Source of the DNA: Eubacteriales bacterium
GTDB taxonomy: Bacteria; Bacillota; Clostridia; Oscillospirales; CAG-272
Assembly (NCBI GenBank): GCA_045653805.1
Contig: JAZOMF010000075.1
Location: 1,112 to 65,111 of the forward strand
Reading direction: 5' to 3'
DNA: 64,000 bases
Shown here: positions 1-64,000 of the stretch, in pieces
Layout: the number at the start of each line of letters is the position of its first letter
Numbering within the stretch: the stretch's first letter is position 1
Program-made: the position numbers and the translations under genes
Notes under the pieces: generated by a model
What the model saw: only the letters and a program-made list of their open reading frames with translations
The model's database searches: none
What the model was told of the DNA's origin: nothing

Positions 1-1
1 T

Positions 2-598
2 ATGGAAAAGCTTAAGCCTAAGGAACAAAAGGTATACGACTACATAGTGCATTCACTGAAGGAAAAGGGCTTTGCGCCCAGTGTAAGAGATATAATGAAG
101 GATCTCGGTTATAAGAGCACGTCCACCGTCCACATGTACCTCAACAGACTCGATTTTTTGGGTTACATTAGCAAGGAGGACGGCAAGAGCCGTGCTATCC
201 GCCTTGCAAACGACGACACACCTGCCGTTTGTGCTGTGCCTGTGCTTGGTACAGTAACCGCAGGTCAGCCCATTCTCGCAGAAGAGAATTTTGAGGGGTA
301 TATCGGATTTGTTGGCAGAAGTGGCACTGACGATATGTTTGCACTCAGGGTCAAGGGTGAGAGTATGATCGAGGTTGGAATCCTCGATGGAGATATAATC
401 ATCGCAGAGAAGACTTGCTATGCTGATAACGGAGAGATCGTGGTTGCACTTATAGAGAATGAAGCAACTGTAAAGCGCTTTTTCCGTGAAAACGGTCACT
501 ATCGTCTCCAGCCCGAAAACTGCACCATGGAGCCTATAATAGTTGACGAGGTGCTCATTTTAGGCAAGGTTATCGCAATTCAGAGAAACTACTCATAA
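2..598 (+). CDS. lexA: LexA SOS repressor (S24 self-cleaving)
   Basis: 198-aa ORF with an N-terminal winged-helix region. It has a cleavage-loop-like VLGTVTAGQP, and GESM and VKRF Ser/Lys dyad motifs. Confidence 0.9.
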   Translation: MEKLKPKEQKVYDYIVHSLKEKGFAPSVRDIMKDLGYKSTSTVHMYLNRLDFLGYISKEDGKSRAIRLANDDTPAVCAVPVLGTVTAGQPILAEENFEGYIGFVGRSGTDDMFALRVKGESMIEVGILDGDIIIAEKTCYADNGEIVVALIENEATVKRFFRENGHYRLQPENCTMEPIIVDEVLILGKVIAIQRNYS

Positions 599-621
599 GC
601 TCTTTGTGAGGAATATACATA

Positions 622-1326
622 ATGAAAGAAAACATATTTGCCGGACTCCAAAAGCTGACTCTGCTCGATTACCCGGGCAAGGTTGCCTGTACACTTTTTA
701 CAAGGGGATGTAATTTCCGTTGCCCATTCTGTCACAATGCCTCACTGGTTGTGAGGGCGGATGAGCAGCCTACCTATACCAATGATGAAATCTTAGCTTT
801 TCTCAAAAAAAGGCAGGGGATACTTGACGGCGTCGCTATAACAGGCGGTGAGCCTACACTTATGAGTGGTCTCTATGATTTTATAGTACAAGTTAAGGAG
901 ATGGAATATTCCGTAAAGCTCGATAGCAACGGCACGCGTCCCGAGGTGTTGAAAAAGCTTGTAATGAACGGTCTTGTTGATTACGTGGCGATGGATATAA
1001 AAAATTCGCCCGAAAAATACGCCTATACCTGCGGTCTTCCCAAAAGCTATGATCTTTCCAAAATAGAGGAAAGCAAAAACTTCCTTATGGAGGGTCACGT
1101 TGATTTTGAGTTCAGAACCACCGTTGCCAAGCCGTTTCACACCGAGGAGGACTTCTACAAAATCGGCGAGTGGCTGAAGGGAAGTGAGAAATACTTCCTG
1201 CAGCAGTTTAAGGATTCCGGAGACATCATCGGGCAGGAAATTTCTTCCTTTAATGAGAGTGAAATGGAAAAGTTTTTGAACGTTTTGTTACCTTTTGTGC
1301 CAAACACACAATTACGGGGTGTGTAA
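622..1326 (+). CDS. nrdG: anaerobic ribonucleoside-triphosphate reductase activating protein (radical SAM)
   Basis: 234 aa with a CNFRCPFCHN radical-SAM cluster motif. RBS is GAGGA. It sits next to nrdD. Confidence 0.85.
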   Translation: MKENIFAGLQKLTLLDYPGKVACTLFTRGCNFRCPFCHNASLVVRADEQPTYTNDEILAFLKKRQGILDGVAITGGEPTLMSGLYDFIVQVKEMEYSVKLDSNGTRPEVLKKLVMNGLVDYVAMDIKNSPEKYAYTCGLPKSYDLSKIEESKNFLMEGHVDFEFRTTVAKPFHTEEDFYKIGEWLKGSEKYFLQQFKDSGDIIGQEISSFNESEMEKFLNVLLPFVPNTQLRGV

Positions 1327-1356
1327 ACTGGATATTGTGCCGAATTTCGACAAAAA

Positions 1357-1372
1357 ACACAATATCTTGTGT
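1357..1372. promoter_or_regulatory. NrdR box 1 (acacaatatcttgtgt)
   Basis: 16-bp palindrome matching the published NrdR-box consensus acaCwAtATaTwGtgt at 15 of 16 positions by eye. It lies upstream of nrdD. Confidence 0.65.
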
Positions 1373-1379
1373 TATAGGG

Positions 1380-1408
1380 TTGACAAACACCACTAAATAT
1401 AGTATAAT
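1380..1408 (+). promoter_or_regulatory. sigma-A type promoter of nrdD (TTGACA-N17-TATAAT)
   Basis: Perfect -35 ttgaca at 1380-1385, a 17-nt spacer, and perfect -10 tataat at 1403-1408. Confidence 0.7.
1390..1405. promoter_or_regulatory. NrdR box 2 (ccactaaatatagtat), overlapping spacer and -10
   Basis: About 13 of 16 match to the NrdR consensus. Its centre is about 33 bp from box 1, close to the usual three-helical-turn tandem arrangement. Confidence 0.45.
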
Positions 1409-1416
1409 GCTAATGC

Positions 1417-1444
1417 GGCGCGGATGGCTGTCCGCGCCTATTTT
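1417..1444 (+). promoter_or_regulatory. leader hairpin ggcgcgga/tccgcgcc followed by tatttta (possible attenuator)
   Basis: 8-bp GC stem with a 6-nt loop and a T-rich tail, inside the roughly 115-nt nrdD 5' leader. Confidence 0.3.
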
Positions 1445-1527
1445 ATGCCATTTTTTGCCGAAACCTATATGGCATAAGGAATTTTTATGTTTAAATTTTA
1501 AAATATTATAATTTCAAGGAGAAAGAA

Positions 1528-3942
1528 ATGTACAGCGTTCAAAAGAGAGACGGAAAAATCGTAGAATTCAATTTGAGCCGCATTTCGGATGCTATCAGAC
1601 TTGCATTCGAAGCTCAGGAAAAGCAGTTTAACCAGAATATCATCGACTTCTTGGCACTCAAGGTCACCGCAGATTTTGAGAACAAGATCAAGGACGGACT
1701 TATCGCAGTTGAGGACATCCAGGACAGTGTAGAGTCGGTTCTCGTTCAGGCAGGATATGCAGACGTTGCAAAGGCATATATTCTTTACCGCCGCCAGAGA
1801 GAAAAGCTCAGAAACGTTCAGGGTACAGCTCTCGACTACAAGGAAACCGTTGATAAGTACCTCCAGGCTCTTGACTGGAGAGTTAAGGAGAACTCTACCG
1901 TTACCTACTCCGTAGGTGGTCTTATCCTTTCCAACTCCGGCGCTATCACCGCTAACTACTGGCTCAGCGAGGTTTACGACGATGAGATCGCAAACGCGCA
2001 CAGAAACGTTGATATCCACATTCACGACCTTTCCATGCTCACCGGCTACTGTGCAGGTTGGTCGCTCAAGCAGCTTATTCAGGAGGGTCTCGGCGGTGTA
2101 ACCGGTAAGATCACTTCCTCTCCCGCAGGTCACCTTTCCACCCTCTGCAACCAGATGGTAAACTTCCTCGGTATCATGCAGAACGAGTGGGCAGGCGCGC
2201 AGGCATTCTCCTCCTTTGATACATACCTCGCTCCCTTCGTAAAGGTTGATAACCTTTCCTATAAGGAAGTAAAGCAGTGCATCCAGTCTTTCATTTACGG
2301 CGTAAATACTCCTTCCCGTTGGGGTACTCAGTCTCCTTTTACCAACATCACTCTCGATTGGACCGTTCCTAACGACCTTGCGGAGCTTAACTGTATCGTT
2401 GGCGGCAAGGAAATGGACTTCAAGTACAAGGATTGTAAGAAGGAAATGGACATGATCAACAAGGCGTTCATCGAGATCATGATCGAGGGCGACGCGAACG
2501 GCCGTGGCTTCCAGTATCCTATCCCCACCTACTCCATCACCCGTGACTTCGACTGGTCCGAAACCGAGAACAACAAGCTTCTCTTCGAGATGACCGCAAA
2601 GTACGGTACTCCTTACTTCTCCAACTACATTAACTCCGATATGGAGCCTTCTGATGTTCGTTCCATGTGCTGCCGTCTTCGTCTTGACCTTCGTGAGCTT
2701 CGTAAGAAGTCCGGTGGTTTCTTCGGAAGTGGTGAGTCCACAGGATCTGTCGGCGTTGTAACTATCAACATGCCCAGAATTGCTTACCTTGCAGAGAACG
2801 AAGAGGACTTCTACAAGCGACTTGATAAGCTTATGGACATCTCCGCTCGCTCCCTCAAGACCAAGAGAACCGTTATCACCAAGCTCCTTGATGAGGGTCT
2901 GTATCCTTACACCAAGAGATACCTCGGTACCTTCAACAACCACTTCTCGACCATCGGTCTCGTTGGTATGAACGAGGTTGGTCTTAATGCTAAGTGGCTC
3001 AGAGCAGATATGACTCATAAGGAGACCCAGGAGTTCACCAAGAACGTTCTCAACCACATGAGAGAGAGACTTTCCGACTATCAGGAAATGTACGGCGACC
3101 TCTACAACCTTGAGGCAACTCCCGCAGAATCCACCTCTTACCGCTTCGCAAAGCACGATAGAAAGAGATGGCCCGACATTATTACTGCTACCGATAATGT
3201 AAAGGCTCCTTACTACACCAACTCCAGCCATCTTCCTGTTAGCTACACCGAGGACATCTTCGACGCTCTCGATATTCAGGACGAGCTCCAGACCCTCTAC
3301 ACCTCGGGTACTGTATTCCATGCATTCCTCGGTGAGAAGCTTCCCACTTGGAAGAGTGCAGCTAACCTTGTCCGTAAGATTGCAGAGAACTACAAGCTTC
3401 CTTACTACACCATGTCTCCCACATACTCTGTATGTGTTGATCACGGATATATAAACGGTGAAGAGTACACCTGTCCCAAGTGCGGTAAAAAGACCGAGGT
3501 TTATAGCCGAATCACCGGCTACTACCGTCCCGTTCAGAACTGGAATGACGGTAAGAGCCAGGAGTTCAAGGAGAGAAGAACTTACAACATCGATCGCTCC
3601 ACCCAGCTTCACCCCGAGATAAACATCGGTACTGATAGCGTAAGAACTATCAACATGATCACCGAGCCCGTTGTGGAGGAAGAGTGCGTATGCGAGACCG
3701 CAACAGGCAAACAGATCCTTCTCTTCGCTACCAAGACCTGTCCCAACTGCAAGATCGCAGCTGAATTCCTTGAGAAGGCGGGCTTTGAGTTTGAAAAGCT
3801 TTATGCAGACGAGCATCTCGATCTTGTTGCTCTGTACGGAATTAAGCAGGCTCCCACCCTCGTAGTTGTTGAGGACGGAGTTGAGATTGCCAAGGCCGCA
3901 AACCTCTCCAACATAAAGAAGTTTATTGAAACTTCTCTCTAA
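1528..3942 (+). CDS. nrdD: anaerobic (class III) ribonucleoside-triphosphate reductase with fused C-terminal thioredoxin-fold (CPNC) domain
   Basis: 804 aa with RBS AGGAGA. It has an ATP-cone-like N-terminus, an SMCCRLRL loop, a CPKC Zn-ribbon and the glycyl-radical motif SRITGYYRP. About 40 aa of linker follow, then KQILLFATKTCPNCKIAAEFL...APTLVV. Confidence 0.9.
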   Translation: MYSVQKRDGKIVEFNLSRISDAIRLAFEAQEKQFNQNIIDFLALKVTADFENKIKDGLIAVEDIQDSVESVLVQAGYADVAKAYILYRRQREKLRNVQGTALDYKETVDKYLQALDWRVKENSTVTYSVGGLILSNSGAITANYWLSEVYDDEIANAHRNVDIHIHDLSMLTGYCAGWSLKQLIQEGLGGVTGKITSSPAGHLSTLCNQMVNFLGIMQNEWAGAQAFSSFDTYLAPFVKVDNLSYKEVKQCIQSFIYGVNTPSRWGTQSPFTNITLDWTVPNDLAELNCIVGGKEMDFKYKDCKKEMDMINKAFIEIMIEGDANGRGFQYPIPTYSITRDFDWSETENNKLLFEMTAKYGTPYFSNYINSDMEPSDVRSMCCRLRLDLRELRKKSGGFFGSGESTGSVGVVTINMPRIAYLAENEEDFYKRLDKLMDISARSLKTKRTVITKLLDEGLYPYTKRYLGTFNNHFSTIGLVGMNEVGLNAKWLRADMTHKETQEFTKNVLNHMRERLSDYQEMYGDLYNLEATPAESTSYRFAKHDRKRWPDIITATDNVKAPYYTNSSHLPVSYTEDIFDALDIQDELQTLYTSGTVFHAFLGEKLPTWKSAANLVRKIAENYKLPYYTMSPTYSVCVDHGYINGEEYTCPKCGKKTEVYSRITGYYRPVQNWNDGKSQEFKERRTYNIDRSTQLHPEINIGTDSVRTINMITEPVVEEECVCETATGKQILLFATKTCPNCKIAAEFLEKAGFEFEKLYADEHLDLVALYGIKQAPTLVVVEDGVEIAKAANLSNIKKFIETSL

Positions 3943-4016
3943 TAATTGTTTAATTAAAGAGGAAAACGTAAATCGTTTTCCTCTAATTAATCCAATTTTC
4001 AGAAAGGATTTTTCCA

Positions 4017-4922
4017 ATGTATGATTTAATCGTTATCGGCGCAGGTCCTGCGGGACTTACCGCCGCTATATATGCACGTAGAGCAGATAAAAGCGTTCTC
4101 GTGCTTGATAAGGGAATGTTCGGCGGTCAGATGACCTTTTCCCCTAAAATAGAAAACTACCCCGGATATAACCAGATCAGCGGTAACGAGCTTGCTGAAA
4201 AGATGGTATCTCAGGCAATAGAAATGGGTGCCGAGCTTGATATGGCAGAGGTTACCGGCATCGAAAAGGAGGGCGACCTCTTCTGCATATTCTGCGGTGA
4301 CGACGTTTATATGTCCAAGACCGTTATTATCGCAACCGGTGCACGCCACCGTCTCCTTGGTATCGACAGAGAAGAGGAGTTCATCGGCGAGGGTATCTCC
4401 TTCTGCGCAGTTTGTGACGGCGCATTCTATGCAGGGAAAACCGTAGCCGTTATCGGTGGCGGTAACTCCGCGCTCCAAGAAGCAATTATGCTCTCCGACG
4501 GATGTGAGAAGGTATACGTTGTTCAGAACCTTGATTTCCTTACAGGTGAAGAGAAGCTTGCTGAAATTCTCAAGAAGAGAAAGAACGTTGAGATTATCTA
4601 CGGATGCACCGTTGAAGCAATTCACGGTAACGACAATTTCGGCGGCATAGTTATCAAGAATACCGCAACAGGAGAAAAGACCAGACTCGACCTTGACGGA
4701 ATGTTCGTAGCAATCGGACAGGTTCCCGAAAATGAGGCTTATAAGAACGTTGTCTCTCTCTCCGATAGAGGATACGTTGTTTCCGACGAGAATTGCTTGA
4801 CCCAGACAGAAGGTCTCTTCGTTGCAGGTGACTGCAGAACAAAGTTCATCAGACAGATCTCTACCGCTTGCGGAGATGGAGCAGTTGCAGCTCTCGCCGC
4901 TTGCAGGTATTTAGATGCATAA
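4017..4922 (+). CDS. thioredoxin-reductase-like flavoprotein (CAVC redox centre, no HRRxxxR NADPH motif)
   Basis: 301 aa with GAGPAG FAD motif, CAVCDG active site and GGGNSA. The position of E. coli HLIHRRDGFRA reads YVVQNLDFLTG. Confidence 0.8.
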   Translation: MYDLIVIGAGPAGLTAAIYARRADKSVLVLDKGMFGGQMTFSPKIENYPGYNQISGNELAEKMVSQAIEMGAELDMAEVTGIEKEGDLFCIFCGDDVYMSKTVIIATGARHRLLGIDREEEFIGEGISFCAVCDGAFYAGKTVAVIGGGNSALQEAIMLSDGCEKVYVVQNLDFLTGEEKLAEILKKRKNVEIIYGCTVEAIHGNDNFGGIVIKNTATGEKTRLDLDGMFVAIGQVPENEAYKNVVSLSDRGYVVSDENCLTQTEGLFVAGDCRTKFIRQISTACGDGAVAALAACRYLDA

Positions 4923-4927
4923 GATTA

Positions 4928-4971
4928 TGGGGGAAGGAAAAACTTCTTGAAAGAAGTTTTTCCTTCCCCCA
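4928..4971. terminator. long near-perfect hairpin tgggggaaggaaaaacttctt/aagaagtttttccttccccca
   Basis: Stem of about 20 bp just after the TrxR-like stop. No clear U-tract on either strand. Confidence 0.45.
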
Positions 4972-5115
4972 TACCCCTAACCTTTTCAAGAACTTTTCCA
5001 AAAAAGAATAGATATTATTTTCTTTAAATCTATTGATTTAATTTATGTTTTATGGTAGAATATTATTGGCAAATAATGCTTTTATATATATAGTGCTTCA
5101 GAAAGGAAAAACAGA

Positions 5116-5847
5116 ATGTTAGAGATCAAAAATCTGACTTATACGGTTATCGACGAAAACACCGGCAAGGAAAACCGTATAATTGATGATATAAGTCTTA
5201 CCATTAACGACCGTTTCGTTGCCATCACAGGCCCTAACGGCGGCGGTAAGTCTACACTCGCAAAGCTTATTGCGGGTATATATAAGGCGACCTCGGGTCA
5301 GATACTTCTGGATGGCGTGGATATTACCAATATGTCCATCACTGAGAGAGCCAACGCGGGCATTAGCTTTGCTTTCCAGCAGCCCGTAAGATTTAAGGGC
5401 ATTACTGTCAAGGATCTTATTTCCTTGGCGGCAGGAAGCAAAATTTCGGTTGCAGAGGCGTGCAAATACCTCTCCGAGGTTGGTCTTTGCGCAAAGGAGT
5501 ACGTAAACCGTGAGGTAAACGAATCCTTATCTGGCGGCGAGCTTAAAAGAATCGAGATCGCTATGATAAACGCCCGCGGCACTAAATTTTCCATCTTCGA
5601 TGAGCCCGAGGCGGGAATCGACCTTTGGAGCTTCAATAACCTTATCAAGGTTTTTGAGAAGATGCACGAAAGAACCCACGGCTGCATTCTTATAATCTCC
5701 CACCAGGAGAGAATCCTCGATATTGCAGATAAGATCGTGGTAGTATCAGACGGAAAGATATCCGCATACGGCGAAAAGGCTGCAATTCTGCCCGATCTTT
5801 TGTCGGCGCAGGCAGGATGCAAGTTCACACAGGGAGGTGACGAGTAA
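5116..5847 (+). CDS. sufC: Fe-S cluster assembly ATPase SufC
   Basis: 243 aa with Walker A GPNGGGKST, ABC signature LSGGE, and Walker B FDEPEAG. Confidence 0.88.
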   Translation: MLEIKNLTYTVIDENTGKENRIIDDISLTINDRFVAITGPNGGGKSTLAKLIAGIYKATSGQILLDGVDITNMSITERANAGISFAFQQPVRFKGITVKDLISLAAGSKISVAEACKYLSEVGLCAKEYVNREVNESLSGGELKRIEIAMINARGTKFSIFDEPEAGIDLWSFNNLIKVFEKMHERTHGCILIISHQERILDIADKIVVVSDGKISAYGEKAAILPDLLSAQAGCKFTQGGDE

Positions 5848-6779
5848 TGGCAGAGAAGAAGCTTGACAGTATCAAACTTAACCTCCTCCGTCAGGTCGCT
5901 GACCTTGAAACCGTTCCTACGGGAGCTTACTCCATCCGTGTTGACGGTGAAACCTTTGATAAGCAGTCCTCCGAGAATATTATTATCGAGAAAAAGACGG
6001 ACAAGCCCGGTATTGATATCTATATCAAGGCGGCAGGCAAGCGCGAGAGCGTCCATATCCCTGTAATTTTGGCGGAAAGTGGACTCAAAGAGGTCGTTTA
6101 CAACGATTTCCACATCGAAGAGGGCGCAGACGTGCTTATTGTCGCAGGATGCGGCATTCATAACTGCGGTGTTCAGGATAGTGAGCATAGCGGTATCCAC
6201 AGCTTCTACCTTGGCAAAAACGCGAAGGTAAAATACGTTGAAAAACACTACGGAGACGGCGACGGAAACGGCAAGAATATTATGAATCCCCATACCGTGG
6301 TAGAGCTTGCGGAGGGCGCATATATGGAAATGGAAACCACCCAGATCAAAGGCGTTGACTCCACCAAGCGTAAGACCGAGGCAGTGCTTCATGAAAAGTC
6401 CACTCTTATCGTTTACGAAAAGATAATGACCCACGGCGAGCAGTTTGCGGAGACCGAGTTCGTAGTTGACCTCAAGGGCGAGGATTGCGGCACACAGGTA
6501 GTTTCCCGTTCCGTTGCAAAGGATAACTCCCGTCAGCTCTTTATTTCCGATGTTGTTGGTAATGCAAAATGCTCCGGTCACACCGAATGCGATGCAATTA
6601 TTATGGATAACGCAAGCGTAGTTGCGATCCCCAAAATCGTGGCAAACGATACCGAGGCATCCCTTATCCACGAGGCGGCTATCGGTAAGATCGCAGGAGA
6701 GCAGCTTATCAAGCTCATGACCCTCGGTCTTGACGAAAAGCAGGCAGAGGAAGAGATCATCAACGGATTCTTGAAGTAA
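5847..6779 (+). CDS. sufB: Fe-S cluster assembly scaffold SufB/SufD family
   Basis: 310 aa, start overlapping the sufC stop (TAATG). The C-terminus EAAIGKI...EQLIKLMTLGLDEKQAEEEIINGFL is typical of SufB/D. Confidence 0.8.
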   Translation: MAEKKLDSIKLNLLRQVADLETVPTGAYSIRVDGETFDKQSSENIIIEKKTDKPGIDIYIKAAGKRESVHIPVILAESGLKEVVYNDFHIEEGADVLIVAGCGIHNCGVQDSEHSGIHSFYLGKNAKVKYVEKHYGDGDGNGKNIMNPHTVVELAEGAYMEMETTQIKGVDSTKRKTEAVLHEKSTLIVYEKIMTHGEQFAETEFVVDLKGEDCGTQVVSRSVAKDNSRQLFISDVVGNAKCSGHTECDAIIMDNASVVAIPKIVANDTEASLIHEAAIGKIAGEQLIKLMTLGLDEKQAEEEIINGFLK

Positions 6780-6793
6780 TTTGAGGTAAATTT

Positions 6794-6991
6794 ATGAAAA
6801 TAACCGAAAATCCCGATAAAGAGCTTGTTGCCATCGTAAAGGAAGGGCTTAAAAGACGAAACGGATACTGCCCTTGCCGCAGAGAGGACAAGCCCGAGTA
6901 CAAGTGCATGTGCGAGGAATTCAAGGCGCAGATAAAAGATCCCGACTTTGAGGGCTATTGCCACTGTATGCTATATTACAAGAGCAAGTAA
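6794..6991 (+). CDS. small ferredoxin:thioredoxin reductase catalytic-subunit-like protein (three CxC pairs)
   Basis: 65 aa with RBS GAGG, 15 nt after sufB. Motif is GYCPCR-X9-CMC-X15-CHC. Confidence 0.65.
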   Translation: MKITENPDKELVAIVKEGLKRRNGYCPCRREDKPEYKCMCEEFKAQIKDPDFEGYCHCMLYYKSK

Positions 6992-7117
6992 GGAGAAATG
7001 CGTGAAAGTTACATTTCATTTGCAGGAAATTAAATTGTTTCACGCGCGAATTTTTCCGAATGGCAAAATTCATTGATTACTATTTGTACCGCCGTGGGCG
7101 GCGGAATGGAGAATAAT

Positions 7118-7429
7118 ATGGTAGACGTAACAAGATCCAATTTTGAAGACGAGGTAATTAACAGCGACAAGCCCGTTTTGCTTGATTTCTGGGCAGAATG
7201 GTGCGGCCCTTGCCGCGTTATAGCTCCCGCAATAGCGGCTATTGCAGAGAGCAGAAGTGATATCAAGGTAGGCAAGGTCAACGTAGACGCCCAGCAACAG
7301 TTGGCGGTCACATTCGCTATTGACAGTATTCCTACTCTTGTACTTGTAAAAAATGGCGAGATCGCAGGGAAGCTTGTGGGATTAAACTCTAAAACCATTA
7401 TCGAGTCTTTTATTGATAAGCATATGTAA
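7118..7429 (+). CDS. trxA: thioredoxin
   Basis: WCGPC active site. I prefer the ATG at 7118 (GGAG 7 nt upstream) over the track start at 7073. 7106 is also possible. Confidence 0.88.
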   Translation: MVDVTRSNFEDEVINSDKPVLLDFWAEWCGPCRVIAPAIAAIAESRSDIKVGKVNVDAQQQLAVTFAIDSIPTLVLVKNGEIAGKLVGLNSKTIIESFIDKHM

Positions 7430-7436
7430 AAAATTG

Positions 7437-7465
7437 CACCTACGGTAACTCGTAGGTGTTTTTTT
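7437..7465 (+). terminator. intrinsic terminator of trxA
   Basis: cacctacg-gtaact-cgtaggtg followed by ttttttt. Confidence 0.8.
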
Positions 7466-7630
7466 GAATAAAGCAAATCAAATTGCAAGTTATTTGTCTA
7501 AATGCACAAAAACTTCGCTAAAAAATTTCAAATATCGTCATATCTTTCAATTTATTTTTTTGCAAAAATGTGGTAAAATATATATTTGGTAGAAAATTGC
7601 AAAAATATGTATTATTTATAAGGAGAAAGT

Positions 7631-9475
7631 ATGGTAAGAGAAGATTTAAGAAACGTTGCTATAATCGCGCACGTCGACCACGGAAAGACCACCCTTGTTG
7701 ACGGACTTCTGAAGCAGGGCGGCATTTACAGAGATAACCAGGAAACAGTTACGAGAGTTATGGACTCCGACGACATCGAAAAGGAAAGAGGCATTACCAT
7801 ACTTGCTAAAAACACCGCGGTACACTACAAGGACGTTAAGATCAACATTGTAGACACCCCCGGACACGCAGATTTCGGCGGTGAGGTTGAGCGCGTGCTT
7901 AAGATGGTAAACGGCGTTATTCTGCTTGTAGACGCGGCTGAAGGCCCAATGCCCCAGACCAGATTCGTTCTCAAGCGCGCCCTTGAGCTTAACCACAAGG
8001 TTATCGTTTGCATTAACAAGATAGACAAGCCTGACGCGCGCCTTGGCGAGGTTGAGGACGAGATCCTTGAGCTTCTTATCGACCTTGGCGCTAACGACGA
8101 GCAGCTTGATTCTCCTATGCTTTACTGTTCGGGCCGTTCCGGTACTGCAACCAAGGATCCCCTTGAGGAGGGCGAGGATCTTACCCCCCTCTTTGACACC
8201 ATTCTTGATTATATCCCCGCTCCCGAGGGTGAGCCGGAAGGTGATCTTCAAGTTCTTGTTTCCTCCATCGACTATAACGAGTACGTTGGAAGAATCGGTA
8301 TCGGTCGAATCGAGCGCGGCTCTATTAAGGTAAACCAGGAGGTTATGGTTTGTAACTTCCACAAGCCTGACGAAAAGCCCAGAAAGACCAAGGTAGTGGC
8401 ACTTTTCCAGATCGACGGTCTTGTTCGCGTACCTGTTGACAATGCAAAAATTGGTGACATTATCTGCTTCTCGGGTGCAGGTGACATTTCTATCGGTGAT
8501 ACTCTCACCTCAACCGCTAACCCCGAGCCTATCGAGTTCGTTAAGGTAAGCGTGCCTACAATGGAAATGACCTTCGCAGTCAACACCAGCCCTCTTGCCG
8601 GTAAGGAAGGCAAATTCGTTACCTCCCGTCAGCTTCGTGAGAGACTTTACAGAGAACTTCTTCGTGACGTTTCTCTCCGTGTTCGCGACGGTGATACCAC
8701 CGACGAGTTTATCGTATCGGGAAGAGGAGAAATGCACCTCTCCATCCTCATTGAGAATATGCGCCGCGAGGGCTACGAGCTTACCTGCTCCAACCCCAAG
8801 GTAATTCTTAAGGAGATCGACGGCGTTAAGTGCGAGCCTATGGAGAAGGTTACTCTCGACGTTCCAACCGAGTACGTTGGCGCGGTTATCGAAAAGCTTG
8901 GTCAGACAAAGCGCGACCTTCTCGAAATGAACCCTGTTGGAAGCCGTATGAGAATAGAATATAGCATCCCCTCCAGATGTCTTTTCGGCTACCGCTCCGA
9001 GTTTATGTCCGCAACTCACGGAGAGGGCGTCATTAACACCCTTTTCGAGGGCTATCAGCCTCACCGTGGCGGTATCATTATGAGATTTACCGGTGCGCTG
9101 GTGGCCAGCGAGGCAGGCGTTACCACCAGATACGGTCTCTTCAATACTCAGGAGAGAGGTCAGCTCTTCGTTGGTCCTCAGACCGAGGTTTATGAGGGTA
9201 TGATCGTTGGCGAGAACCCCAAGAATGACGATATTTCGGTTAACCCCTGTAAGGAAAAGCATCTTACCGCTATTCGTAGCGCGGGTGCGGACGAAAAGCT
9301 TCTTCTTACTCCTCCCAAGATCTTCAGCCTTGAGGAAGCGATCGAATTCATAGCGGATGACGAGCTTATTGAGGTAACTCCCAAGTCAATACGACTCCGC
9401 AAGAAGATTCTTGACACAAGCACTCGTATGAGAGAGATGGTCAAGGCTCGCCGCGCGGCAGAAAACAATAACTAA
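7631..9475 (+). CDS. typA: translational GTPase TypA/BipA
   Basis: 614 aa with G-domain motifs AHVDHGKTT, DTPGH and NKID. Architecture is EF-G-like. Confidence 0.92.
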   Translation: MVREDLRNVAIIAHVDHGKTTLVDGLLKQGGIYRDNQETVTRVMDSDDIEKERGITILAKNTAVHYKDVKINIVDTPGHADFGGEVERVLKMVNGVILLVDAAEGPMPQTRFVLKRALELNHKVIVCINKIDKPDARLGEVEDEILELLIDLGANDEQLDSPMLYCSGRSGTATKDPLEEGEDLTPLFDTILDYIPAPEGEPEGDLQVLVSSIDYNEYVGRIGIGRIERGSIKVNQEVMVCNFHKPDEKPRKTKVVALFQIDGLVRVPVDNAKIGDIICFSGAGDISIGDTLTSTANPEPIEFVKVSVPTMEMTFAVNTSPLAGKEGKFVTSRQLRERLYRELLRDVSLRVRDGDTTDEFIVSGRGEMHLSILIENMRREGYELTCSNPKVILKEIDGVKCEPMEKVTLDVPTEYVGAVIEKLGQTKRDLLEMNPVGSRMRIEYSIPSRCLFGYRSEFMSATHGEGVINTLFEGYQPHRGGIIMRFTGALVASEAGVTTRYGLFNTQERGQLFVGPQTEVYEGMIVGENPKNDDISVNPCKEKHLTAIRSAGADEKLLLTPPKIFSLEEAIEFIADDELIEVTPKSIRLRKKILDTSTRMREMVKARRAAENNN

Positions 9476-9486
9476 TTAGAAAATCA

Positions 9487-9515
9487 GCCCGAAGGTAATT
9501 ACCTTCGGGCTTTTT
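9487..9515 (+). terminator. intrinsic terminator of typA
   Basis: gcccgaaggt-aatt-accttcgggc followed by ttttt. Confidence 0.85.
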
Positions 9516-9551
9516 ATAAAAATATGACCCACGGTTACCCATGGGTCATAT
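9516..9551 (-). terminator. hairpin terminator of the GH25 gene
   Basis: atatgaccca/tgggtcatat stem. A T-rich run follows on the minus strand. Confidence 0.55.
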
Positions 9552-9556
9552 TTTAA

Positions 9557-11185
9557 TTAATATCCGTTAAAGCCATATTGTTTTATAATGCTCGGATAGT
9601 CCTTGTAAGAATAATTGAAATCAACATGAGTGCTGATTGGCGCCAGTATACCTGTCCAGCAGTATTGCCACATTCCAAGGTGCTCACCATATTTCTCGGT
9701 ATTCCAGACAAAGCTTTCATTGTCCTCGGGATTCCAAGTATAGCTCTCAAGTCGAGGAGGACGCGCATACCATATCTCGAAAAGCTCGATCATATTGTCG
9801 GTCTGCAAAATATTGAACAAGAATTCATTATTTACATACAAGCCCGTGTAATATCCCTCTCGCTGAAGTGTAGAGAAGAAGGTTAGTAACATTTCGGTAA
9901 GTATTGGCGAGGCTATGTTTTCGGGATGATAATCTTCATTCTCCGAGGGCTCCAAATCGAGATATATGGGATACTCGAATTGTTTTCCATCAAGATATGT
10001 CAAAAGCAATTCTGCATCCTTGCGAATACCCGAAACGGTGGTGGAGTAGGTGAAGAAATATACTCCAACATCAATGCCTGCCGCCTTTGCACCCGCATAA
10101 TCCATTTCAAATGTCGGTTCTATTCCACCGCGTGTACCATGATCTCTAAGAGTGCTTCCAATCTTTAAAATTACATAGTCAACTCCGGCTTCTTTAAGTG
10201 CAAACCAATCAATGGGTTCATACTCACCATTTGAATTGAGGGTGTGATTATAGCTTGAAATATCAATTCCGTGGGCAAGCACCTTATCGTTATTAGCGTA
10301 TGCGTTATCGAGTATCTCGTCATAGAAACGGTAATTGCCGATATAATTGAACCCACAATCACAGCTGTATTCGGTATATCCCATATCTGAAACGGTGGGA
10401 TTTACTACCATAATTTTAAAGTTATGACCTAAAGGTGCGGTAATGACCGAGTAACTCTCACCACAATCACAAGTGAATTTTTCCTCGCCGCTTTGAGTGC
10501 AGCTTACCGCCGATACAACAGAAGACTTGTAGTTGTGTCCCAAAGGCTCTGTAAAATCGGTGATGAATTCAAAATCACACACCGAGCAGCAGTAATAGGT
10601 AAATCCCATTTCGGTGCAGGTAGGGGGGGAGGTGAGATTCAATTCGGGAGTATGTCCCAGAGGCTTGACATAATCCGATGTATAGGAATAAGTGCAAGCA
10701 GTACAGGAATAATTAGTAAATCCCTGAGACACACAAGTAGGAGCAACCACGTTATTTGCCATATTGTGACCTATTGGTGCCACAACATCTGACACGTACG
10801 AGTCGGGGCAATTTTTGCACGTATACGTGGTATAGGCCGATTCTGTGCAGGTAGGATATGTTACCTTGGCGGTGTAATCGTGTCCTTTAGGAGTGCTTAT
10901 TGCGGATTTATAAGCAAATCCACATTCACAGGTATATTTTGTGTAGCCCGCCGTTGTGCAATCCGATTGTATTACCGAAAAGGTGAAGCTATGCCCCTTG
11001 AGTGGTATAACGCTTTCAACAGTGTCGCCACAGACTTTGCAAACAGACGTGATCTTGCCATCGGTCGTGCAGCTCGCATCCACAGTAACGGTTTCGTAGC
11101 TGTGATCACACACCTCGTAACAAGAATAGAGCGAAAACGCGACCAAAGCTACGGCAAATAATAAAATAAATCTGATCTTTTTCAT
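9557..11185 (-). CDS. secreted GH25 muramidase with seven N-terminal Cys-rich repeats
   Basis: 542 aa. Signal or lipobox-like MKKIRFILLFAVALVAFSLYSC. Seven repeats of about 36 aa are followed by a C-terminal GH25-like HGIDISSYN...IDW...DYVILKIG...GIDVGVYFFTY. Confidence 0.8.
   Translation of the reverse strand: MKKIRFILLFAVALVAFSLYSCYEVCDHSYETVTVDASCTTDGKITSVCKVCGDTVESVIPLKGHSFTFSVIQSDCTTAGYTKYTCECGFAYKSAISTPKGHDYTAKVTYPTCTESAYTTYTCKNCPDSYVSDVVAPIGHNMANNVVAPTCVSQGFTNYSCTACTYSYTSDYVKPLGHTPELNLTSPPTCTEMGFTYYCCSVCDFEFITDFTEPLGHNYKSSVVSAVSCTQSGEEKFTCDCGESYSVITAPLGHNFKIMVVNPTVSDMGYTEYSCDCGFNYIGNYRFYDEILDNAYANNDKVLAHGIDISSYNHTLNSNGEYEPIDWFALKEAGVDYVILKIGSTLRDHGTRGGIEPTFEMDYAGAKAAGIDVGVYFFTYSTTVSGIRKDAELLLTYLDGKQFEYPIYLDLEPSENEDYHPENIASPILTEMLLTFFSTLQREGYYTGLYVNNEFLFNILQTDNMIELFEIWYARPPRLESYTWNPEDNESFVWNTEKYGEHLGMWQYCWTGILAPISTHVDFNYSYKDYPSIIKQYGFNGY
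10331..11107 (-). repeat. coding tandem repeats: GH-x8-10-C-T-x2-G-(F/Y)-T-x-Y-x-C-x2-C-x3-(Y/F)
   Basis: Read from the translation: GHSFTF..CTTAGYTKYTCECGFAY, GHDYTA..CTESAYTTYTCKNCPDSY, GHNMAN..CVSQGFTNYSCTACTYSY, and so on. Confidence 0.7.
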
Positions 11186-11194
11186 TATCGTTTT

Positions 11195-12064
11195 TTATTT
11201 GTGAAGCTCTGCGAAAAGCTTGTCGGAAAGCGCGCAGAAATCGGATACCGTCAGCTTTTCACCGCGAATATCACTCTTCAGGCCGCACTCAACTACGATC
11301 TCGGTAAGTCTTTCCTTGCTGATCTCGGAAAATCCTGTCATAAGCGAGTTGGGGAGAGTCTTTCTTCTTTGCTCAAAGGCCGCCTTTATGGTTCTGAAGA
11401 AGGTAGGCTCATGGGCGGGCTTTATAGGCTTGTCCTTCCAAAGGTCGATACGAACTACGCTGGAGGTAACCTTGGGAGGAGGCATAAAGCGGTCTGCCGA
11501 AACGGTGAAAAGAAGATTAGCGTCACCATAGTAGTCAATAGCCGCTGTAATAGCTCCGCAATTCTTATTGCCCGCTCCTGCTGCAAGTCGCTCTGCAACC
11601 TCGGTCTGCACCATAACGGTGATAGAATCGAAGGGAAGCTTGCTTTCGATCAGCTTCATCAAAATAGGAGTGGTTATGTAATAAGGAAGATTTGCACACA
11701 CCGCAACCTTACCCATTTCAAAATAGGGAGCAAGGGTTGTGGCAAGATCTGCCTCCATAATGTCCTGATTAATGACGGTCACGTTCTTGTAGCCGTCAAG
11801 AGTGTATTTGAGAACGGGAATAAGACCTGTGTCGATCTCAAACGCCACCACACGAGCATATCTTTCGCAAAGCTCACGGGTCATACAGCCGATACCCGGT
11901 CCTATCTCGATAACGGTGATGTCCTTATCATCATTGCAGGCGTCTGCAATATCCTCAACGGTCATATTGTCGGTCAAAAAGTTCTGTCCGTACTCCTTTT
12001 TAAAGGTAAGACCGAACATATCCATTACTTGTTTTATAGTTCTGGGATCACAAAGATTAAGCAT
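11195..12064 (-). CDS. rsmA: 16S rRNA (adenine1518/1519-N6)-dimethyltransferase
   Basis: 289 aa with GQNFL, EIGPGIG SAM motif and NLPYYITTPI. Confidence 0.92.
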   Translation of the reverse strand: MLNLCDPRTIKQVMDMFGLTFKKEYGQNFLTDNMTVEDIADACNDDKDITVIEIGPGIGCMTRELCERYARVVAFEIDTGLIPVLKYTLDGYKNVTVINQDIMEADLATTLAPYFEMGKVAVCANLPYYITTPILMKLIESKLPFDSITVMVQTEVAERLAAGAGNKNCGAITAAIDYYGDANLLFTVSADRFMPPPKVTSSVVRIDLWKDKPIKPAHEPTFFRTIKAAFEQRRKTLPNSLMTGFSEISKERLTEIVVECGLKSDIRGEKLTVSDFCALSDKLFAELHK

Positions 12065-12075
12065 AATTTTTCCTT

Positions 12076-13299
12076 TTATTTACTGAATTTCTTATTGAAG
12101 TTTTTATTATAACCCTTGTTTTTATCGAATTGATGGTTACCGTCAAATCTCTTTTTGTTAAAGGGTGCATCCTTGCGAAATTCCGCAGGCTTAAAGAACT
12201 GATAAAGATTGCAGGGAAGCATACCGTTATAAAGCTTTCTTATCTTGTCGGCGCGTCTACCGTAAAGCTTTTCGAAATAGTCGCAGGAGGTGATAACGTA
12301 GATGTGCCAAGGCTCAAATGTCTTAAAGTGACGACCGATGTCACGGTAGAGGTATTCAACCTCGCGCATATCACCCATTCGCTCGCCGTAAGGGGGATTG
12401 CACACGATAGTGCCGCGTCTACCCTCGGGCTTTTCGATCTTTCTCGCGTCACAATGGAAGATATTAATATTTTCCTCAACACCTGCACGAAGCGCGTTTT
12501 CATAAGCCACGTCGAGAATATCCTCGTCGATGTCAGAAGCCCAAGCCTCGAATTTGGAATCCTTGATCTCAAAGGACGCCGCTTCCTCACGAGCCGCACG
12601 CCACATCTCGGCATCAATTCTCGGGAAAGCCTCTGCCGCAAATTCACGCTTGAGTCCCGGAGCGATCTTACGAGCGATCATAGCTGCCTCGATTGCAATA
12701 GTACCGGAGCCGCAGAAGGGATCCCAAAAGAGATTTTCCTCGCTTGGGCGAGATGTCAGCGCAATAGCCGCCGCCAAAGTCTCTCTCAATGGTGCCGCAC
12801 CCGCATCGGGGCGATAACCTCTCTTATGAAGAGCTATACCCGAGGTGTCTATCATAAGCATAGCCTCATCCTTCAAAATAAAGAACTCGACCTTGTATTT
12901 CACTGCCGTTTCATCAAACCAAGCAATGCCGTAAGCACCCGATAGACGGTCAACGATCGCCTTCTTGACGATGCTCTGGCAGTCGGGAATACTTGTCAGC
13001 TTGCTCTTAATAGAATGACCTGTAACAGGGAACTGATCAAATTTTCCTATCCAATCCTCCCAGCGAATGGCGTTTGTGCCGTCGAAAAGCTCAGTAAAGC
13101 TTTCGGCGTGAAATCGACCGAGAACGATAAAAACTCGCTCGGCTAAACGCAGATTTATATTTACTCGTGGGATATCCTTCTCCTCGCCCTCAAAAAGTAC
13201 GCGACCGTCAATAGTCTCAACTCTTTTAAGCCCGAGAGCGTCAATCTCCTCACCAAGTTGTCTTTCAAGCCCGAAAAGGCAGGTTGCTGCAAGTAACAT
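12076..13299 (-). CDS. THUMP-domain class I SAM-dependent RNA methyltransferase (RlmL/YpsC-like)
   Basis: 407 aa with DPFCGSGTI and NPPYGER motifs. C-terminal tail is K/N/F-rich. Confidence 0.8.
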   Translation of the reverse strand: MLLAATCLFGLERQLGEEIDALGLKRVETIDGRVLFEGEEKDIPRVNINLRLAERVFIVLGRFHAESFTELFDGTNAIRWEDWIGKFDQFPVTGHSIKSKLTSIPDCQSIVKKAIVDRLSGAYGIAWFDETAVKYKVEFFILKDEAMLMIDTSGIALHKRGYRPDAGAAPLRETLAAAIALTSRPSEENLFWDPFCGSGTIAIEAAMIARKIAPGLKREFAAEAFPRIDAEMWRAAREEAASFEIKDSKFEAWASDIDEDILDVAYENALRAGVEENINIFHCDARKIEKPEGRRGTIVCNPPYGERMGDMREVEYLYRDIGRHFKTFEPWHIYVITSCDYFEKLYGRRADKIRKLYNGMLPCNLYQFFKPAEFRKDAPFNKKRFDGNHQFDKNKGYNKNFNKKFSK

Positions 13300-13411
13300 A
13301 AATTTTGTCCTTATTACATTAATATAAATTTATCCAAAGTATATTATATCATAGAATAATGTCGTTGTCAACAAAAAGCAGACGTTATCCGCCTGCTTTT
13401 AAGTAGATAAA

Positions 13412-14761
13412 TTATTCGTCAAAATCATTGGTCTCAGGGCTACCTATGCCGAGTATCTCGTCCGAATCGGAGGTATCCAACACCTCAATGCCCTTAAGCT
13501 TCTTTTGTATCATATTATTTCGGTGTTGAGCGTCATCAAGCGATTTGCCCGCTTCATCTATCTTCTTCTTTGGCTTGGCAAGCACGGTGGAGAAGGTATC
13601 GTATTGTGACTTGACCGCAGAAAGTATCTTTCTTACCTCGTTAGCCTTTTCGTTGATAGCCGCAAAGCGGAAGCCCATAGCAAGGGAATTAAGCAAAGCG
13701 GTTATGGTCGAGGGACCTGCAATCATGATGTTGAACTCGGTCTGAAGTCGCTCGGGAATAGCATTTGGCGAGCTTGCGATCTCAGCATAAAGACCTTCAC
13801 TGGCAAGGTACATAATAGCGAATGGAGTGGTCTTGGGCACGCTAATATATTTGCTGATAGACCTTGCCTCTTGAATAACTCGTTCCTCAAGTGCCTTCTT
13901 TGCAGCCTTGGTAGCTTCAGGATCGGCTCTGTCAGCCGCCGCACAAAGGCGTACGTAATCCTCCATGGGGAATTTGGAGTCAAGAGGGAGATATGTGATC
14001 TCCGAGTAGTTTTCGCCAGAGGGTATCTTAATTGCAAACTCAACTCGCTCCTTGCTGGTGTTGGTGGGAGCATAATTTTCAACGTACATGTTGGGAATAG
14101 TCTGGTCAAGAATGTTCTTGAGCTGAACCTCTGCCCAGGTTCCTCTTGCCTTTACGTTTGTAAGCACGCGGTTAAGGGATGTCACGTGCTCGGTAATACC
14201 TCCCGACATCTCCTTCATCTCGCCCAGTGCCTTGTAGAGGTTTTCCAGCTGATCGGAAACCGTCTTAAATGAGCTGTCGAGTCGCTGGGTAAGGGTATTA
14301 GTCAACTTTTCGTCAACTACTGTTCTCATCTCGTCCAGCTTCTTTTCGTTACTCTCACGGATCTTCGTTAAAGACTCCTCAATTCGCAGATTCTGTTTTT
14401 CGTTCATTTCCGCATTCTTTTCGCGGATAGTGTTGATTCCAACCGACATTTCCTTAAAAATGCGCACAAGCTGAGCGTTATTTGTCTCTGTAAGGGCCTC
14501 TAAACGCTTATTTATCTCCGATATTTGTTTTGATACTTCGTTTCTCTGAGCCTGAGCACTCGCAGCTTGCTCGCTTCTGTTTCTGGAGAACTCATTATAA
14601 ATACTTTCTTTTAATTCATCTAACTTTTTCTCTGTTTGAGTACCGTCGGAAAGCTTACTGATCTTTGAATACAAAGCGGCAACAGCTACAAGGCATCCCG
14701 CAGACAATACGAGCAGAGCAATACAAATTATTAAAATATATGTATCCATATTATACCTCAC
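13412..14761 (-). CDS. rmuC: DNA recombination protein RmuC
   Basis: 449 aa with an N-terminal TM helix, a long coiled-coil and a C-terminal RmuC nuclease-like region. Confidence 0.8.
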   Translation of the reverse strand: MRYNMDTYILIICIALLVLSAGCLVAVAALYSKISKLSDGTQTEKKLDELKESIYNEFSRNRSEQAASAQAQRNEVSKQISEINKRLEALTETNNAQLVRIFKEMSVGINTIREKNAEMNEKQNLRIEESLTKIRESNEKKLDEMRTVVDEKLTNTLTQRLDSSFKTVSDQLENLYKALGEMKEMSGGITEHVTSLNRVLTNVKARGTWAEVQLKNILDQTIPNMYVENYAPTNTSKERVEFAIKIPSGENYSEITYLPLDSKFPMEDYVRLCAAADRADPEATKAAKKALEERVIQEARSISKYISVPKTTPFAIMYLASEGLYAEIASSPNAIPERLQTEFNIMIAGPSTITALLNSLAMGFRFAAINEKANEVRKILSAVKSQYDTFSTVLAKPKKKIDEAGKSLDDAQHRNNMIQKKLKGIEVLDTSDSDEILGIGSPETNDFDE

Positions 14762-14997
14762 TCAAAATATTATACTTAATTGTACCACACTGCGCGCCGT
14801 TTGTCAAACGGAAAAGCATACATTTTCTCATTTTTGCGACAAAAAGCGCAATTGTGAATAAATTTGTATGAAACGGTTTAATTTTCACATTTTTTTCATA
14901 AATTATACCTTTAAAGTTAATTTTTGATTTAACAATTTGAAGTATAATTATTTTGGATAAGTTTGAATATATATAGTTTAACATAAGGGAAATACAT

Positions 14998-16212
14998 ATG
15001 AGTGGTAAAAGCAAAAAGTGGATAAAAAAACGTCACGTTATCGTAACCAAGATAGTGTCCGTAGTTCTCAAACCATACGTGAGATTAAGATATGGAATAA
15101 AGCTTGAAAAATTCAAGGAACAAAAGGATACGCCCTATCTCATTCTTTCGAATCATCAAACTCCGTTTGATCAATTTTTTGTTGGGATGTGCTTCAAGGG
15201 TGCTATATATTACGTCGCTACAGAAGATATTTTTTCAAACGGATTTGTGTCATCACTTATAAAATTTCTGGTAGCGCCTATCCCGATCAAAAAGCAGACT
15301 ACAGATGTTTCAGCTCTTCTTAATTGCATCAGAATCGCCAAGGAGGGCGGAGCTATAGCAATCGCTCCCGAGGGTAACCGTACATATAGCGGTCGAACCG
15401 AGTATATGAGTCCCTCCATTGTGCCTCTGGCAAGAAAACTTAAAATGCCCATTGCACTTTATAGAATAGAGGGTGGATATGGAGCAGAGCCGCGTTGGAG
15501 TGATGTTGTTCGCAAAGGTAAAATGCGAGGCTATGTGTCCAAGGTCATCGAACCCGAACAATATGGAGCTATGACCGATGACGAGCTTTTCAAGGCTATC
15601 AGCGATGGGCTTTACGTCAATGAGGCGGTGGCAGACAGCGAATTCCATCACAGCCGGCTTGCGGAATACCTTGAAAGAGCAATATACGTTTGCCCTGATT
15701 GTGGTCTTTCTACATTTGAAAGCAACAAGAAAATAATCGAGTGTAAAAAGTGTCACAAAAAGATAGAATATCTGCCCACTAAAGAGCTTCGCGGCGTTGG
15801 ATTTGACTTTCCGTACCGCTTCGTCGCCGAATGGTATGATTATCAAGAAGACTACATAAACTCTCTTGATGTTACAACTCTTGTTGACGCTCCGCTTTAC
15901 TGCGACGATGCGAGAGTTTCAGAAGTGATCGTAAATAAGAAAAAGGAGCTTATGTATAAAAGCGCCGAGATACGGCTTTTGGGCAATCGTGTAGAAATAT
16001 ACAACGAGGGTAAGCTTTTGCATAAATTTAATTTTGACAGTACAAGTGCAGTCACCGTCCTTGGAAAAAATAAACTCAACATCTATTTCGAGGGGAAAAT
16101 TTATCAGCTTAAAGGTGGAAAACGCTTCAATGCATTGAAATACGTGCATTTTTATCACCGATTTGATAATATCGTAAAGGGGGAAGTCGATGGAAAATTT
16201 TTGGGACTCTAA
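14998..16212 (+). CDS. lysophospholipid acyltransferase family protein with internal CxxC..CxxC zinc ribbon
   Basis: 404 aa with NHQTPFD (HX4D), PEGNRT and CPDCG...CKKCHKK. Its 3' end overlaps the next gene by 23 nt. Confidence 0.7.
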   Translation: MSGKSKKWIKKRHVIVTKIVSVVLKPYVRLRYGIKLEKFKEQKDTPYLILSNHQTPFDQFFVGMCFKGAIYYVATEDIFSNGFVSSLIKFLVAPIPIKKQTTDVSALLNCIRIAKEGGAIAIAPEGNRTYSGRTEYMSPSIVPLARKLKMPIALYRIEGGYGAEPRWSDVVRKGKMRGYVSKVIEPEQYGAMTDDELFKAISDGLYVNEAVADSEFHHSRLAEYLERAIYVCPDCGLSTFESNKKIIECKKCHKKIEYLPTKELRGVGFDFPYRFVAEWYDYQEDYINSLDVTTLVDAPLYCDDARVSEVIVNKKKELMYKSAEIRLLGNRVEIYNEGKLLHKFNFDSTSAVTVLGKNKLNIYFEGKIYQLKGGKRFNALKYVHFYHRFDNIVKGEVDGKFLGL

Positions 16213-17578
16213 TGTATGGGGCTGGGTGCTGCTTCTCGGCGTGCTGCTTGGAAGCCTGCTGGTCGGCAACATACTGAAAAAGGGACTTCCTTTCTTAAAG
16301 GATTCTCTTATCCCCACCTCTGTTATCGGCGGATCAATACTGCTTGTCATCGCCGCAATTTACAAGTGGATAACCGGAGAGGTCATGTTTGATGCCCCTA
16401 TCTTCGACGGCAACGGAACGGCAACTCTCGAGGCAATTACATATCACGCACTGGCACTTGGATTTATAGCATCCGCCTTCAAAACAACAGGCGGAAGGCT
16501 AACAAAGCAAAGAGCTTCCGAGATATTTAATACCGGCGTTACAACCGTTTCAACCTATCTACTTCAAGGAAGCGTAGGACTTATAATAACCATTGTGGCC
16601 GCATTTTTCGTTTCGGGATTTTTTCCCGCGGCGGGAGTTCTGTTGCCGTTCGGTTACGGACAGGGAACAGGTCAGGCGCTCAATTACGGTACGATCTACC
16701 AGAACGAATACGGATTTGATGGCGGCAAGAGCTTTGGACTTACAATAGCGGCACTTGGATTTCTCTCGGCCAGCATTGGCGGCGTAATTCACCTTATAAT
16801 AATGAAAAGAAAAGGGCGTCTCAAGCCCTCGGGGCGCTCCGACGGTAGCCTACACTCCGAACAGATCGAATCCCAGCGCGAGATTCCTATGCAGGAGAGT
16901 ATAGATAAAATAACTATTCAGATGGCGCTAATCCTCGTTGCATATGCTATGGCATACGGATTGATGGTGTTAATATCTCTGCTGTTTCCTTCGCTTAAAT
17001 CGATAATCTACGGCTTCAACTTCCTTATCGGCGTTTTGACCGCATCTATTGTAAAATGGATTCTTAACTTCCTTCGTGCAAAGCGCATAGTTAAGAAAAA
17101 ATATACCAATAACTTCCTTATGACCCGAGTCAGCAACTTCTTCTTTGACCTTATGGTAGTTGCAGGCGTTGCCGCAATAAGACTTGATATCCTTGAAAGC
17201 TATTGGGGAATAATACTTATTCTCGGACTTCTCGGAGCAATAGTTACTTATATCTACAATCGAATTGTGGCAAAAACACTCTTTGGCGACTATGTTGAGG
17301 AGCAGTTTCTTACCATGTATGGAATGCTTACCGGCACAGCGAGTACAGGCATCATTCTTCTTCGTGAGATCGACGGCGATTTCAAAACTCCTGCATCGGA
17401 CAATATGGTATACCAAAACTTCTTTGCAATAGTGCTGGGGCTTCCCATGATGTTTTTGGCAACGCTGGCGCCTACACATCCTTACCTTACACTGGCAATA
17501 TTTGTGTTGTTATTTACAGGAATGAACATACTGCTTTTCAGAAGCAAGATATTCAAAAAACGAAACAAAACAAAATAG
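16190..17578 (+). CDS. GltS-family (sodium/glutamate symporter-like) membrane transporter
   Basis: 462-aa polytopic protein. GYGQGTGQA and GMLTGTASTG segments resemble the two re-entrant-loop motifs of GltS. TAG stop followed by a terminator. Confidence 0.6.
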   Translation: MENFWDSNVWGWVLLLGVLLGSLLVGNILKKGLPFLKDSLIPTSVIGGSILLVIAAIYKWITGEVMFDAPIFDGNGTATLEAITYHALALGFIASAFKTTGGRLTKQRASEIFNTGVTTVSTYLLQGSVGLIITIVAAFFVSGFFPAAGVLLPFGYGQGTGQALNYGTIYQNEYGFDGGKSFGLTIAALGFLSASIGGVIHLIIMKRKGRLKPSGRSDGSLHSEQIESQREIPMQESIDKITIQMALILVAYAMAYGLMVLISLLFPSLKSIIYGFNFLIGVLTASIVKWILNFLRAKRIVKKKYTNNFLMTRVSNFFFDLMVVAGVAAIRLDILESYWGIILILGLLGAIVTYIYNRIVAKTLFGDYVEEQFLTMYGMLTGTASTGIILLREIDGDFKTPASDNMVYQNFFAIVLGLPMMFLATLAPTHPYLTLAIFVLLFTGMNILLFRSKIFKKRNKTK

Positions 17579-17580
17579 CA

Positions 17581-17606
17581 AAAAGCCCACCGTTGGTGGG
17601 CTTTTT
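17581..17606. terminator. bidirectional terminator
   Basis: aaaagcccac-cgttg-gtgggcttttt, placed between convergent genes. Confidence 0.8.
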
Positions 17607-17631
17607 GCTATTTATACGATTTAAAAACCTA

Positions 17632-18372
17632 TTACGACATTTCCTCGATGTGGTGAATGTATTCGATAGAGCGGAGAGCTTCGATAATTTCGCTATGAGA
17701 TTTATATTTCTTAAGCTCCTCACCCTGAATTGTGAGAGCAACAGAATATACGCTGAGCCCGGAATTAATATATGCAGGGTTAACCTCAATATCATCTATT
17801 CTCATGCCAAGTCTACGAATTGTGGTAACAAAGCTCTGAAGATTCTCTTTGTTTTTAAGTTCAAGATGGATCTCGAAATGATTTGAACGATTCTTAAAGA
17901 GACGTTCAAGTCTGGGGAAGCAGGACAGGCAGATCATCATAGCAATAAATGCGATGAGAGCAACGGTGTAGAAACCTGCACCACACAAAAGTCCAATAAA
18001 ACCAACCGACCAAAGTCCTGCCGCAGTGGTAAGACCCTTAATCTGGCTCTTGGAGCTGAAAAGGATGGAGTTGGAGCTGAGAATAGCGATACCAACGATA
18101 ACTGCCGCGGAAATAAGGGGGAAAGCAACCTTAAATGTTGACATAAGGAACAAGTCGAGCAGCATACCCATTGTGGAAGCAAGGGATACGAGCATAAAGG
18201 TACGGAGTCCTGCGGCGTGGCGCTTTGTGGAGCGCTCCCAACCGATAATAGCGGCGAAAAGAACCGACATAGCGATTCTGAGAAGAATAGACCAAAGATC
18301 AAGTCTGGAAGCCCACTCGCCGAGAAGCTCGCTTATGGGATCAGTTGCACTGAAAATTACATTAAAATCCAT
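17632..18372 (-). CDS. MgtC/SapB family membrane protein
   Basis: 246 aa with the IGWERSTKRHAAGLRTF signature and a soluble ACT-like C-terminal domain. Confidence 0.85.
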   Translation of the reverse strand: MDFNVIFSATDPISELLGEWASRLDLWSILLRIAMSVLFAAIIGWERSTKRHAAGLRTFMLVSLASTMGMLLDLFLMSTFKVAFPLISAAVIVGIAILSSNSILFSSKSQIKGLTTAAGLWSVGFIGLLCGAGFYTVALIAFIAMMICLSCFPRLERLFKNRSNHFEIHLELKNKENLQSFVTTIRRLGMRIDDIEVNPAYINSGLSVYSVALTIQGEELKKYKSHSEIIEALRSIEYIHHIEEMS

Positions 18373-18407
18373 TTTAGATGAACACCTTTCTATGTAATAG
18401 TGAATGA

Positions 18408-19871
18408 TTAACGGCGGTTTCTAAACCGTCTGCGCTGAAGCTCGGAGAGAGCTTCATACTGCTCGTCAGCAGCCTCAATAAACGCTGCCTCCTCGGGAGA
18501 CATTTCGTGTTTTTCGGGGGGAGGAAGTTCTTCACGTATCTTTTCGATTCTAGCAATAAGAATATCAACCTCGCTCTTTTTGTTGCCGTGCTCGTCAACC
18601 GTTTCAACGTGAGCCACATCCTCGATCTTGTTAGGTATTGCGCCCGCAAGGTGAAGTGCAGTATTGGCACTCGCAGGACCGATAAGCTCATAAAGAATAC
18701 CGGATGCAAGAATTATGGTATTGAGGTTTGCGCCATCAACACCGCCAATGGTTTCCTGCGCCATAGCCGCAAGACCAATCGTAACACCTGCCTGGGGAAT
18801 AAGAGCAAGACCCAAGAAGTTTTTAGTTTCTTTGGGGCTCTTGGTAACGAGACCGCCAAGGAAAGCTCCGCCGTATTTACCAGCTATACGGACAACAAAG
18901 TAAAGTATTGCCACTACAATGATCGGAACAGTGCCGCTGTTTCCGCTGACGGAGAAAAGAGCGTCGATCTTTAAGTTTGCACCTGAACGGACGAAGAACA
19001 AAAGCATTATAGGGGGGCTAAAATAGTTGAGCTGCTTATAAAGCTTATCATCGCCCGAAATGTTTATGTAAACCATTCCCATGGTCAAGCAGCCAAGAAG
19101 AGGGGAGACACCTAAAATAGCACATATACCGCAGAAGGTGAACAGCATACTGATAAGAATTATCAATCTGTTATCGGTGGTACGCTTCTTGGGCATAAGG
19201 AATTTTAAGAAGAAACCGAAGAATGCACCCATTATCATCAATCCGATATTGATAACTATGGGCATTATAACGTCGACAAAGTTAATTACAACCGGTGTGT
19301 CACCCGCAGAAAGGAAGGGACCGGCAACAGATAACGCAATGCTAAATGCAATAAGACTCAAGACGTCGTCCAGTGCGATGACCTGGAGCACTGTGTCGAC
19401 GAAAGGACCACCCGCCTTGGACTGTCTGATGGTCATAGCGGTGGACGTAGGAGCAGTTGCAGCCGCAAGCGCCGATAGGATGATAGAAAATCCTATGTTG
19501 AGTCTCAAAATAAAGAATGTGAGAACAAATATAACCAGCGCCGACGAAAGAGCTTCAAAAAGTGTTATCACCACTGTCTTAAGACCGTTTTTCTTCAAAG
19601 AAGACAGTTTAAAGAATTCTCCAACGCTGAAAGAAATAAATGCAAGTGCTATATCAGCCAGAAATCCGGTGCCTTGTATAACCTGTGTGGGCACAAGACC
19701 GAGAACAAAGGGACCTATCAAAATACCGGCAACGATATACGCCGTAACATTTGGGAGTCGCAAAAGCTTTGTAACTCTCGTAAGAGCAAAGCCCGCAAAG
19801 AGCATTATAGATACCGCAATTATTACCTTGGCGGTTTCACTTTCAATTCCCGCGTAAAAATTATTTAACAC
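18408..19871 (-). CDS. cation:proton antiporter (Na+/H+ exchanger family)
   Basis: Polytopic protein with a soluble acidic tail. I prefer the GTG at 19871 (GGAGG 7 nt upstream) over the track TTG at 19877. Confidence 0.75.
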   Translation of the reverse strand: MLNNFYAGIESETAKVIIAVSIMLFAGFALTRVTKLLRLPNVTAYIVAGILIGPFVLGLVPTQVIQGTGFLADIALAFISFSVGEFFKLSSLKKNGLKTVVITLFEALSSALVIFVLTFFILRLNIGFSIILSALAAATAPTSTAMTIRQSKAGGPFVDTVLQVIALDDVLSLIAFSIALSVAGPFLSAGDTPVVINFVDVIMPIVINIGLMIMGAFFGFFLKFLMPKKRTTDNRLIILISMLFTFCGICAILGVSPLLGCLTMGMVYINISGDDKLYKQLNYFSPPIMLLFFVRSGANLKIDALFSVSGNSGTVPIIVVAILYFVVRIAGKYGGAFLGGLVTKSPKETKNFLGLALIPQAGVTIGLAAMAQETIGGVDGANLNTIILASGILYELIGPASANTALHLAGAIPNKIEDVAHVETVDEHGNKKSEVDILIARIEKIREELPPPEKHEMSPEEAAFIEAADEQYEALSELQRRRFRNRR

Positions 19872-20142
19872 AGACAAGCCTCCTTTTCTGAGATGTAATA
19901 AAAAAATTAAAAAGACCCATTAAAACACACGGTAAGATCCATAATGTTCCAATACGTCTCAATTTCTCTGTACTTTTATATATTCTACTACTAATTCTAT
20001 ATTTTGTCAATAGCTTTTATAAAAAAAGTTGAATTTTTGGTTGACAATATTTGAAAAACTGTGATATAATTAATAAAAAAATATAAATTGTCAATTTTGG
20101 GTGGTAAATTATTCAAATTTATCGCCGAAAGGGGTTTTAAAA

Positions 20143-20457
20143 ATGATAAGACACGTTATAATGTGGAAGTTTGCAGAGGAGTTTGACGGAATGAATAAAG
20201 AGGAAATAATTGATAAGATAACAGAGGATTTTATTCATCTGAAAAAAGTGATTCCTGAGATCAAATATATGAGCGTTGAGAGAGACGTTCTTAAAACCGA
20301 GCGTTCCTTTGATATGATATATGTCACCGAGTTCGAGTCGCTTGAGTCGCTTGAGGTTTATCGTGTTCATCCCGAACACGTTAAAGTTGCGCAATTTATC
20401 GGCAAGGTAAGATGCGCGCAAGCAGTTACGGATACCGTAAAGTCCGAGATAAAGTGA
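20143..20457 (+). CDS. Dabb (stress-responsive alpha/beta barrel) domain protein
   Basis: MIRHVIMWKF start with RBS AAAGGGG. Ends with ...HPEHVKV. Confidence 0.7.
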   Translation: MIRHVIMWKFAEEFDGMNKEEIIDKITEDFIHLKKVIPEIKYMSVERDVLKTERSFDMIYVTEFESLESLEVYRVHPEHVKVAQFIGKVRCAQAVTDTVKSEIK

Positions 20458-20463
20458 GGTAAT

Positions 20464-21249
20464 ATGAACTACAACTTAAATTGCACAAGCTGCTCCAAGG
20501 AATCCTACAAAACTATACCGCTCAATCGAGTTTTTGATAAGCTGAACGAGCTCTTTTCTAAAAATGATCTTGAGGGCGTAGGCAGAGCGCTTGACTTTTG
20601 GGAAAATGAAGCCCGAAATTTGGGAGACCGGAGAGGTCTGTTGGAAATACTCAACGAAGAAATAGGCTATTTCAGAAGAACAGGCAACGAACAGAAAGCT
20701 TTCAAATCTATAAAAGAAGCCTTTGAGCTTATAGAAAAGCATGGTGTTGGCGACCCTATATCATCCGGCACTATATATCTGAACGGTGCAACAACTATGA
20801 AAGCTTTCGGTAAAGCGGATGCGTCCATGGTTTATTACGAGAAAGCAAAATCCATCTATGAGAGTCAACTTGATGCTAATGATTACAGACTCGCGGCACT
20901 ATACAACAATATTTCCTCTGCTCACAAGGATATTGGCGACTACATAAGCGCTGAAATCTCCTGCTTAAAGGCTATCGAAATTCTTAAAGATAACGATGAC
21001 TGCCTTGGCGAGATCGCCGTCAGCCTTATCAACTTGGCACACATCTACTATGACCAAGACCCTCTTGACGAGCGAATTTACGAAATAATGGACAAGGCGT
21101 GGGAGCTTCTCACGTCGGATAAAAACGAACAGGACGGCGATTTTGCCTTTATCTGCTCCAAGTGCTATCCCTCGTTTGGATTTTTCGGATATTTTGAAAA
21201 GGAAGCAGAGCTAAAGGCTCTCTCGGAGAAGATTTATGAAGGGAATTAA
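20464..21249 (+). CDS. TPR-repeat protein
   Basis: 261 aa with repeated A..Y...A..Y helical-pair patterns. Confidence 0.55.
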   Translation: MNYNLNCTSCSKESYKTIPLNRVFDKLNELFSKNDLEGVGRALDFWENEARNLGDRRGLLEILNEEIGYFRRTGNEQKAFKSIKEAFELIEKHGVGDPISSGTIYLNGATTMKAFGKADASMVYYEKAKSIYESQLDANDYRLAALYNNISSAHKDIGDYISAEISCLKAIEILKDNDDCLGEIAVSLINLAHIYYDQDPLDERIYEIMDKAWELLTSDKNEQDGDFAFICSKCYPSFGFFGYFEKEAELKALSEKIYEGN

Positions 21250-22168
21250 GCTCTCTCGCGCCTATTTTGAGGAATACGGTAAGCCCATGCTGGAAAAGGA
21301 CTTCACACAATATCTGGATAGAATTGCGGTAGGTCTTGTGGGGCACGGTTCAGAGTGCTTCGGCTTTGACGACGATATTTCTCTTGATCACGATTTTGAG
21401 CCCGGATTTTGCCTCTGGCTCACCGAGGATGACGAAAAAGAATTCGGTTTTAAGCTCTTTCGCGCCTATTCCAAGCTACCCAAGGAATATAATGGTATAA
21501 AATGCCTCGATAAAAGCGCCCTTGGTTCAAAAGAAAAGGGTGTGCATACCATTGGAGATTTTTATTCTGTCTACACTGGGCGAAAGGGCGCTCCGGAGTG
21601 CTGGCAAGATTGGCTCTATACGCCCTCGCACTATTTTGCAGAAGCTGCTAACGGCGAAGTATTCTGCGACCCTCTTGGGGAATTTACCCGTATCCGTGAG
21701 ACAATTAAAAACGGCATGCCCGAGGACGTCCGCCGCAAGAAAATTGCATCCTGCGCCCTGCACATGGCTCAATCGGGTCAGTACAATTATAAAAGATGCC
21801 TTGCTCACGGAGAGAACGCTTCTGCGCGACTCGCCCTTGATGAATTTGTTCGCAATGCCGCCGAACTGACTTTTCTGCTTGAAGGTCGCCACGCGCCCTA
21901 TTATAAATGGATATTTCGCGCCATGAGAGAGCTGCCCCGCCTTTCTTCTATGGCAGATAGGCTTACAGCTCTGGCAACTCTGCCCTCGGACGAAACCTTG
22001 AAGATCGAGCTTTTGATCGAGGAGATAAGTGTGGAATTTATCAATGAATTCAAGCGTCAGGGGATTACCGATGCGACCTGCACTTTCCTTGAATCTCACG
22101 CCTATTCTATCAACGATACTATCAAAAACCCCGAGATTCGCAATCTTCATATTTTCTATAAAAGCTAA
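21236..22168 (+). CDS. conserved hypothetical protein (DUF4037-like by recollection)
   Basis: 310 aa, overlaps the previous gene by 14 nt. The family assignment is from memory only. Confidence 0.45.
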   Translation: MKGIKLSRAYFEEYGKPMLEKDFTQYLDRIAVGLVGHGSECFGFDDDISLDHDFEPGFCLWLTEDDEKEFGFKLFRAYSKLPKEYNGIKCLDKSALGSKEKGVHTIGDFYSVYTGRKGAPECWQDWLYTPSHYFAEAANGEVFCDPLGEFTRIRETIKNGMPEDVRRKKIASCALHMAQSGQYNYKRCLAHGENASARLALDEFVRNAAELTFLLEGRHAPYYKWIFRAMRELPRLSSMADRLTALATLPSDETLKIELLIEEISVEFINEFKRQGITDATCTFLESHAYSINDTIKNPEIRNLHIFYKS

Positions 22169-22207
22169 TGCAAAAAGGTCACATCGAGGCGATGTGACCT
22201 TAATTTT

Positions 22208-23272
22208 TTATTGAATTATTCCGCCGCCGACAACGTAATCTCCGTCGTACATAACCGCAGATTGCCCCGGAGCGGGCGCTCTCTGTGGATCGTCAAAGGT
22301 GAGAGTTATCTCATCCTTGCCCGTAATCTCAGCGTATGCGGGACTTTCTGCGTGCCTGTATCTTATCTTTGCACAAACTCTGATCTTGCCCTCAAAGCTA
22401 TCAAAGGGAATAAGATTTATCCCTTTAAGTACAACGGTTTTAGTGAATAGTTTGTCCTCATCTGCAAGTGTGACGGTATTGGTAGCGGCATCCTTTTTCG
22501 TAACGAAAATGTGTCTGCCCATAGAAATTCCAAGTCCCTTACGCTGACCGATGGTGTAATGGATCACACCCTTATGCTTGCCGAGAATATTGCCATCCTC
22601 GTCGATATAATTTCCCTCGGGATACTTCTCACCAACCTCTTTTTCAAGGAAAGCGGCGTAGTCGCCGTCGGGCACGAAGCAGATGTCCTGGCTATCGCTC
22701 TTGTGAGCAATAACAAAGCCCTTTTCCTCGCCCATTTTTCGTATCTCAGGCTTAGTCAAGCCACCGAGAGGGAGCACGGTGTGAGCGAGCTGATGCTGGG
22801 AGAGCGACCAAAGCATATAGGTCTGATCCTTCTTCTCGTCAGCCGCCTTTTTGAGCAGGTATCTGCCGTCATCACGACGCTCAACTCTCGCATAATGACC
22901 CGTTGCGATAAGCTCTGCGCCATTCTTGATCTCTGCATCTAAAAACGCGCCGAATTTCAAGAGCTTATTGCATACGATACAAGGGTTGGGGGTGCCTCCC
23001 GAATAGTAGGTGTCTATAAAATTACCAACCACGGTGGAGTGAAATTTATCCTCAAAATAATACACTCTATGCGCGATACCCAGCTTGTCGCAAACCGCCT
23101 TTGCATCGGCAATATCCTGCGCGGCAAGATCATTTCCGTTCTCGTCGATCTTCTTGCAAAGGCTCATGGTTGCACCGCTGATCTCATAGCCCTCCTCAAG
23201 AGCGATAAGAGCCGCCACGGCACTGTCGATTCCGCCGCTCATGGCAACGGTAAGTTTCTTTTTATCAGTCAT
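22208..23272 (-). CDS. mnmA: tRNA 2-thiouridine(34) synthase
   Basis: SGGIDSAV PP-loop and a CNKLLKFG-type motif. I prefer the start at MTDKKKL (AAGGA RBS). Confidence 0.9.
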   Translation of the reverse strand: MTDKKKLTVAMSGGIDSAVAALIALEEGYEISGATMSLCKKIDENGNDLAAQDIADAKAVCDKLGIAHRVYYFEDKFHSTVVGNFIDTYYSGGTPNPCIVCNKLLKFGAFLDAEIKNGAELIATGHYARVERRDDGRYLLKKAADEKKDQTYMLWSLSQHQLAHTVLPLGGLTKPEIRKMGEEKGFVIAHKSDSQDICFVPDGDYAAFLEKEVGEKYPEGNYIDEDGNILGKHKGVIHYTIGQRKGLGISMGRHIFVTKKDAATNTVTLADEDKLFTKTVVLKGINLIPFDSFEGKIRVCAKIRYRHAESPAYAEITGKDEITLTFDDPQRAPAPGQSAVMYDGDYVVGGGIIQ

Positions 23273-23283
23273 AATTTTCCTTA

Positions 23284-23781
23284 TTACCAATTAAATTTTG
23301 TAAGCTCGCCTATCTCCTGCATACCCTCGAAATCTCTCTGGCGGAGTATCTCGTAGACCGCTATCGCCACCGAGTTTGAAAGGTTGAGAGAGCGAAGCTG
23401 ATCTCTCATAGGGATTCGCACGCAAGTTTCAGGATTGGCGTAAAGCAACTCCTCCGGAAGACCGCGAGTCTCCTTGCCAAACATTATCCAAGCGTCATCG
23501 GGATAAGTAATATCCGAATACTTGTGTTTTGCCTTGGTAGAGAAATAATATACCGTTATATCGGGGTGCTTGGCAAAGAAATCCTCAAGCCCGTCGTAAT
23601 AGGTGATATCAAGCTTGTCCCAGTAGTCAAGTCCCGCACGCTTGAGCTTGGCATTGTCTATCTCAAAGCCAAGAGGACGAATAAGGTGTAGCGACGCCCC
23701 GGTAGCGGCGCAGGTGCGCGCAATATTTCCTGTGTTCTGCGGAATTTCAGGCTCGCATAAAACTATATTGATGTGTGACAT
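23284..23781 (-). CDS. trmL: tRNA (cytidine/uridine-2'-O)-methyltransferase TrmL (SpoU/TrmH)
   Basis: IVLCEPEIPQNTGNIARTC and LNLSNSVAIAVYE motifs. Start at MSHIN with GGAGA RBS. Confidence 0.85.
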   Translation of the reverse strand: MSHINIVLCEPEIPQNTGNIARTCAATGASLHLIRPLGFEIDNAKLKRAGLDYWDKLDITYYDGLEDFFAKHPDITVYYFSTKAKHKYSDITYPDDAWIMFGKETRGLPEELLYANPETCVRIPMRDQLRSLNLSNSVAIAVYEILRQRDFEGMQEIGELTKFNW

Positions 23782-23984
23782 CGTCATTTCTCCAAAAATC
23801 AAATTTACAACTTAAATTATATATCAAATGCGACTTTTTTTCAAGTGTTTTTTGAAAATTTACAAATATAGGTTGCTTTAACATAAAAATTATAGTATAA
23901 TATAATTTATAATGCAAAATTGCGCACAAATTAGATTGTACGCTCTATAAAATATCTTTTTGAATCGAAAGGATCATTTAAAAA

Positions 23985-26732
23985 ATGGGATTCGCAGACA
24001 AGATTTTCGGCACATACAGTAGCCGTCAAATAAAAAAACTTGAAAAGATTGCGGCAGAGATAGAGGCTCTTGCCCCCAAGTATGCAAAAATGACCGACGA
24101 GGAGCTTAAGGCGGTAACTCCCGCCCTCAAGATAAGACTTGCAAACGGAGAAACTCTCGACGATATTTTGCCCGACGCTTTTGCGGCTATCCGCGAGGCA
24201 GATGACCGTGTACTTGGCAAACGCCCATTCCACGTTCAGCTTCTCGGCGGTATCATTCTTCATCAGGGAAGAATCGCTGAAATGAAGACAGGTGAAGGTA
24301 AGACTCTCGTTGCAACTCTCCCCGCATACCTTAACGGTCTTTCGGGCAAGGGTGTTCACATCGTTACCGTAAACGATTACCTTGCACGCCGAGACAGCGA
24401 GGAAATGGGCAGAGTCTACAGTTTTATGGGACTCACCACCGGTCTCGTTGTTCACGGCATGTCCAGCAACGAAAAGCAGGCGGCATACGCGGCTGATATT
24501 ACCTACGGTACAAATAACGAGTTTGGATTCGACTACCTCCGTGACAACATGGTGGTCTATAAGGAAAGAATGGTGCAAAGAGGACACTCCTTTGCAATCG
24601 TGGACGAGGTAGACTCCATCCTCGTAGACGAAGCGAGAACACCTCTTATTATATCGGGTGCAGGCGACGAGCCCACCGATATGTACGAGAAAGCAGACCG
24701 CTTTGCACGTACTCTCCGCAAGCTTGTAAACAAGGAAATTGATGCCAAGATAGAGCAGGATGAATACGATGCAGACTACATCGTAGACGAAAAGGCAAGA
24801 AACGCCATCTTGACCCCCAAGGGCGCAAAGAAGGCAGAGGCATTCTTCGGTGTTGAAAACTTCACCGATGCCGAAAACGCAGACCTTATGCACTACGTTA
24901 ACCAGGCAATCAAGGCTCACGGTACTATGTTCCGCGATCAGCAGTACGTTGTAACCGACAAGGGCGTTATCATCGTAGATGAGTTTACAGGCCGTATGAT
25001 GCCCGGCAGACGCTATTCTGATGGTCTCCATCAAGCAATCGAAGCCAAGGAAGGCGTCAAAATTGAAAAAGGGAACAAGACCCTCGCTACTATCACATTC
25101 CAGAACTACTTCAGAATGTATAAGAAGCTTTCCGGTATGACCGGTACTGCTCTTACCGAGCAGGAGGAGTTTAAGGAGATATACTACCTCGACGTAGTTG
25201 AAGTTCCCACCAATAAGCCTATGATCCGTAAGGATCATCCCGATTCGGTTTACAAAACCGTAAACGGTAAGTACAACGCCGTTATTGAGCAGATCAAGGA
25301 GTGCCACGCAAAGGGTCAGCCCGTGCTGGTTGGTACTGTTTCCATTGAAAAGTCCGAGGAGCTTTCTCGCAGACTTATGAATGCAGGTATCAAGCACACC
25401 GTCCTTAATGCGAAATTCCACCAGAAGGAAGCGGAGATAGTTGCGCAGGCAGGTAAGCTTGGCGCTGTTACCATCTCCACTAACATGGCAGGACGTGGTA
25501 CCGATATTATGCTTGGCGGTAACCCCGAATTTCTCGCAAAGCAGGAAATGCGCTCTAAGGATATCCCCGAGGAAATTATTGCAGAGGCAAACGGAACATC
25601 CTACACCGATAACGAGGAGCTTATCGAGGCAAGAAAACTTTTTGCTGAGCTTTACGAAAAATATAAGCAAGAGATCGCTCCCGAGGCAGCAAAGGTTAGA
25701 GAAGCGGGTGGACTTTTCATTCTCGGTACTGAAAGACACGAGAGCCGCCGTATAGATAACCAGCTCCGCGGACGCTCGGGCCGTCAGGGTGACCCCGGCG
25801 AATCCAGATTCTATCTCTCCCTTGAGGATGACCTCATGCGTCTCTTCGGTTCAGAGAGAATTGCGGGCTTAGTTGACCGAATGGGACTTGACGAAAACAC
25901 TGCTATTGATGCGCGTATGCTCTCCAACTCCATTGAGGGCGCGCAGAAGAAGAAAGAAGATAACAACTTCAAGCGCCGTAAGTACGTCCTTGCATACGAT
26001 GACGTTATGAACCAGCAGAGAACTATCATCTACAAGCAGAGAGGTGACGTTCTCGAGGGTGGCGACGGCATTGAAGAAACTATAAAGAAGATGATCGTTT
26101 CCACCATCAGCGACGTTGTTGCGGTTCACACAAGCGACGAGCATGCTGAGGCTTGGAGCTTTGATGCTCTCCGAGCTGACCTTTCCTATATTTGCGGCGA
26201 GAACGACTTCCGCTATTCCGCAGATGAACTCAAAAAGCTGAACGCATCCGACATCGAGAATATGCTCACCAACCGTGCGCTTAAAATGTACGAGGAAAAG
26301 GAAACGCTTTTCGGTAAGGAAGTATATCTTGAGGTTCAGAGATCCATCCTACTCAAAAACGTTGATATGGCCTGGATGTAGCACATCGACGCTATGGACG
26401 ACCTCAAGGGTATGATCAATCTCCAGGCATACGCTCACCGTGATCCCATCACGGAATACAGAATCACCGGTGGTGATATGTTCGACAATATGATCGCAGA
26501 GATACGCGACAAGACCGTCCGTATGATCCTCGCGGTTATACCCAGACCTGCGCATCAGATCCAGCGCGTTCAGGTGGCAAATCCCATTACCGCAGGCTTT
26601 GAGGGCAGCACTCAAAAGACTGTTAAAAAGGTGAGCGTTAAAAAGGATGCGGCGCAAAAGGTGGGCAGAAACGATCCCTGTCCCTGCGGCTCGGGTAAGA
26701 AATACAAGAACTGTTGCGGAGCAAATCAGTAA
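23985..26732 (+). CDS. secA: preprotein translocase ATPase SecA, interrupted by an in-frame TAG at 26379-26381
   Basis: ORFs 23985..26381 and 26394..26732 share one frame. Together they read ...[32 protein letters not shown]... and end with the [14 protein letters not shown] zinc finger. Confidence 0.85.
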
Positions 26733-26769
26733 TCATAATTCACTATAACAGACAGAAAGGAGAATAGAA

Positions 26770-27501
26770 ATGGGCTTTGGATTTTTACTCATAGGATATA
26801 TGTTATCCTTCTTGGTAACTGCAGGATTAGGTCCCTACATCTTTGCGGGAATGCTGATAGGAAGCATATTTATGTTCTTCGGATTAAAGGAACTAAGAAA
26901 ATACGACCCCGTATTTATATACGCCCTTATCGGTGATATTCTCCTTTTTGCTTGCTCATTGATAATCGGTGTCACTTGGACACTTGGCAACTTCACAAGC
27001 ATCGACGTAGCCATGCTTTCAACCGTTATGAGTTTTGTTAAGATTGCAGTTTGTATCTTTTTTGAAATCTCATTGCTTTACGGTGTTGCAGACCTTTCAA
27101 GAAGAGTCGACTATCCCGACACCAGACAAAAGGCGATCACAAATATCATATACGTTGGCATATTCAACGTATATCAGATAATCACACTGACACCTATCGT
27201 AACCTCAATGAGCGGTGAAAACAAGGCAACAGCACTGACAATATTGATGATAGCACAGGTAATTTACACCGCTATCAACACGTTCCTTTTCTTCAAGTGC
27301 TACGCTATGATCTGTCCCGCAGGACAAGAGGATATGCCGTACAAAAAATCCAAATTCGCATTTATCAATAAATTCCGAGAAATAAGAGATGCCAAGGATG
27401 AAAAGGCAATCGAGGATATGAAAAATTATTACGAGGACAAGCTTAAGCGGCGTAACTCAAAGCGCAATTCCAAGTATTCCAAAAAGAAAAAGAAAAAATA
27501 A
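26770..27501 (+). CDS. hypothetical polytopic membrane protein with K-rich tail
   Basis: 243 aa with RBS AAAGGAGA, about 6 TM segments and a C-terminal KRRNSKRNSKYSKKKKKK. Confidence 0.6.
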   Translation: MGFGFLLIGYMLSFLVTAGLGPYIFAGMLIGSIFMFFGLKELRKYDPVFIYALIGDILLFACSLIIGVTWTLGNFTSIDVAMLSTVMSFVKIAVCIFFEISLLYGVADLSRRVDYPDTRQKAITNIIYVGIFNVYQIITLTPIVTSMSGENKATALTILMIAQVIYTAINTFLFFKCYAMICPAGQEDMPYKKSKFAFINKFREIRDAKDEKAIEDMKNYYEDKLKRRNSKRNSKYSKKKKKK

Positions 27502-27528
27502 ATAAAATAAGCAAAGGAGGGAATTATC

Positions 27529-28968
27529 ATGAAGATAAAAATGAAAAAACATCTTGGATTTACATTGCTCCCCTTTGCTTTTTTGTTCCTTTTTGAGCCA
27601 AATCTTGCTCTTAATGACTACTTGCCCGATTTTATTGGATACATAATTTTGTGCTCGGCTCTCATCAATCTTTCCGACGTTAATCACCGTATTTCAGATG
27701 CTCTAAGTGGTTTCAAAAGAGGAATACTGATAAGTTGTTTGCGCTACATTGCTATTTACCTGCTCCAAAACGTATTTGGAATAGACCAGCTTTACAGCGA
27801 CAATGAAACCTCGGTCGGCACGCTTTTGTTTGCCTTCGTGTTCGCAATACTTGAGCTTATAGTCCTTTTGCCCGCTTATAAAAGCCTTTTTGAAGGACTT
27901 TTGTCCCTCGGTATGATGCACGAAGGAAATTATGTATATTACAGGCGTGTTCACAAAAGAATTGTGGCCGACCCCGAAAGCGGAAAGAGAATAATGTACG
28001 TACGCGAGGGCAAAAGAAACGCCAGCGAAAAGATGTACTCTTTAACAATAGTATTCCTTATTTTCCGTTGCGCAGCATACGTACTCCCCGAATTCACTTC
28101 GCTTGCGACCAACAGCTCCTACGAATTCATCACGCTTCTGCGCTGGATTTCCTTCATAATTGCACTGCCTGTCTGCCTCACTTGGCTGATAAGAGCACTG
28201 ATATATTTCATAAACGTGCGAAAAGATAAACCCTTTATAGCAAGTCTTTCAAGCTTCTATATTTCCGAGATAAGCCAAAGACCAAACGTTATTACCGTCC
28301 GCGTTATTTCGAGCGGATTATGCGTAATCATAGCCGCCTTTGTATCTTCAATGGACTTTTATACCGACCATATTAACATACTCCCCAATGCTATCTTCTA
28401 TATAGTTTTGGCAACAGGCGCACTTTTACTTATAAGATACAGTAAAAAATGGATACCTATTTTAGCACTCTCTTCTGTTGGCACAATAATATCCTGTTAC
28501 ACCAGAGACATCGCTAATGTTCTTTATTCAAACGAAGAATTTTCACCTGTATCCGTCAAAACAGACCTTGAAGCATACCTGTCGTTTTATAAGGTTGTGT
28601 CATTCACTATACTTGATATTATTTGTATACTTGTAACGGTGATATTTGCAGTATTGCTTTTATGGGACGTATATAAGATGCACTCAAATCTTGCCCCCGC
28701 ACTTGAAAATGGCGAGAGAAGAGAAGTCAACGAGCATAAGTGGATATTCTGGCGCGGAGTTTTGGTAGTAAGTTTTCTTGCAGTACTTTCAAGTGCCGCC
28801 AACGTTTATTATATGTTTGTTCAGCCCTACGAAAATATTGGTGAGTGGTATTTCTACTATTCTCCAATCATTGCCATCGTAGCAAGCATTGTATTTGCCT
28901 TGTCGGGTGTGTACTTTACAGTCTTTGTTATGAGCTCGGTAAAAGCCAGATACAATAGAGAATTATAA
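27529..28968 (+). CDS. hypothetical polytopic membrane protein
   Basis: 479 aa with RBS AAAGGAGGG and 10 or more predicted TM segments by eye. Confidence 0.6.
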   Translation: MKIKMKKHLGFTLLPFAFLFLFEPNLALNDYLPDFIGYIILCSALINLSDVNHRISDALSGFKRGILISCLRYIAIYLLQNVFGIDQLYSDNETSVGTLLFAFVFAILELIVLLPAYKSLFEGLLSLGMMHEGNYVYYRRVHKRIVADPESGKRIMYVREGKRNASEKMYSLTIVFLIFRCAAYVLPEFTSLATNSSYEFITLLRWISFIIALPVCLTWLIRALIYFINVRKDKPFIASLSSFYISEISQRPNVITVRVISSGLCVIIAAFVSSMDFYTDHINILPNAIFYIVLATGALLLIRYSKKWIPILALSSVGTIISCYTRDIANVLYSNEEFSPVSVKTDLEAYLSFYKVVSFTILDIICILVTVIFAVLLLWDVYKMHSNLAPALENGERREVNEHKWIFWRGVLVVSFLAVLSSAANVYYMFVQPYENIGEWYFYYSPIIAIVASIVFALSGVYFTVFVMSSVKARYNREL

Positions 28969-29057
28969 TAAAATGAATACTCTGCCACAATTCTGTCAAA
29001 AATTCCTTCGTAACGGGATATCTCGTACAACTAAATTCCATACGGAGGGCATTAAAA

Positions 29058-29186
29058 ATGCAGAACGATCAGCAGTCAGGCAAGAATCAGAGCAACAATA
29101 AGGCTCAGCAGTCCAAAAACCAGAGCAAGAATCAAAACCAGAATCAGAATCAACAGTCCAAGAATCAGAATAAAAACGAAAGATAA
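29058..29186 (+). CDS. 42-aa Q/N/K-rich small protein (not in ORF track)
   Basis: GGAGGG RBS 8 nt before the ATG. Sequence MQNDQQSGKNQSNNKAQQSKNQSKNQNQNQNQQSKNQNKNER, TAA stop, terminator directly after. Confidence 0.6.
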   Translation: MQNDQQSGKNQSNNKAQQSKNQSKNQNQNQNQQSKNQNKNER

Positions 29187-29193
29187 CAAAAAG

Positions 29194-29220
29194 CCGCCGC
29201 GCCTCGGCGTGGCGGTTTTT
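29194..29220 (+). terminator. intrinsic terminator of the small Q/N-rich gene
   Basis: ccgccgcg-cctcgg-cgtggcgg followed by ttttt. Confidence 0.75.
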
Positions 29221-29232
29221 ACATAAACTAAA

Positions 29233-31776
29233 ATGGATTTTAACGAAAGATTTTTAGAACTAAAACGCAAATTATTCAATAAATGCTACTCAAGCCTCAA
29301 CGCAAAGCAGAGAGAGGCGGTTTTTACCGTCAATTCACCTCTCTTGGTACTGGCAGGAGCGGGTAGTGGTAAAACTACGGTGCTTGTAAAGCGCGTTGTC
29401 TTCATAATTAAATACGGAGATGCTTATTACACCGATTTCGTTCCCGAATATGTAGATGAAGCATATATACGTGAAATGGAGGATGCACTTCGTAATCCTG
29501 ACGTATCTATTGCAGAGGATATGCTCACAGACTTTGCATATGCCCCCTGTCAGCCCTACCGAGTGCTTGCCATTACATTTACCAACAAGGCCGCAAAGGA
29601 GATCAAGGAGCGTCTTGCCAAGGCTCTCGACGACGAAACCGTTGCAAACGACATTTGGGCAGGCACCTTCCACTCTATTTGTATGAGAATCCTCCGTGCA
29701 AACTGCGAGAAGATCGGATATAAAAGCGGATTTACCATATATGATGCCGACGACCAGAAAAAGGCTGTCAGCTCGGCGATGAAGCGTTGCGGTATTGACG
29801 AAAAGCAATTTCCCATCAAGAGCGTTATGGCGGCTATAAGCCGTGCGAAGGACAAGCTGATGACCCCAGAGCAGTATGCAGACGAGGTAAATGGCGATTT
29901 CCGTCTTTCAAAGATAGCTCGAGTATATGCAGAGTATCAAAAGACCCTTTTTGAGTCCAACGTAATGGACTTTGACGATATTATCATCAATACCGTCAAG
30001 CTCTTCCGTGTCGATCCTGATATTCTCAACTACTACCAGAGAAAGTTCAAATACGTCTGCGTAGATGAGTATCAGGATACCAACGAGGCACAGTTCGTGC
30101 TTACGTCACTTTTGGCAGGCGGATTCAGAAATATAATGGTAGTTGGTGACGATGATCAGTCTATATATAAATTCAGAGGCGCTACCATTGGCAATATTCT
30201 TGATTTTGACAAATCCTTTGACGATGCCAAGGTAATCAAGCTGGAGCAGAACTATCGCTCCACAAGCACCATCCTCAACGCCGCAAATGCAGTTATTGCA
30301 CATAATAAGGGCAGAAAGGGAAAGACCCTCTGGACAGACGGAGATACCGGTGAGAAGATAACAATTCGCAAGGTTGAGGATCAGAATATCGAGGCAAGAG
30401 ATATTGTCGATATCGTATATAATGCCGTTGCACTAAAGGGAAGAACCTATCGCGATTTTGCCGTGCTCTACCGCACAAATGCACAGTCCAACAGTATCGA
30501 GCGTGCCTTTGCCAAGAGTGGTGTTCCTTATAGAATGCTGGGCGGAGTTCGATTCTCAGACCGAAAGGAAATACGCGACGCAGTGGCGTATCTCCAACTA
30601 ATAGCTAACCACAGCGACCGAGAAAGATTACTCCGTATCATCAACGAGCCCAAGCGCAAGATAGGTGACCGAACAATCGAGGCTATCTCAATGATCGCCG
30701 CAGAGCAGAATTGCTCGCTCTTTGAGGTCATAGAAAAGGCAAGTAAGTACACAGCGCTCTCTCGCAGTGCAGTTACCCTTGAGGGCTTTGCGGAGCTTAT
30801 AAACAGATTGACCGCCATGTCGGAACATCTGTCGCTTACAGACCTTTTTGATGCCGTTCTGGACGAAAGCGGTTACCGTGCTATGCTTGAAGCGGCAGGC
30901 GAAGAGGAGAAGGACAGACTTGACAACCTCGATGAATTTAAATCCAGCATTCAGGAATATTTAAATAACACTGAGACACCGTCGCTCATCGGTTTTTTGG
31001 AAGAAAACGCCCTTGTAGCAGACGTAGACCGTTATGATGATACCGCCGACGCGGTTGTGCTTATGACCATACACAGCGCCAAGGGGCTTGAATTTCCTAT
31101 CGTTATCATTCCCGGATTTGAGGACGGAATATTCCCAAGCTTCCAGACCGCCGTTGGCACTGAAGATGATATGGAAGAGGAGAGAAGACTTGCATACGTT
31201 GCTCTGACTCGCGCCAAGGAGCAGATCTATATCCTTCATACAAAATCTCGACTTTTATACGGTCAGACACAGTACAATCCCATCTCTCGATTTGTTTCCG
31301 AGATTCCGGAGCAATACGTTGAAAGCGAGGATAAGAGCTCAAGCGCTATCTTCACTCAAAACGTAGGTACACATAATAGCGGAAAATCCTACTATTTCGG
31401 TGATAACACATATAGCTCAAGCAAAGCCAATTCCTTTGGAAAACAGTCTGCTAACAAGTTATCGAGCTCAGGCTCAAATATGGGATTGCCATTTGGCGGC
31501 TCCTATTTAGGTGGATTCAGCAAAAACAGTGCGGCTCAAAACCCCAAGTTTGGCAAGGGAAGTACCACATCAGGCTCTCAAAAGACCATATTTGCTCAAA
31601 GTGACGCCCCCAAGACAATATTTGCTCCCGGTGATCGCGTTCGTCACATGACATTTGGAGACGGCGAAGTTCTATCTGTTACTCCCATGAGTAACGACAT
31701 CTTATATGAAGTCATGTTCGATAGAGTAGGAACAAAACGCCTAATGGCAAACTATGCAAAGCTAAAGAAAATTTAA
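29233..31776 (+). CDS. pcrA: ATP-dependent DNA helicase PcrA/UvrD (SF1)
   Basis: 847 aa with AGAGSGKT, DEYQDT and YRS motifs. An S/G/N-rich linker precedes a C-terminal Tudor-like GDRVRHMTFGDGEV. Confidence 0.9.
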   Translation: MDFNERFLELKRKLFNKCYSSLNAKQREAVFTVNSPLLVLAGAGSGKTTVLVKRVVFIIKYGDAYYTDFVPEYVDEAYIREMEDALRNPDVSIAEDMLTDFAYAPCQPYRVLAITFTNKAAKEIKERLAKALDDETVANDIWAGTFHSICMRILRANCEKIGYKSGFTIYDADDQKKAVSSAMKRCGIDEKQFPIKSVMAAISRAKDKLMTPEQYADEVNGDFRLSKIARVYAEYQKTLFESNVMDFDDIIINTVKLFRVDPDILNYYQRKFKYVCVDEYQDTNEAQFVLTSLLAGGFRNIMVVGDDDQSIYKFRGATIGNILDFDKSFDDAKVIKLEQNYRSTSTILNAANAVIAHNKGRKGKTLWTDGDTGEKITIRKVEDQNIEARDIVDIVYNAVALKGRTYRDFAVLYRTNAQSNSIERAFAKSGVPYRMLGGVRFSDRKEIRDAVAYLQLIANHSDRERLLRIINEPKRKIGDRTIEAISMIAAEQNCSLFEVIEKASKYTALSRSAVTLEGFAELINRLTAMSEHLSLTDLFDAVLDESGYRAMLEAAGEEEKDRLDNLDEFKSSIQEYLNNTETPSLIGFLEENALVADVDRYDDTADAVVLMTIHSAKGLEFPIVIIPGFEDGIFPSFQTAVGTEDDMEEERRLAYVALTRAKEQIYILHTKSRLLYGQTQYNPISRFVSEIPEQYVESEDKSSSAIFTQNVGTHNSGKSYYFGDNTYSSSKANSFGKQSANKLSSSGSNMGLPFGGSYLGGFSKNSAAQNPKFGKGSTTSGSQKTIFAQSDAPKTIFAPGDRVRHMTFGDGEVLSVTPMSNDILYEVMFDRVGTKRLMANYAKLKKI

Positions 31777-31905
31777 ATCTACACTTTGATTTTTTAATCT
31801 AAAAACTATGTAAGCGATAAATGCGGTGTCGATTTGACACCGCATTTTATACGTTTATGTGTATGTAAAATCTCCCCGTCTAATGACGGGGAGATAACTT
31901 TTAAA

Positions 31906-33378
31906 TTATTTACCTTGCTTTGCCTTGTTAACATTGACTTCTCTAACGAACTTCTCAATAGACTTGTTGGTGTTATTTGCGAAGGATTTATAGTAAGACG
32001 CCATCTCCTGGCCACCATCAGCAGTATCACGAGTAACGTATGGGAGGAAATAGAGAACTTTGTCAGCAGCATCACCGTAGGTCTGACCGAAATCAGAAGT
32101 AACGGTTTCCCAGATGTATTCATCAAGCATCTTAGCATCTTCAGGAACGTCTGCAACCTGCTTACCAAGCATCTTTTCGTAGAATGTTATCATAACGTCA
32201 TCACTATAGAAGGAAAGAACTTCAAGGGTCTCTCCAACCTTAGTCTCGTTATCAACGTAAGAAGGAACACAAAGGTAACCGCCCCATTGGAGAGAACGGT
32301 AACCAACGTTTTTCTGGTTGGTATCAAACATAGGATAGGGAACAACACCGAAGTCAACGTCATACTTCAAATAACCTTCAAGCCAGTAAGTAGACGCCAA
32401 CTGCATAAGGGTTCTTCCGGAAGTAATCGGAACGCTGGGAGCAGATGTGGATTTAAAGTCGAGATATGAGTACTCAGAATTAACGAAATCCTTAAGCTTT
32501 TTAACAAGAATGTTAGTTTTTTCAGCATTTACGGAATTCATAAATGCGATCTCATATTTGCCGCTTTCATTCATTTCAACAAGATTAATGTTACTTGCAT
32601 GGAAGAAATTGGTCCACGGAACCCACTGCTGACCGGTAAGTCCATAAACGTCATCATCGGTCTTACCGTTACCGGTTTTATCAATAGACACGAGCTGTGC
32701 CAAAGATAGCATTTCATCGAGGGTCCACTCATAATCCTCTACCATCTGGTAAAGAGACTTCTCCATAGAGCCTGCATACTGGTCAAGCATATCCTTGTTA
32801 AATGCTATTACGTAAGTATAAAGAATGTTGAAATTGCTGAAACCCAAATAGTAGCTACCATCGATAGCAAGCATATCCATAAAATCGGCATTCCAATAAT
32901 CCTGATTGAGATCAATGCCGGGAAGCTCATTGAAATCTCTCAAATACATATCTTTAACAAATCCTGCTACACCGGTCTGAACATGAGATATAAGACAGTC
33001 AACAGAACCATCTCGCTTCAACACAGCGTCTCTAAAGGGGTCGACATAGGTGTTATGTCTACCCGCAGAGGTAGCTACGATCTCAACTCCAAGATAGTTA
33101 TATACCTTTTCTTGTCTGGCATATATAGCCTCGGACATAGCATCACCCTCACTCTTTTCAACCCAATAGTACTTCAAAGGGTTAACGTCTGTAAGAACGG
33201 AGAGAAAGAACTGGGATCCATAGTCCTTCTTTTCAACTGATTCGGGAACCTTTTCTGCCTGATCTCCGCCTCCGGGACCTTCGAGCGCTTCGTCTTCAAG
33301 CTGAACACAAGAAGCGAAACAAGCAAGGATCATAAGAAGTGCAAGGACTAAGGCAATAGGCTTAAAATGCTTGATCAT
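31906..33378 (-). CDS. ABC-transporter extracellular solute-binding lipoprotein (sugar type), orphan
   Basis: Start at MIKHFKPIALVLALLMILACFASC (lipobox, AAAGGA RBS). No permease or ATPase genes are adjacent. Confidence 0.7.
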   Translation of the reverse strand: MIKHFKPIALVLALLMILACFASCVQLEDEALEGPGGGDQAEKVPESVEKKDYGSQFFLSVLTDVNPLKYYWVEKSEGDAMSEAIYARQEKVYNYLGVEIVATSAGRHNTYVDPFRDAVLKRDGSVDCLISHVQTGVAGFVKDMYLRDFNELPGIDLNQDYWNADFMDMLAIDGSYYLGFSNFNILYTYVIAFNKDMLDQYAGSMEKSLYQMVEDYEWTLDEMLSLAQLVSIDKTGNGKTDDDVYGLTGQQWVPWTNFFHASNINLVEMNESGKYEIAFMNSVNAEKTNILVKKLKDFVNSEYSYLDFKSTSAPSVPITSGRTLMQLASTYWLEGYLKYDVDFGVVPYPMFDTNQKNVGYRSLQWGGYLCVPSYVDNETKVGETLEVLSFYSDDVMITFYEKMLGKQVADVPEDAKMLDEYIWETVTSDFGQTYGDAADKVLYFLPYVTRDTADGGQEMASYYKSFANNTNKSIEKFVREVNVNKAKQGK

Positions 33379-33449
33379 TTTAGAAAAATCCTTTCTGAAC
33401 ATTAACTACATTTAACTCACCTGCAATAAATACAAGTAAAACCATCGTA

Positions 33450-33478
33450 ATTATAGCACAAATGACTTTTTATGTCAA
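33450..33478 (-). promoter_or_regulatory. consensus promoter of the SBP gene (TTGACA-N17-TGcTATAAT on minus strand)
   Basis: The reverse complement reads ttgacataaaaagtcatttgtgctataat. Confidence 0.6.
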
Positions 33479-33588
33479 TAGTATAAATATGTTACAAAAA
33501 ATATTTACAAATGCTTATAAAAATGTTCAAAAAAGTTAACAATTGTTACACAAAATATCCTTTGGGAACATGACTTTGAAGGTCTGTT

Positions 33589-34545
33589 TCACTCAAAAAC
33601 GCTTTCGATAATCCGCGGACATGTTGACGGAGAATATCGCCAATAAGAAAGATGCTCAACACTTTCACAGTCAATAAAATACTTAAAGCTCGGTAGCGCC
33701 TTTTCTTCGTTTATATATGTATCTATCAACACCAGCTTTATTTTCATTCTCTCGGGGATAATACTCTTGATATATACCGCTGCGGTACGACCGGGTGCAA
33801 CACTCGAAATCCCTGCAGTATCCTTCAGCTCGGCAAGACCCGCAAGGTTTGGAGCAAGCTCCACGAACACACCGTAGTCCTCGACGCTCCTGATGATTCC
33901 TGTAACCGTCTGTCCCGGTGAGAAAAGCGCCGCGTTTTCTTCCCAAGTACCAAGAAGCTCCCTAATTGATACGAATATGCGGTTTTTCTCCTTATCAAAG
34001 GACTTGAACACAGTATTCATTACCATTCCTTTATATAAGCGGTCTTTAGGATGTGAAAAACGAGAAACCGACATACAATCCACAGGCAAGAGCGCAACGA
34101 TGCCGCATCCTATGTCAATAAAGGCGCCAAAGCACTCAAGATGTGTGACACGTGAGCAGATAATATCTCCGGGGATAAGACTGTGAATAAAATTGTGTAG
34201 ACATTCTATCTGTGCCGCACGTCTTGATAGATAGGCAATCGTCTGACCGCCCGACTCAACTATTGAGGTCACTTTAAAGCAGACCTGCTTTCCCACTCTC
34301 GTAATTACGGCAATATCCTTTATATCGTTGTCAGTAGAGTAAAGTACCTCATCGCGGGGAATAATGCCCACAATTCCGCCAAGATCGACGTGAAGATTAA
34401 GCTCCTTGTCGCAGAGAATGACAGTGCTCTCAAGTATCGTCCCCATCTGCATAGCTTTCTCAAGACCAACCCTGCCGCCGCATATAAAGGTCTTATTTTC
34501 TTCGCTTCCGTACAGCAGCCCCTCAGGTCTGTAAATATTCATCAT
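33589..34545 (-). CDS. S1 RNA-binding domain protein (multiple S1 motifs)
   Basis: 318 aa with RBS GGAGG. GxxVxGxV...GAFIDIG and YGVFVELAPNLAGL S1-like segments. Confidence 0.7.
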   Translation of the reverse strand: MMNIYRPEGLLYGSEENKTFICGGRVGLEKAMQMGTILESTVILCDKELNLHVDLGGIVGIIPRDEVLYSTDNDIKDIAVITRVGKQVCFKVTSIVESGGQTIAYLSRRAAQIECLHNFIHSLIPGDIICSRVTHLECFGAFIDIGCGIVALLPVDCMSVSRFSHPKDRLYKGMVMNTVFKSFDKEKNRIFVSIRELLGTWEENAALFSPGQTVTGIIRSVEDYGVFVELAPNLAGLAELKDTAGISSVAPGRTAAVYIKSIIPERMKIKLVLIDTYINEEKALPSFKYFIDCESVEHLSYWRYSPSTCPRIIESVFE

Positions 34546-34785
34546 TTATTTGTCCTCCGATGCTTTTTGATTTACGGTTACAGTCTATGAAAGAAAGGGA
34601 GGAAATATAACATTTTCGAAGAAAATCGGAGAAAAACACATGATAAATTGAAAATTCGGGAAATTTCTAAAAAAAATTTTTGACATCATTCAAAAGCAAA
34701 CGATATGAAAAAACGAGAAAAAACGAGAAAACAAGAGCTTTGTAAAAGGTAAATTAAAAAATTGAAAAAAATTTCAAAAAAGGTA

Positions 34786-34814
34786 TTGACAAACAAAAAG
34801 TGTTGTGATATAAT
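34786..34814 (+). promoter_or_regulatory. rplM-rpsI promoter (TTGACA-N17-TATAAT) with A-rich upstream region
   Basis: ttgacaaacaaaaagtgttgtgatataat. Confidence 0.7.
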
Positions 34815-34858
34815 ATCCAAGGTTTAAAAAATTACTTTTATTTTGGAGGATAACTAAA

Positions 34859-35287
34859 ATGTCTACTTTCATGCAGAAAAAAGAAGCAGTTGTCCGCAAG
34901 TGGTACGTTATCGACGCAGCAAACAAGCCTCTTGGCAGAACCGCTGTTGTTGCAGCCGACCTTCTCCGCGGAAAGAACGCTCCTGAATTCACCCCCCACG
35001 TTGACTGTGGTAACTTCGTTATTATCGTAAATGCTGACAAGGCAGTACTTACCGGTAAGAAGCTCGAGCAGAAATACTATCAGAGACACTCCGGCTACAT
35101 CGGTGGTCTTAAGAGCATTCAGTACAAGAAGCTCATGGCAGAAAAGCCTGAGTTCGCTATGGAAACAGCAGTAAAGGGAATGCTTCCCCACAACGCTCTC
35201 GGTAGAGCAGCGGCAACCAGACTCAAGGTATACTCCGGCGAGGCTCACAAGCATGAGGCTCAGAAGCCCGAGACCTACGAGTTTTAA
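34859..35287 (+). CDS. rplM: 50S ribosomal protein L13
   Basis: 142 aa, WYVIDA...GRTAV... Confidence 0.95.
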
Positions 35288-35313
35288 TTAAAGGAAAGGA
35301 AGGAAGATAACCT

Positions 35314-35715
35314 ATGTATACTAGTGCAAAGCCCTACTTCTACGGTACCGGTAGAAGAAAGAAGTCTGTTGCTCGTGTAAGAATTTACCCCGGTAACGGC
35401 AATATCACCATCAACGGCAAGGACATCGACACCTACTTCGGTCTCGAGACCCTTAAGCTCATCATCAACCAGCCTTTCGGCGTAACCGGCACTACCGGCA
35501 AGTTCGACATCGTTGCTAACGTAAACGGTGGCGGTATCTCCGGTCAGGCAGGTGCAATCCGTCACGGTGTAGCTCGTGCGCTCATCACCGCAGACGAGAA
35601 CTACCGTCCCGCTCTCAAGGCAGCTGGATTCCTCACCAGAGACCCTCGTATGAAGGAAAGAAAGAAGTACGGACTCAAGGGCGCTCGTCGTGCTCCTCAG
35701 TTCTCCAAGAGATAA
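35314..35715 (+). CDS. rpsI: 30S ribosomal protein S9
   Basis: 133 aa ending in the canonical RRAPQFSKR. Confidence 0.95.
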
Positions 35716-35777
35716 TTACCCGTTTGGAATTATTTCGATATACAAAAAGCTCTGCTATGCAGGGCTTTTTGTTTTGC
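35703..35777 (+). repeat. T0: native rpsI 3' end (ctccaagagataa) plus terminator; template of repeats T1 and T3
   Basis: ctccaagagataattacccgtttggaattatttcgatatacaaaaagctctgctatgcagggctttttgttttgc. Terminator stem at 35748-35766. Confidence 0.85.
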
Positions 35778-35794
35778 AGGGCAATGCCTTAGTG

Positions 35795-35846
35795 CCGCCG
35801 TTTTTGATTATGAATTTTTGCGGCGGGAGCAAGCCCCCCGCCCTAC
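35795..35846. repeat. R0: GC-rich hairpins ending in CCCTAC (REP-like when read on minus strand: GTAGGG...)
   Basis: ccgccg...cggcgg and ggcggg/cccgcc stems followed by ctac. Confidence 0.5.
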
Positions 35847-35855
35847 GTTTATGGG

Positions 35856-35940
35856 CGGTTCAATTTGTAAAAATTCTGCCGTCCTATTTACTTTTCGCCG
35901 TTTTTATGGTATAATCTAACTAATCGATAAACTTGAATTT
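35856..35940 (+). promoter_or_regulatory. P1: portable promoter/5'UTR module, copy 1
   Basis: cggttcaatttgtaaaaattctgccgtcctaTTTACTtttcgccgtttttaTGgTATAATctaactaatcgataaacttgaattt. Confidence 0.7.
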
Positions 35941-35957
35941 GTTTAGGAGGTATAAAT

Positions 35958-36281
35958 ATGTTTGGGTTGTTTGCTAAAAAGGTTATGAACGAAGAAGCGG
36001 CTAAGTGTTTTTGGGAATGGTTTGCTGAAAAAGAAGAATGGATTATCAGCTGTATTTCCAATCACGACTCCGCATTTGTATGGGCAATTGATGAAAAGTT
36101 AAAACCGGTATTCCCTTATTTCAAGGGAGAACTCGAATTCCAGCTTGGATACAACGATGGCGTTGGAGAATTTTTCTTCTTTCACTTTGGAAAGAAAGAC
36201 CTTGCTCGTGATGGCGAAGCTTTAGGGAAGATGATGCCTCCGGAGATCGCAAAAAATTGGAAACTTATTCTTGAAAAATAA
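35958..36281 (+). CDS. cassette gene A: 107-aa hypothetical cytoplasmic protein
   Basis: AGGAGG RBS. No motif I can recognise. Confidence 0.6.
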   Translation: MFGLFAKKVMNEEAAKCFWEWFAEKEEWIISCISNHDSAFVWAIDEKLKPVFPYFKGELEFQLGYNDGVGEFFFFHFGKKDLARDGEALGKMMPPEIAKNWKLILEK

Positions 36282-36288
36282 ATTGACC

Positions 36289-36468
36289 AATTCCAATTTG
36301 TCGAGAAAAATAGCGTTGAATGTTGGTGTGATTTTTGGTGCAAATTTGGTGCAACACTTTATCAAACGATACTCACGATATTCACGATATCGCACGAAAA
36401 CACACGATAAAGCTACGATATCACACGTATTTCCACGATATTCACGATATCAAACAGTATTGCTAAAA
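36289..36468 (+). repeat. I1: iteron-rich conserved 3' module, copy 1
   Basis: tttggtgcaa occurs twice at 11-bp period. Eight (C/T)ACG(A/T)(A/T) cores are spaced 9-11 bp apart. Near-identical to I3 except for a 31-nt insertion. Confidence 0.8.
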
Positions 36469-36543
36469 CTCGAAGAGATAATTTCTGCCTTACAGAGATT
36501 ATTTCGATATACAAAAAGCTCTGCTTCGGCAGAGCTTTTTGTT
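36469..36543 (+). repeat. T1: displaced copy of rpsI last codons (ctcgaagagataa) plus terminator
   Basis: The in-frame remnant still reads S-K-R-stop (TCC to TCG is synonymous). Terminator agctctgc-ttcg-gcagagct plus T-tract at 36517-36543. Confidence 0.8.
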
Positions 36544-36546
36544 ATT

Positions 36547-36573
36547 GTAGGGGCGTTCATTGAACGCCCCTAC
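36547..36573. repeat. R1: perfect 13-bp-arm palindrome gtaggggcgttca-t-tgaacgcccctac
   Basis: Read directly: GTAG head and CTAC tail. Confidence 0.7.
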
Positions 36574-36582
36574 GGACAAGAG

Positions 36583-36664
36583 CGGTTCAATTTGTAAAAA
36601 ATTGAACTGTTCTATTTACTTTTTGCAAAAATTATGGTACAATACAACTGATAAATAAACTTGA
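36583..36664 (+). promoter_or_regulatory. P2: portable promoter/5'UTR module, copy 2 (diverged)
   Basis: cggttcaatttgtaaaaaattgaactgttctaTTTACTttttgcaaaaattaTGgTACAATacaactgataaataaacttgaaa. Includes an 8-bp hairpin gttcaatt/aattgaac. Confidence 0.6.
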
Positions 36665-36677
36665 AAGGTAATTTATT

Positions 36678-37028
36678 ATGGCAGTTTACGATGCAAACAA
36701 TCTTGATATTGAAGCTGTTAGGAAAGATGGTGTTGTTGAACTATTCATCATATCGTCCGGCAAGTTTGATGACAGTGCTGAACAGCAGACTTTGCTTATG
36801 GATAAAATAGAAAACTATATAGGCTATGTTTTAAGCGACGAATTTAAAATCAAGCACCATGATTGTTCGAAGGAAAAAATTTGGATTGTACTAAGTTTAG
36901 AAAAAAAGCCCGGTAATTTGCTTGTGGAATTATGCAGAAAAATCCACCCATGGGTTAAGTCATATGGAATCAATTATAGAGTAGAATACAAATCGTTGTT
37001 TGGACAATACCGAAATTTAATTATATAG
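36678..37028 (+). CDS. cassette gene B: 116-aa hypothetical protein
   Basis: Weak RBS aaagg and a TAG stop. The pattern recalls small immunity-like proteins, from memory only. Confidence 0.55.
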   Translation: MAVYDANNLDIEAVRKDGVVELFIISSGKFDDSAEQQTLLMDKIENYIGYVLSDEFKIKHHDCSKEKIWIVLSLEKKPGNLLVELCRKIHPWVKSYGINYRVEYKSLFGQYRNLII

Positions 37029-37064
37029 CGACAAATTCCATATGACTTTTTGTGTTTTATTGGA

Positions 37065-37092
37065 AGGGACAGTCGAGGACGCCTGTCCCTAC
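37065..37092. repeat. R2: hairpin agggacag/ctgtccct ending in CCCTAC
   Basis: 8-bp stem. It occupies the same position relative to the P module as R0 and R1. Confidence 0.55.
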
Positions 37093-37103
37093 AAGACATA
37101 GGA

Positions 37104-37189
37104 CGGTTCAATTTGTAAAGAATTGAGCCGTCCTATTTACTTTTTGCCGTTTTTATGGTATAATCTAACTAATCGATAAACTTGAATTT
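37104..37189 (+). promoter_or_regulatory. P3: portable promoter/5'UTR module, copy 3 (almost identical to P1)
   Basis: cggttcaatttgtaaagaattgagccgtcctaTTTACTttttgccgtttttaTGgTATAATctaactaatcgataaacttgaattt. 10-bp hairpin cggttcaatt/aattgagccg. Confidence 0.7.
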
Positions 37190-37208
37190 GACAAAGGAGA
37201 ATATACTT

Positions 37209-37853
37209 ATGAAGAAAAGCATTTATTTAATATGTTTACTTTTAGTTTCTTGCCTTGTTTTCTCGTCCTGCTCTAAATCGGCAGGTCTTAATATAGGATT
37301 TGATGGAAGAATGGGACAATTGCCCGAGGTTTATTTTGGTGTGAAAAGCGATAAAACGGAGTTTAATATTGATGATGTTACTCTTGATTTTTCATACGGA
37401 GACGGAAGTGTTTCCGATGTAGAGGGTTATGTTGGCGGTGATAATGGAGAAGATTGCCCAATCGTCTGTATTGCCGTATATTTCTTTAATGCAAAGCACC
37501 AAGATACTGTAACAAGTTTTGGAGAGGCTCGTTTTGAAGATTATAAAGAAATCGAGGGGGTGTATTTTGTAAAAGAAATCAGCCTTGATGATTACAATGA
37601 AAATTATGATGTGGAAAATAGTTTTTGGGGTTGCAAATACGAACATACCGAAACCTTGACAATTCCCGAAGAAGTTATGGAACTTTCTACAGGTTATGCT
37701 TGTCTTGGCGTTTTTCAGATAGTATATATTCCTTCAGAAAATTTGTATCGTATTGTTGGCGGCGAATACCAAGCCTTAAAATACGAAAAACTTGACGGAG
37801 ATATGGTAAAAATATCAAAGCCCATAGGAAGCCACTACGAAGCCCCCAAATAA
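37209..37853 (+). CDS. cassette gene C: 214-aa lipoprotein of unknown function
   Basis: AAGGAGA RBS and lipobox LVFSSCSK. The track start at 37182 is rejected. Confidence 0.65.
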   Translation: MKKSIYLICLLLVSCLVFSSCSKSAGLNIGFDGRMGQLPEVYFGVKSDKTEFNIDDVTLDFSYGDGSVSDVEGYVGGDNGEDCPIVCIAVYFFNAKHQDTVTSFGEARFEDYKEIEGVYFVKEISLDDYNENYDVENSFWGCKYEHTETLTIPEEVMELSTGYACLGVFQIVYIPSENLYRIVGGEYQALKYEKLDGDMVKISKPIGSHYEAPK

Positions 37854-37864
37854 TAAAGCCGCAA

Positions 37865-38011
37865 AATTCCAATTTATCGACCAGAACAGCGTTGAATGTG
37901 GTGTAATTTTGGTGCAAATTTGGTGCAACACTTTATGCGACAATACTCACGATGTTCACGATATCGCACGTATTTCCACGATATTCACGATATCAAACGG
38001 TACTCTCAAAA
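37865..38011 (+). repeat. I3: iteron-rich conserved 3' module, copy 2
   Basis: Aligns with I1 base for base over most of its length. Five CACG(A/T)(A/T) cores at 9-10 bp spacing. Confidence 0.8.
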
Positions 38012-38087
38012 CTCCAAGAGATAATTACCCATTTGGGATTATTTCGATATACAAAAAGCTCTGCTTCGGCAGAGCTTTTTGTTTTGC
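38012..38087 (+). repeat. T3: second displaced copy of rpsI end (ctccaagagataattaccc...) plus terminator
   Basis: Matches T0 over about 75 nt. Its terminator is identical to that of T1 (UUCG loop), at 38057-38085. Confidence 0.85.
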
Positions 38088-38091
38088 GGTG

Positions 38092-38170
38092 CGGTTCAAT
38101 TTGTAAAAACTCTGCCATCCTATTTACTTTTCGGGAATTTTATGATATAATGCAACTGTTATATAAACTC
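38092..38170 (+). promoter_or_regulatory. P4: promoter module copy 4, contiguous with T3 (candidate ancestral rpsI-GNAT intergenic arrangement)
   Basis: cggttcaatttgtaaaaactctgccatcctaTTTACTtttcgggaattttaTGaTATAATgcaactg... Confidence 0.6.
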
Positions 38171-38190
38171 TGATTGGACGAGGTACAAAT

Positions 38191-38802
38191 ATGAACGCAA
38201 AGTTCAAGATTAACGAATTTGTTATAGAAACTGAAAGATTAATTTTACGTCCGTTTAAGCAATCTGACCTGCACGATTTTTACGAATACGCTTCTGTTCC
38301 GGGTGTTGGCGAAATGGCCGGTTGGAAGCATCACGAAACCATCGAAAAATCTCAAGAAATATTGGATATTTTTATTAAAGAAGATAAAACCTTCGCTATT
38401 GTTTTAAAAGAGAACAACAAGGTAATAGGTTCTCTTGGCATTGAAAAATACGGACTTGAGGACAAGCTGACAGAATTTAATAGTTATTATGGACGTGAAA
38501 TCGGTTACGTATTATCTAAGGATTACTGGGGAAAAGGCATAATGCCTGAAGCGGTAATGGCTGTAATTAACTATTTGTTCAACAATTTGCAGTTCGACTT
38601 TTTGACCTGTGGATATTATAACTTTAACAACCAATCAAAGAGAGTTCAGGAAAAGTGTGGGTTTAAGCCTTATAGAAAACTTACTATGGATACTCGTTTA
38701 GGTACGAAAGAACCCGGTGTCCTAAATTTACTTATCAATCCCGCAAAAAACATTTCTCTTGCGTTCTCTCATCCCGAAACGTTGATTTATAAATGGTGCT
38801 AA
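38191..38802 (+). CDS. GNAT N-acetyltransferase (RimJ/RimL-like)
   Basis: 203 aa with the typical ETERLILRPF N-terminus and a GKGI...A acetyl-CoA motif. Confidence 0.8.
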   Translation: MNAKFKINEFVIETERLILRPFKQSDLHDFYEYASVPGVGEMAGWKHHETIEKSQEILDIFIKEDKTFAIVLKENNKVIGSLGIEKYGLEDKLTEFNSYYGREIGYVLSKDYWGKGIMPEAVMAVINYLFNNLQFDFLTCGYYNFNNQSKRVQEKCGFKPYRKLTMDTRLGTKEPGVLNLLINPAKNISLAFSHPETLIYKWC

Positions 38803-38825
38803 AATTCAATTTGAAGAGGTATTAA

Positions 38826-39107
38826 ATGAAAAAATCATTTGCATGCAGTGTAATATGCCAAGGTGGAATAGTTGGCGGTAGTCTTTCTATTGACGAAAAA
38901 TCCATCACCTACAAGACAAATAAGCTTACCGTAGACAGCAAATACAGAAACCTCGTTTTGCCGCTCATTGGCATCAGAGAGCTTTCGTGGAAATGGATAG
39001 TTTTCCCCGTGGCAACCTTATACATGACAAACGGGGAACAGTATAAGTTCATAATATTCAATAAAAAAGGGTTCAACGAATACTTTGCCGAAGTCATGCA
39101 ACTTTAA
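38826..39107 (+). CDS. 93-aa hypothetical protein (possibly bacterial PH-like fold)
   Basis: RBS AGAGG. The fold guess is weak. Confidence 0.5.
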   Translation: MKKSFACSVICQGGIVGGSLSIDEKSITYKTNKLTVDSKYRNLVLPLIGIRELSWKWIVFPVATLYMTNGEQYKFIIFNKKGFNEYFAEVMQL

Positions 39108-39130
39108 TTATATTTGATTCCTCACATGTA

Positions 39131-39159
39131 TTGACAAACTAAAAAATTGGTGATATAAT
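39131..39159 (+). promoter_or_regulatory. perfect extended consensus promoter TTGACA-N17(TGa)-TATAAT
   Basis: ttgacaaactaaaaaattggtgatataat. Confidence 0.75.
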
Positions 39160-39193
39160 AAAACTACCAAAATTTTCAGGAGGAATAAATACT

Positions 39194-39307
39194 ATGGCAA
39201 GACTTCTTTCTTTCGGTTGTGAGGCGATCGTATCCGCACCCGCGTTAATTCTTATCGCCGTATCTGTAGTTAGCTCTGTTGTAGTTTTCTTTAAGAAAAA
39301 GAAATAA
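39194..39307 (+). CDS. 37-aa hydrophobic peptide with KKKK tail (not in ORF track)
   Basis: AGGAGG RBS 10 nt upstream. Sequence MARLLSFGCEAIVSAPALILIAVSVVSSVVVFFKKKK, TAA stop, two hairpins downstream. Confidence 0.6.
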   Translation: MARLLSFGCEAIVSAPALILIAVSVVSSVVVFFKKKK

Positions 39308-39350
39308 TATAAATAACGGCGGAAAATATCCGCCGTTATTTCATATAAAA

Positions 39351-39380
39351 ACGGAGAGGCAAAAACCTCTCCGTTTTCTT
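39351..39380. terminator. bidirectional terminator (small peptide gene / gpmI)
   Basis: acggagagg-caaaaa-cctctccgt flanked by A- and T-tracts. An additional hairpin lies at 39313-39339. Confidence 0.75.
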
Positions 39381-39389
39381 TATCAAAAA

Positions 39390-41051
39390 TCACTTAAGCT
39401 CAATAACGCTTTCGTCCCACTTTGCGGGCGCCTCGTAACCCATAAGGTTAACCATAGTAGCCGCTACGTTGGAGAGACCGAAGTTGCCCTCGTCTGCCTT
39501 TACGGTGTAGTGATTCTTTGCATCGGTGTTGTCGTAAATGATGCAGGGAACCTTGTTGAGGGTGTGGCTGGTCTTAGCTTTCATCTTGCCATTCTTATCA
39601 ACCTTGGGCTGACCCTTCTTGTCCATCTCAAACATTTCGTCAGCATTACCGTGGTCTGCGGTGAGAAGAGCAACGCCACCCAGCTTGTCAACAACTGCAA
39701 GGATTCTGCCGATCTGAAGGTCAAGAGCCTCCATAGAGCATCTTGTAGCCGCAAGAGAGCCGGTATGACCTACCATATCTCCGTTGGGGAAGTTTACTCT
39801 GTAATAGTCATGCTCGCCTGCCTCAAGAGCCGCGATGAGCTTATCGGTGATCTCTGCGCACTTCATCCAAGGTCTCTGCTCAAAGGGAACTACGTCGGAA
39901 AGAACCTCAACGTATGTCTCATTCTCCTCGGAGAACTTGCCGGACTTGTTACCGTTCCAGAAGTAGGTAACGTGACCGTATTTCTGGGTCTCGGAGATAG
40001 CATACTGCTTAACGCCGGTGTTAGCGAGGTACTCGCCCATAGTCTCGGTGATCTCGGGGGGATTTACAAGGAACTTGGAGGGGATGTGAAGGTCGCCGTC
40101 GTATTCAAGCATACCTGCGTAAACTACCTTAGGAACGCGAACTCTGTCGAACTTGTCAAAGGCACCCTCGGGAGCGTCGAAGGTCTTGGATATCTCAATG
40201 GAGCGGTCGCCACGGAAGTTGAAGAAGATAACGCTGTCGCCGTCTTCAACGGTACCAACGGGCTTGCCGTCCTCTGCGATTACGAAGGGAGGAAGATCCT
40301 GGTCGATTACCTTAAGCTCTGCTCTGTAGGTCTCAACTGCCTCAGCTGCGCTTGCAAACTGTCTGCCCTCGCCAAGAACGTGGGTCTTCCAGCCAAGCTC
40401 GACCATAGACCAGTCTGCTTCATATCGGTCCATAGTGATCTTCATTCTACCGCCGCCGCTTGCGATCTTGATGTTGCAGTTAGCGTCGGAAAGGGATGCA
40501 ATGTATTCCTCAAAGGGATTGATGTACTCAAGTGCGCTGGTCTCACCAACGTCACGACCATCGATAAGGATGTGAATGCGGATGTTTGCAATGCCATCAG
40601 CCTTAGCCTGTGCGATCATAGCCTTGAGGTGATCGATGTGAGAGTGAACGTTACCGTCGGAGAAAAGTCCGAGGAAGTGAAGAGTAGAAGCGTTAGCCTT
40701 AACGTTGCCAACGATCTCCTGCCAAGTAGAAGAAGCGAACATCTTGCCGCTTTCAATGCTCTGTGTTACCAGCTTTGCGCCCTGAGCGAACACCTGACCC
40801 GCGCCGAGAGCGTTGTGACCAACCTCACTGTTACCCATATCGTCATCAGAGGGAAGACCAACGGCAGTACCGTGAGCCTTGAGAGCAACCATAGGATAGT
40901 TTGCCATAAGAGCGTCGAGATTAGGAGTGTAAGCGCCTGCAACTGCGTTGGAAATAGTGTCGGGAGCAAGTCCTACGCCATCCATAACGATGGTGAGAAC
41001 GGGACCCTTAACACCTTCAAACTTTGCGCTTTTGTTAAGTGTAAGTGCCAT
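39390..41051 (-). CDS. gpmI: 2,3-bisphosphoglycerate-independent phosphoglycerate mutase
   Basis: 553 aa with DGVGL, NSEVGHNALGAG and a metal-binding ADHGNAD motif. Confidence 0.9.
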   Translation of the reverse strand: MALTLNKSAKFEGVKGPVLTIVMDGVGLAPDTISNAVAGAYTPNLDALMANYPMVALKAHGTAVGLPSDDDMGNSEVGHNALGAGQVFAQGAKLVTQSIESGKMFASSTWQEIVGNVKANASTLHFLGLFSDGNVHSHIDHLKAMIAQAKADGIANIRIHILIDGRDVGETSALEYINPFEEYIASLSDANCNIKIASGGGRMKITMDRYEADWSMVELGWKTHVLGEGRQFASAAEAVETYRAELKVIDQDLPPFVIAEDGKPVGTVEDGDSVIFFNFRGDRSIEISKTFDAPEGAFDKFDRVRVPKVVYAGMLEYDGDLHIPSKFLVNPPEITETMGEYLANTGVKQYAISETQKYGHVTYFWNGNKSGKFSEENETYVEVLSDVVPFEQRPWMKCAEITDKLIAALEAGEHDYYRVNFPNGDMVGHTGSLAATRCSMEALDLQIGRILAVVDKLGGVALLTADHGNADEMFEMDKKGQPKVDKNGKMKAKTSHTLNKVPCIIYDNTDAKNHYTVKADEGNFGLSNVAATMVNLMGYEAPAKWDESVIELK

Positions 41052-41322
41052 AATATTTTATATTCCTCCATAAATTATTTCAAAATTATACCAAATTATA
41101 GTATAACCTATTTTTGTGGATTTTTCAAGAGATTTTTCAAAAATATATGATGAATTTTCGCTTTTATATAAAGTTTCTCTTTGTAGAAAGTGCCAACCGA
41201 CAAAAATTGACACATTATCACACAGAATTCACACAGAATCAATAAATATTTACAAATAAACCTTGTCTTTTCCTTTAAAATAATGTATTATTATAAGTAG
41301 TTATTTTATTTAGAGGTCAAGT

Positions 41323-42234
41323 ATGTTTGGTTACATCCGCACAGACACGCCGGAGCTGCGTGTGAGAGAAAATGAATATTACCGTGCGGTGTATTGCGGT
41401 CTTTGCCGCGCGCAGGGAAGATGCACGGGTCAGTGCTCTCGCATGACCCTCAGCTATGACATCACCTTTCTGGCTTTGCTCCGATTGGCGATTTCGGGTG
41501 AAAAGCCTGAGATTAAAAGAGGACGTTGCATAGCTCACCCCTTCAAAAAGCGTGCATACGTTGAGGGTTGTGAGTCGCTTGACTATTGTGCCTATGCCGC
41601 AGCACTCTTGATATACGGAAAGACCGCAGACGATATTGCAGACGAAAAAGGACTTGACCGCATTAAAGCAAAGCTCTTAAAGCCTATTGCAAAGGGTATG
41701 CGCAGAAAGGCGTTGCACTATTATCGAGAGCTTGACGAAAGAATCGAATCAGGTCTTAAAAGACTCGCCGAAACCGAAAAGAAAAGACTTTCTTCGGTAG
41801 ACGTTCCCGCAGATTGCTTTGGAGATGTTCTTGCAGATATATTATCCTTTGGGCTTGAAGGAAACAACGAAACAATTATGCGCAATATCGGACGACACAT
41901 AGGACGATGGATATATATCGTCGATGCCTGTGACGACCTTGATGACGACATTAAAAAGCAGCGTTTTAATCCCTTTATATACCTTTACGACGGCAGAGAG
42001 CTTACAGAGGAACAGAAGAGGGACGTTGCAAACTCGCTCCGCTTGGAGCTTGCTGCGGCAGAGCCTGCATTTGATCTTATAGATTTTTCAGAATGTCCGA
42101 CTATTGAGGGCATCATCAAAAATATAATATACCGTGGTATGCCCGACACGGCGGACAGCGTTCTTGAAATAGACGGCAAGACCAAAGGTGAAAACAAGCG
42201 CAAACACAAGAGAGGAAAATCCACAAATGGCTGA
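41323..42234 (+). CDS. conserved hypothetical protein with N-terminal Cys cluster (DUF5685-like by recollection)
   Basis: 303 aa, MFGYIR...[18 protein letters not shown]. Confidence 0.5.
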
Positions 42235-42874
42235 ATATAAAGACCCTTATAAGGTATTGGGCGTATCTCCCGACGCAACCGACGAGGAGATCAAGGAGGC
42301 TTACCGAAAGCTCGCCCGAAAATACCATCCCGATAAATATGTCGATAGCGACATGAAGGAGATTGCCGAGGAGAAGATGAAGGAAGTCAACTCCGCACAC
42401 GAGGAGATCCAGGCAATTCGATCGGGAAAATCCCAAGGCGGATTTAATGCGGGATACGGTAGCTACGGCAATTACGGCGGTTACAATAATTCGTCTAACA
42501 ATTCAAGATATAATTACGGTCAGGTTCGTAGAAACATCAATAACGGCAATATCGCAGAGGCTGAGGCAGAGCTTAACTCTGTCAACGAGGGCGACCGCGC
42601 CGCAGAATGGCACTATCTTATGGGCTGTATCCTTATCAAAAAGGGATATTTCGTTGATGCCCAAAGAATGATAAACACAGCTTGTACCATGGACCCTGCA
42701 AACCCCGAATACAGAGCCGCAAGAGACCGTCTTACTATGCAGGCACGCGGCTACGGTACAGGCGGAATGAATGGAAATGATATGGGTTGCTCGGGCTGTG
42801 ACGTTTGCACCTCGCTTTTGTGCCTTGACTGCTGCTGCGAGTGCATGGGCGGCGACCTTATCAGATGTATTTAA
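42227..42874 (+). CDS. J-domain protein with N/G/Y-rich linker and extremely Cys-rich C-terminus
   Basis: YKVLGV...KYHPDK J-domain with HPD. The tail is [28 protein letters not shown]. The start overlaps the upstream gene. Confidence 0.75.
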
Positions 42875-42892
42875 AATAACGAGGTAACAGAC

Positions 42893-43459
42893 GTGAAAAG
42901 AGGAATACCTCAAAAAACAAAACGGCTAACAGCCAGTGCATTGCTTGCGGCTTTGGGAGTGGCCTTGCTTTTTATGGGATCGTTTATCGAAACTCTTGAT
43001 CTTTCGATGGCGGCTTTGGCATCATTCTTCTGCCTTTTTGCAGTTATAGAATTTGGTGGAATATATCCATGGCTTATTTTTGCAGTGACCGGAATCCTTT
43101 CGGTAGTCCTTATGCCGTATAGCATGGGAGGATGGTTCTATATTTTGTTCTTTGGATATTATCCAATAGTAAAGGATAAGCTCCAGAGATTAAAAAAGCC
43201 CTTTGTCTGGACACTCAAAATACTGCTGCTCAATGCGGCGGTGGCAATAAGCTTGACAATCGCCAGCTTCCTGCTTTACGGCGGCGACTTCTATAACACC
43301 TTTATGATGACATTTGGCGAGGACGGCTGGGGACTCTACGCCGCAATCGGAACCTACCTGCTTTTGAACGTAACCTTTGTGGTTTACGATATAGCACTTA
43401 ATCGACTCGTAGTGTTTTATTACGTAAAGATACGAAATAAATTTAAGTTTTTAAGATAA
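42893..43459 (+). CDS. hypothetical membrane protein (5-6 TM)
   Basis: GTG start with GAGGT RBS, 188 aa. Confidence 0.55.
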   Translation: MKRGIPQKTKRLTASALLAALGVALLFMGSFIETLDLSMAALASFFCLFAVIEFGGIYPWLIFAVTGILSVVLMPYSMGGWFYILFFGYYPIVKDKLQRLKKPFVWTLKILLLNAAVAISLTIASFLLYGGDFYNTFMMTFGEDGWGLYAAIGTYLLLNVTFVVYDIALNRLVVFYYVKIRNKFKFLR

Positions 43460-43460
43460 A

Positions 43461-43488
43461 AAGACCGTTTTTTTAAACGGTCTTTTTT
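43461..43488. terminator. bidirectional terminator
   Basis: aagaccgttt-tttt-aaacggtctt followed by tttt. Confidence 0.8.
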
Positions 43489-43496
43489 CATTAAAG

Positions 43497-44066
43497 TTAG
43501 ATTTTCTTATCGGAAAGCAATTTCCACACGCGGAGCGCCGCAATCTGTGTCTTTGCATCAGGAAGCTCACCCTGCTCGATCATATCCAGCATTTTTTCAA
43601 AGGGAACACGCTCGCACTCGAGAAATTCGTCATCGTCAAGCTCTCTCTCACCTAAGGTCAGTCCTCTTGCGAAATACATATAGATGACCTCGCTCAAGAG
43701 AGCGGGGGATGGGTACATCTCACCAAGATATATAAGCTCTCGACATTCTGCACCTGTTTCCTCACGAAGCTCGCGAAGAGCCGCAGAGCGCAAGTCGTCT
43801 CGCTCACCAACTTCAAGCTTTCCCGCAGGAATTTCAAGGGTACATTTTCTATGAGCATAGCGGTATTGCTTAACGAGTATAACCTCACCTTCGTCTGTCA
43901 ATGGAAGAACGCACACACCACCGTTGTGGTTGCAATATTCCCTTATTCCTTCGCTTCCGTCGGGAAGAAAGATTTCATCCCTATATAAGTGAAGTACTCG
44001 CCCGTCGTATATGAGTTCACTGGATTTTTCCTTTTCAATAAGCTTGCTCTCGTCTATCATAAGCAC
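43497..44066 (-). CDS. NUDIX hydrolase (ADP-ribose pyrophosphatase-like)
   Basis: Nudix box GKLEVGERDDLRSAALRELREETG. Confidence 0.8.
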   Translation of the reverse strand: MLMIDESKLIEKEKSSELIYDGRVLHLYRDEIFLPDGSEGIREYCNHNGGVCVLPLTDEGEVILVKQYRYAHRKCTLEIPAGKLEVGERDDLRSAALRELREETGAECRELIYLGEMYPSPALLSEVIYMYFARGLTLGERELDDDEFLECERVPFEKMLDMIEQGELPDAKTQIAALRVWKLLSDKKI

Positions 44067-44187
44067 CTCTAATAAAATTTATCGATACAATTATACACTA
44101 ACTTTAATTTTTTGTAAAGTAGACTTGATTATTTTTTAAAAATATGTTAAAATCAATGTGTAAAAATGCAAGCATAGGAGCAAAAGC

Positions 44188-44895
44188 ATGAATATAAAAG
44201 AAGAACACTCCCGCACCGCATACGTTTACGGTGAGGAGCCAATAAATAAGCTGTCACAGGCGCGCGTGGCCGTTTTGGGTGTTGGGGGCGTTGGCGGATA
44301 CATCTGCGAGGCGCTTTGCCGAGCAGGAGTTGGACATATCGACGTTTTCGACCGTGATACCGTGTCACTTTCAAACATAAACAGACAGATAATTGCTCTT
44401 CATTCCACCGTGGGTCGCCCCAAGGTTGAGGTCATTAAGGAGAGAATGCTGGACATCAATCCCGATTGCGATATAAATGCCTATAACGTGTTTTATCTTC
44501 CCGAAAATGCCGACAAATTTGATCTTTCGGGTTATGACTATATCGCAGACGCAGTTGACACCGTGGCAGCGAAGCTTGAAATAGCAGAAAGAGCGTACAA
44601 AAACGGAGTGCCCGTAATTTCTGCTATGGGAGCGGGAAATAAGACCGATCCAACACGCTTTGAGATCGCCGACATCAGCGACACCACTGTTTGCCCTCTG
44701 GCAAGAATTATGCGCCGCGAACTGAAAGCAAGAGGAATCAAGAAATATAAAGTTGTTTACTCAAGGGAAGAGCCTCGCAAGAGCGGGGTTATCGACCCCG
44801 AAAGCGGCAAAGCAATTCCAGGAAGCCTGTCCTTCGTTCCGTCTGCTATGGGACTTATTATGTCGAGCGCAATCATAAATGACCTTATAAAGTAA
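44188..44895 (+). CDS. tcdA: tRNA threonylcarbamoyladenosine dehydratase (ThiF/E1-like)
   Basis: 235 aa with the VAVLGVGGVGG dinucleotide fold and a ThiF-family layout. Confidence 0.75.
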   Translation: MNIKEEHSRTAYVYGEEPINKLSQARVAVLGVGGVGGYICEALCRAGVGHIDVFDRDTVSLSNINRQIIALHSTVGRPKVEVIKERMLDINPDCDINAYNVFYLPENADKFDLSGYDYIADAVDTVAAKLEIAERAYKNGVPVISAMGAGNKTDPTRFEIADISDTTVCPLARIMRRELKARGIKKYKVVYSREEPRKSGVIDPESGKAIPGSLSFVPSAMGLIMSSAIINDLIK

Positions 44896-44916
44896 ACCTT
44901 TAATCGGAGAATTACC

Positions 44917-45942
44917 GTGAGTATTAAAATTGGAAATATAACCCTTGAGCATGGACTTATACTGGCACCCATGGCAGGCTTTACCGACTACTCCTTTAGA
45001 AAGATCTGCCGTGAGAGCGGTGCGGAATACACCGTTAGCGAAATGGTGTCGGCAAAAGCACTCTGCTACGAGGAATTGTCAAAAAAGAATAGCCTTTCCT
45101 CATCAAAAACCGCGCCATTGGCGGCGGTCAGACACGAGGAAAACCCTATGGCGATCCAGCTTTTCGGAAGCGAGCCTCAGTTTGTATCCGAAGCGGCGGC
45201 TATGATCGAGGCAAGAAATTATAAATATTGCGTTTCCGAGGCTTCTCCCGCAGCAATAGACATAAATATGGGATGTCCTATGCACAAGATCGTAGGCAAC
45301 GGAGAGGGAAGCGCACTTATGAAAAATCCCCGACTTGCCGCAAGTATAGTCGAAGCCACCGTCAAGGCTCTCAGACACACTCCCGTTACCGCCAAAATTC
45401 GCGCAGGATGGGACTCCGACTCCAAGAACGCACCCGAGATGGCAAAAATGCTTGAGGCGGCAGGAGCGTCGCTTATCTGCGTTCACGGAAGAACCAGAGA
45501 GCAGATGTATAATCCCGGAATTGATATCAATATTATCGCAGAAGTAAAAAAAGCGGTCAAGATACCCGTTATCGGCAACGGTGATATATACACCGCCGAT
45601 GATGCCGTAAATATGATAAACGTAACCGAATGCGACGGATTGATGATTGGTAGAGGTGCTCTCGGTAATCCATGGATATTTGGCGAGATCGCCGCAAGGC
45701 TTGGTGGGAAAGAATTCGTTGAGCCCACCCTCTACGAGCGGCTTGATACCTGTCTCTGCCACGTCAATCTGATTCGTGAGAGCAAGGGAGAATACACCGC
45801 CGCAGCAGAGATCAAAAAGCACGCGGCACTTTATATCAAGGGCGTACGAAGCGCCGCATCTGTCCGTGATAGAATTATGAAGACCCACTCCACAAGGGAG
45901 CTTGAAGCAATTATAGCAGAGCTTAAGGAGGCGAATCTATGA
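44917..45942 (+). CDS. dusB: tRNA-dihydrouridine synthase
   Basis: GTG start. LAPMAGFTD, DINMGCP and GNGDI motifs. Confidence 0.88.
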   Translation: MSIKIGNITLEHGLILAPMAGFTDYSFRKICRESGAEYTVSEMVSAKALCYEELSKKNSLSSSKTAPLAAVRHEENPMAIQLFGSEPQFVSEAAAMIEARNYKYCVSEASPAAIDINMGCPMHKIVGNGEGSALMKNPRLAASIVEATVKALRHTPVTAKIRAGWDSDSKNAPEMAKMLEAAGASLICVHGRTREQMYNPGIDINIIAEVKKAVKIPVIGNGDIYTADDAVNMINVTECDGLMIGRGALGNPWIFGEIAARLGGKEFVEPTLYERLDTCLCHVNLIRESKGEYTAAAEIKKHAALYIKGVRSAASVRDRIMKTHSTRELEAIIAELKEANL

Positions 45943-46571
45943 GCAAGATCGCAAAAATAGTTTCCGATGACACACGCTTTGCCCATATGCTGTCTATTTC
46001 TTTGAATGCACTGGGATTTACCATTACTGATAAGTCTTTTGGAGGAGATGAAACTGAAGTCTCGTACATTATAGCAGACCTTGACTCGGTCAACGAAACC
46101 GAGCTTCTGCAATACTCCCAAAGTGCCGTGCTTATCGGTTTTTCAAAAAAGCCCGAAAATGAAGTATATGAGAAAGCCGCACTTTGCGAGGAGTTTTTTC
46201 AGCGCCCCTTTCTCATGCGCGATTTTCTATCTATCTTCGGCGGTACAAAACGAATATTAATAGATAGAAGTTATCCTAAAAAGGAAGTTTTCAAAAAAAC
46301 GAATTATCTTACCGTTTCAGAGCTTGACAAAGCGGCGATCTGGGGCGATCAACTTATCCCCCTCAGTGACAACGAATACAAGGTATTGGCTCTTTTGTGT
46401 AAAAATCGTCGAGAAGTGGTAGAGCGCGAAAGAATATACGCCGAGCTTGGAGCAGAGGAAGGCAATATGGGTGACGTATATATCTGCCATCTGCGCAAAA
46501 AGATTGATAATAAGCTTGGATTAAAGCTGATCTATACCGTACGAGGAAAGGGCTATATGTTGAAAAACTGA
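45939..46571 (+). CDS. orphan OmpR-type response regulator-like protein
   Basis: 210 aa with an ATGA overlap with dusB. It has a receiver-like N-terminus (SDD, IIADLD, GFS, QRPF) and a winged-helix C-terminus (YTVRGKGYML). No kinase gene is nearby. Confidence 0.65.
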   Translation: MSKIAKIVSDDTRFAHMLSISLNALGFTITDKSFGGDETEVSYIIADLDSVNETELLQYSQSAVLIGFSKKPENEVYEKAALCEEFFQRPFLMRDFLSIFGGTKRILIDRSYPKKEVFKKTNYLTVSELDKAAIWGDQLIPLSDNEYKVLALLCKNRREVVERERIYAELGAEEGNMGDVYICHLRKKIDNKLGLKLIYTVRGKGYMLKN

Positions 46572-46631
46572 TCTCGTTTCGTGGTAATGATAATAACTAA
46601 AAAGCGAACGAAGAAATTCGTTCGCTTTCGT

Positions 46632-48164
46632 TTATTTATTTAACAGATAATATTTAGCATTAACGCTCTCAAGCACACGCTTTTCGGAAAATTCAACTCT
46701 CCTGCCGCGTATAAGCTGATAGCTCTCGTGCCCCTTGCCTGCAAGGAGAACAAAATCTCCGTCTTCAGCTATTTCAAATGCTTTTGCGATTGCCTCCGCG
46801 CGGTCGGGAATCCTATATATGGGCTTGTCCACACCGTGGAGACCCTCCATTATACCGTCGATAACGTCGGTGGGATCTTCGTTGTCGGGATTGTCCGAGG
46901 TAAGAATTATTACGTCGGCATCCTCGCCTGCGGCGCGACCAAGCTCGGCACGGCGGCCAAAGGTTCTTCCGCCAACACTACCGAAAAGCACGATAATTCT
47001 CTTGGGGTCATACTCTCGAAGAGAGCGGAGAACTGCCCTCAGACTTGCGCCGTTATGAGCGTAATCGATAACAAAAAGCGTATTGGGGCGGTTTTCAAGC
47101 TCCACCGTTTCAAATCTTCCCGCAATAGTCAGCTTGGCCATCTGCTCTGCAATAAAGTCGGATGATAACCCCATAAGCGAGCATATCGCAAAGGTAATAA
47201 GACCGTTTTCTATGCTGTAAAGACCGGGTATCGGAATAAACATATCCTTCCCGTGCTCCGCAACCGAAACAGAAGTGGGAACACCTGAAAACATTTCAAA
47301 AGAAACGCCGGGACGAATTCCTTTCTTAGCCTTTTGGGCATTTACGGCAAAGAGATCGCAGATCGTATCCCCCTTGGCAGAGGTAGTCACTATATTGGGG
47401 CAATCCACTCCATCAACCATATATCGGCTTTCGGGACAATCGGCATTTATAACTATACTTTTTGCATTATAATCGGTGAAAAGAAGCTTTTTACAATCTC
47501 TGTAATGCTCAAGCGTAGGATGCTCAACACCGCCTATGTGATCCTCATAGAAATTGGTAAAGGCACAGATGTCAAAATTCAATCCATAGGTACGTTGTTG
47601 CCACAAAGCTTGGGATGAGACCTCTATCACTACATCGGTAACTCCATGATTTTTCATCTCGCGGAGCGCCATCTGAAGCTCCAGACAATCGGGAGTGGTA
47701 TTGGCGGTTTCAAAGACCTTGCCGTTATAATACATACCGTTAGTGCCTATGTAACCCATCTTTATACCGCTTGAGACGGCAATGTTGTAGACGGATAAAG
47801 CAACCGTGGTCTTTCCCTTGGTGCCGGTGATACCAATTAGTCGAAGAGAGCTTGCAGGGTCGCCGTAAAACTCAACGGCAATTTTGCGCAGCGCCTCGGA
47901 GGAATCCTTAACGGTAATTACAGCCGCATCATCGGGAAGGTCAACCTCGCGCTCTACCACGAAAAACCGCGCTCCGTTTTCGTATGCACTGACGGCGTAT
48001 CTGTGGCCGTCTACCAGTGCGCCTCTCTTACAAAAGAAAAGACATGTGGGAGAAGCAACACGAGAATTGTGGCAAAGGTGAGCGATCTTTCTCCCGCCGA
48101 GTCCCTTTGGCATCCTTACGGATATGCAATCAAGTCTTTCGATTATATCCTTTATCTTCATCAT
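46632..48164 (-). CDS. murE: UDP-N-acetylmuramoyl-L-alanyl-D-glutamate--2,6-diaminopimelate ligase
   Basis: 510 aa with GITGTKGKTT and a DNPDNE (DNPR-like) motif. Confidence 0.88.
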   Translation of the reverse strand: MMKIKDIIERLDCISVRMPKGLGGRKIAHLCHNSRVASPTCLFFCKRGALVDGHRYAVSAYENGARFFVVEREVDLPDDAAVITVKDSSEALRKIAVEFYGDPASSLRLIGITGTKGKTTVALSVYNIAVSSGIKMGYIGTNGMYYNGKVFETANTTPDCLELQMALREMKNHGVTDVVIEVSSQALWQQRTYGLNFDICAFTNFYEDHIGGVEHPTLEHYRDCKKLLFTDYNAKSIVINADCPESRYMVDGVDCPNIVTTSAKGDTICDLFAVNAQKAKKGIRPGVSFEMFSGVPTSVSVAEHGKDMFIPIPGLYSIENGLITFAICSLMGLSSDFIAEQMAKLTIAGRFETVELENRPNTLFVIDYAHNGASLRAVLRSLREYDPKRIIVLFGSVGGRTFGRRAELGRAAGEDADVIILTSDNPDNEDPTDVIDGIMEGLHGVDKPIYRIPDRAEAIAKAFEIAEDGDFVLLAGKGHESYQLIRGRRVEFSEKRVLESVNAKYYLLNK

Positions 48165-48181
48165 ATCGGCCGTCTCCTTTC

Positions 48182-48526
48182 TTATTTTGTTATTTCATCG
48201 TAGCGCACCACTACAAAAGAGCTTTCAATCACAGCGATTTTGTTGTTCACTATCTTCTCGGCATCATCTCCGCAAAGAATTATTACAGGGAAGTAATACT
48301 CCTCCAACGACTTTTCAAAAGCCATAAGACTCATAATCAAAAAATCCGCTTTGAAGGGAGCTACCTTGTGACAGCGGTATTTCATCCTCTGCCAAAGAGA
48401 AAAATTATCGGCAAAAAGATGCACCTCAGCTCCGGTGGTTTTTCTTATTCTTTTGGCAACTGTTGTAGAATTTTTTCCACTTCCGATAATTATCGGAACG
48501 AGATATTCGTGATTTAAATATTCCAT
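48182..48526 (-). CDS. 114-aa hypothetical protein
   Basis: Tightly upstream of murE. No recognisable motif. Confidence 0.45.
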   Translation of the reverse strand: MEYLNHEYLVPIIIGSGKNSTTVAKRIRKTTGAEVHLFADNFSLWQRMKYRCHKVAPFKADFLIMSLMAFEKSLEEYYFPVIILCGDDAEKIVNNKIAVIESSFVVVRYDEITK

Positions 48527-48680
48527 AAAACTCTCTCAATATCAAATATGTCTAATTATATCATATTTTGCCCGCTTTGTCATAAAAAAGCAAAAAAATT
48601 TACACAACTTCCAAAATTTCACTTGTAAATAGGGAAGAAATGTAATATAATCTATCTAACGATACTTTTGCGAGGCAAAA

Positions 48681-49259
48681 ATGAAAAAAGAACTTATATA
48701 CAGCATATTTTCAAATATCCCAACTCTTGAAACTGATAGGTGTATTTTGCGCAAATTGAGTCTTGACGATACCGACGATATGCACGAATATTCAGGCAAT
48801 CACGATGTCACGAAATATCTCACTTGGTCGCCTCATCCTGACAAGGCGTATACTCTCGAATACCTTATGTATCTGCAAAATAGATATAAGACAGGCGATT
48901 TCTTCGATTGGGCAGTCATCTGCAAGGATAGTGGCAAGATGATTGGAACCTGCGGCTTTACCCGATTCTTCTTCGCACATAACGGCGCCGAAATAGGCTA
49001 CGTACTCAATCCTGCATATCACGGCAAAGGGATCGGCACAGAGGTGGTTGGCAGAGTTATAAAATACGGCTTCGAAAACCTCGCCCTTGAGCGGATCGAA
49101 GGTAAATTTATGATAGAAAATGAGGCATCACGCCGCGTTATGGAGAAAAACGGTATGGTGTTCGAGGGCATACGCCGCAAGGGAATGCTCATCAAAGGTG
49201 TTTACCGTAACGTGGGCAGTTGCGCTATCATCAAGGAAGATTTTTTCAAAAATGTATGA
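48681..49259 (+). CDS. GNAT N-acetyltransferase (RimJ/RimL-like)
   Basis: 192 aa, TDRCILRKL...HGKGIGTE... Confidence 0.8.
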   Translation: MKKELIYSIFSNIPTLETDRCILRKLSLDDTDDMHEYSGNHDVTKYLTWSPHPDKAYTLEYLMYLQNRYKTGDFFDWAVICKDSGKMIGTCGFTRFFFAHNGAEIGYVLNPAYHGKGIGTEVVGRVIKYGFENLALERIEGKFMIENEASRRVMEKNGMVFEGIRRKGMLIKGVYRNVGSCAIIKEDFFKNV

Positions 49260-49267
49260 TTTGGCAC

Positions 49268-49296
49268 TTGAAAAAGCGCCGTATATGTGCTATAAT
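49268..49296 (+). promoter_or_regulatory. promoter of tRNA-Arg (TTGAAA-N17(TGc)-TATAAT)
   Basis: ttgaaaaagcgccgtatatgtgctataat. Confidence 0.6.
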
Positions 49297-49329
49297 ACTT
49301 TTTGTTGTAAAATAAATTGAATATCGCAC

Positions 49330-49404
49330 GCCTCCATAGTTAAATGGATATAATAAGCCCCTCCTAAGGGTTAGTTATGGGTTCGATTCCCGTTGGGGGT
49401 GCCA
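49330..49404 (+). tRNA. tRNA-Arg (anticodon CCT), CCA encoded
   Basis: Hand-folded. Acceptor gcctcca/tgggggt with two G-U pairs. D arm gtta..taat. Anticodon arm agccc-ctCCTaa-gggtt. T arm atggg-ttcgatt-cccgt. Discriminator G, then CCA. Confidence 0.8.
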
Positions 49405-49451
49405 AAAGGGTCAAGCTGCCCGCGGCTTGACCCTTTTGGCACCCCCAACGG
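49390..49451. repeat. 27-bp perfect inverted repeat that includes the tRNA 3' end
   Basis: ccgttgggggtgccaaaagggtcaagc-tgcccgcg-gcttgacccttttggcacccccaacgg. Confidence 0.9.
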
Positions 49452-49636
49452 AGTAAATTGAATGCTTCACTAAATTGCGAAATAATTTGTGTAAAGGTTC
49501 TGATTCCAAACATCACTACGTGATGATTTCATGCCGAAGACAAGCAACTATTCGACTCTTAGAAAGAACAACAAGTAAAATCCGTAAAAAAAAGCCATAT
49601 TTTATCGATTTTTCATAACAATTTATCGATTTTCCA

Positions 49637-49665
49637 TTGTAAAATTTATAGCAATCTGCTATAAT
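49637..49665 (+). promoter_or_regulatory. promoter of aminotransferase operon (TTGTAA-N17(TGc)-TATAAT)
   Basis: ttgtaaaatttatagcaatctgctataat. Two tttatcgatttt direct repeats lie upstream. Confidence 0.55.
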
Positions 49666-49734
49666 TAAGTGAATAGACCGGCGTATATGCCGGTTTAAAT
49701 GAAAAATGAAACTATTTTTAGGAGGTAAAATATC

Positions 49735-51045
49735 ATGGGAAAACAAACGACTGATTTCAGATACAACACAGGTGCTACCAGAGTACCGTGGGCTGCAGTT
49801 GGTGAAAACTACAACGTTCATGACCTTATGGAAATTATCCGTTTCCTTATGCAGGGCGAGGGCGAAGAATACGATGCTGCTATTGCTGCAGTATGGGAGC
49901 AGGTTAAGAAGTTGGATACAGTTTCTCACGCACCCGGTAAGCTTTCTCTCGGAAGCAAGGTAGCAGCAGCTGAGGAGGCTTGTAACGAATATCTCAAAAC
50001 AGAGTCTTCCACCTTTGTAACCAATGCAACCGCAGGATTTGAGATCGCATACAAGTATGCAAACCTTAAGGCAGGTGACGAGGTTATCGTTCCCGCTATC
50101 ACCTTCGTTGCTACTATGGCATATCCTCTTGCTATCGGATGCAAGCTCGTTTTTGCTGACGTTGATCCCAGAACCATCAATATGGATCCTGCAGACGTTG
50201 CTCGCAAGATCACTCCCAAGACCAAGATGATCGTTCCCGTACATATCGGCGGTTATCCCGTTGACCTTGACCCCATTCTTGAGCTTGCAAAGAAGAATAA
50301 TATTGTTGTTCTTGAAGACGCTGCTCACGCATTCGGTGCAATGTATAAGGGCAGAATGATCGGTACTATCGGTGATTTCGGTGCATTCTCCATGCATGAG
50401 GTTAAGAACATCACCTCCTTCGGTGAGGGCGGTATTCTTTGTACCTCCATCCCCGGCTATACTCCTCACATGAAGAGAGCTCGTTTCTTGGGTCTTGACT
50501 TCACTTGCCCCATCAAGGATTGGCTCTACAACATCACGCCCATCCCCGGAAAGGAAGCTCCTTTCGTTCCCGGAAACTCCTCTACTACTGAGATCCAGGG
50601 TCTCGGACTCACTCTTCAGGTTGCAAGAAACGAGGAGATCATCGCAATACGTCGCAAGGCTGCTGAATATCTTACCAAGAGATTTGCTGAAAACGACGCT
50701 ATCGTTCCTCAGCTTCTTGACAGCGACGAGATCAAGCCTACTTACCACCTCTACCTCCTCCAGATCGATCCTGCCAAGGCCGGCGGCGATATTCAGGTGC
50801 TTAAGAAGAAGCTTGAAGAGAAGGGCGTTACTCAGATCGCGCACTTCGGTCCCCTCTACCGCTTCAAGATCGTTCAGGATATGGGCTACGATTCTGACGA
50901 GATCGCAAAGACTTGTCCCGTATGTGAAGAGGTATTCTACAAGAGATTTACTCACCTTCCTCTCTACGGTCTCTCCGACGAGCAGATCGAGTACATGGCA
51001 GACGCCGTTCTCGAGGCAGTTGCAGAGATGCAGCGCGGCGAATAA
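49735..51045 (+). CDS. DegT/DnrJ/EryC1/StrS-family PLP-dependent aminotransferase
   Basis: 436 aa with RBS AGGAGG. The FSMHEVKNITSFGEGG segment carries the PLP-lysine. Confidence 0.8.
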   Translation: MGKQTTDFRYNTGATRVPWAAVGENYNVHDLMEIIRFLMQGEGEEYDAAIAAVWEQVKKLDTVSHAPGKLSLGSKVAAAEEACNEYLKTESSTFVTNATAGFEIAYKYANLKAGDEVIVPAITFVATMAYPLAIGCKLVFADVDPRTINMDPADVARKITPKTKMIVPVHIGGYPVDLDPILELAKKNNIVVLEDAAHAFGAMYKGRMIGTIGDFGAFSMHEVKNITSFGEGGILCTSIPGYTPHMKRARFLGLDFTCPIKDWLYNITPIPGKEAPFVPGNSSTTEIQGLGLTLQVARNEEIIAIRRKAAEYLTKRFAENDAIVPQLLDSDEIKPTYHLYLLQIDPAKAGGDIQVLKKKLEEKGVTQIAHFGPLYRFKIVQDMGYDSDEIAKTCPVCEEVFYKRFTHLPLYGLSDEQIEYMADAVLEAVAEMQRGE

Positions 51046-51141
51046 TTGAAATTTGCTTAATGCTTTTGTGCCTTTGCGCTTTGGCGCAAAGGCACAAATA
51101 TAAAAGAACGAAAACTTCCTAAAATCGAAAGGAATATATTT

Positions 51142-52182
51142 ATGAGAAAGATCAAATGGGGCGTTATCGGTTGCGGCGGTATTGCTGACCGCAGAACTCT
51201 TCCCGGAATGATGCTCTCCGACATCGCAGAGCTTGTTGCAGTAATGGACGTAAATCCCGATTTCGCAGAAAAATGCAAAGAAAAATACGGTGCAAAATAT
51301 GCTTTCACTACTCACGAGGAGCTTTTGGCTATCGATGAGATCGAGCCACTATATATCGCATCCCCCGTATTCTGCCACAAGGAGCAGGCTTTGGCGGCGG
51401 CAAAAGCCGGCAAACACATCCTGCTCGAAAAGCCCATGGGCTTGACCGTTGCAGACAGTGAGGAAATAATCGCAGCTTGCGATGCGGCAGGAGTTAAGCT
51501 GGGCGTTGGCTTTATGATGAGATTCCACGCATATCACCAGGCTATGAAGCAGTTGATTGCAGATGGCAAGATCGGTGACATAGTATCTATGAGAGCGCAG
51601 TTTAGCTGCTGGTATCCCGAAATGGCTAATTGCTGGAGACAGGACAAGAAGCTTTCTGGCGGCGGTGCGCTTATGGATCTTGGAATCCATTGTATCGACC
51701 TTCTTCAGTACATCTCCGGTCTTGATGCAGTTGAGTGCTTCGGATTTGCGCAGAATCAGACCTTCAATTACTCGGCAGACGACTCCGCAAATGTTATCAT
51801 GAAGATGAACAATGGCGCTCTTGCATATGTTGACGTTAACTTCAACATTCCCGATGCAGCCGGATCTGCTCCTCTTGAATTCTATGGAACAAAGGGAAGC
51901 ATCATTGCCAGCGGCACACTCTCTCAGGTAATGAGCGGATCTGTTAAAGTTCTCGCTTGTCCTGAGACAAAGGGATATGACGCACAGCAGGATCACAACC
52001 TCGTTGAGCCTATTGAGCTTACCATCGAAGAGGGTAATATGTACACCCTTGAGCTTGATGCTTTCGCAAACGCAATTATCAACGACACCGAGCCCCCCGT
52101 AAGTGGCAAGGGAACTCTCTCGGTTCAGAAGATAATCGAATCAGTTTATACCTCTAACGGAAGCGTTACAAAAATCAAGTAA
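51142..52182 (+). CDS. Gfo/Idh/MocA family oxidoreductase
   Basis: 346 aa with GVIGCGGIA Rossmann motif and EKP motif. Confidence 0.8.
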   Translation: MRKIKWGVIGCGGIADRRTLPGMMLSDIAELVAVMDVNPDFAEKCKEKYGAKYAFTTHEELLAIDEIEPLYIASPVFCHKEQALAAAKAGKHILLEKPMGLTVADSEEIIAACDAAGVKLGVGFMMRFHAYHQAMKQLIADGKIGDIVSMRAQFSCWYPEMANCWRQDKKLSGGGALMDLGIHCIDLLQYISGLDAVECFGFAQNQTFNYSADDSANVIMKMNNGALAYVDVNFNIPDAAGSAPLEFYGTKGSIIASGTLSQVMSGSVKVLACPETKGYDAQQDHNLVEPIELTIEEGNMYTLELDAFANAIINDTEPPVSGKGTLSVQKIIESVYTSNGSVTKIK

Positions 52183-52190
52183 ATATAACT

Positions 52191-52225
52191 GCCCCGTTCA
52201 CAAAAAGTGAATGGGGCGATTTTTC
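52191..52225 (+). terminator. intrinsic terminator
   Basis: gccccgttcac-aaaaa-gtgaatggggc followed by gattttt. Confidence 0.75.
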
Positions 52226-52310
52226 ACTCTATTTTTGTTTTAATTATTGAAATCTTGCACAAAATATGGTATAATTATCTTGTATTACGATTTTAGAAAG
52301 GAAAGCCGCT

Positions 52311-54299
52311 ATGCCATATAAGATTTTTGAGCATGACCCCTGTCTTTTGCCCTTTGAAAAGGACATTGAGCTTCGCATGGCTAACTATGCCAAAAAGAGG
52401 GAAGAACTTGTAGGAAAAGGCGGCAATCTCCGCGATTTTGCTAACGGTCACGAATATTTCGGCTTCCATAAGACTGAAAAAGGATGGTATTATCGCGAGT
52501 GGGCACCTGCCGCAGACGAAGTATTTCTTACGGGAGACTTCACCGATTGGCGATGGTTTGACCATAAACTCACAAATCTCGGCAACGGTGTTTTCGAGGT
52601 GTTTATAGAGGGGGCAGATACCCTTTATAACGGCTGTCACGTCGCCTCAATAGTTCGAAACGGCGAAAAGCTACTTCAGAGAATACCGCTTTATATCCGT
52701 AGAGTTGAGCAAGACCCCACAAGCTTTGCTTGGTGCGGAGTTATCGTAGACGAGCCCGAATATAAGTGGAAAAAGAAAAGCTTCACCCCCAAAAAGGAGC
52801 TTTACGTTTACGAGTGTCATATCGGAATGGCGCAGGAAAAGGAAGGGCTTGGCACTTATAGAGAATTCAAGGATAATATCCTTCCGAGAATCAAGGAGCT
52901 TGGCTACAACACCATTCAGATAATGGCAATTATGGAGCATCCCTATTACGGCTCTTTCGGCTATCAGGTGTCCTCCTTCTTTGCTGCATCCTCAAAATTC
53001 GGCACCCCAAATGAGCTAAAAGAGCTTATCGACGCCGCTCACTCTATGGGAATTGCCGTGCTTCTTGATCTTGTTCATTCCCACGCGGTCAAAAACACCG
53101 CCGAGGGGATCAATGAGTTTGACGGCACCACATATCAGTTCTTCCATGAGGGAGAGCGAGGAGATCACCCCGCTTGGGGCACAAAGCTCTTTAATTATAA
53201 CAAAAACGAGGTCATTCATTTTCTCCTTTCCAACCTTAAATTCTGGCTGGACGAATACCGATTCGACGGCTTCCGTTTCGACGGCGTGACCTCTATGATA
53301 TACCACGATCACGGTCTTGGCGTTGCGTTTCCCGACTACTCTAAGTATTTCTCGCTGAACACCGACACCGAGGCTATCACATATCTCCAGCTTGCCAACG
53401 AGCTGATAAGGGAAGTCAACCCCAAGGCGATAACTATTGCCGAGGATATGTCGGCTATGCCCGGAATGTGCTTGCCCATCGAGGAGGGAGGAATCGGCTT
53501 TGACTACCGCCTTGCTATGGGCTCGCCCGATATGTGGATCAAGCTTCTCAAAAACGTTCCCGACGAGCATTGGGATATGTGGCAGATATGGTGTGAGCTG
53601 ACGAGCAGACGTCCTGCCGAAAAATATATCGGTTACTCCGAATCTCACGATCAGGCACTTGTAGGCGATAAGACTATAATGTTCCGTTTGTGCGACAGTA
53701 ACATGTACACCTCAATGTCCAAGTCCACTCCCGACCCCGTAATCGACAGAGGAATGGCTCTCCATAAGCTTATCCGCTTGGTTACAATGTCGCTTGGCGG
53801 CGAGGGATACCTCAACTTTATGGGCAACGAATTCGGTCATCCCGAATGGATAGATTTCCCCAGAGAGGGCAACGGCTGGAGTTATTTCTATTGTCGCCGA
53901 CAGTGGCATCTTGCCGATGATGGCACTTTAAAATACGGATATTTGCGCGAATTCGACAAGGAGCTTGTTTCCTTAACGAAAGACAATAAAATATTTAAGA
54001 AAAAAACAAAATGCCTCTTTGTCGGCAACGACGATAAGGTGCTGAACTACGAGCGCGGCGGACTTATCTTTGCGCTAAATCTCCATCCCACGAACAGTTA
54101 CGAGGGATATTGGATAAACGTACCCACCGTCGGAAAATACAAGGTAATTTTGTCAACTGACGACGAGAGCTTTGGCGGCTATGACCGCATTTCCAAGGAA
54201 TACGTCTACACCGCAGAGAAGCACCCCGACAAAAAAGCAAAATTGCGGATTTATCTCCCCGCAAGAACGGGAATCTGCTTGCAAAAGATCAAGGAATAA
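52311..54299 (+). CDS. glgB: 1,4-alpha-glucan branching enzyme (GH13)
   Basis: 662 aa with DLVHSH, DGFRFDGVTSM, AEDMS and ESHDQ catalytic-region motifs. Confidence 0.88.
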   Translation: MPYKIFEHDPCLLPFEKDIELRMANYAKKREELVGKGGNLRDFANGHEYFGFHKTEKGWYYREWAPAADEVFLTGDFTDWRWFDHKLTNLGNGVFEVFIEGADTLYNGCHVASIVRNGEKLLQRIPLYIRRVEQDPTSFAWCGVIVDEPEYKWKKKSFTPKKELYVYECHIGMAQEKEGLGTYREFKDNILPRIKELGYNTIQIMAIMEHPYYGSFGYQVSSFFAASSKFGTPNELKELIDAAHSMGIAVLLDLVHSHAVKNTAEGINEFDGTTYQFFHEGERGDHPAWGTKLFNYNKNEVIHFLLSNLKFWLDEYRFDGFRFDGVTSMIYHDHGLGVAFPDYSKYFSLNTDTEAITYLQLANELIREVNPKAITIAEDMSAMPGMCLPIEEGGIGFDYRLAMGSPDMWIKLLKNVPDEHWDMWQIWCELTSRRPAEKYIGYSESHDQALVGDKTIMFRLCDSNMYTSMSKSTPDPVIDRGMALHKLIRLVTMSLGGEGYLNFMGNEFGHPEWIDFPREGNGWSYFYCRRQWHLADDGTLKYGYLREFDKELVSLTKDNKIFKKKTKCLFVGNDDKVLNYERGGLIFALNLHPTNSYEGYWINVPTVGKYKVILSTDDESFGGYDRISKEYVYTAEKHPDKKAKLRIYLPARTGICLQKIKE

Positions 54300-54303
54300 G
54301 AAA

Positions 54304-55011
54304 ATGAAAATAACTACTGTTTTATTCGATCTCGACGGCACGCTTTTGCCTATGGAGCAAGATACCTTTATTGCCGCCTATTCGAGTGGTCTTGCAATGG
54401 CGATCTCCCCCTTTGGGTTTGATAAAGCTATGCTCGGCAAGGCTCTGTGGGCGGGAATAAGCGCCATGGTAAAAAATGATGGAGAAAGAACCAACGAAAA
54501 AGTGTTTAACGAGGCTTTTTCGGCGGTTATTGGTATGGACATAGCAAAATTGCAAAGTTTATTTGACGAATATTACGTCAACGAGTTTCACAAGGTCAAA
54601 AACGTCTGCGGATACAACGATAAAACAGCCCAAACCGTTCGCGAGATCAAAAATATGGGGTTTCGCGTGGCTCTTGCTACAAACCCATTCTTTCCATCAA
54701 CCGCTACCGAGCAGAGAATAGGCTGGACGGGTCTCACCCCCTCGGATTTTGAGATTTTCACCACATTTGAGGATTCTCATTTCTGCAAGCCCAATCTCGA
54801 TTATTACCGCGAGGTAATGGCAAAGCTGGGTGTTTCTCCCGGGGAGTGCCTAATGGTAGGAAATGACGTGGGCGAGGATATGATTGCCGAAGCTCTCGGT
54901 TGCAAGGTGTTTTTGCTTACAGAATGCATTATAAATAAATCAAACAAGGACATTTCGGTCTATCCTCACGGAGATCTTGATGATCTTTTGGCTTTCGTTA
55001 AAGAGCTTTGA
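54304..55011 (+). CDS. HAD-family hydrolase
   Basis: Start at MKITTVLFDLDGTLLP (DxDGT motif). The track start at 54172 is rejected. Confidence 0.75.
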   Translation: MKITTVLFDLDGTLLPMEQDTFIAAYSSGLAMAISPFGFDKAMLGKALWAGISAMVKNDGERTNEKVFNEAFSAVIGMDIAKLQSLFDEYYVNEFHKVKNVCGYNDKTAQTVREIKNMGFRVALATNPFFPSTATEQRIGWTGLTPSDFEIFTTFEDSHFCKPNLDYYREVMAKLGVSPGECLMVGNDVGEDMIAEALGCKVFLLTECIINKSNKDISVYPHGDLDDLLAFVKEL

Positions 55012-55026
55012 ATTATAACTGAAAAT

Positions 55027-55060
55027 CGAAAACCACGGTGCAAAGGCACCGTGGTTTTCG
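55027..55060. terminator. bidirectional terminator
   Basis: cgaaaaccacggtgc-aaag-gcaccgtggttttcg. Confidence 0.8.
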
Positions 55061-55075
55061 TTATAAATTATCAAA

Positions 55076-57013
55076 TTAAAGTTCTGCCTTGATCTCTGCG
55101 ATCTCATCAAGCCAAATCGCGCTTGTTGCATCGGAGGGCATCTTGAAATCGTTGTAGGAAAGTCCAACCGAGCCGACCTTGGGGCCGTCGGGCATGCAAG
55201 AACGCTTGAACTGCTGTGCGAAGAAACGGCGAGCAAATACCTCAAGCCACTTGATAAGGGTAGCATCGTCGTAAACTCCGTTAAAAGCTATCTTTGCAAG
55301 TCTGAATATCTTCTTGAGCGAATATCCGTATCTTACGAAATTGAAGATATAGAAATCGTGAAGCTCGTAAGGGCCAACCAAGTCTTCAGTCACCTGCGCG
55401 ATCTCTCCGTTGTCCTTTGCGGGAAGAAGCTCGGGAGACACGGGAGTGTCGAGAATATCGTAAAGGGAAGTAGCAAGCGCATCCTCTCCCTTTGCCTTTG
55501 CACTATCGGCACAATGTCTTACAACATGTCTGATAAGTGTCTTGGGGAGCGAGCTGTTAACACCGTACATAGACATGTGGTCTCCGTTGTAGGTAGCCCA
55601 ACCAAGCGCAAGCTCGGAAAGGTCACCCGTACCGACTACGATACCACCCTCGGCATTGGCGATGTCCATAAGCACCTGGGTACGCTCTCTAGCTTGTGCA
55701 TTTTCGTAAACCACGTTGTGGTTGTTCATATCGTGTCCAATGTCCTTAAAATGCTGCTCTACTGCGGCAAAAATGTTTACCTCTCGGAAATCTACGCCTA
55801 AAGCCTCGCAAAGCACGGTAGCGTTATTTTTAGTTCTTCCGGTAGTGCCGAAGCAGGGCATAGTTACCGCAATTATATCCTTGCGGTCGCGTCCAAGGTA
55901 GTCCATAGCACGAGCCATAACCAAAATAGCAAGGCAGGAATCAAGTCCGCCCGAAATACCCACAACCGCTTTCTTGGCATAAGAAGCCTCTATTCTGCGA
56001 GCAAGACCCAAGGACTGAATATCCAGTATTCTCTCGCATCTTGCCGCTTTCTCGGGGCTTTCCGCGGGAACGAAGGGATGGGGCTCTACACTTCGTGTGA
56101 GAACTGTATCACATACCTCAAGATCAAATTCAATCTCGGAGAATTCCATTCCAAAGGTGTCCTTGGTAAATGTGTTCTTAATGCGTCTTTCACGGGATAC
56201 GTTATGGAGGTCAACCTCGCTGATAACGAGGTCTCCGTCACCAAAGGGCTTTCTCTCCGCCAACAGTCTACCGCACTCAACAACCATGGCGTGACCGCCG
56301 AAAACTATGCAGGAGGTAGACTCGCCAAGTCCCGCACCTGAATAGATATAAGCCGAAAGTGTACGAGTGGACTGAGCGCATACCATCATTCTGCGGTATT
56401 CTTCTTTGCCAACTGTTTCGCCAGAAGCCGCAGGATTAACAATTATAGTAGCACCTGCTGCTGCAAGCACGCTGGAGGGGGCAGCCGCAACAAGCAAATC
56501 CTCACAGATCTCAATACCGAGGCGGAGCATAGGCATCTGACGGCAAACGAACATCTGCTTAAGACCAAGCATTACCACGCTATCGTCAAATACATATGCA
56601 AAATTATCATCGGGAGCAGATGCGAATATTCTTGCCTCATAAGCCTCAAGATAAGTGGGAAGATTTTTCTTGGGAACCAGACCGAGGAGCTGACCGCCCG
56701 AAACTACTGCGGCACAGTTATAGATCTTATCGCTAAAGGAGATAGGCAGACCGATAACGCTGACCATATCGAGCATAGCGGTAGCATAAATATACTCGCG
56801 AAGGGCATTAAGCGCACCGTCAAGCAGAGTGTCGGTACTGAAAAGGTCTCCGCAGGAGTATCCCGTAAGAGCAAGCTCAGGGAAAACAAGCACCTTGACA
56901 CCTGCCTCGCTTGCCTTTTGTGCAAGAGAAATACAAGATTCGCAATTAAATTTAGTATTAGCCACCTTAACCGCAGGAACTGCAGCGGCAACCTTAATAA
57001 AACCGTCTTTCAT
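55076..57013 (-). CDS. nadE: glutamine-dependent NAD+ synthetase
   Basis: 645 aa with an N-terminal CN-hydrolase domain (FPELALTGY) and a C-terminal SGGLDS PP-loop. Confidence 0.9.
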   Translation of the reverse strand: MKDGFIKVAAAVPAVKVANTKFNCESCISLAQKASEAGVKVLVFPELALTGYSCGDLFSTDTLLDGALNALREYIYATAMLDMVSVIGLPISFSDKIYNCAAVVSGGQLLGLVPKKNLPTYLEAYEARIFASAPDDNFAYVFDDSVVMLGLKQMFVCRQMPMLRLGIEICEDLLVAAAPSSVLAAAGATIIVNPAASGETVGKEEYRRMMVCAQSTRTLSAYIYSGAGLGESTSCIVFGGHAMVVECGRLLAERKPFGDGDLVISEVDLHNVSRERRIKNTFTKDTFGMEFSEIEFDLEVCDTVLTRSVEPHPFVPAESPEKAARCERILDIQSLGLARRIEASYAKKAVVGISGGLDSCLAILVMARAMDYLGRDRKDIIAVTMPCFGTTGRTKNNATVLCEALGVDFREVNIFAAVEQHFKDIGHDMNNHNVVYENAQARERTQVLMDIANAEGGIVVGTGDLSELALGWATYNGDHMSMYGVNSSLPKTLIRHVVRHCADSAKAKGEDALATSLYDILDTPVSPELLPAKDNGEIAQVTEDLVGPYELHDFYIFNFVRYGYSLKKIFRLAKIAFNGVYDDATLIKWLEVFARRFFAQQFKRSCMPDGPKVGSVGLSYNDFKMPSDATSAIWLDEIAEIKAEL

Positions 57014-57147
57014 ATTAAATGACCGTTCCTTATTAAATAGTTATATAATCATAATAACACAAAAAATGAAATTTTACAATAGGATAATGCAATTTTTTTT
57101 TGCAAATAAATATCCCGAGAGTTTTTGACTCTCGGGATATTTATTTA

Positions 57148-58869
57148 TTACTTAACAAGCTGTCTCTTGATCTTTTTTGTAGTAGTCTTCTCAAACTCTG
57201 TTCTTCTGATCTCAACCGCCTTGATCTGCTTAAAGGTGGGGAGCTTCTTGTTAGTAGCATTGATCTCTTTTCTGATAGTGTCCTTTATGGTCTTTTCATC
57301 CGCATCATTGGGGAACTTGCTGTAATCGGGATAAACTACCGCAGTGAGAATAATCTCATCGCTACCTTCATTCTTTCTACCTACAACACAACACTCGCTG
57401 ATGGTCTCAATAGCGTCGAGATACTCCTCGATCTCCTCGGGGAATACGTTCTTTCCGTTTTCAAGCACGATAACGAATTTAATTCTACCTGTGATGTAGA
57501 TGTACTTGTCGCTATCCATATAACCAATGTCGCCTGTGCGGAACCAACCGTCGTTAGTGAACACCTCGGCATTAGCCTCGGGATTATTATAGTAACCGAT
57601 CATAACGTTGTCGCCCTTGACCTGGATCTCGCCCATGGGATAACCATCGTCGGTAACCTCACCATTGGGAGCGATACGAACTCTACAGCTGGGAACAGCA
57701 GGGCCAATAGCGCCAAGCTTTCTTGCATAATAGGGAGTTACAGAAACGAGAGGGGAGCATTCGGTAATACCAAAACCCTCAAATACGGAGATTCCGAAGT
57801 CCTCAAATCCAACTATAAGTTCGGGATTAAGCTTTGCACCGCCGCAGATGATGTGGTCAAGTCTGCCACCGAAGGAATCGAGAACCGACTTAAAGAGCGT
57901 TCTTCTCATATCAACGCCAACCTTCATCATGCCTCTTGAGGTTGCGATAGCCGCCTTAAGGGTCTTTGCCTTACCGGTTCTTTCTGCCTCGGACCAGATC
58001 TTCTTATACATAGTGTTAAGGAACATAGGCACGAGCACCAGACCGGTGGGCTTGAAGAGCTGGAAGTTACGGAGAACGTGACGGAGAGAGTCATTTATAC
58101 AGGTAGTAACACCGTATACGAGCTCTGCCAGCAGGCACATAAGCTCGTAGGTGTGATGAACGGGAAGAACCGATACGATAACGTCATCAGGTGTAAAGCA
58201 AACTGTTTCGACTGCAGAGTTGACTGCCGCAAAAATATTCTTTTGAGAGAGCATTACGCACTTGCTGGTGCCCGTGGTACCGGAGGTGAAGAGCATTTCA
58301 CACATTTCATCGCGGCTCTTTACCATTCCGATCGTGTATCCTTCGTCTATATGAGCCTGACCTATCTCGAGGAAATTTGCGAAGGGAAGGATCTTATCAG
58401 AGAAGGACGCATCATAGTCTGCGCTGATGGGAATAAAGCGCTTGAGTGTGGGGTGAGAACCTATAGTGGTAACGAATTTCTCATTGAACGACTTGGAGTA
58501 AACTATTGCCTCAGCCTCAACCATTTCGAGGAACTTTTCAATTTCGGTAAGTGCCAGCTCCTTATCCATAGGGATAATTACCGCACCGGATGCCAAAGCA
58601 CCCATATAAGTGCAGAGCCACTGGGGAGAGGTATCACCGATAACTGCAACTCTTTTACCTGCAAAGCCAAGCTTATCAAATGCGGCTGCAACTTGATTAG
58701 CCATAGCATGAACCTCGAAATAGGTCATTTCCTTGACCTGACCCTGCTCAAAATACTTATAGCAGACCTTATCACCATGCTCCTCTATGCATTCAAGAAG
58801 GTCATTTATGTCCCAGATTCGAGGAAAATTCTTTGTAAGTCTTTTTCTGTTGGGAAGCTTAGTAGCCAT
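57148..58869 (-). CDS. AMP-dependent long-chain acyl-CoA synthetase/ligase
   Basis: Start at MATKLPN (AAAGGA RBS). TSGTTGTSK AMP-binding motif. Confidence 0.8.
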   Translation of the reverse strand: MATKLPNRKRLTKNFPRIWDINDLLECIEEHGDKVCYKYFEQGQVKEMTYFEVHAMANQVAAAFDKLGFAGKRVAVIGDTSPQWLCTYMGALASGAVIIPMDKELALTEIEKFLEMVEAEAIVYSKSFNEKFVTTIGSHPTLKRFIPISADYDASFSDKILPFANFLEIGQAHIDEGYTIGMVKSRDEMCEMLFTSGTTGTSKCVMLSQKNIFAAVNSAVETVCFTPDDVIVSVLPVHHTYELMCLLAELVYGVTTCINDSLRHVLRNFQLFKPTGLVLVPMFLNTMYKKIWSEAERTGKAKTLKAAIATSRGMMKVGVDMRRTLFKSVLDSFGGRLDHIICGGAKLNPELIVGFEDFGISVFEGFGITECSPLVSVTPYYARKLGAIGPAVPSCRVRIAPNGEVTDDGYPMGEIQVKGDNVMIGYYNNPEANAEVFTNDGWFRTGDIGYMDSDKYIYITGRIKFVIVLENGKNVFPEEIEEYLDAIETISECCVVGRKNEGSDEIILTAVVYPDYSKFPNDADEKTIKDTIRKEINATNKKLPTFKQIKAVEIRRTEFEKTTTKKIKRQLVK

Positions 58870-58927
58870 TTTTAAAAATCCTTTCAAAACATATAAATTA
58901 CGGGGTTCGCAATTATGAAACAATACA

Positions 58928-59374
58928 TTAGTTTTCAAGAGCAAGGGAATCGGCGGATTCATTCAATGCCAGAAGCACCTTGAAAAAGCCCTTCATATCT
59001 ATCTCACTGATCTTTGTTCCGATGAGCGAAAAATATTTTTCGAAAAGCTGCTTTGTCTCTTTTATAACTTCCTTACCCTTTTCAGTAAGAATGTATTTAA
59101 CCTTATATTTTCTACCGTCATCAAACTTTTCGTTTGTCTTTATAAAACCACCCTTGATAAGGTCGGATGTCGTGCGGGAAATAAAGGCTCTGTCCACACC
59201 GCTGTCCTTGGAAAGCTCGGTAGGAGTCAACCCATCGGGGGCAAGATCTATGCGCATAAGACAGTTGAAGTGAGCGGATTTGATGCCGAATTCTGATATT
59301 TTTTCGCTTTTGATCTTGTTTACATATTTGATAAGATTCTCAAGCGAAAGCACTATTGCAGAAAAATTTTCCAT
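58928..59374 (-). CDS. MarR-family transcriptional regulator
   Basis: Start at MENFSAI (GAGGT RBS). Winged-HTH TPTELSKDSGVDRAFISRTTSDLIKGGFI. It lies upstream of the ligase gene. Confidence 0.75.
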   Translation of the reverse strand: MENFSAIVLSLENLIKYVNKIKSEKISEFGIKSAHFNCLMRIDLAPDGLTPTELSKDSGVDRAFISRTTSDLIKGGFIKTNEKFDDGRKYKVKYILTEKGKEVIKETKQLFEKYFSLIGTKISEIDMKGFFKVLLALNESADSLALEN

Positions 59375-59586
59375 AGTTTCTACCTCAAAAATATGTTGCA
59401 AACACAAAAATACAATTATATTATATAATGTTTCCGACTTTTTGTCAACTAAACAACTTCTCTTTAACAGTTTATTTACAAACTCCATATTACAATTCAT
59501 AAAAATTAATCGACACTAAATGTCTATTATTTTACAACAGTTAAACAAAAAAACGGATACTCATATTTTTCTTGAATATCCGTTTT

Positions 59587-60456
59587 TTATTTGTTTATCA
59601 AGGCTTTTGCCAATTTAGTGTATTTTTCCAGCATGCGTTTGTCACCGCTATCATACTTATTGCCCAGCATTATCCACTCGCAATATTCATACAGTAAAAA
59701 CATATCAAGTGAGCGTCGGTATTCGTTATATGAGATGCCTTTTACGCCGACAAATTTTTCGTAATAATAGTAGATTGCGAACTTCTTATCGTCCTCGCCC
59801 ATATAAAAGAACGCGTCTTCGGTTTCCTCACAGTGGGCAATAAGCCTCGCTATAGGCGTGGGATAGGGAAGTATTCCGCCATATTCCCAATCTATGAGGG
59901 TTGCGTCATTATCCGAAACAAGCACGTTAAATGGCAACAGGTCATCGTGGCACAAAGTACGAGGCAGACGGCGATACTCCTCTAAAAAATTGGAATACGC
60001 AGCTTCAATTTCGTCATCAAAAAGATGTTCTCCACGGCGGATTCTGCCTTCAAGACTTTTCTCAAAAGAAAAACCACAATTTTCTCGGATTTTATCTTCC
60101 CAATACTTATTTTGAAGCGAAATAATAGCATCAATGGCTTTTTTCAAGCCATCCCGGGTGCATTTGCAAAGATCAACCCCCTCAACGTACTCCATAAGGA
60201 AGTAATCGTCACCTTGATAGTTGACCGCCGAGTAAAATCTCGGCGCACCCGAAGCTATATCGGAAAAGAAGGCGGAATAGGTTTCGATTTCAAAGCCTTT
60301 TGCCTTTTTCAGTACAAATTTTTGATCTCCGCAGCGCACAAGCCAAACGCTGTATTCACTTCCGTCCTCGACACTTGTAAAAGGTGAGATTTCTATATCC
60401 GACAATGAAAAAGGGAGCTTCATAGCCTCAAGTATTTCAATTATTGCCTTATCCAT
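59587..60456 (-). CDS. phosphotransferase (APH/choline-kinase family)
   Basis: 289 aa with the kinase catalytic loop LCHDDLLPFNVLV and IDWEYGG. Confidence 0.7.
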   Translation of the reverse strand: MDKAIIEILEAMKLPFSLSDIEISPFTSVEDGSEYSVWLVRCGDQKFVLKKAKGFEIETYSAFFSDIASGAPRFYSAVNYQGDDYFLMEYVEGVDLCKCTRDGLKKAIDAIISLQNKYWEDKIRENCGFSFEKSLEGRIRRGEHLFDDEIEAAYSNFLEEYRRLPRTLCHDDLLPFNVLVSDNDATLIDWEYGGILPYPTPIARLIAHCEETEDAFFYMGEDDKKFAIYYYYEKFVGVKGISYNEYRRSLDMFLLYEYCEWIMLGNKYDSGDKRMLEKYTKLAKALINK

Positions 60457-60466
60457 AAAGCCTCGC

Positions 60467-62236
60467 TTATTTCTTTCTCATTCTCTTGATCTTTTCCTCG
60501 TCAGGAGTGACGAAAGCAGACCAATTATTGTGGTAGATAACAAAACCCGGCTTTGCTCCGGAAACCTTCTTAACGCCACGTGCGAAAAGGTAGTCAACCT
60601 CAACGCTCGACTTACCCTTCGCCTTTGAGAAATATGCGGCGATCTCGCAAGCATCGGTAAAGTCTTCGGCAGGCGGCTCCTCACCGTTGGTTATCATCAA
60701 CACGTGAGAGCCAGCCATATTCTTGGCGTGGAACCAATAGTCGTGTCGCTCGGCTAACTTGTGGGTGATATACTCATTCTGATAGTTATTCTTTCCGCAA
60801 AGCACTCGATAGCCGTTGGTGGTAATAAACTCGGCAATCACGGGCGCTATCTGCTTTTTGGGAGCGGAGTAGCCCTTCATTTTAGATGCATAACCGCTTC
60901 TGTAAAGCTCATCACGAATCTCGGTCAAGTCAGCAGCAGTCTCGGCTTTTGCAAGGGCATCGAACACCGAATAGATGTATTCAAGCTCCTGTCTTGCAAT
61001 TTGAAGCTGACGGGCAAGCTCCACCTTTGCGGTCTTGCTCTTGTTATACAACTTATAGTATCTTTGGGCGTTAGCGGCAGGGGAAAGTCGCTCGTCAAGA
61101 GTGATGACGGTGGTATCGAAATCCTGCTTTTCTTCGTTCCAGCTCTCGTAATCTACAAGCTCAACCGACTTGTCGCCGCGCTTCAATTTATAAAGATTAG
61201 CGGTGATAAGATCGCCGTAAGATTTATATTTTTCACCCTTTTCGCAATCTGCAAGCTCGCCCTCCTGGGCTTCAATCTTCTTAGTCAAACGAGATTCCGC
61301 ATTGGCAAGCAGACGCAGAATATCCGCCGCCCTCTGCTTAACTCTTATCTCTCGGTCGCGGCTCGCAAAATAGAGGTCAAGGGCCTCCGAGGGACTTTCA
61401 AAAGTCTTATAGTCAAAGCCTTCCCCGTAGTAATCAAGGGAAACAAAGGAATACTCAATAGGCATGCCGTTTTCCACTATTACGGTGGGCGCAAACACAC
61501 CGTTAGATATATCCTCAAAGACTGCAGAGAAAACCCTATAAAGTTGCTCACAACCAATAGCGCACACGGTGGAATCGTGTCTGCCGGATGCACGGAAGGC
61601 AATCTCGCGCGCCACACTTGTAGCAATCCCGAGATACGAAGAGGTAATAAATTTATCTGCGCTGCGCTCCTCGGGAAAGCTTTTGTAAGCAGCAGAGAAC
61701 TCCTCAAAAGTCGTCTTTGTAGGATCAAGCTTTTCCTGCGCAGGGGGAAGCTCATATGTCATGCCGGGCAGTACTTGACGGAGACTGCTGGTAGTAAAAT
61801 CCACAGTTTTCAGCGCCGCAATAACCTTCATTCGCTCATCGCAGAAAATTAGGTTGGAATACTTGCCCATAATCTCTGCAACCAGATACTTCTTGCAATC
61901 AAAGCCCATCTCGTCGCGAGTATCAAAGCTCAGCTTGACAACGCGCTCAAACCCAGCCTGCTCAATGTCCGAAAGAGACGCACCCGTCAGATGTTTGCGC
62001 AGAAGCATGCAAAACATCGGCGCCTGCATGGGATTTTCTCTCTGAGCCGCCGTAAAACCGATTCGGGGACAGTTGCTTCCCGCGTTGATAAGCAATCGCT
62101 TGCCGCCCGCCAGAGTTCTCATCTGAAGAATTATCTCATCTCGCTCGGGTTGATATATTTTCTCAATTCTGCCGCCCTGCGCCACAGTTTTAAGCTCGTG
62201 AACAACGCACGATAGCATACCTGCATCAAATGCCAT
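60467..62236 (-). CDS. rqcH: ribosome quality-control NFACT protein RqcH (FbpA/Rqc2 homolog)
   Basis: Start at MAFDAGML. It has an N-terminal NFACT-N domain, a coiled coil, and a C-terminal NFACT-R-like FHAKNMAGSHV motif. Confidence 0.85.
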   Translation of the reverse strand: MAFDAGMLSCVVHELKTVAQGGRIEKIYQPERDEIILQMRTLAGGKRLLINAGSNCPRIGFTAAQRENPMQAPMFCMLLRKHLTGASLSDIEQAGFERVVKLSFDTRDEMGFDCKKYLVAEIMGKYSNLIFCDERMKVIAALKTVDFTTSSLRQVLPGMTYELPPAQEKLDPTKTTFEEFSAAYKSFPEERSADKFITSSYLGIATSVAREIAFRASGRHDSTVCAIGCEQLYRVFSAVFEDISNGVFAPTVIVENGMPIEYSFVSLDYYGEGFDYKTFESPSEALDLYFASRDREIRVKQRAADILRLLANAESRLTKKIEAQEGELADCEKGEKYKSYGDLITANLYKLKRGDKSVELVDYESWNEEKQDFDTTVITLDERLSPAANAQRYYKLYNKSKTAKVELARQLQIARQELEYIYSVFDALAKAETAADLTEIRDELYRSGYASKMKGYSAPKKQIAPVIAEFITTNGYRVLCGKNNYQNEYITHKLAERHDYWFHAKNMAGSHVLMITNGEEPPAEDFTDACEIAAYFSKAKGKSSVEVDYLFARGVKKVSGAKPGFVIYHNNWSAFVTPDEEKIKRMRKK

Positions 62237-62394
62237 AAAATACCTTTCATTAGCGCCAACAGACGCATTAAAATTTTTTTCAAATAATATTATAACATCA
62301 TATTGATTTTTTTGCAAGATAGTGATATAATAAAATTGTAAAATAATGATTTTTTTCCTAAAAGCGGCAAATTTCCGCAGAAAGGAGACAAAAA

Positions 62395-63264
62395 ATGGCA
62401 AATTTTAGTAAAAAAATTCAAAATGTTATAGGTATAGACGTCGGTGGTAGCACCACAAAGATCGTGGGCTTTAAAACAGATGAAAACGGCAAAAGCGAGC
62501 TTATCTCGCCATTTCTGGTCCGCGCCACCGATCCCTTGACCTCCATCTACGGAGCATTTGGCAAGTTCACCGCAGAAAATAACCTATCTCTTGATGACAT
62601 AGACCGTATTATGGTCACGGGCGTTGGTGCAACTCATATGCAAAAGCCTATATATTCAGTAGATTGTCATACCGTTCCCGAATTTTCAGCGGCGGCTCTT
62701 GGCGGTCTTTACCTCTCCGGTCTTGACGAAGCAATCATCGTAAGCATGGGTACGGGTACGGCTCTCATTCACGCCAAGAAAGAGGGAAGCAAGACCCATA
62801 TTAATTACCTTGGTGGCACCGGTGTGGGTGGAGGAACCCTTCTCGGTCTTACCAAGAAGCTGACCGGAATTGACACCATTGAGCATATCGAAGAAATATG
62901 CCGTGGTGGAGACATTCACAAAGTCAACCTCTTGGTTGGTGACATTTCAAAGAACGCCAAGTTCACAGGTGTCAATGAAAACCTCACAGCGTCCAACTTT
63001 GGAAAGGTGTCCGACATGGCAAGCAACAGCGACATCGCCTTAGGTGTTTGCAATATGGTTGCCGAGACCATCGCCATGATGGCGGTGTTTACCGCAAGAG
63101 GTCACGGACTCACCAACGTAGTTCTTATCGGAAATCTCACTAATATCAAGCCTGTCCGCGATGTATTTGCTGATCTGGATTCCTTCGGCATTAACTTCAT
63201 CATTCCCGAAAATGCAAGCTTTGGCACTGTTGTCGGAGCGGCACTTTATGACAAAGATGCTTGA
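62395..63264 (+). CDS. coaW: type II pantothenate kinase-like ASKHA ATPase
   Basis: 289 aa with GIDVGGSTTKIVG and GGTGVGGGTLLGL motifs. Confidence 0.65.
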   Translation: MANFSKKIQNVIGIDVGGSTTKIVGFKTDENGKSELISPFLVRATDPLTSIYGAFGKFTAENNLSLDDIDRIMVTGVGATHMQKPIYSVDCHTVPEFSAAALGGLYLSGLDEAIIVSMGTGTALIHAKKEGSKTHINYLGGTGVGGGTLLGLTKKLTGIDTIEHIEEICRGGDIHKVNLLVGDISKNAKFTGVNENLTASNFGKVSDMASNSDIALGVCNMVAETIAMMAVFTARGHGLTNVVLIGNLTNIKPVRDVFADLDSFGINFIIPENASFGTVVGAALYDKDA

Positions 63265-63286
63265 TAACATAAATTAAGGAGAAAAA

Positions 63287-64000
63287 ATGAACTACCAAAT
63301 TTTATTCATCGCCTTTGCAATTTTGGGTGGCGCGTATTCGACAGTTTTAAATATCGTAAGATATCGCTCCTCCAATAACCCCACACCTGAAAGTGTATCT
63401 GACGTTTATGATTCCGAGACCTACGCAAAATGGAAGAAATACAGTGCAGAGCATTGTATCGTTGATATAATCTCTTCCTCTCTGTCTTGCATTATAACCG
63501 TAACGCTTTTGGCGACTAATGCATATTCCGCATTCGCATCTCTTTTCTCCGACAACATATTTATGCAACTCCTCGCTACTGTTCTGCTTGAGATTGCAGT
63601 TGGAACTGTGATGGAATGTATCTTCAGCTACATCAGCACTATGAAGATAGAGCAGAAATACGGTTTTAATCGCTCGTCATTTAAGACCTTTATTTTCGAC
63701 CGTATTCGTTCCATAGTTTTAGGGCTTATACTTTCAATCGCCCTCGCATGCCTTATTTGGCTCGGCCATTGGCTAACCGGAAACTTTATGATAATTGCTC
63801 TGGCGGCAGTCTTACTGGTGTTTACACTCCTTGTGTCATTTCTTTTCCCATTCCTCAGCAGAATTGGAAACAAGTTCACACCTCTTGGAGAGGGCGAGCT
63901 GAAGGAAAAGCTTAAGGCTCTTCTCACAAAGCACGGATACAACGTGAGAGCTATTGAAGTAATGGACGCTTCAAGAAGAACCACCAAGTCAAACGCCTAT
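63287..64000 (+). CDS. M48 (Ste24/HtpX-like) membrane metalloprotease, 3'-truncated by window end (not in ORF track)
   Basis: AAGGAGA RBS and ATG at 63287, with 238 codons open to the end of the window. It is polytopic and ends ...RRTTKSNAY, the segment that precedes HExxH in Ste24-type enzymes. Confidence 0.7.
   Translation, partial: MNYQILFIAFAILGGAYSTVLNIVRYRSSNNPTPESVSDVYDSETYAKWKKYSAEHCIVDIISSSLSCIITVTLLATNAYSAFASLFSDNIFMQLLATVLLEIAVGTVMECIFSYISTMKIEQKYGFNRSSFKTFIFDRIRSIVLGLILSIALACLIWLGHWLTGNFMIIALAAVLLVFTLLVSFLFPFLSRIGNKFTPLGEGELKEKLKALLTKHGYNVRAIEVMDASRRTTKSNAY

Follow-up and report, generated by a model that had tools for sequence, protein, structure and literature searches.

The 3' end of rpsI, the gene for ribosomal protein S9, is a published target of integrative mobilizable elements (IMEs), and the accretion of IMEs and cis-mobilizable elements (CIMEs) through integration, decay and re-integration has been described (PMC5090054; PMC5704250, section 2.3). 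In IMESag-rpsI of Streptococcus agalactiae and ICESt1/CIME of S. thermophilus, as at the locus described here, a tyrosine-integrase element sits at the rpsI 3' end and regenerates the end of the gene, direct att repeats surround the units, and decayed derivatives that have lost the integrase are arranged in tandem along with copies of att (PMC5090054; PMC5704250, section 2.3). A preliminary description of the present locus, made from its sequence alone, had invoked both the targeting of rpsI and the accretion of such elements, and the published cases bear it out.

We analyzed a 64-kb stretch of DNA (the window) in which rpsI is followed by repeated modules and unrelated small genes. The host of the array is an uncultured gut Clostridia genome. 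Positions 35703–39130 are, with good confidence, an array formed by accretion where a family of small IMEs targeting the rpsI 3' end has its chromosomal attachment site. The repeats, the variation between strains, the gain or loss of one unit (unit A) bounded by the core repeats, and the presence of intact elements at this site in related genomes were all observed directly. The locus would be a fast-changing stack of tiny, stripped-down mobile elements behind rpsI, each bringing one self-promoted accessory gene.

Organization of the array

All features described here lie on the forward (+) strand. The target gene, rpsI (35314..35715), is a 133-aa ORF matching Pfam Ribosomal_S9. Its last 13 nt are spanned by the first, attL-like copy (35703..35717, CTCCAAGAGATAATT) of a core sequence, CTC[C/G]AAGAGATAATT, that recurs at 36469–36483 and 38012–38026. 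Behind every copy stands the terminator ACAAAAAGCTCTGC..GCAGRGCTTTTTGT, and the 27-mer ATTATTTCGATATACAAAAAGCTCTGC occurs three times in the window, with none expected. Core and terminator together make up the T module. Behind rpsI, the right half of the first module, T0 (35718..35777), consists of a small hairpin, the inner stem of which varies, and an intrinsic terminator (stem 35742–35772; fold z-score −4.4; inverted repeat I11), followed by a GC-rich spacer (35778..35852) whose sequence and fold show an imperfect hairpin ending in CCCTAC. The displaced modules T1 (36469..36543) and T3 (38012..38087; terminator 38051–38082), delimited by repeat, fold and att comparison, likewise comprise core, hairpin and terminator. 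Both read N-S-K-R-stop, with TCG in T1 (core CTCGAAGAGATAATT) where rpsI has TCC. Beyond T1 is a perfect GC-rich hairpin (TAGGGGCGTTCATTGAACGCCCCTAC, 36547..36573); the fold of 36466–36575 reaches −37.8 kcal/mol (z-score −12.4).

Four copies of a second module, P, carry the invariant 16-mer CGGTTCAATTTGTAAA, at 35856, 36583, 37104 and 38092; the window holds these four exact matches and one two-mismatch match at 61179, with 0.87 expected. Each copy contains a predicted promoter, TTTACT-17-TA(T/C)AAT with TG ahead of the second box, and the copies are 71–95% identical to P1 over 73 nt. According to the repeats and a promoter scan, P1 (35853..35941) comprises an imperfect palindrome with the 16-mer, the promoter TTTACT-17-TATAAT (35887–35915), a 5'UTR and the cassette site AAACTTGAATTTG (35929–35941). 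The same site closes P3 (37098..37190; site 37178–37190), in which a 16-7-16 palindrome (37098–37136; inverted repeat I5, also seen in the fold) precedes the promoter (37136–37164). In P2 (36580..36665), the most diverged copy, with the promoter TTTACT-17-TACAAT at 36615–36643, and in P4 (38089..38177; promoter 38123–38151), the repeats and promoter scan show a degenerate cassette site.

The third module, I, is present as I1 (36288..36468) and I3 (37864..38011), both with TTGGTGCAAATTTGGTGCAAC and three to six CACGATA repeats. I1 consists of the cassette site CAATTCCAATTTG (36288–36300), the repeat TTGGTGCAAATTTGGTGCAAC (36335–36355) and six CACGA(T/A)A iterons (36374–36449), and I3 of the site AAATTCCAATTTA (37864–37876), the Ia repeat (37909–37929) and iterons (37957–37992). 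The I modules are putative arm-type sites of an integrase; in intact elements (L127 and L154), too, they lie between cargo and core.

Between the T copies, behind P modules, lie the three unrelated ORFs A, B and C that had been noted before. Cargo A (35958..36281, 107 aa) had no family match, and a lookup of the exact protein found no record. Cargo B (36678..37028, 116 aa) belongs to DUF6572; a degenerate cassette site, ACAAATTCCATATGAC, and a CCCTAC hairpin follow it (37029..37097), and unit B ends without an I or T module. Cargo C (37209..37853, 214 aa) has a lipoprotein-like signal and no family match. The terminal unit begins with a GNAT gene (Acetyltransf_3, 38191..38802), from which the hybrid cassette junction AAAATTCAATTTG (38801..38813), with AAGAGG (RBS) and ATG behind it, leads to a stacked second cargo of 93 aa (38826..39107), a family found in first position in contig L033. 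The units contain small cargo ORFs only, with no integration or transfer genes. No tyrosine recombinase was found in the 64-kb window, as the preliminary description had also concluded, and no integrase could be assigned to the host genome.

Comparison with related contigs shows that the variable region stops at a conserved chromosomal right flank (39131..39390), which carries a promoter (TTGACA-17-TATAAT), a 37-aa ORF (39194–39307) and a terminator common to gpmI. GC content is 0.32–0.39 across 35800–39400, compared to 0.45–0.55 in the flanks. The AT-richness reported earlier thus stands, but the island reaches 39390, beyond the end at 38170 that had been given for it.

No T, P or I motifs were found elsewhere in the 64-kb window, save for the two-mismatch P match and a hit to the I 11-mer TTCACGATATC at 55352 that has one mismatch, in agreement with the original count of three T, four P and two I copies. 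Among relatives, 80 loci were informative; in 72 of them rpsI lies directly upstream of P on the same strand, its stop codon a median of 210 nt away. A genome-wide repeat of REP/MITE type, the alternative named in the first reading, was rejected on these two results. It is likewise very improbable that the modules belong to a generic family of REP- or MITE-like intergenic repeats or promoters that is not specifically linked to rpsI. The GC-rich CCCTAC hairpins do look REP-like (one similar to that of the spacer at 35778..35852 precedes P in 53 of 173 P copies), and at the eight remaining loci P has at least 3 kb of upstream sequence without rpsI; however, two of these eight are intact elements with int.

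Variation between strains

The comparison sequences were all short-read metagenome contigs or MAGs, and repeats break assemblies in such data; however, k = 141 exceeds the length of the repeats here, and the main arrangements were seen again in independent samples. Arrays were found across a clade of uncultured Oscillospirales, in at least 119 species-level genomes. The comparison across relatives that had been proposed as a check revealed huge variation: the rpsI-to-gpmI interval is completely different between strains that are 97–98% identical in the flanks, and ten contigs encoding an identical RpsI protein have different ORFs, with the same modules in between.

In the closest contig (L004, 98.5% identity at the nucleotide level), homology ends at 35719, just past the core. 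Two others (L136 and L137) are equivalent to the window minus the 766-bp unit A (35718..36483), and the core repeats mark both edges of the difference exactly; here, the right half of T1 lies directly behind rpsI. T1 serves unit A as attR and unit B as its left end. The L004 breakpoint, the core-bounded unit A and the intact elements described below support the earlier proposal of a site-specific attachment site overlapping the rpsI stop codon.

Other units change neighbors as well. The exact cargo B protein occurs on 12 contigs with varying neighbors and positions; unit B directly follows rpsI in L136, L137 and L140, and lies behind the I-core of another unit in the window and L135. The GNAT gene is present on three other contigs, always with T-P ahead of it and with different upstream units.

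Intact elements at the same site

Five relatives (L019, L127, L154, L160 and L161) carry an autonomous element at the same rpsI site, with P and I modules in common with the window. This intact parent is ≈6.3 kb long and is ordered rpsI core, terminator, arm repeats, small tyrosine recombinase, Rep, ArdA, Xis, Int, P, cargo, I, core. Its left part is seen in L019, L160 and L161, which run from rpsI through core, terminator, Ia, the small tyrosine recombinase, Rep_OBD plus helicase, ArdA, an Xis-like protein and Int (Phage_integrase) to P, and its right part in L127 (int, P, cargo, I, core). The proteins include Phage_integrase, Rep_OBD with an S3-type helicase, and ArdA, and Int has a SAM_3 plus arm-type architecture. 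No conjugation genes were found within the ≈6.3-kb element. By its predicted gene content (integrase and RCR-type Rep, no type IV secretion system), the parent element is an IME.

L154 represents a single insertion at a naive site. Its attR reads CTCCAAG|CGCTGA, which places the crossover within CTCCAAG, and AGATAA plus the terminator come from the element. Over all attL and attR sites, only CTC[C/G]AAG is invariant.

The window units are right ends of such elements without the integrase, and in relatives many units have clearly arisen from ≈6-kb elements by deletion. In at least 25 arrays, P is preceded by a truncated int 3' end, and the 3' tail of int is retained by 44 of the 173 P copies from relatives. 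P is natively found behind int in the elements, and the view that T3, P4 and the GNAT gene are the undisturbed ancestral region must be abandoned: they form another variable unit, the terminal unit varies among strains with identical RpsI, and the naive site in L154 shows that AGATAA and the terminator are supplied by the element.

The left-arm Ia repeats present in attL of intact elements are missing from the window units, so canonical excision may be lost. The right ends of unit B and the terminal GNAT unit lack I and core, so some joints formed otherwise, for example by recombination at or near P or by deletion. The preliminary description had the small units integrating as free circles, which they may have done; no circular forms were seen, and a search for contigs with terminal overlaps found none. 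We considered whether the array could be a fossil without ongoing site-specific activity, in which RecA-dependent homologous recombination and deletion among the 75–180-nt modules after DNA uptake produced the variation. At 70–97% identity, the modules could sustain homologous exchange, several joints fall at or inside P and not in the core (L001 vs L002; window vs L135), and the window contains no integrase. However, the unit A crossover lies inside the 11–15-nt core and outside the adjoining 28-nt identical block (window vs L136/L137), near-identical integrase genes are abundant in metagenomes (a 99% cluster of 244 sequences), and cassette C has moved to a locus without any flanking homology (see below). 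We consider this explanation unlikely.

According to the preferred reading, an accretion array of rpsI-targeting IMEs, an intact element recombines at the core CTC[C/G]AAG, and its left end supplies AGATAA and the terminator, so that rpsI is kept intact. The right end starts with int and a palindrome resembling a terminator; next come P, read as a strong extended −10 promoter with its conserved 5'UTR, then one cargo ORF or a few, the arm-type repeats (I) and the core. The window units are miniaturised CIME-like derivatives that lack the integrase and consist of terminator, P and cargo (plus I and core in units A and C). New units would insert at the rpsI-proximal core, probably through Int387-type integrases acting in trans, and push older ones downstream; later recombination, involving the core, the left edge of P and short ORF-flanking sites, would reshuffle them. 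The outcome would be a hypervariable accessory-gene locus, predicted to be constitutively expressed, behind a highly expressed ribosomal operon.

Possible cassettes nested within the units

Inside the T/P/I units there appears to be a second level that goes beyond the earlier reading of the locus. The cargo ORFs look like cassettes without a promoter of their own, each lying between 13-nt sites (AAACTTGAATTTG and AAATTCCAATTTR). Among 97 complete units that were inspected, the majority show the conserved 5'UTR stopping sharply at AAACTTGAATTTG|ACGAGG and the cargo ending at AAATTCCAATTTG|TCGAG. ORFs are stacked behind one P in the window (38191–39107), L154 and L131, while most units have their own P; at least ten stacked ORF–ORF joints are hybrids, AAATTCCAATTTG|ACGAGG-RBS-ATG, including that at 38801 in the window. 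The site has a symmetry of roughly 8-6-8 (TCGACAAA TTCCAA TTTGTCGA). Cassette C (37178..37878; site, RBS, ORF, site) has a counterpart in another organism, at an unrelated locus, with 99.1% identity over 701 nt; both ends of the homology coincide with the sites, and the second locus has no P, I or T module and no flanking homology. The 139 site-flanked ORFs fall into 103 families, and the same cargo families are seen in either first or second position.

All of this is consistent with an integron-like platform as the main engine, in which promoterless ORF cassettes with near-palindromic ≈13–20-nt sites are moved by a dedicated recombinase downstream of a fixed P, and the T/I/P units are mere vehicles. 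L090 resembles a precise-excision footprint, and the second, arm-less tyrosine recombinase of the elements, small and with an XerH/Cre/IntI-like fold, is a candidate enzyme. Yet no recombinase is tied to the cassette sites, which are short and AT-rich, without a stable fold; an empty platform, with P joined straight to I, was looked for and not found; deletion between direct repeats in the array could also give hybrid joints; and the B and GNAT cassettes of the window have degenerate sites only. We regard this engine as possible, but hold it tentatively.

With comparable reserve, we suggest that gut Oscillospirales might capture genes at two levels, through rpsI-targeting mini integrative elements and through an integron-like platform (int, promoter, insertion site) that takes up single-ORF promoterless cassettes at near-palindromic ≈13–20-nt sites (AAAYTYSAATTTR), with cassettes also inserting at similar sites elsewhere in the genome and passing from one organism to another. 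Catalysis might fall to the arm-less Xer/Cre/IntI-like recombinase of the elements, or to Int acting on core-like secondary sites (TTCCAAT vs CTCCAAG). Assignment to the integrons proper was rejected. With respect to IntI and attI, the window has no integrase and the element Int is of the SAM_3 plus arm-type kind; with respect to attC, the 3' sites are palindromes of ≈13–20 nt that do not form a stable fold, and no Rfam match in the stretch reached the gathering score.

Comparison with known systems

As expected for a CIME-like array, the locus has direct repeats of the att core that include the 3' end of the target, units with no integration or transfer genes of their own, a cognate autonomous element, and presence or absence through crossover at the core. 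Like many streptococcal IMEs, the parent element encodes Int, Xis and an RCR-type Rep. Compared to IMESag-rpsI and ICESt1/CIME, the units are far smaller (0.5–1.5 kb, with one or two genes) and each carries the same conserved promoter/5'UTR module, the arrays are clade-wide, and the cargo turns over completely between strains as close as 97–98% identity. The parents measure ≈6.3 kb; they encode ArdA and a small second recombinase but lack a MOBV relaxase.

With integrons (IntI, attI, attC, Pc) the array shares single-gene units in one orientation, a fixed promoter beside the integrase gene that would drive promoterless ORFs, a very diverse cargo pool, mostly of unknown function or GNAT type, and a short imperfect palindrome at the 3' end of each ORF. 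In contrast to integrons, there is no IntI and no folded attC of 57–141 nt, the integrase is of the arm-binding Tn916/lambda type, and the platform is repeated and rides on an integrative element, most units having their own promoter.

The cassettes also resemble the pdif (Xer) modules of Acinetobacter plasmids, small gene modules that are mobile between unrelated contexts and are flanked by short sites of recombinase type, each with two arms around a 6-nt spacer; the sites here, however, are directly oriented and ≈13–20 nt long. They show no sequence likeness to the canonical dif (11-6-11), from which the dif site of the host may differ. Phage morons, self-contained promoter–gene–terminator units inserted between conserved genes, offer a further parallel to the units, but those described here are chromosomal, with att copies and integrase arm repeats at their borders.

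Repeat modules and genes of the array

A repeat search of the window bore out the three repeats of the preliminary description, each in its proposed position. The T module (rpsI end and terminator) is present in three copies, with the core CTC[C/G]AAGAGATAATT at 35703–35717, 36469–36483 and 38012–38026 and a terminator stem after each; it is predicted to fold into two hairpins, a small one spanning the stop codon and then the strong terminator. The P module (promoter and 5′UTR) is present in four copies, with the invariant CGGTTCAATTTGTAAA at 35856, 36583, 37104 and 38092, and all four have TTTACT, a 17-nt spacer and TATAAT (TACAAT in P2), with TG in front. The I module, rich in iteron-like repeats, is present in two copies (36288–36468 and 37864–38011). 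A T 27-mer occurred three times and an I 25-mer twice in the window, compared to 0 expected for either, and a P 16-mer had four exact occurrences, compared to 0.87 expected, plus an extra match with two mismatches at 61179. Elsewhere in the 64 kb, the only motif occurrences were this match and an 11-mer match with one mismatch at 55352.

The modules separate ORF A (107 aa, no family match), ORF B (116 aa, DUF6572) and ORF C (214 aa, lipoprotein-like); C is followed by a terminal unit consisting of a GNAT gene (Acetyltransf_3) and a 93-aa ORF. An exact-protein look-up showed that the proteins of cargo A and the 93-aa ORF were absent from the record. The GC content is 0.32–0.39 all the way from the rpsI stop to the gpmI stop (39390), and the island itself extends to 39130, further than the interval originally delimited. 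We considered the possibility that the array was a tandem duplication of one ancestral promoter–gene unit, but rejected it because the ORFs are unrelated and the units vary among strains. A known RNA family was ruled out by an Rfam E-value scan of 34600–39500, which gave only sub-threshold chance matches, and blastn of 35703–38190 against plasmid and phage collections gave no match.

Several smaller features were seen in the same region. GC-rich hairpins ending in CCCTAC lie directly upstream of P1, P2 and P3 (35797–35846, 36547–36573 and 37066–37092) and look like a small insertion of the REP or MITE type that prefers the left edge of P. A 13–16-nt inverted repeat with a 7-nt spacer, a lox-like geometry, includes the invariant left part of P (37098–37136 in the best copy; 35853–35884, 36579–36613 and 38089–38120 in the others). 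The left arm and spacer of this repeat are constant, about four variants of the right arm exist, and several array joints fall at or within the repeat. At 39131–39307, a perfect σ70 promoter (TTGACA, 17 nt, TATAAT, with TG) precedes a 37-aa hydrophobic ORF ending in KKKK; this segment is kept in two relatives (L055 and L061) and forms the fixed border of the variable region on its right side.

Variation between strains

The window was compared with contigs and genome stretches from relatives (L001–L161). These are metagenome contigs or MAGs, and the repeats are shorter than the assembler k-mer; the key arrangements recur in independent samples. Contigs encoding an identical RpsI have the same P, I and T modules and differ in the genes between rpsI and gpmI, which include GNATs, an Acyl_transf_3, a DUF6199 and unknowns. 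Since assemblies break within the array, the majority of these contigs fall short of 2 kb. In the closest contig (L004, 98.5% nucleotide identity over rplM–rpsI), homology is lost at 35719, two bases past the core, and homology to relatives resumes between 39131 and 39388. None of the window cargo genes was present in L001–L010.

A scan for the P pattern with one genome per species yielded at least 119 stretches, and the matches listed were all uncultured Oscillospiraceae, Eubacteriales or Clostridia MAGs from ruminant or other gut, two of them titled Acutalibacteraceae. Among the matches listed, 72 had rpsI directly upstream in the same orientation (median distance 210 nt), and 39 were uninformative on rpsI because the 8-kb storage block was too short; only 8 had 3 kb or more of upstream sequence without rpsI, two of these with a full integrase gene. 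This tie to rpsI, with the near absence of the motifs from the rest of the 64 kb, is not that of a generic dispersed repeat, nor is the difference in genes between identical-RpsI contigs that of an invariant array, the two alternatives raised in the preliminary description. The Ser codon before Lys-Arg-stop was TCC in 52, TCG in 16, TCA in 11 and AGC in 6 of 87 rpsI genes, the same variants as in the element-borne copies, as would be expected if recombination repeatedly rewrote the last rpsI codons.

An inverted copy of the gene end (GTTATCTCTTGGAGAAC) comes after the rpsI terminator in about 15 genomes, within the first 110 nt downstream of rpsI in L010, L033, L035, L040, L041, L050, L052, L067, L075, L083, L086, L087, L090 and L108. 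This copy allows the stop region to form a long hairpin, and may represent either an att copy in inverted orientation or an independent structure.

Parent elements at the rpsI core

Intact elements occupy the same rpsI position in several relatives. In L019, L160 and L161, the rpsI core is followed by a new terminator and TTGGTGCAA repeats, and then by genes for a 315-aa protein, a Rep_OBD and helicase protein, ArdA and, at 5197–6577 of L019, an Xis-like protein of 64 aa and a tyrosine integrase (Int) of 387 aa, with P directly after the integrase. The same integrase (99.7%) is found in L127, followed by P, a GNAT-like cargo, an I module near-identical to that of the window, and the core. L154 represents a single insertion in a naive site, in which the left element end (attL) is CTCCAAG/AGATAATC plus terminator and arm repeats, and the right end (attR) is (I module)..AAAAACTCCAAG/CGCTGATTTT, the slash marking the joint. 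The native rpsI therefore ended in AAG CGC TGA, and AGA TAA and the terminator come from the element. When eight attL and attR sites were aligned, CTC[C/G]AAG alone was invariant, and the left flank was either rpsI-type or I-type.

The integrase family is abundant, with 277 homologues, of which 244 form a cluster at 99%. A second integrase family (42% identity; L092, L114 and L055), which has arm repeats of its own, uses this gene end too. In L156 (10001–12100), an integrase of 68% identity is followed directly by an I module and core, and P and the cargo lie beyond the core, so that element variants differ in where P lies relative to the att site.

Array units as element right ends

As originally described, the 64-kb window contains no integrase: there is no tyrosine recombinase (best E-value with the family HMM, 0.3), and tblastn found no int remnant in it. 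In relatives, tblastn revealed truncated int 3′ ends (18–134 aa) immediately upstream of P in at least 25 arrays, and the sequence upstream of 173 P copies was an int tail in 44, a T terminator in 43 and a GC-rich CCCTAC hairpin in 53. Because int 3′ ends adjoin P copies, P is natively the int–cargo intergenic region, and its palindrome also serves as a terminator-like hairpin after int. We conclude that the window units are stripped-down, decayed right ends of rpsI elements.

The iteron-like repeats of the I module could be read as a plasmid iteron origin. This is unlikely, since the element Rep is of the HUH/RCR type rather than the iteron type, and since TTGGTGCAA repeats flank the core on both sides in intact elements, like integrase arm sites. 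We therefore read the I module as a set of putative arm-type integrase sites. The I-module 20-mer TTGGTGCAAATTTGGTGCAA, from the repeat Ia, was also seen in an unrelated IMG/VR contig (L011, ~13659–13678, and L014, 3–22, which are one contig), where it separates the 3′ end of a tRNA from a P4-like integrase gene, and in intergenic positions in three further viral contigs (L012, L013 and L015). It may be a widely reused arm-type site; these five stretches from four contigs were rejected as array kin, being unrelated elements, and the P pattern had 0 matches in viral contigs.

The stretch from T3 through P4 to the GNAT gene had been taken for the undisturbed ancestral intergenic region. This does not hold: strains with identical RpsI have a different GNAT, a DUF6199 gene or a nucleotidyltransferase in the last unit before gpmI, T3 has the element-type AGATAA and terminator, and P is likewise element-type. 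The GNAT and 93-aa pair also closes the array on three other contigs, where its upstream neighbours differ. Within this sub-lineage it is probably the oldest unit; its right end has lost, or never had, an I-core.

Gain or loss of units at the core

The exact cargo B protein was found in 12 contigs. In L136 and L137, from two different sample series, the order is rpsI, core, the right half of T1, hairpin, P2, B, hairpin, P3 and C, with 97.6% identity to window positions 36469–37762. By this order and identity, the window equals the L136/L137 arrangement plus the 766-bp unit A (35718–36483), which has direct core repeats at its ends. The crossover falls inside the 11–15-nt core and not in the neighbouring 28-nt identical block, so that site-specific recombination is favoured over homologous recombination. 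A second unit-B variant, with other terminator-side sequence, is found directly after rpsI in another species (L140) and behind the I-core of another unit in L135. No circular contigs were found; the comparative breakpoints suggest that the small units and ORF cassettes are mobile. Repeated accretion at the rpsI stop, as first proposed, is largely borne out by the core-bounded unit A and by elements at the same site, with the correction that the units are decayed right ends of larger elements.

Putative nested ORF cassettes

An alignment of 97 complete units at their 5′ and 3′ joints showed conservation ending sharply at two related sites (AAACTTGAATTTGAC and ACAAATTCCAATTTGTCGAG). The site before the ORF reads ..GATAAACTTGAATTTG/ACGAGG-RBS, and the site after it reads stop..(AC)AAATTCCAATTTG/TCGAGC.., where the I module begins. 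Two ORFs behind one P are connected by a hybrid joint, AAATTCCAATTTG/ACGAGG-RBS-ATG, in at least 10 loci and at 38801–38825 of the window. The motif AAAYTYSAATTTR occurs three times in the window, always inside the array, compared to 0.11 expected.

Cassette C provides the decisive case. The identical protein was found in 14 contigs. The eight shown (L143–L150) have C in another organism and a different chromosomal context, with the gene order alr, mscS, Polbeta nucleotidyltransferase, ScmC, C and HD gene, and no P, I or T module around C. The shared DNA amounts to 701 nt at 99.1% identity (37178–37878), starting exactly at AAACTTGAATTTG and stopping at AAATTCCAATTTATC. Since there is no flanking homology, homologous recombination cannot explain the transfer. 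The predicted hybrid site for a cassette C circle is AAAATTCCAATTT/GACAAAGGAG. An empty target for cassette C, sought via ScmC homologues, was not found, only further varied contexts, nor was an empty platform with P fused straight to I; L090 looks like an excision footprint. An I0-type site overlaps the stop codon of a ScmC gene in yet another context, and the nucleotidyltransferase and ScmC of L143 were absent among the sampled array cargo.

The L143–L150 operon downstream of mscS (Polbeta nucleotidyltransferase, ScmC and C; e.g., L143 5100–7560) opens with a U5-like site, AAAGTTAATTTGACGAAGAGG, and may be a second cassette platform without a link to rpsI. L145 also has two 181-aa ORFs of equal length (1961–2506 and 6363–6908), one interrupting alr and one after cassette C, which may be a small insertion sequence in two copies.

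Cargo families were found in first or second position, and the 139 site-flanked ORFs fell into 103 families, 88 of them singletons. Among 70 family representatives were 10 GNATs, 4 HTH, 3 NUDIX, 3 small P-loop kinases and 2 MazG, with Imm33, a chromate transporter, GrpB and others represented once each.

Every intact rpsI element encodes a second, divergent tyrosine recombinase, the 315-aa protein (L019 887–1834; L154 6354–7265; L160 738–1685). It is kept between element variants at 32% identity and retains GFRRSS, EKGGK, HxYR, SHNR and the terminal Tyr, with the catalytic R..K..HxxR..H..Y conserved. Pfam assigned only a SAM-like N-terminal domain, and only 12 homologues were found among 5.8 billion proteins. 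At the top of the PDB list, the predicted structure (pLDDT 77.7) matched nothing but tyrosine recombinases, namely XerH, XerA, Cre, VchIntIA and Tn1549 Int (probabilities 0.92–1.0 among the top ten matches). Like enzymes whose targets are simple palindromes, the protein has no arm-binding domain. Symmetry in the cassette site is roughly 8-6-8 (TCGACAAA TTCCAA TTTGTCGA), and the P palindrome is 13-7-13 in the best copies (37098–37136). As a lead, the 315-aa recombinase is a candidate cassette enzyme. Alternatively, Int could use TTCCAAT as a putative secondary site resembling the core CTCCAAG. A nested cassette layer with integron-like operation is a possible reading of these joints.

Comparison with known systems

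IME integration into the rpsI 3′ end has been published (PMC5090054), as has a route in three steps, in which integration is followed by decay to a CIME and then by re-integration (PMC5704250, section 2.3), and tandem and nested elements are described in Faecalibacterium (PMC12084326). In the open-access literature, we found no description of arrays of single-gene, self-promoted mini-units behind rpsI, or of 13-nt-bounded ORF cassettes in Firmicutes.

The locus would be a major hotspot of strain variation in uncultured Clostridia of the herbivore and human gut, which form a large clade, and one fixed place at which accessory genes, including many GNAT acetyltransferases, NUDIX and MazG hydrolases, small kinases, lipoproteins and immunity-like proteins, are gained, expressed from a ready-made, predicted strong promoter, and then lost. 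The array accounts for the breaking of assemblies of these genomes just past rpsI. The core, arm repeats, Int/Xis and 0.8-kb units are all small and would suit experimental work.

The array is not an integron, since IntI and attC are both absent; the likeness lies in its cassette level, which would operate like one. To our knowledge, the lack of integrons in Firmicutes is a long-standing puzzle. The cassette layer, if real, bears on this puzzle as a possible Gram-positive functional counterpart of the integron, made from different parts.

Follow-up and report, generated by a model that had tools for sequence, protein, structure and literature searches.

The DNA that follows the ribosomal protein genes rplM-rpsI in the stretch analysed here (64,000 nucleotides of an Eubacteriales bacterium, hereafter the window) raises the question of what two nearly identical, repeat-rich modules are doing next to displaced copies of the end of rpsI. 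The gene itself, which encodes ribosomal protein S9 (35314..35715 in the list of open reading frames; this and all the features located below lie on the + strand), is followed by a 3.6-kb array of small same-strand genes, with a convergent gpmI at its far end. Our comparison of related loci indicates that the modules, I1 (36289-36468) and I3 (37865-38011), are most probably the protein-docking arm of an attachment site belonging to integrase-less cassettes whose insertion site is the rpsI stop codon, rpsI being their presumed target gene.

The end of rpsI marks the joints of the array. The sequence CTCNAAGAGATAA, made of the last rpsI codons and the stop, is present in the window at positions 35703, 36469 and 38012 only (0.02 occurrences expected), and a terminator hairpin is repeated after each of them. 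The first one, located by motif search, is the last 13 nt of rpsI itself (CTCCAAGAGATAA, 35703-35715) and would be the attL copy of the core. Unit 1 is an integrase-less insertion of 766 bp (35716..36481) that contains terminator T0 (35742-35772), the inverted repeat IR13 (35854-35884), promoter P1 (35887-35915), a cargo ORF of 107 aa (35958-36281), module I1 and a core copy, CTCGAAGAGATAA (36469..36481); this displaced rpsI end would serve as attR of unit 1 and as the attL-side junction of unit 2. The next 1543 bp (unit 2/3, 36482..38024) carry terminator T1 (36511-36542), a first IR13 (36579-36613), promoter P2 (36615-36643), a DUF6572 gene (36678-37028), a second IR13 (37098-37136), promoter P3 (37136-37164) and a gene for a lipoprotein-like protein of 214 aa (37209-37853). 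Module I3 is the end of this unit, closed by another core copy found by motif search (CTCCAAGAGATAA, 38012..38024), the putative attR junction, after which terminator T3 is located (38051-38082). The innermost block (38090..39107) consists of IR13 (38090-38120), promoter P4 (38123-38151), a GNAT acetyltransferase gene (38191-38802), a fused repeat, AAAATTCAATTTG (38801-38813), and an ORF of 93 aa (38826-39107). No integrase or Xis gene was detected in the 64-kb window (best tblastn E = 2.1), and the units would therefore be non-autonomous, CIME-like elements. As in CIMEs, att repeats are found at a gene known as an integration site, with no int, three copies of the core and two to three stacked units.

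The repeats of the modules proved to be highly ordered. The preliminary description had reported that I1 and I3 align almost base for base, and they do align in this way save for one gap of 31 columns. The doublet that it noted, with a period of 11 bp, was also recovered: TTTGGTGCAA occurs exactly four times in the 64 kb (36334, 36345, 37908 and 37919), giving one doublet in I1 (36334..36354), which is a putative arm-type site for the N-terminal domain of an integrase, and one in I3 (37908..37928). The phased cores, again as described, amount to eight YACGWW motifs in I1 (36374, 36383, 36393, 36403, 36414, 36424, 36434 and 36443, with spacings of 9, 10, 10, 11, 10, 10 and 9) and five in I3 (37948, 37957, 37967, 37977 and 37986), in steps of 9-11 bp and all on the + strand. 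When ACG cores are counted, the iteron array of I1 (36364..36461) comprises nine of them plus one degenerate unit, at a period of ~9.8 bp; that of I3 extends over 37929..38004. The difference between both modules had been taken for a 31-nt insertion in I1. Since the 147-nt form, as in I1, is the norm of the family, it is I3 that carries a deletion of 31 nt, equal to three repeat units, and I1 has no insertion. The window contains eight copies of the motif CACGATAT, where 1.76 would be expected, and seven of these are inside the two modules. Over the whole window, the YACGWW 6-mer shows no enrichment (220 occurrences against 208 expected). The iteron signal is a local, same-strand, phased clustering of YACGWW, not a window-wide excess. 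Concerning the limits originally given to the module, the first ~18 nt (CAATTCCAATTTGTCGAG) are a separate element that is missing from integrase-linked modules. This LEFT repeat (36288..36305), carried by 25 units, forms the 3' boundary of the unit 1 cargo and is an imperfect inverted copy of a 5'UTR element, TCGATAAACTTGAATTTG (35924-35941); its counterpart in module I3 is CAAAATTCCAATTTATCGAC (37862..37881).

To see how far this arrangement extends, the 20-nt doublet was used as the query of a genome scan with one genome per species. The scan returned at least 120 loci, most of them with the whole module, and the module is present in more than 100 species-level genomes, nearly all of Oscillospiraceae or other Clostridia gut MAGs. 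Among the matches listed, nearly all the hosts of doublet loci were Oscillospiraceae, Acutalibacteraceae, Faecousia and other Eubacteriales MAGs, from animal guts. It should be noted that, the doublet being the query, its invariance among the scanned loci is given by construction. In most loci the order is the LEFT repeat, a spacer of ~28 nt, the doublet, the iterons and AAAACTCNAAGAGATAA; beyond the rpsI-end motif, the downstream sequence varies from genome to genome. Measured from the start of the doublet to the stop-codon copy, 47 of 72 modules are exactly 147 nt long, among them modules only ~55-60% identical, and the other lengths (87, 116, 126, 156, 176, etc.) differ by whole repeat blocks. 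The consensus contains ten ACG cores, counting AACGAT and the degenerate last unit, at +31, 40, 49, 59, 69, 80, 90, 100, 109 and 119 from the doublet start (spacings of 9, 9, 10, 10, 11, 10, 10, 9 and 10; mean period 9.8 bp). The phase of these cores is kept in four diverged groups, and ACGATATT, at +100, is invariant in the consensus sequences of all four. The stepwise lengths speak against the possibility, foreseen as a refutation in the preliminary description, that the module is a degraded coding sequence: the variants step by ~9-10-nt repeat units, not by codons. A coding remnant was also rejected on the grounds that the ORFs crossing the module read on beyond it through the terminator. 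As regards genomic context, rpsI and rplM were located 1.7-3.8 kb upstream of the module in 39 related loci. Modules were often found at contig ends, and a repeated backbone that breaks metagenome assemblies at rpsI is suggested. In a scan of viral contigs, five doublet matches were obtained, none of them in an rpsI context; these are other elements with the same doublet. A BLAST search of the module against annotated phage and plasmid collections gave no match.

Evidence on the junctions was obtained from other short contigs, retrieved by exact-protein look-ups of window genes 2 and 4; the same look-ups for genes 1 and 5 returned no record. In two of the contigs (L215 and L216), an identical rpsI end leads straight into T1-P2-gene2, with 100% identity to window positions 36482-36690. 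Since these near-identical metagenome contigs are devoid of unit 1, the window holds an extra unit of 766 bp, bounded by CTCNAAGAGATAA(TT). In L223, rpsI is joined directly to the P4-GNAT block, that is, to the innermost block of the window; L222 and L224 present a different unit at the same core point as 38012..38024, and L219 has another terminator variant. The neighbours of the DUF6572 gene also vary between contigs, and a variable block of 13-16 bp beside the core differs between otherwise identical junctions. Furthermore, the identity of the module between species is not correlated with that of rpsI (r = 0.17), and it is always higher than the identity of rpsI at third codon positions. 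These polymorphisms, and the decoupling from rpsI divergence, point to a site-specific gain and loss of units, which vertical decay alone would probably not produce.

Autonomous relatives provide candidates for the protein partners that the window lacks. In them, a tyrosine integrase of the Tn916/lambda type is encoded directly upstream of the module, and a small Xis-like gene precedes the integrase gene. The integrases of L021, L059 and L121 have ~380 aa and match PF00589, PF14659 and PF22022, and their PDB matches include the integrases of Tn1549 (6emy/6emz) and lambda. After int, these three loci have a terminator, two or three copies of TTGGTGCAA, the iterons, ...CTCCAAGA(A/G)ATAA and the host terminator. 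L021, whose layout is also that of L059 and L121, encodes an HTH protein of 66 aa and then the 380-aa integrase, followed by the terminator, three TTGGTGCAA copies, a diverged 147-nt iteron block, ...CTCCAAGAAATAA and the host terminator. The HTH protein directly upstream of int has 64-66 aa, and its match to HTH_17 is weak (E = 0.18). The integrase family presents a conserved N-terminal extension of ~60 aa; the Pfam arm-binding domain PF14657 matched it weakly, in 4 of 18 relatives (best E = 0.018), and a PDB sequence/profile search with this domain gave no match. A further relative, L017, is an IME-like element with the order rpsI, core, terminator, doublet, YR-like gene, Rep, ArdA, Xis-like, Int, IR13 and promoter; its YR-like protein resembles a second, simple tyrosine recombinase, its Rep is a Rep_OBD-helicase protein, and the IR13 and promoter after Int are the same as in the window. 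In other genomes, several integrase-less units keep the last int codons upstream of IR13, and such remnants indicate that the window-type backbone derived by deletion from an element of the L017 type. The integrase of L014 was considered as the cognate of the window doublet and discarded, given that it belongs to a neighbouring GATGTCC-type element in an accretion.

The doublet is not restricted to the module. In at least 15 loci it is also located 77-80 bp downstream of the true rpsI stop (69 bp in one outlier), after a terminator hairpin. This tandem motif therefore stands on either side of the core, at about -147 and at about +79. The ACGAT array, on the other hand, is confined to the interval between doublet and core on the int-proximal arm. 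By analogy, this layout is of the lambda type, with putative arm-type Int sites and one-sided accessory sites. For a co-variation test, an alignment of the integrases was then used to scan metagenomes. The relatives obtained are 30-43% identical, most of them adjoin the 3' end of rpsI, and each integrase lineage has its own 11-bp tandem doublet just after int, ~50-80 bp from the rpsI end where that end is visible. The motifs of these seven lineages are TAAAGACCAAG (2-3 copies; L125, L126 and L154), TTGACCAAA (2 copies; L128-L146), TTGAACAA (2 copies; L136, L139, L141 and L142), GTTGTCCA (2 copies; L149-L153 and L167), TTGTCGTGAG (4 copies; L124), GATGTCC (3 copies; L122 and L014) and TTGGTGTTT (2 copies; L157-L165). 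Because these loci were retrieved through the protein and not through the motif, the test is unbiased, and the co-variation is the strongest argument for the doublet as a putative integrase arm-type site.

The same data bear on the opposite assignment, in which the ACGAT iterons would be the arm-type sites of the integrase and the TTGGTGCAA pair a target of the excisionase, of a repressor or of some host factor. The two motifs have in common that they are direct repeats close to int, and ACGA-type cores also follow the TTGGTGTTT doublets of the more distant integrases (L157-L165), which makes these cores more widely common than the doublet of the window. However, it is the doublet, not the iterons, that is placed on both arms at fixed distances and that differs with each integrase lineage, and in the integrase-linked modules the iterons are degenerate and the doublets or triplets perfect. 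We consider such an exchange of roles quite improbable. The suggestion of the preliminary description that the modules contain arm-type integrase or excisionase sites beside a recombination core, as in attP/attR, gains support both from the junction polymorphisms and the adjoining int and Xis-like genes of the relatives, and from the presence of the doublet on both arms at fixed distances, with a motif that changes with the integrase lineage.

Another explanation is that the arms are real attR sequences that have become inert leftovers of the integration and deletion of an IME, kept by recent descent. The window has neither int nor xis, three iterons were lost from I3, and the int codons retained by some units fit with a deletion from the L017-type element. 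In addition, a motif search showed that window-type units lack TTGGTGCAA on their P' side, across the core from the module, and this also weighs against the two-armed layout of the attachment-site reading, since both arms contribute arm sites to classical lambda-type integration and the window units have them on only one. Nevertheless, an inert remnant would hardly account for a backbone common to more than 100 species, far above the third-position identity of rpsI and uncoupled from host divergence, nor for the 53 different cargo starts observed behind the same promoter and entry site, the exact presence or absence of the 766-bp unit between near-identical contigs, and a 147-nt length that is strongly maintained. 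A fossil state thus appears unlikely, and we infer that the units of the window are probably still mobilisable and not recent fossils.

Since the module is placed after the stop codon of the cargo and before the intrinsic terminator, it is expected to be transcribed, and all its repeats are on the sense strand. It could then be a structured RNA of the 3'UTR, or a phased array for an RNA-binding protein, affecting the stability or the termination of the cargo mRNA. Against this, single-sequence folding was no better than that of shuffled sequences on either strand (z = -0.59 and +0.10), the alignment fold of 18 diverse modules reached -2.2 kcal/mol with no covarying pair, and no relevant Rfam family was found at gathering or permissive thresholds, none reaching threshold. 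The covariation analysis of aligned modules that had been proposed for an RNA structure therefore gave no backing to it. Moreover, the doublet occurs after a terminator hairpin both in integrase-linked and in P'-arm contexts. A function as RNA is very improbable. A pairing between the 5'UTR and 3'UTR copies of the cargo-flanking repeats was also dismissed, because the 5' variants TAGAT, TCTAT and TCAAT are uncompensated in LEFT.

Phased direct repeats are likewise typical of iterons, and the repeats could bind a Rep initiator of an excised circle, or a repressor; relatives of the L017 type do encode a Rep_OBD-helicase protein. On the other side, the repeat units measure 9-11 bp, not 17-22 bp, and they keep a fixed place with respect to the recombination core. 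Neither the window nor most cassette units contain a rep gene, and in L017 the Rep gene (2265-3788) is apart from the module, with ardA, xis and int before the contig end. Replication iterons, which had been kept as a fallback in the preliminary description, are extremely improbable with no rep gene near the modules of the window, and the operator array mentioned with them is unlikely for a module that stands downstream of the cargo gene and not over a promoter. DnaA boxes and Tn7-like ends were set aside because their motifs do not match, and the comparative context accounts for the layout.

Another aspect to mention is the cargo. It includes GNAT acetyltransferases, nucleotidyltransferases and small membrane proteins, and in the units it lies between two inverted repeats that match imperfectly, TCGATAAACTTGAATTTG ... 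CAAATTCCAATTTGTCGAG; the latter is the first 18 nt of the module as originally delimited. These repeats coincide with the limits of backbone conservation. Window gene 3 has a 99.6% identical copy in an unrelated, GC-rich genome context, and the identity runs exactly from AAACTTGAATTTG to CCAATTTATC, i.e. between the cargo-flanking repeats; in this copy (L206), the identity with the window stops at ...CCAATTTATC, the LEFT repeat of I3. A 13-7-13 inverted repeat sharing TTCAATTTG is located upstream of every promoter, and CAAATTCCAATTTG followed by an RBS joins stacked genes in six contexts. From these sequence patterns, and from the 53 different cargo starts behind one and the same site, it is conceivable, if somewhat doubtful, that the rpsI-targeting elements carry a second, integron-like layer that captures and stacks promoterless cassettes. 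The platform would lie directly after int and be made up of three parts: the 13-7-13 inverted repeat (GGACGGTTCAATT-TGTAAAG-AATTGAGCCGTCC), a strong promoter that hardly varies, and an entry site (...AAACTTGAATTTG). Promoterless cassettes ending in CAAATTCCAATTTG would be captured behind this site. The recombinase involved might be the second one encoded by the L017/L021 elements, a simple tyrosine recombinase of 315-332 aa, and the integrase-less units of 0.8-1.5 kb would be trans-mobilised platform carriers across Oscillospiraceae. However, in one cargo pair the boundary of identity is at the start codon and not at the entry site, and L021 has the second recombinase without the platform.

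Taking the attachment-site reading as the best one, the following mechanism can be proposed. The module would be the element-side P arm, now part of attR, with the rpsI end as the crossover core. Because the window has no integrase, a heterobivalent tyrosine integrase of the Tn916/lambda type would be supplied in trans by an autonomous relative; its N-terminal domain would bind the tandem TTGGTGCAA pair, and its catalytic domains the core CTCNAAGAGATAA(TT) at the rpsI end. In the ~100 bp from doublet to core, ten same-strand ACGAT(A/T)(A/T) units, one per helical turn, would be covered by protein molecules in head-to-tail order, either a small winged-helix excisionase (RDF) or another bending protein. 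In this way the arm may be bent back towards the core and the direction of recombination determined. We infer the assignment of the doublet to Int and of the iterons to an RDF from their layout and by analogy with known systems. Successive integrations at the rpsI-proximal core would stack the units in tandem, each new unit bringing its own rpsI end and terminator and displacing the older copy downstream. For a large group of uncultured gut Clostridia, this would define the architecture of an att site (core, doublets on two arms and a phased array of ten units). It would also mean that sub-kilobase cassettes with a promoter and a single gene are apparently gained and lost at the end of a ribosomal protein gene without an integrase of their own. 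If they are mobilised in trans, they would offer a route for the flow of accessory genes in the gut microbiome, integron-like in function and lambda/Tn916-like in mechanism.

Most parts of this scheme have counterparts in known systems. In streptococci, IMEs and ICEs with a tyrosine integrase are known to use the 3' end of rpsI, where tandem accretions and decayed elements are also described (PMC5357655, PMC5090054), and an rpsI ICE is reported in Roseburia, also of the Clostridia (ICE_RhoA2-183_rpsI; PMC12904643). The streptococcal elements (e.g. IMESag-rpsI) share with the loci studied here the end of the target gene, the tyrosine integrase of autonomous members, the flanking direct repeats of the gene end, and tandem related and decayed units (CIMEs). 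In contrast, our hosts are Clostridia of the Oscillospiraceae type, the units have one near-invariant strong promoter and one or few cargo genes each, and the non-autonomous ones measure 0.77-1.5 kb, far below the mean size of 10 kb reported for streptococcal IMEs in PMC5357655. The searched passages of PMC5357655, PMC5090054 and PMC12904643 contain no description of an arm made of a doublet plus ten iterons.

The P arm of lambda attP (P1-H1-P2-X1-X1.5-X2-F) is similar in having arm-type Int sites that are distinct from the core and placed on both arms, with phased RDF sites only between the arm site and the core of one arm, at a fixed distance from the core. The sequences are unrelated, though, and there are ten phased units here against three lambda Xis sites; IHF sites could not be recognised, no integrase is encoded in cis, and the Int and RDF sites here are putative. 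In Tn916, subterminal direct repeats bind the N-domain of Int. The Tn916/Tn1549 integrases are sequence relatives of those described above, a small gene for an HTH protein, a candidate Xis, is likewise located directly upstream of int, and the variable 13-16-bp block beside the core recalls heterologous coupling sequences. Unlike those transposons of AT-rich targets, the present elements are site-specific for the rpsI stop codon, have no conjugation module and carry their cargo behind a dedicated promoter.

As regards the iterons, the Xis sites X1-X4 of L5/Pukovnik and the Cox boxes of P2 are head-to-tail direct repeats about one helical turn apart. In addition, wHTH RDFs (RdfS) and BldC form head-to-tail filaments on direct repeats, in which each DNA turn takes up one protomer (PMC11963761). 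A bending filament beside the recombination core is proposed here as in these systems; the present array, with 10 units over ~98 bp, exceeds theirs in length and regularity, and its cognate protein is only a candidate. Finally, as with integrons and integrase-less hitchhikers (IMEX), small, mostly single-gene units pile up at one chromosomal site, the recombinase would come from elsewhere, and the cargo includes GNAT and nucleotidyltransferase genes. The window units are members of neither family: no IntI or attC hairpin was found, only short CAAATTCCAATTTG junctions are present, between some stacked genes, and the units have their own promoter and a complex, arm-bearing att site. The mechanism is thus of a known kind, in a form that is unusually small and widespread in gut Clostridia.

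The integrase-less units stacked after rpsI share a strong promoter (TTTACT, a 17-nt spacer and TG-n-TATAAT), which is present in four copies in the window (35887-35915, 36615-36643, 37136-37164 and 38123-38151). This promoter and its 5'UTR are almost identical across more than 20 species-level genomes, and the cargo behind them differs each time. The conservation of the backbone, that is, of the sequence common to the units outside the cargo, ends at imperfect inverted repeats of about 18 bp located on either side of each cargo gene, TCGATAAACTTGAATTTG ... CAAATTCCAATTTGTCGAG; in the window these pairs lie at 35924-35941 / 36288-36305 and 37173-37190 / 37862-37881. A copy of gene3, one of the window's cargo genes, was found at 99.6% identity in an unrelated GC-rich context in another genome (L206, 5965-6665), in the gene order MscS - NTase - ScmC - gene3, and the limits of identity between the two copies are exactly AAACTTGAATTTG to CCAATTTATC. 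Within a single unit, stacked genes are joined by CAAATTC(C)AATTTG with the RBS directly after it (window 38801-38820; also in L078, L087, L088, L098 and L222), a junction that looks like a fusion of a 3' cargo repeat with a 5' one.

Every cassette promoter has, directly adjoining its -35 box, a 13-7-13 inverted repeat, GGACGGTTCAATT-TGTAAAG-AATTGAGCCGTCC (window 35854-35884, 36579-36613, 37098-37136 and 38090-38120), which in the integrase-bearing relative L017 begins 12 nt past the int stop codon. This repeat, also scored as a hairpin by the terminator scan, is shaped like a site for a simple tyrosine recombinase or like an operator. Ahead of it, the integrase-less units carry a variable GC-rich hairpin, then CCCTAC and another 6-10 nt (window 35783-35853, 36553-36580 and 37060-37097). 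The hairpin and CCCTAC occupy this upstream position in many other genomes as well, and the block may be the scar left by a deletion or an independent small repeat.

In the integrase-bearing relatives there is a gene for a second tyrosine-recombinase-like protein, a short one of 315-332 aa (L017 887-1834; L021 765-1763), and this gene is the first past the P' arm. The L017 protein matches SAM-like N-domain models; that of L021 has, by eye, an HxxR...Y tail and no more than a weak match to the topoisomerase-I catalytic core. Elements that differ in integrase or arm type can also form a tandem at one rpsI core, the GATGTCC type adjoining the TTGGTGCAA type (L014 1673-1900; L018 1650-1900). Some arrays show a deletion between two doublets, with the P' arm fused to the P arm.

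The exact 20-nt doublet, TTGGTGCAAATTTGGTGCAA, for which about one match is expected by chance over the whole collection, is also present in unrelated phyla, namely in Olsenella, Proteobacteria and Terriglobia (L048, L118, L102, L072, L085, L051 and L201/L204). There it often lies less than about 100 bp from the end of a tRNA or tmRNA gene, and often close to a distantly related integrase (identity 23-24%), on either its upstream or its downstream side.

At 39131-39308, the window has a gene for a hydrophobic peptide of 37 aa, MARLLSFGCEAIVSAPALILIAVSVVSSVVVFFKKKK, whose tail is KKKK; it is driven by an RBS and a promoter that fits the consensus perfectly (TTGACA, 17-nt spacer, TG-n-TATAAT), and two hairpins follow. 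The locus is kept in L222-L224, and its product is a possible type I toxin or small membrane protein.

Finally, the first 13-16 nt 3' of the core differ between its copies: TTACCCGTTTGGA, TTTCTGCCTTACAGAG and TTACCCATTTGGG, at 35716-35730, 36482-36497 and 38025-38037. Each of these blocks forms a small hairpin within a larger palindrome, GATAATT...AATTAT. L222 and L223 have an identical downstream terminator but different post-core blocks, and such differing blocks before one terminator recall coupling sequences of the Tn916 type.
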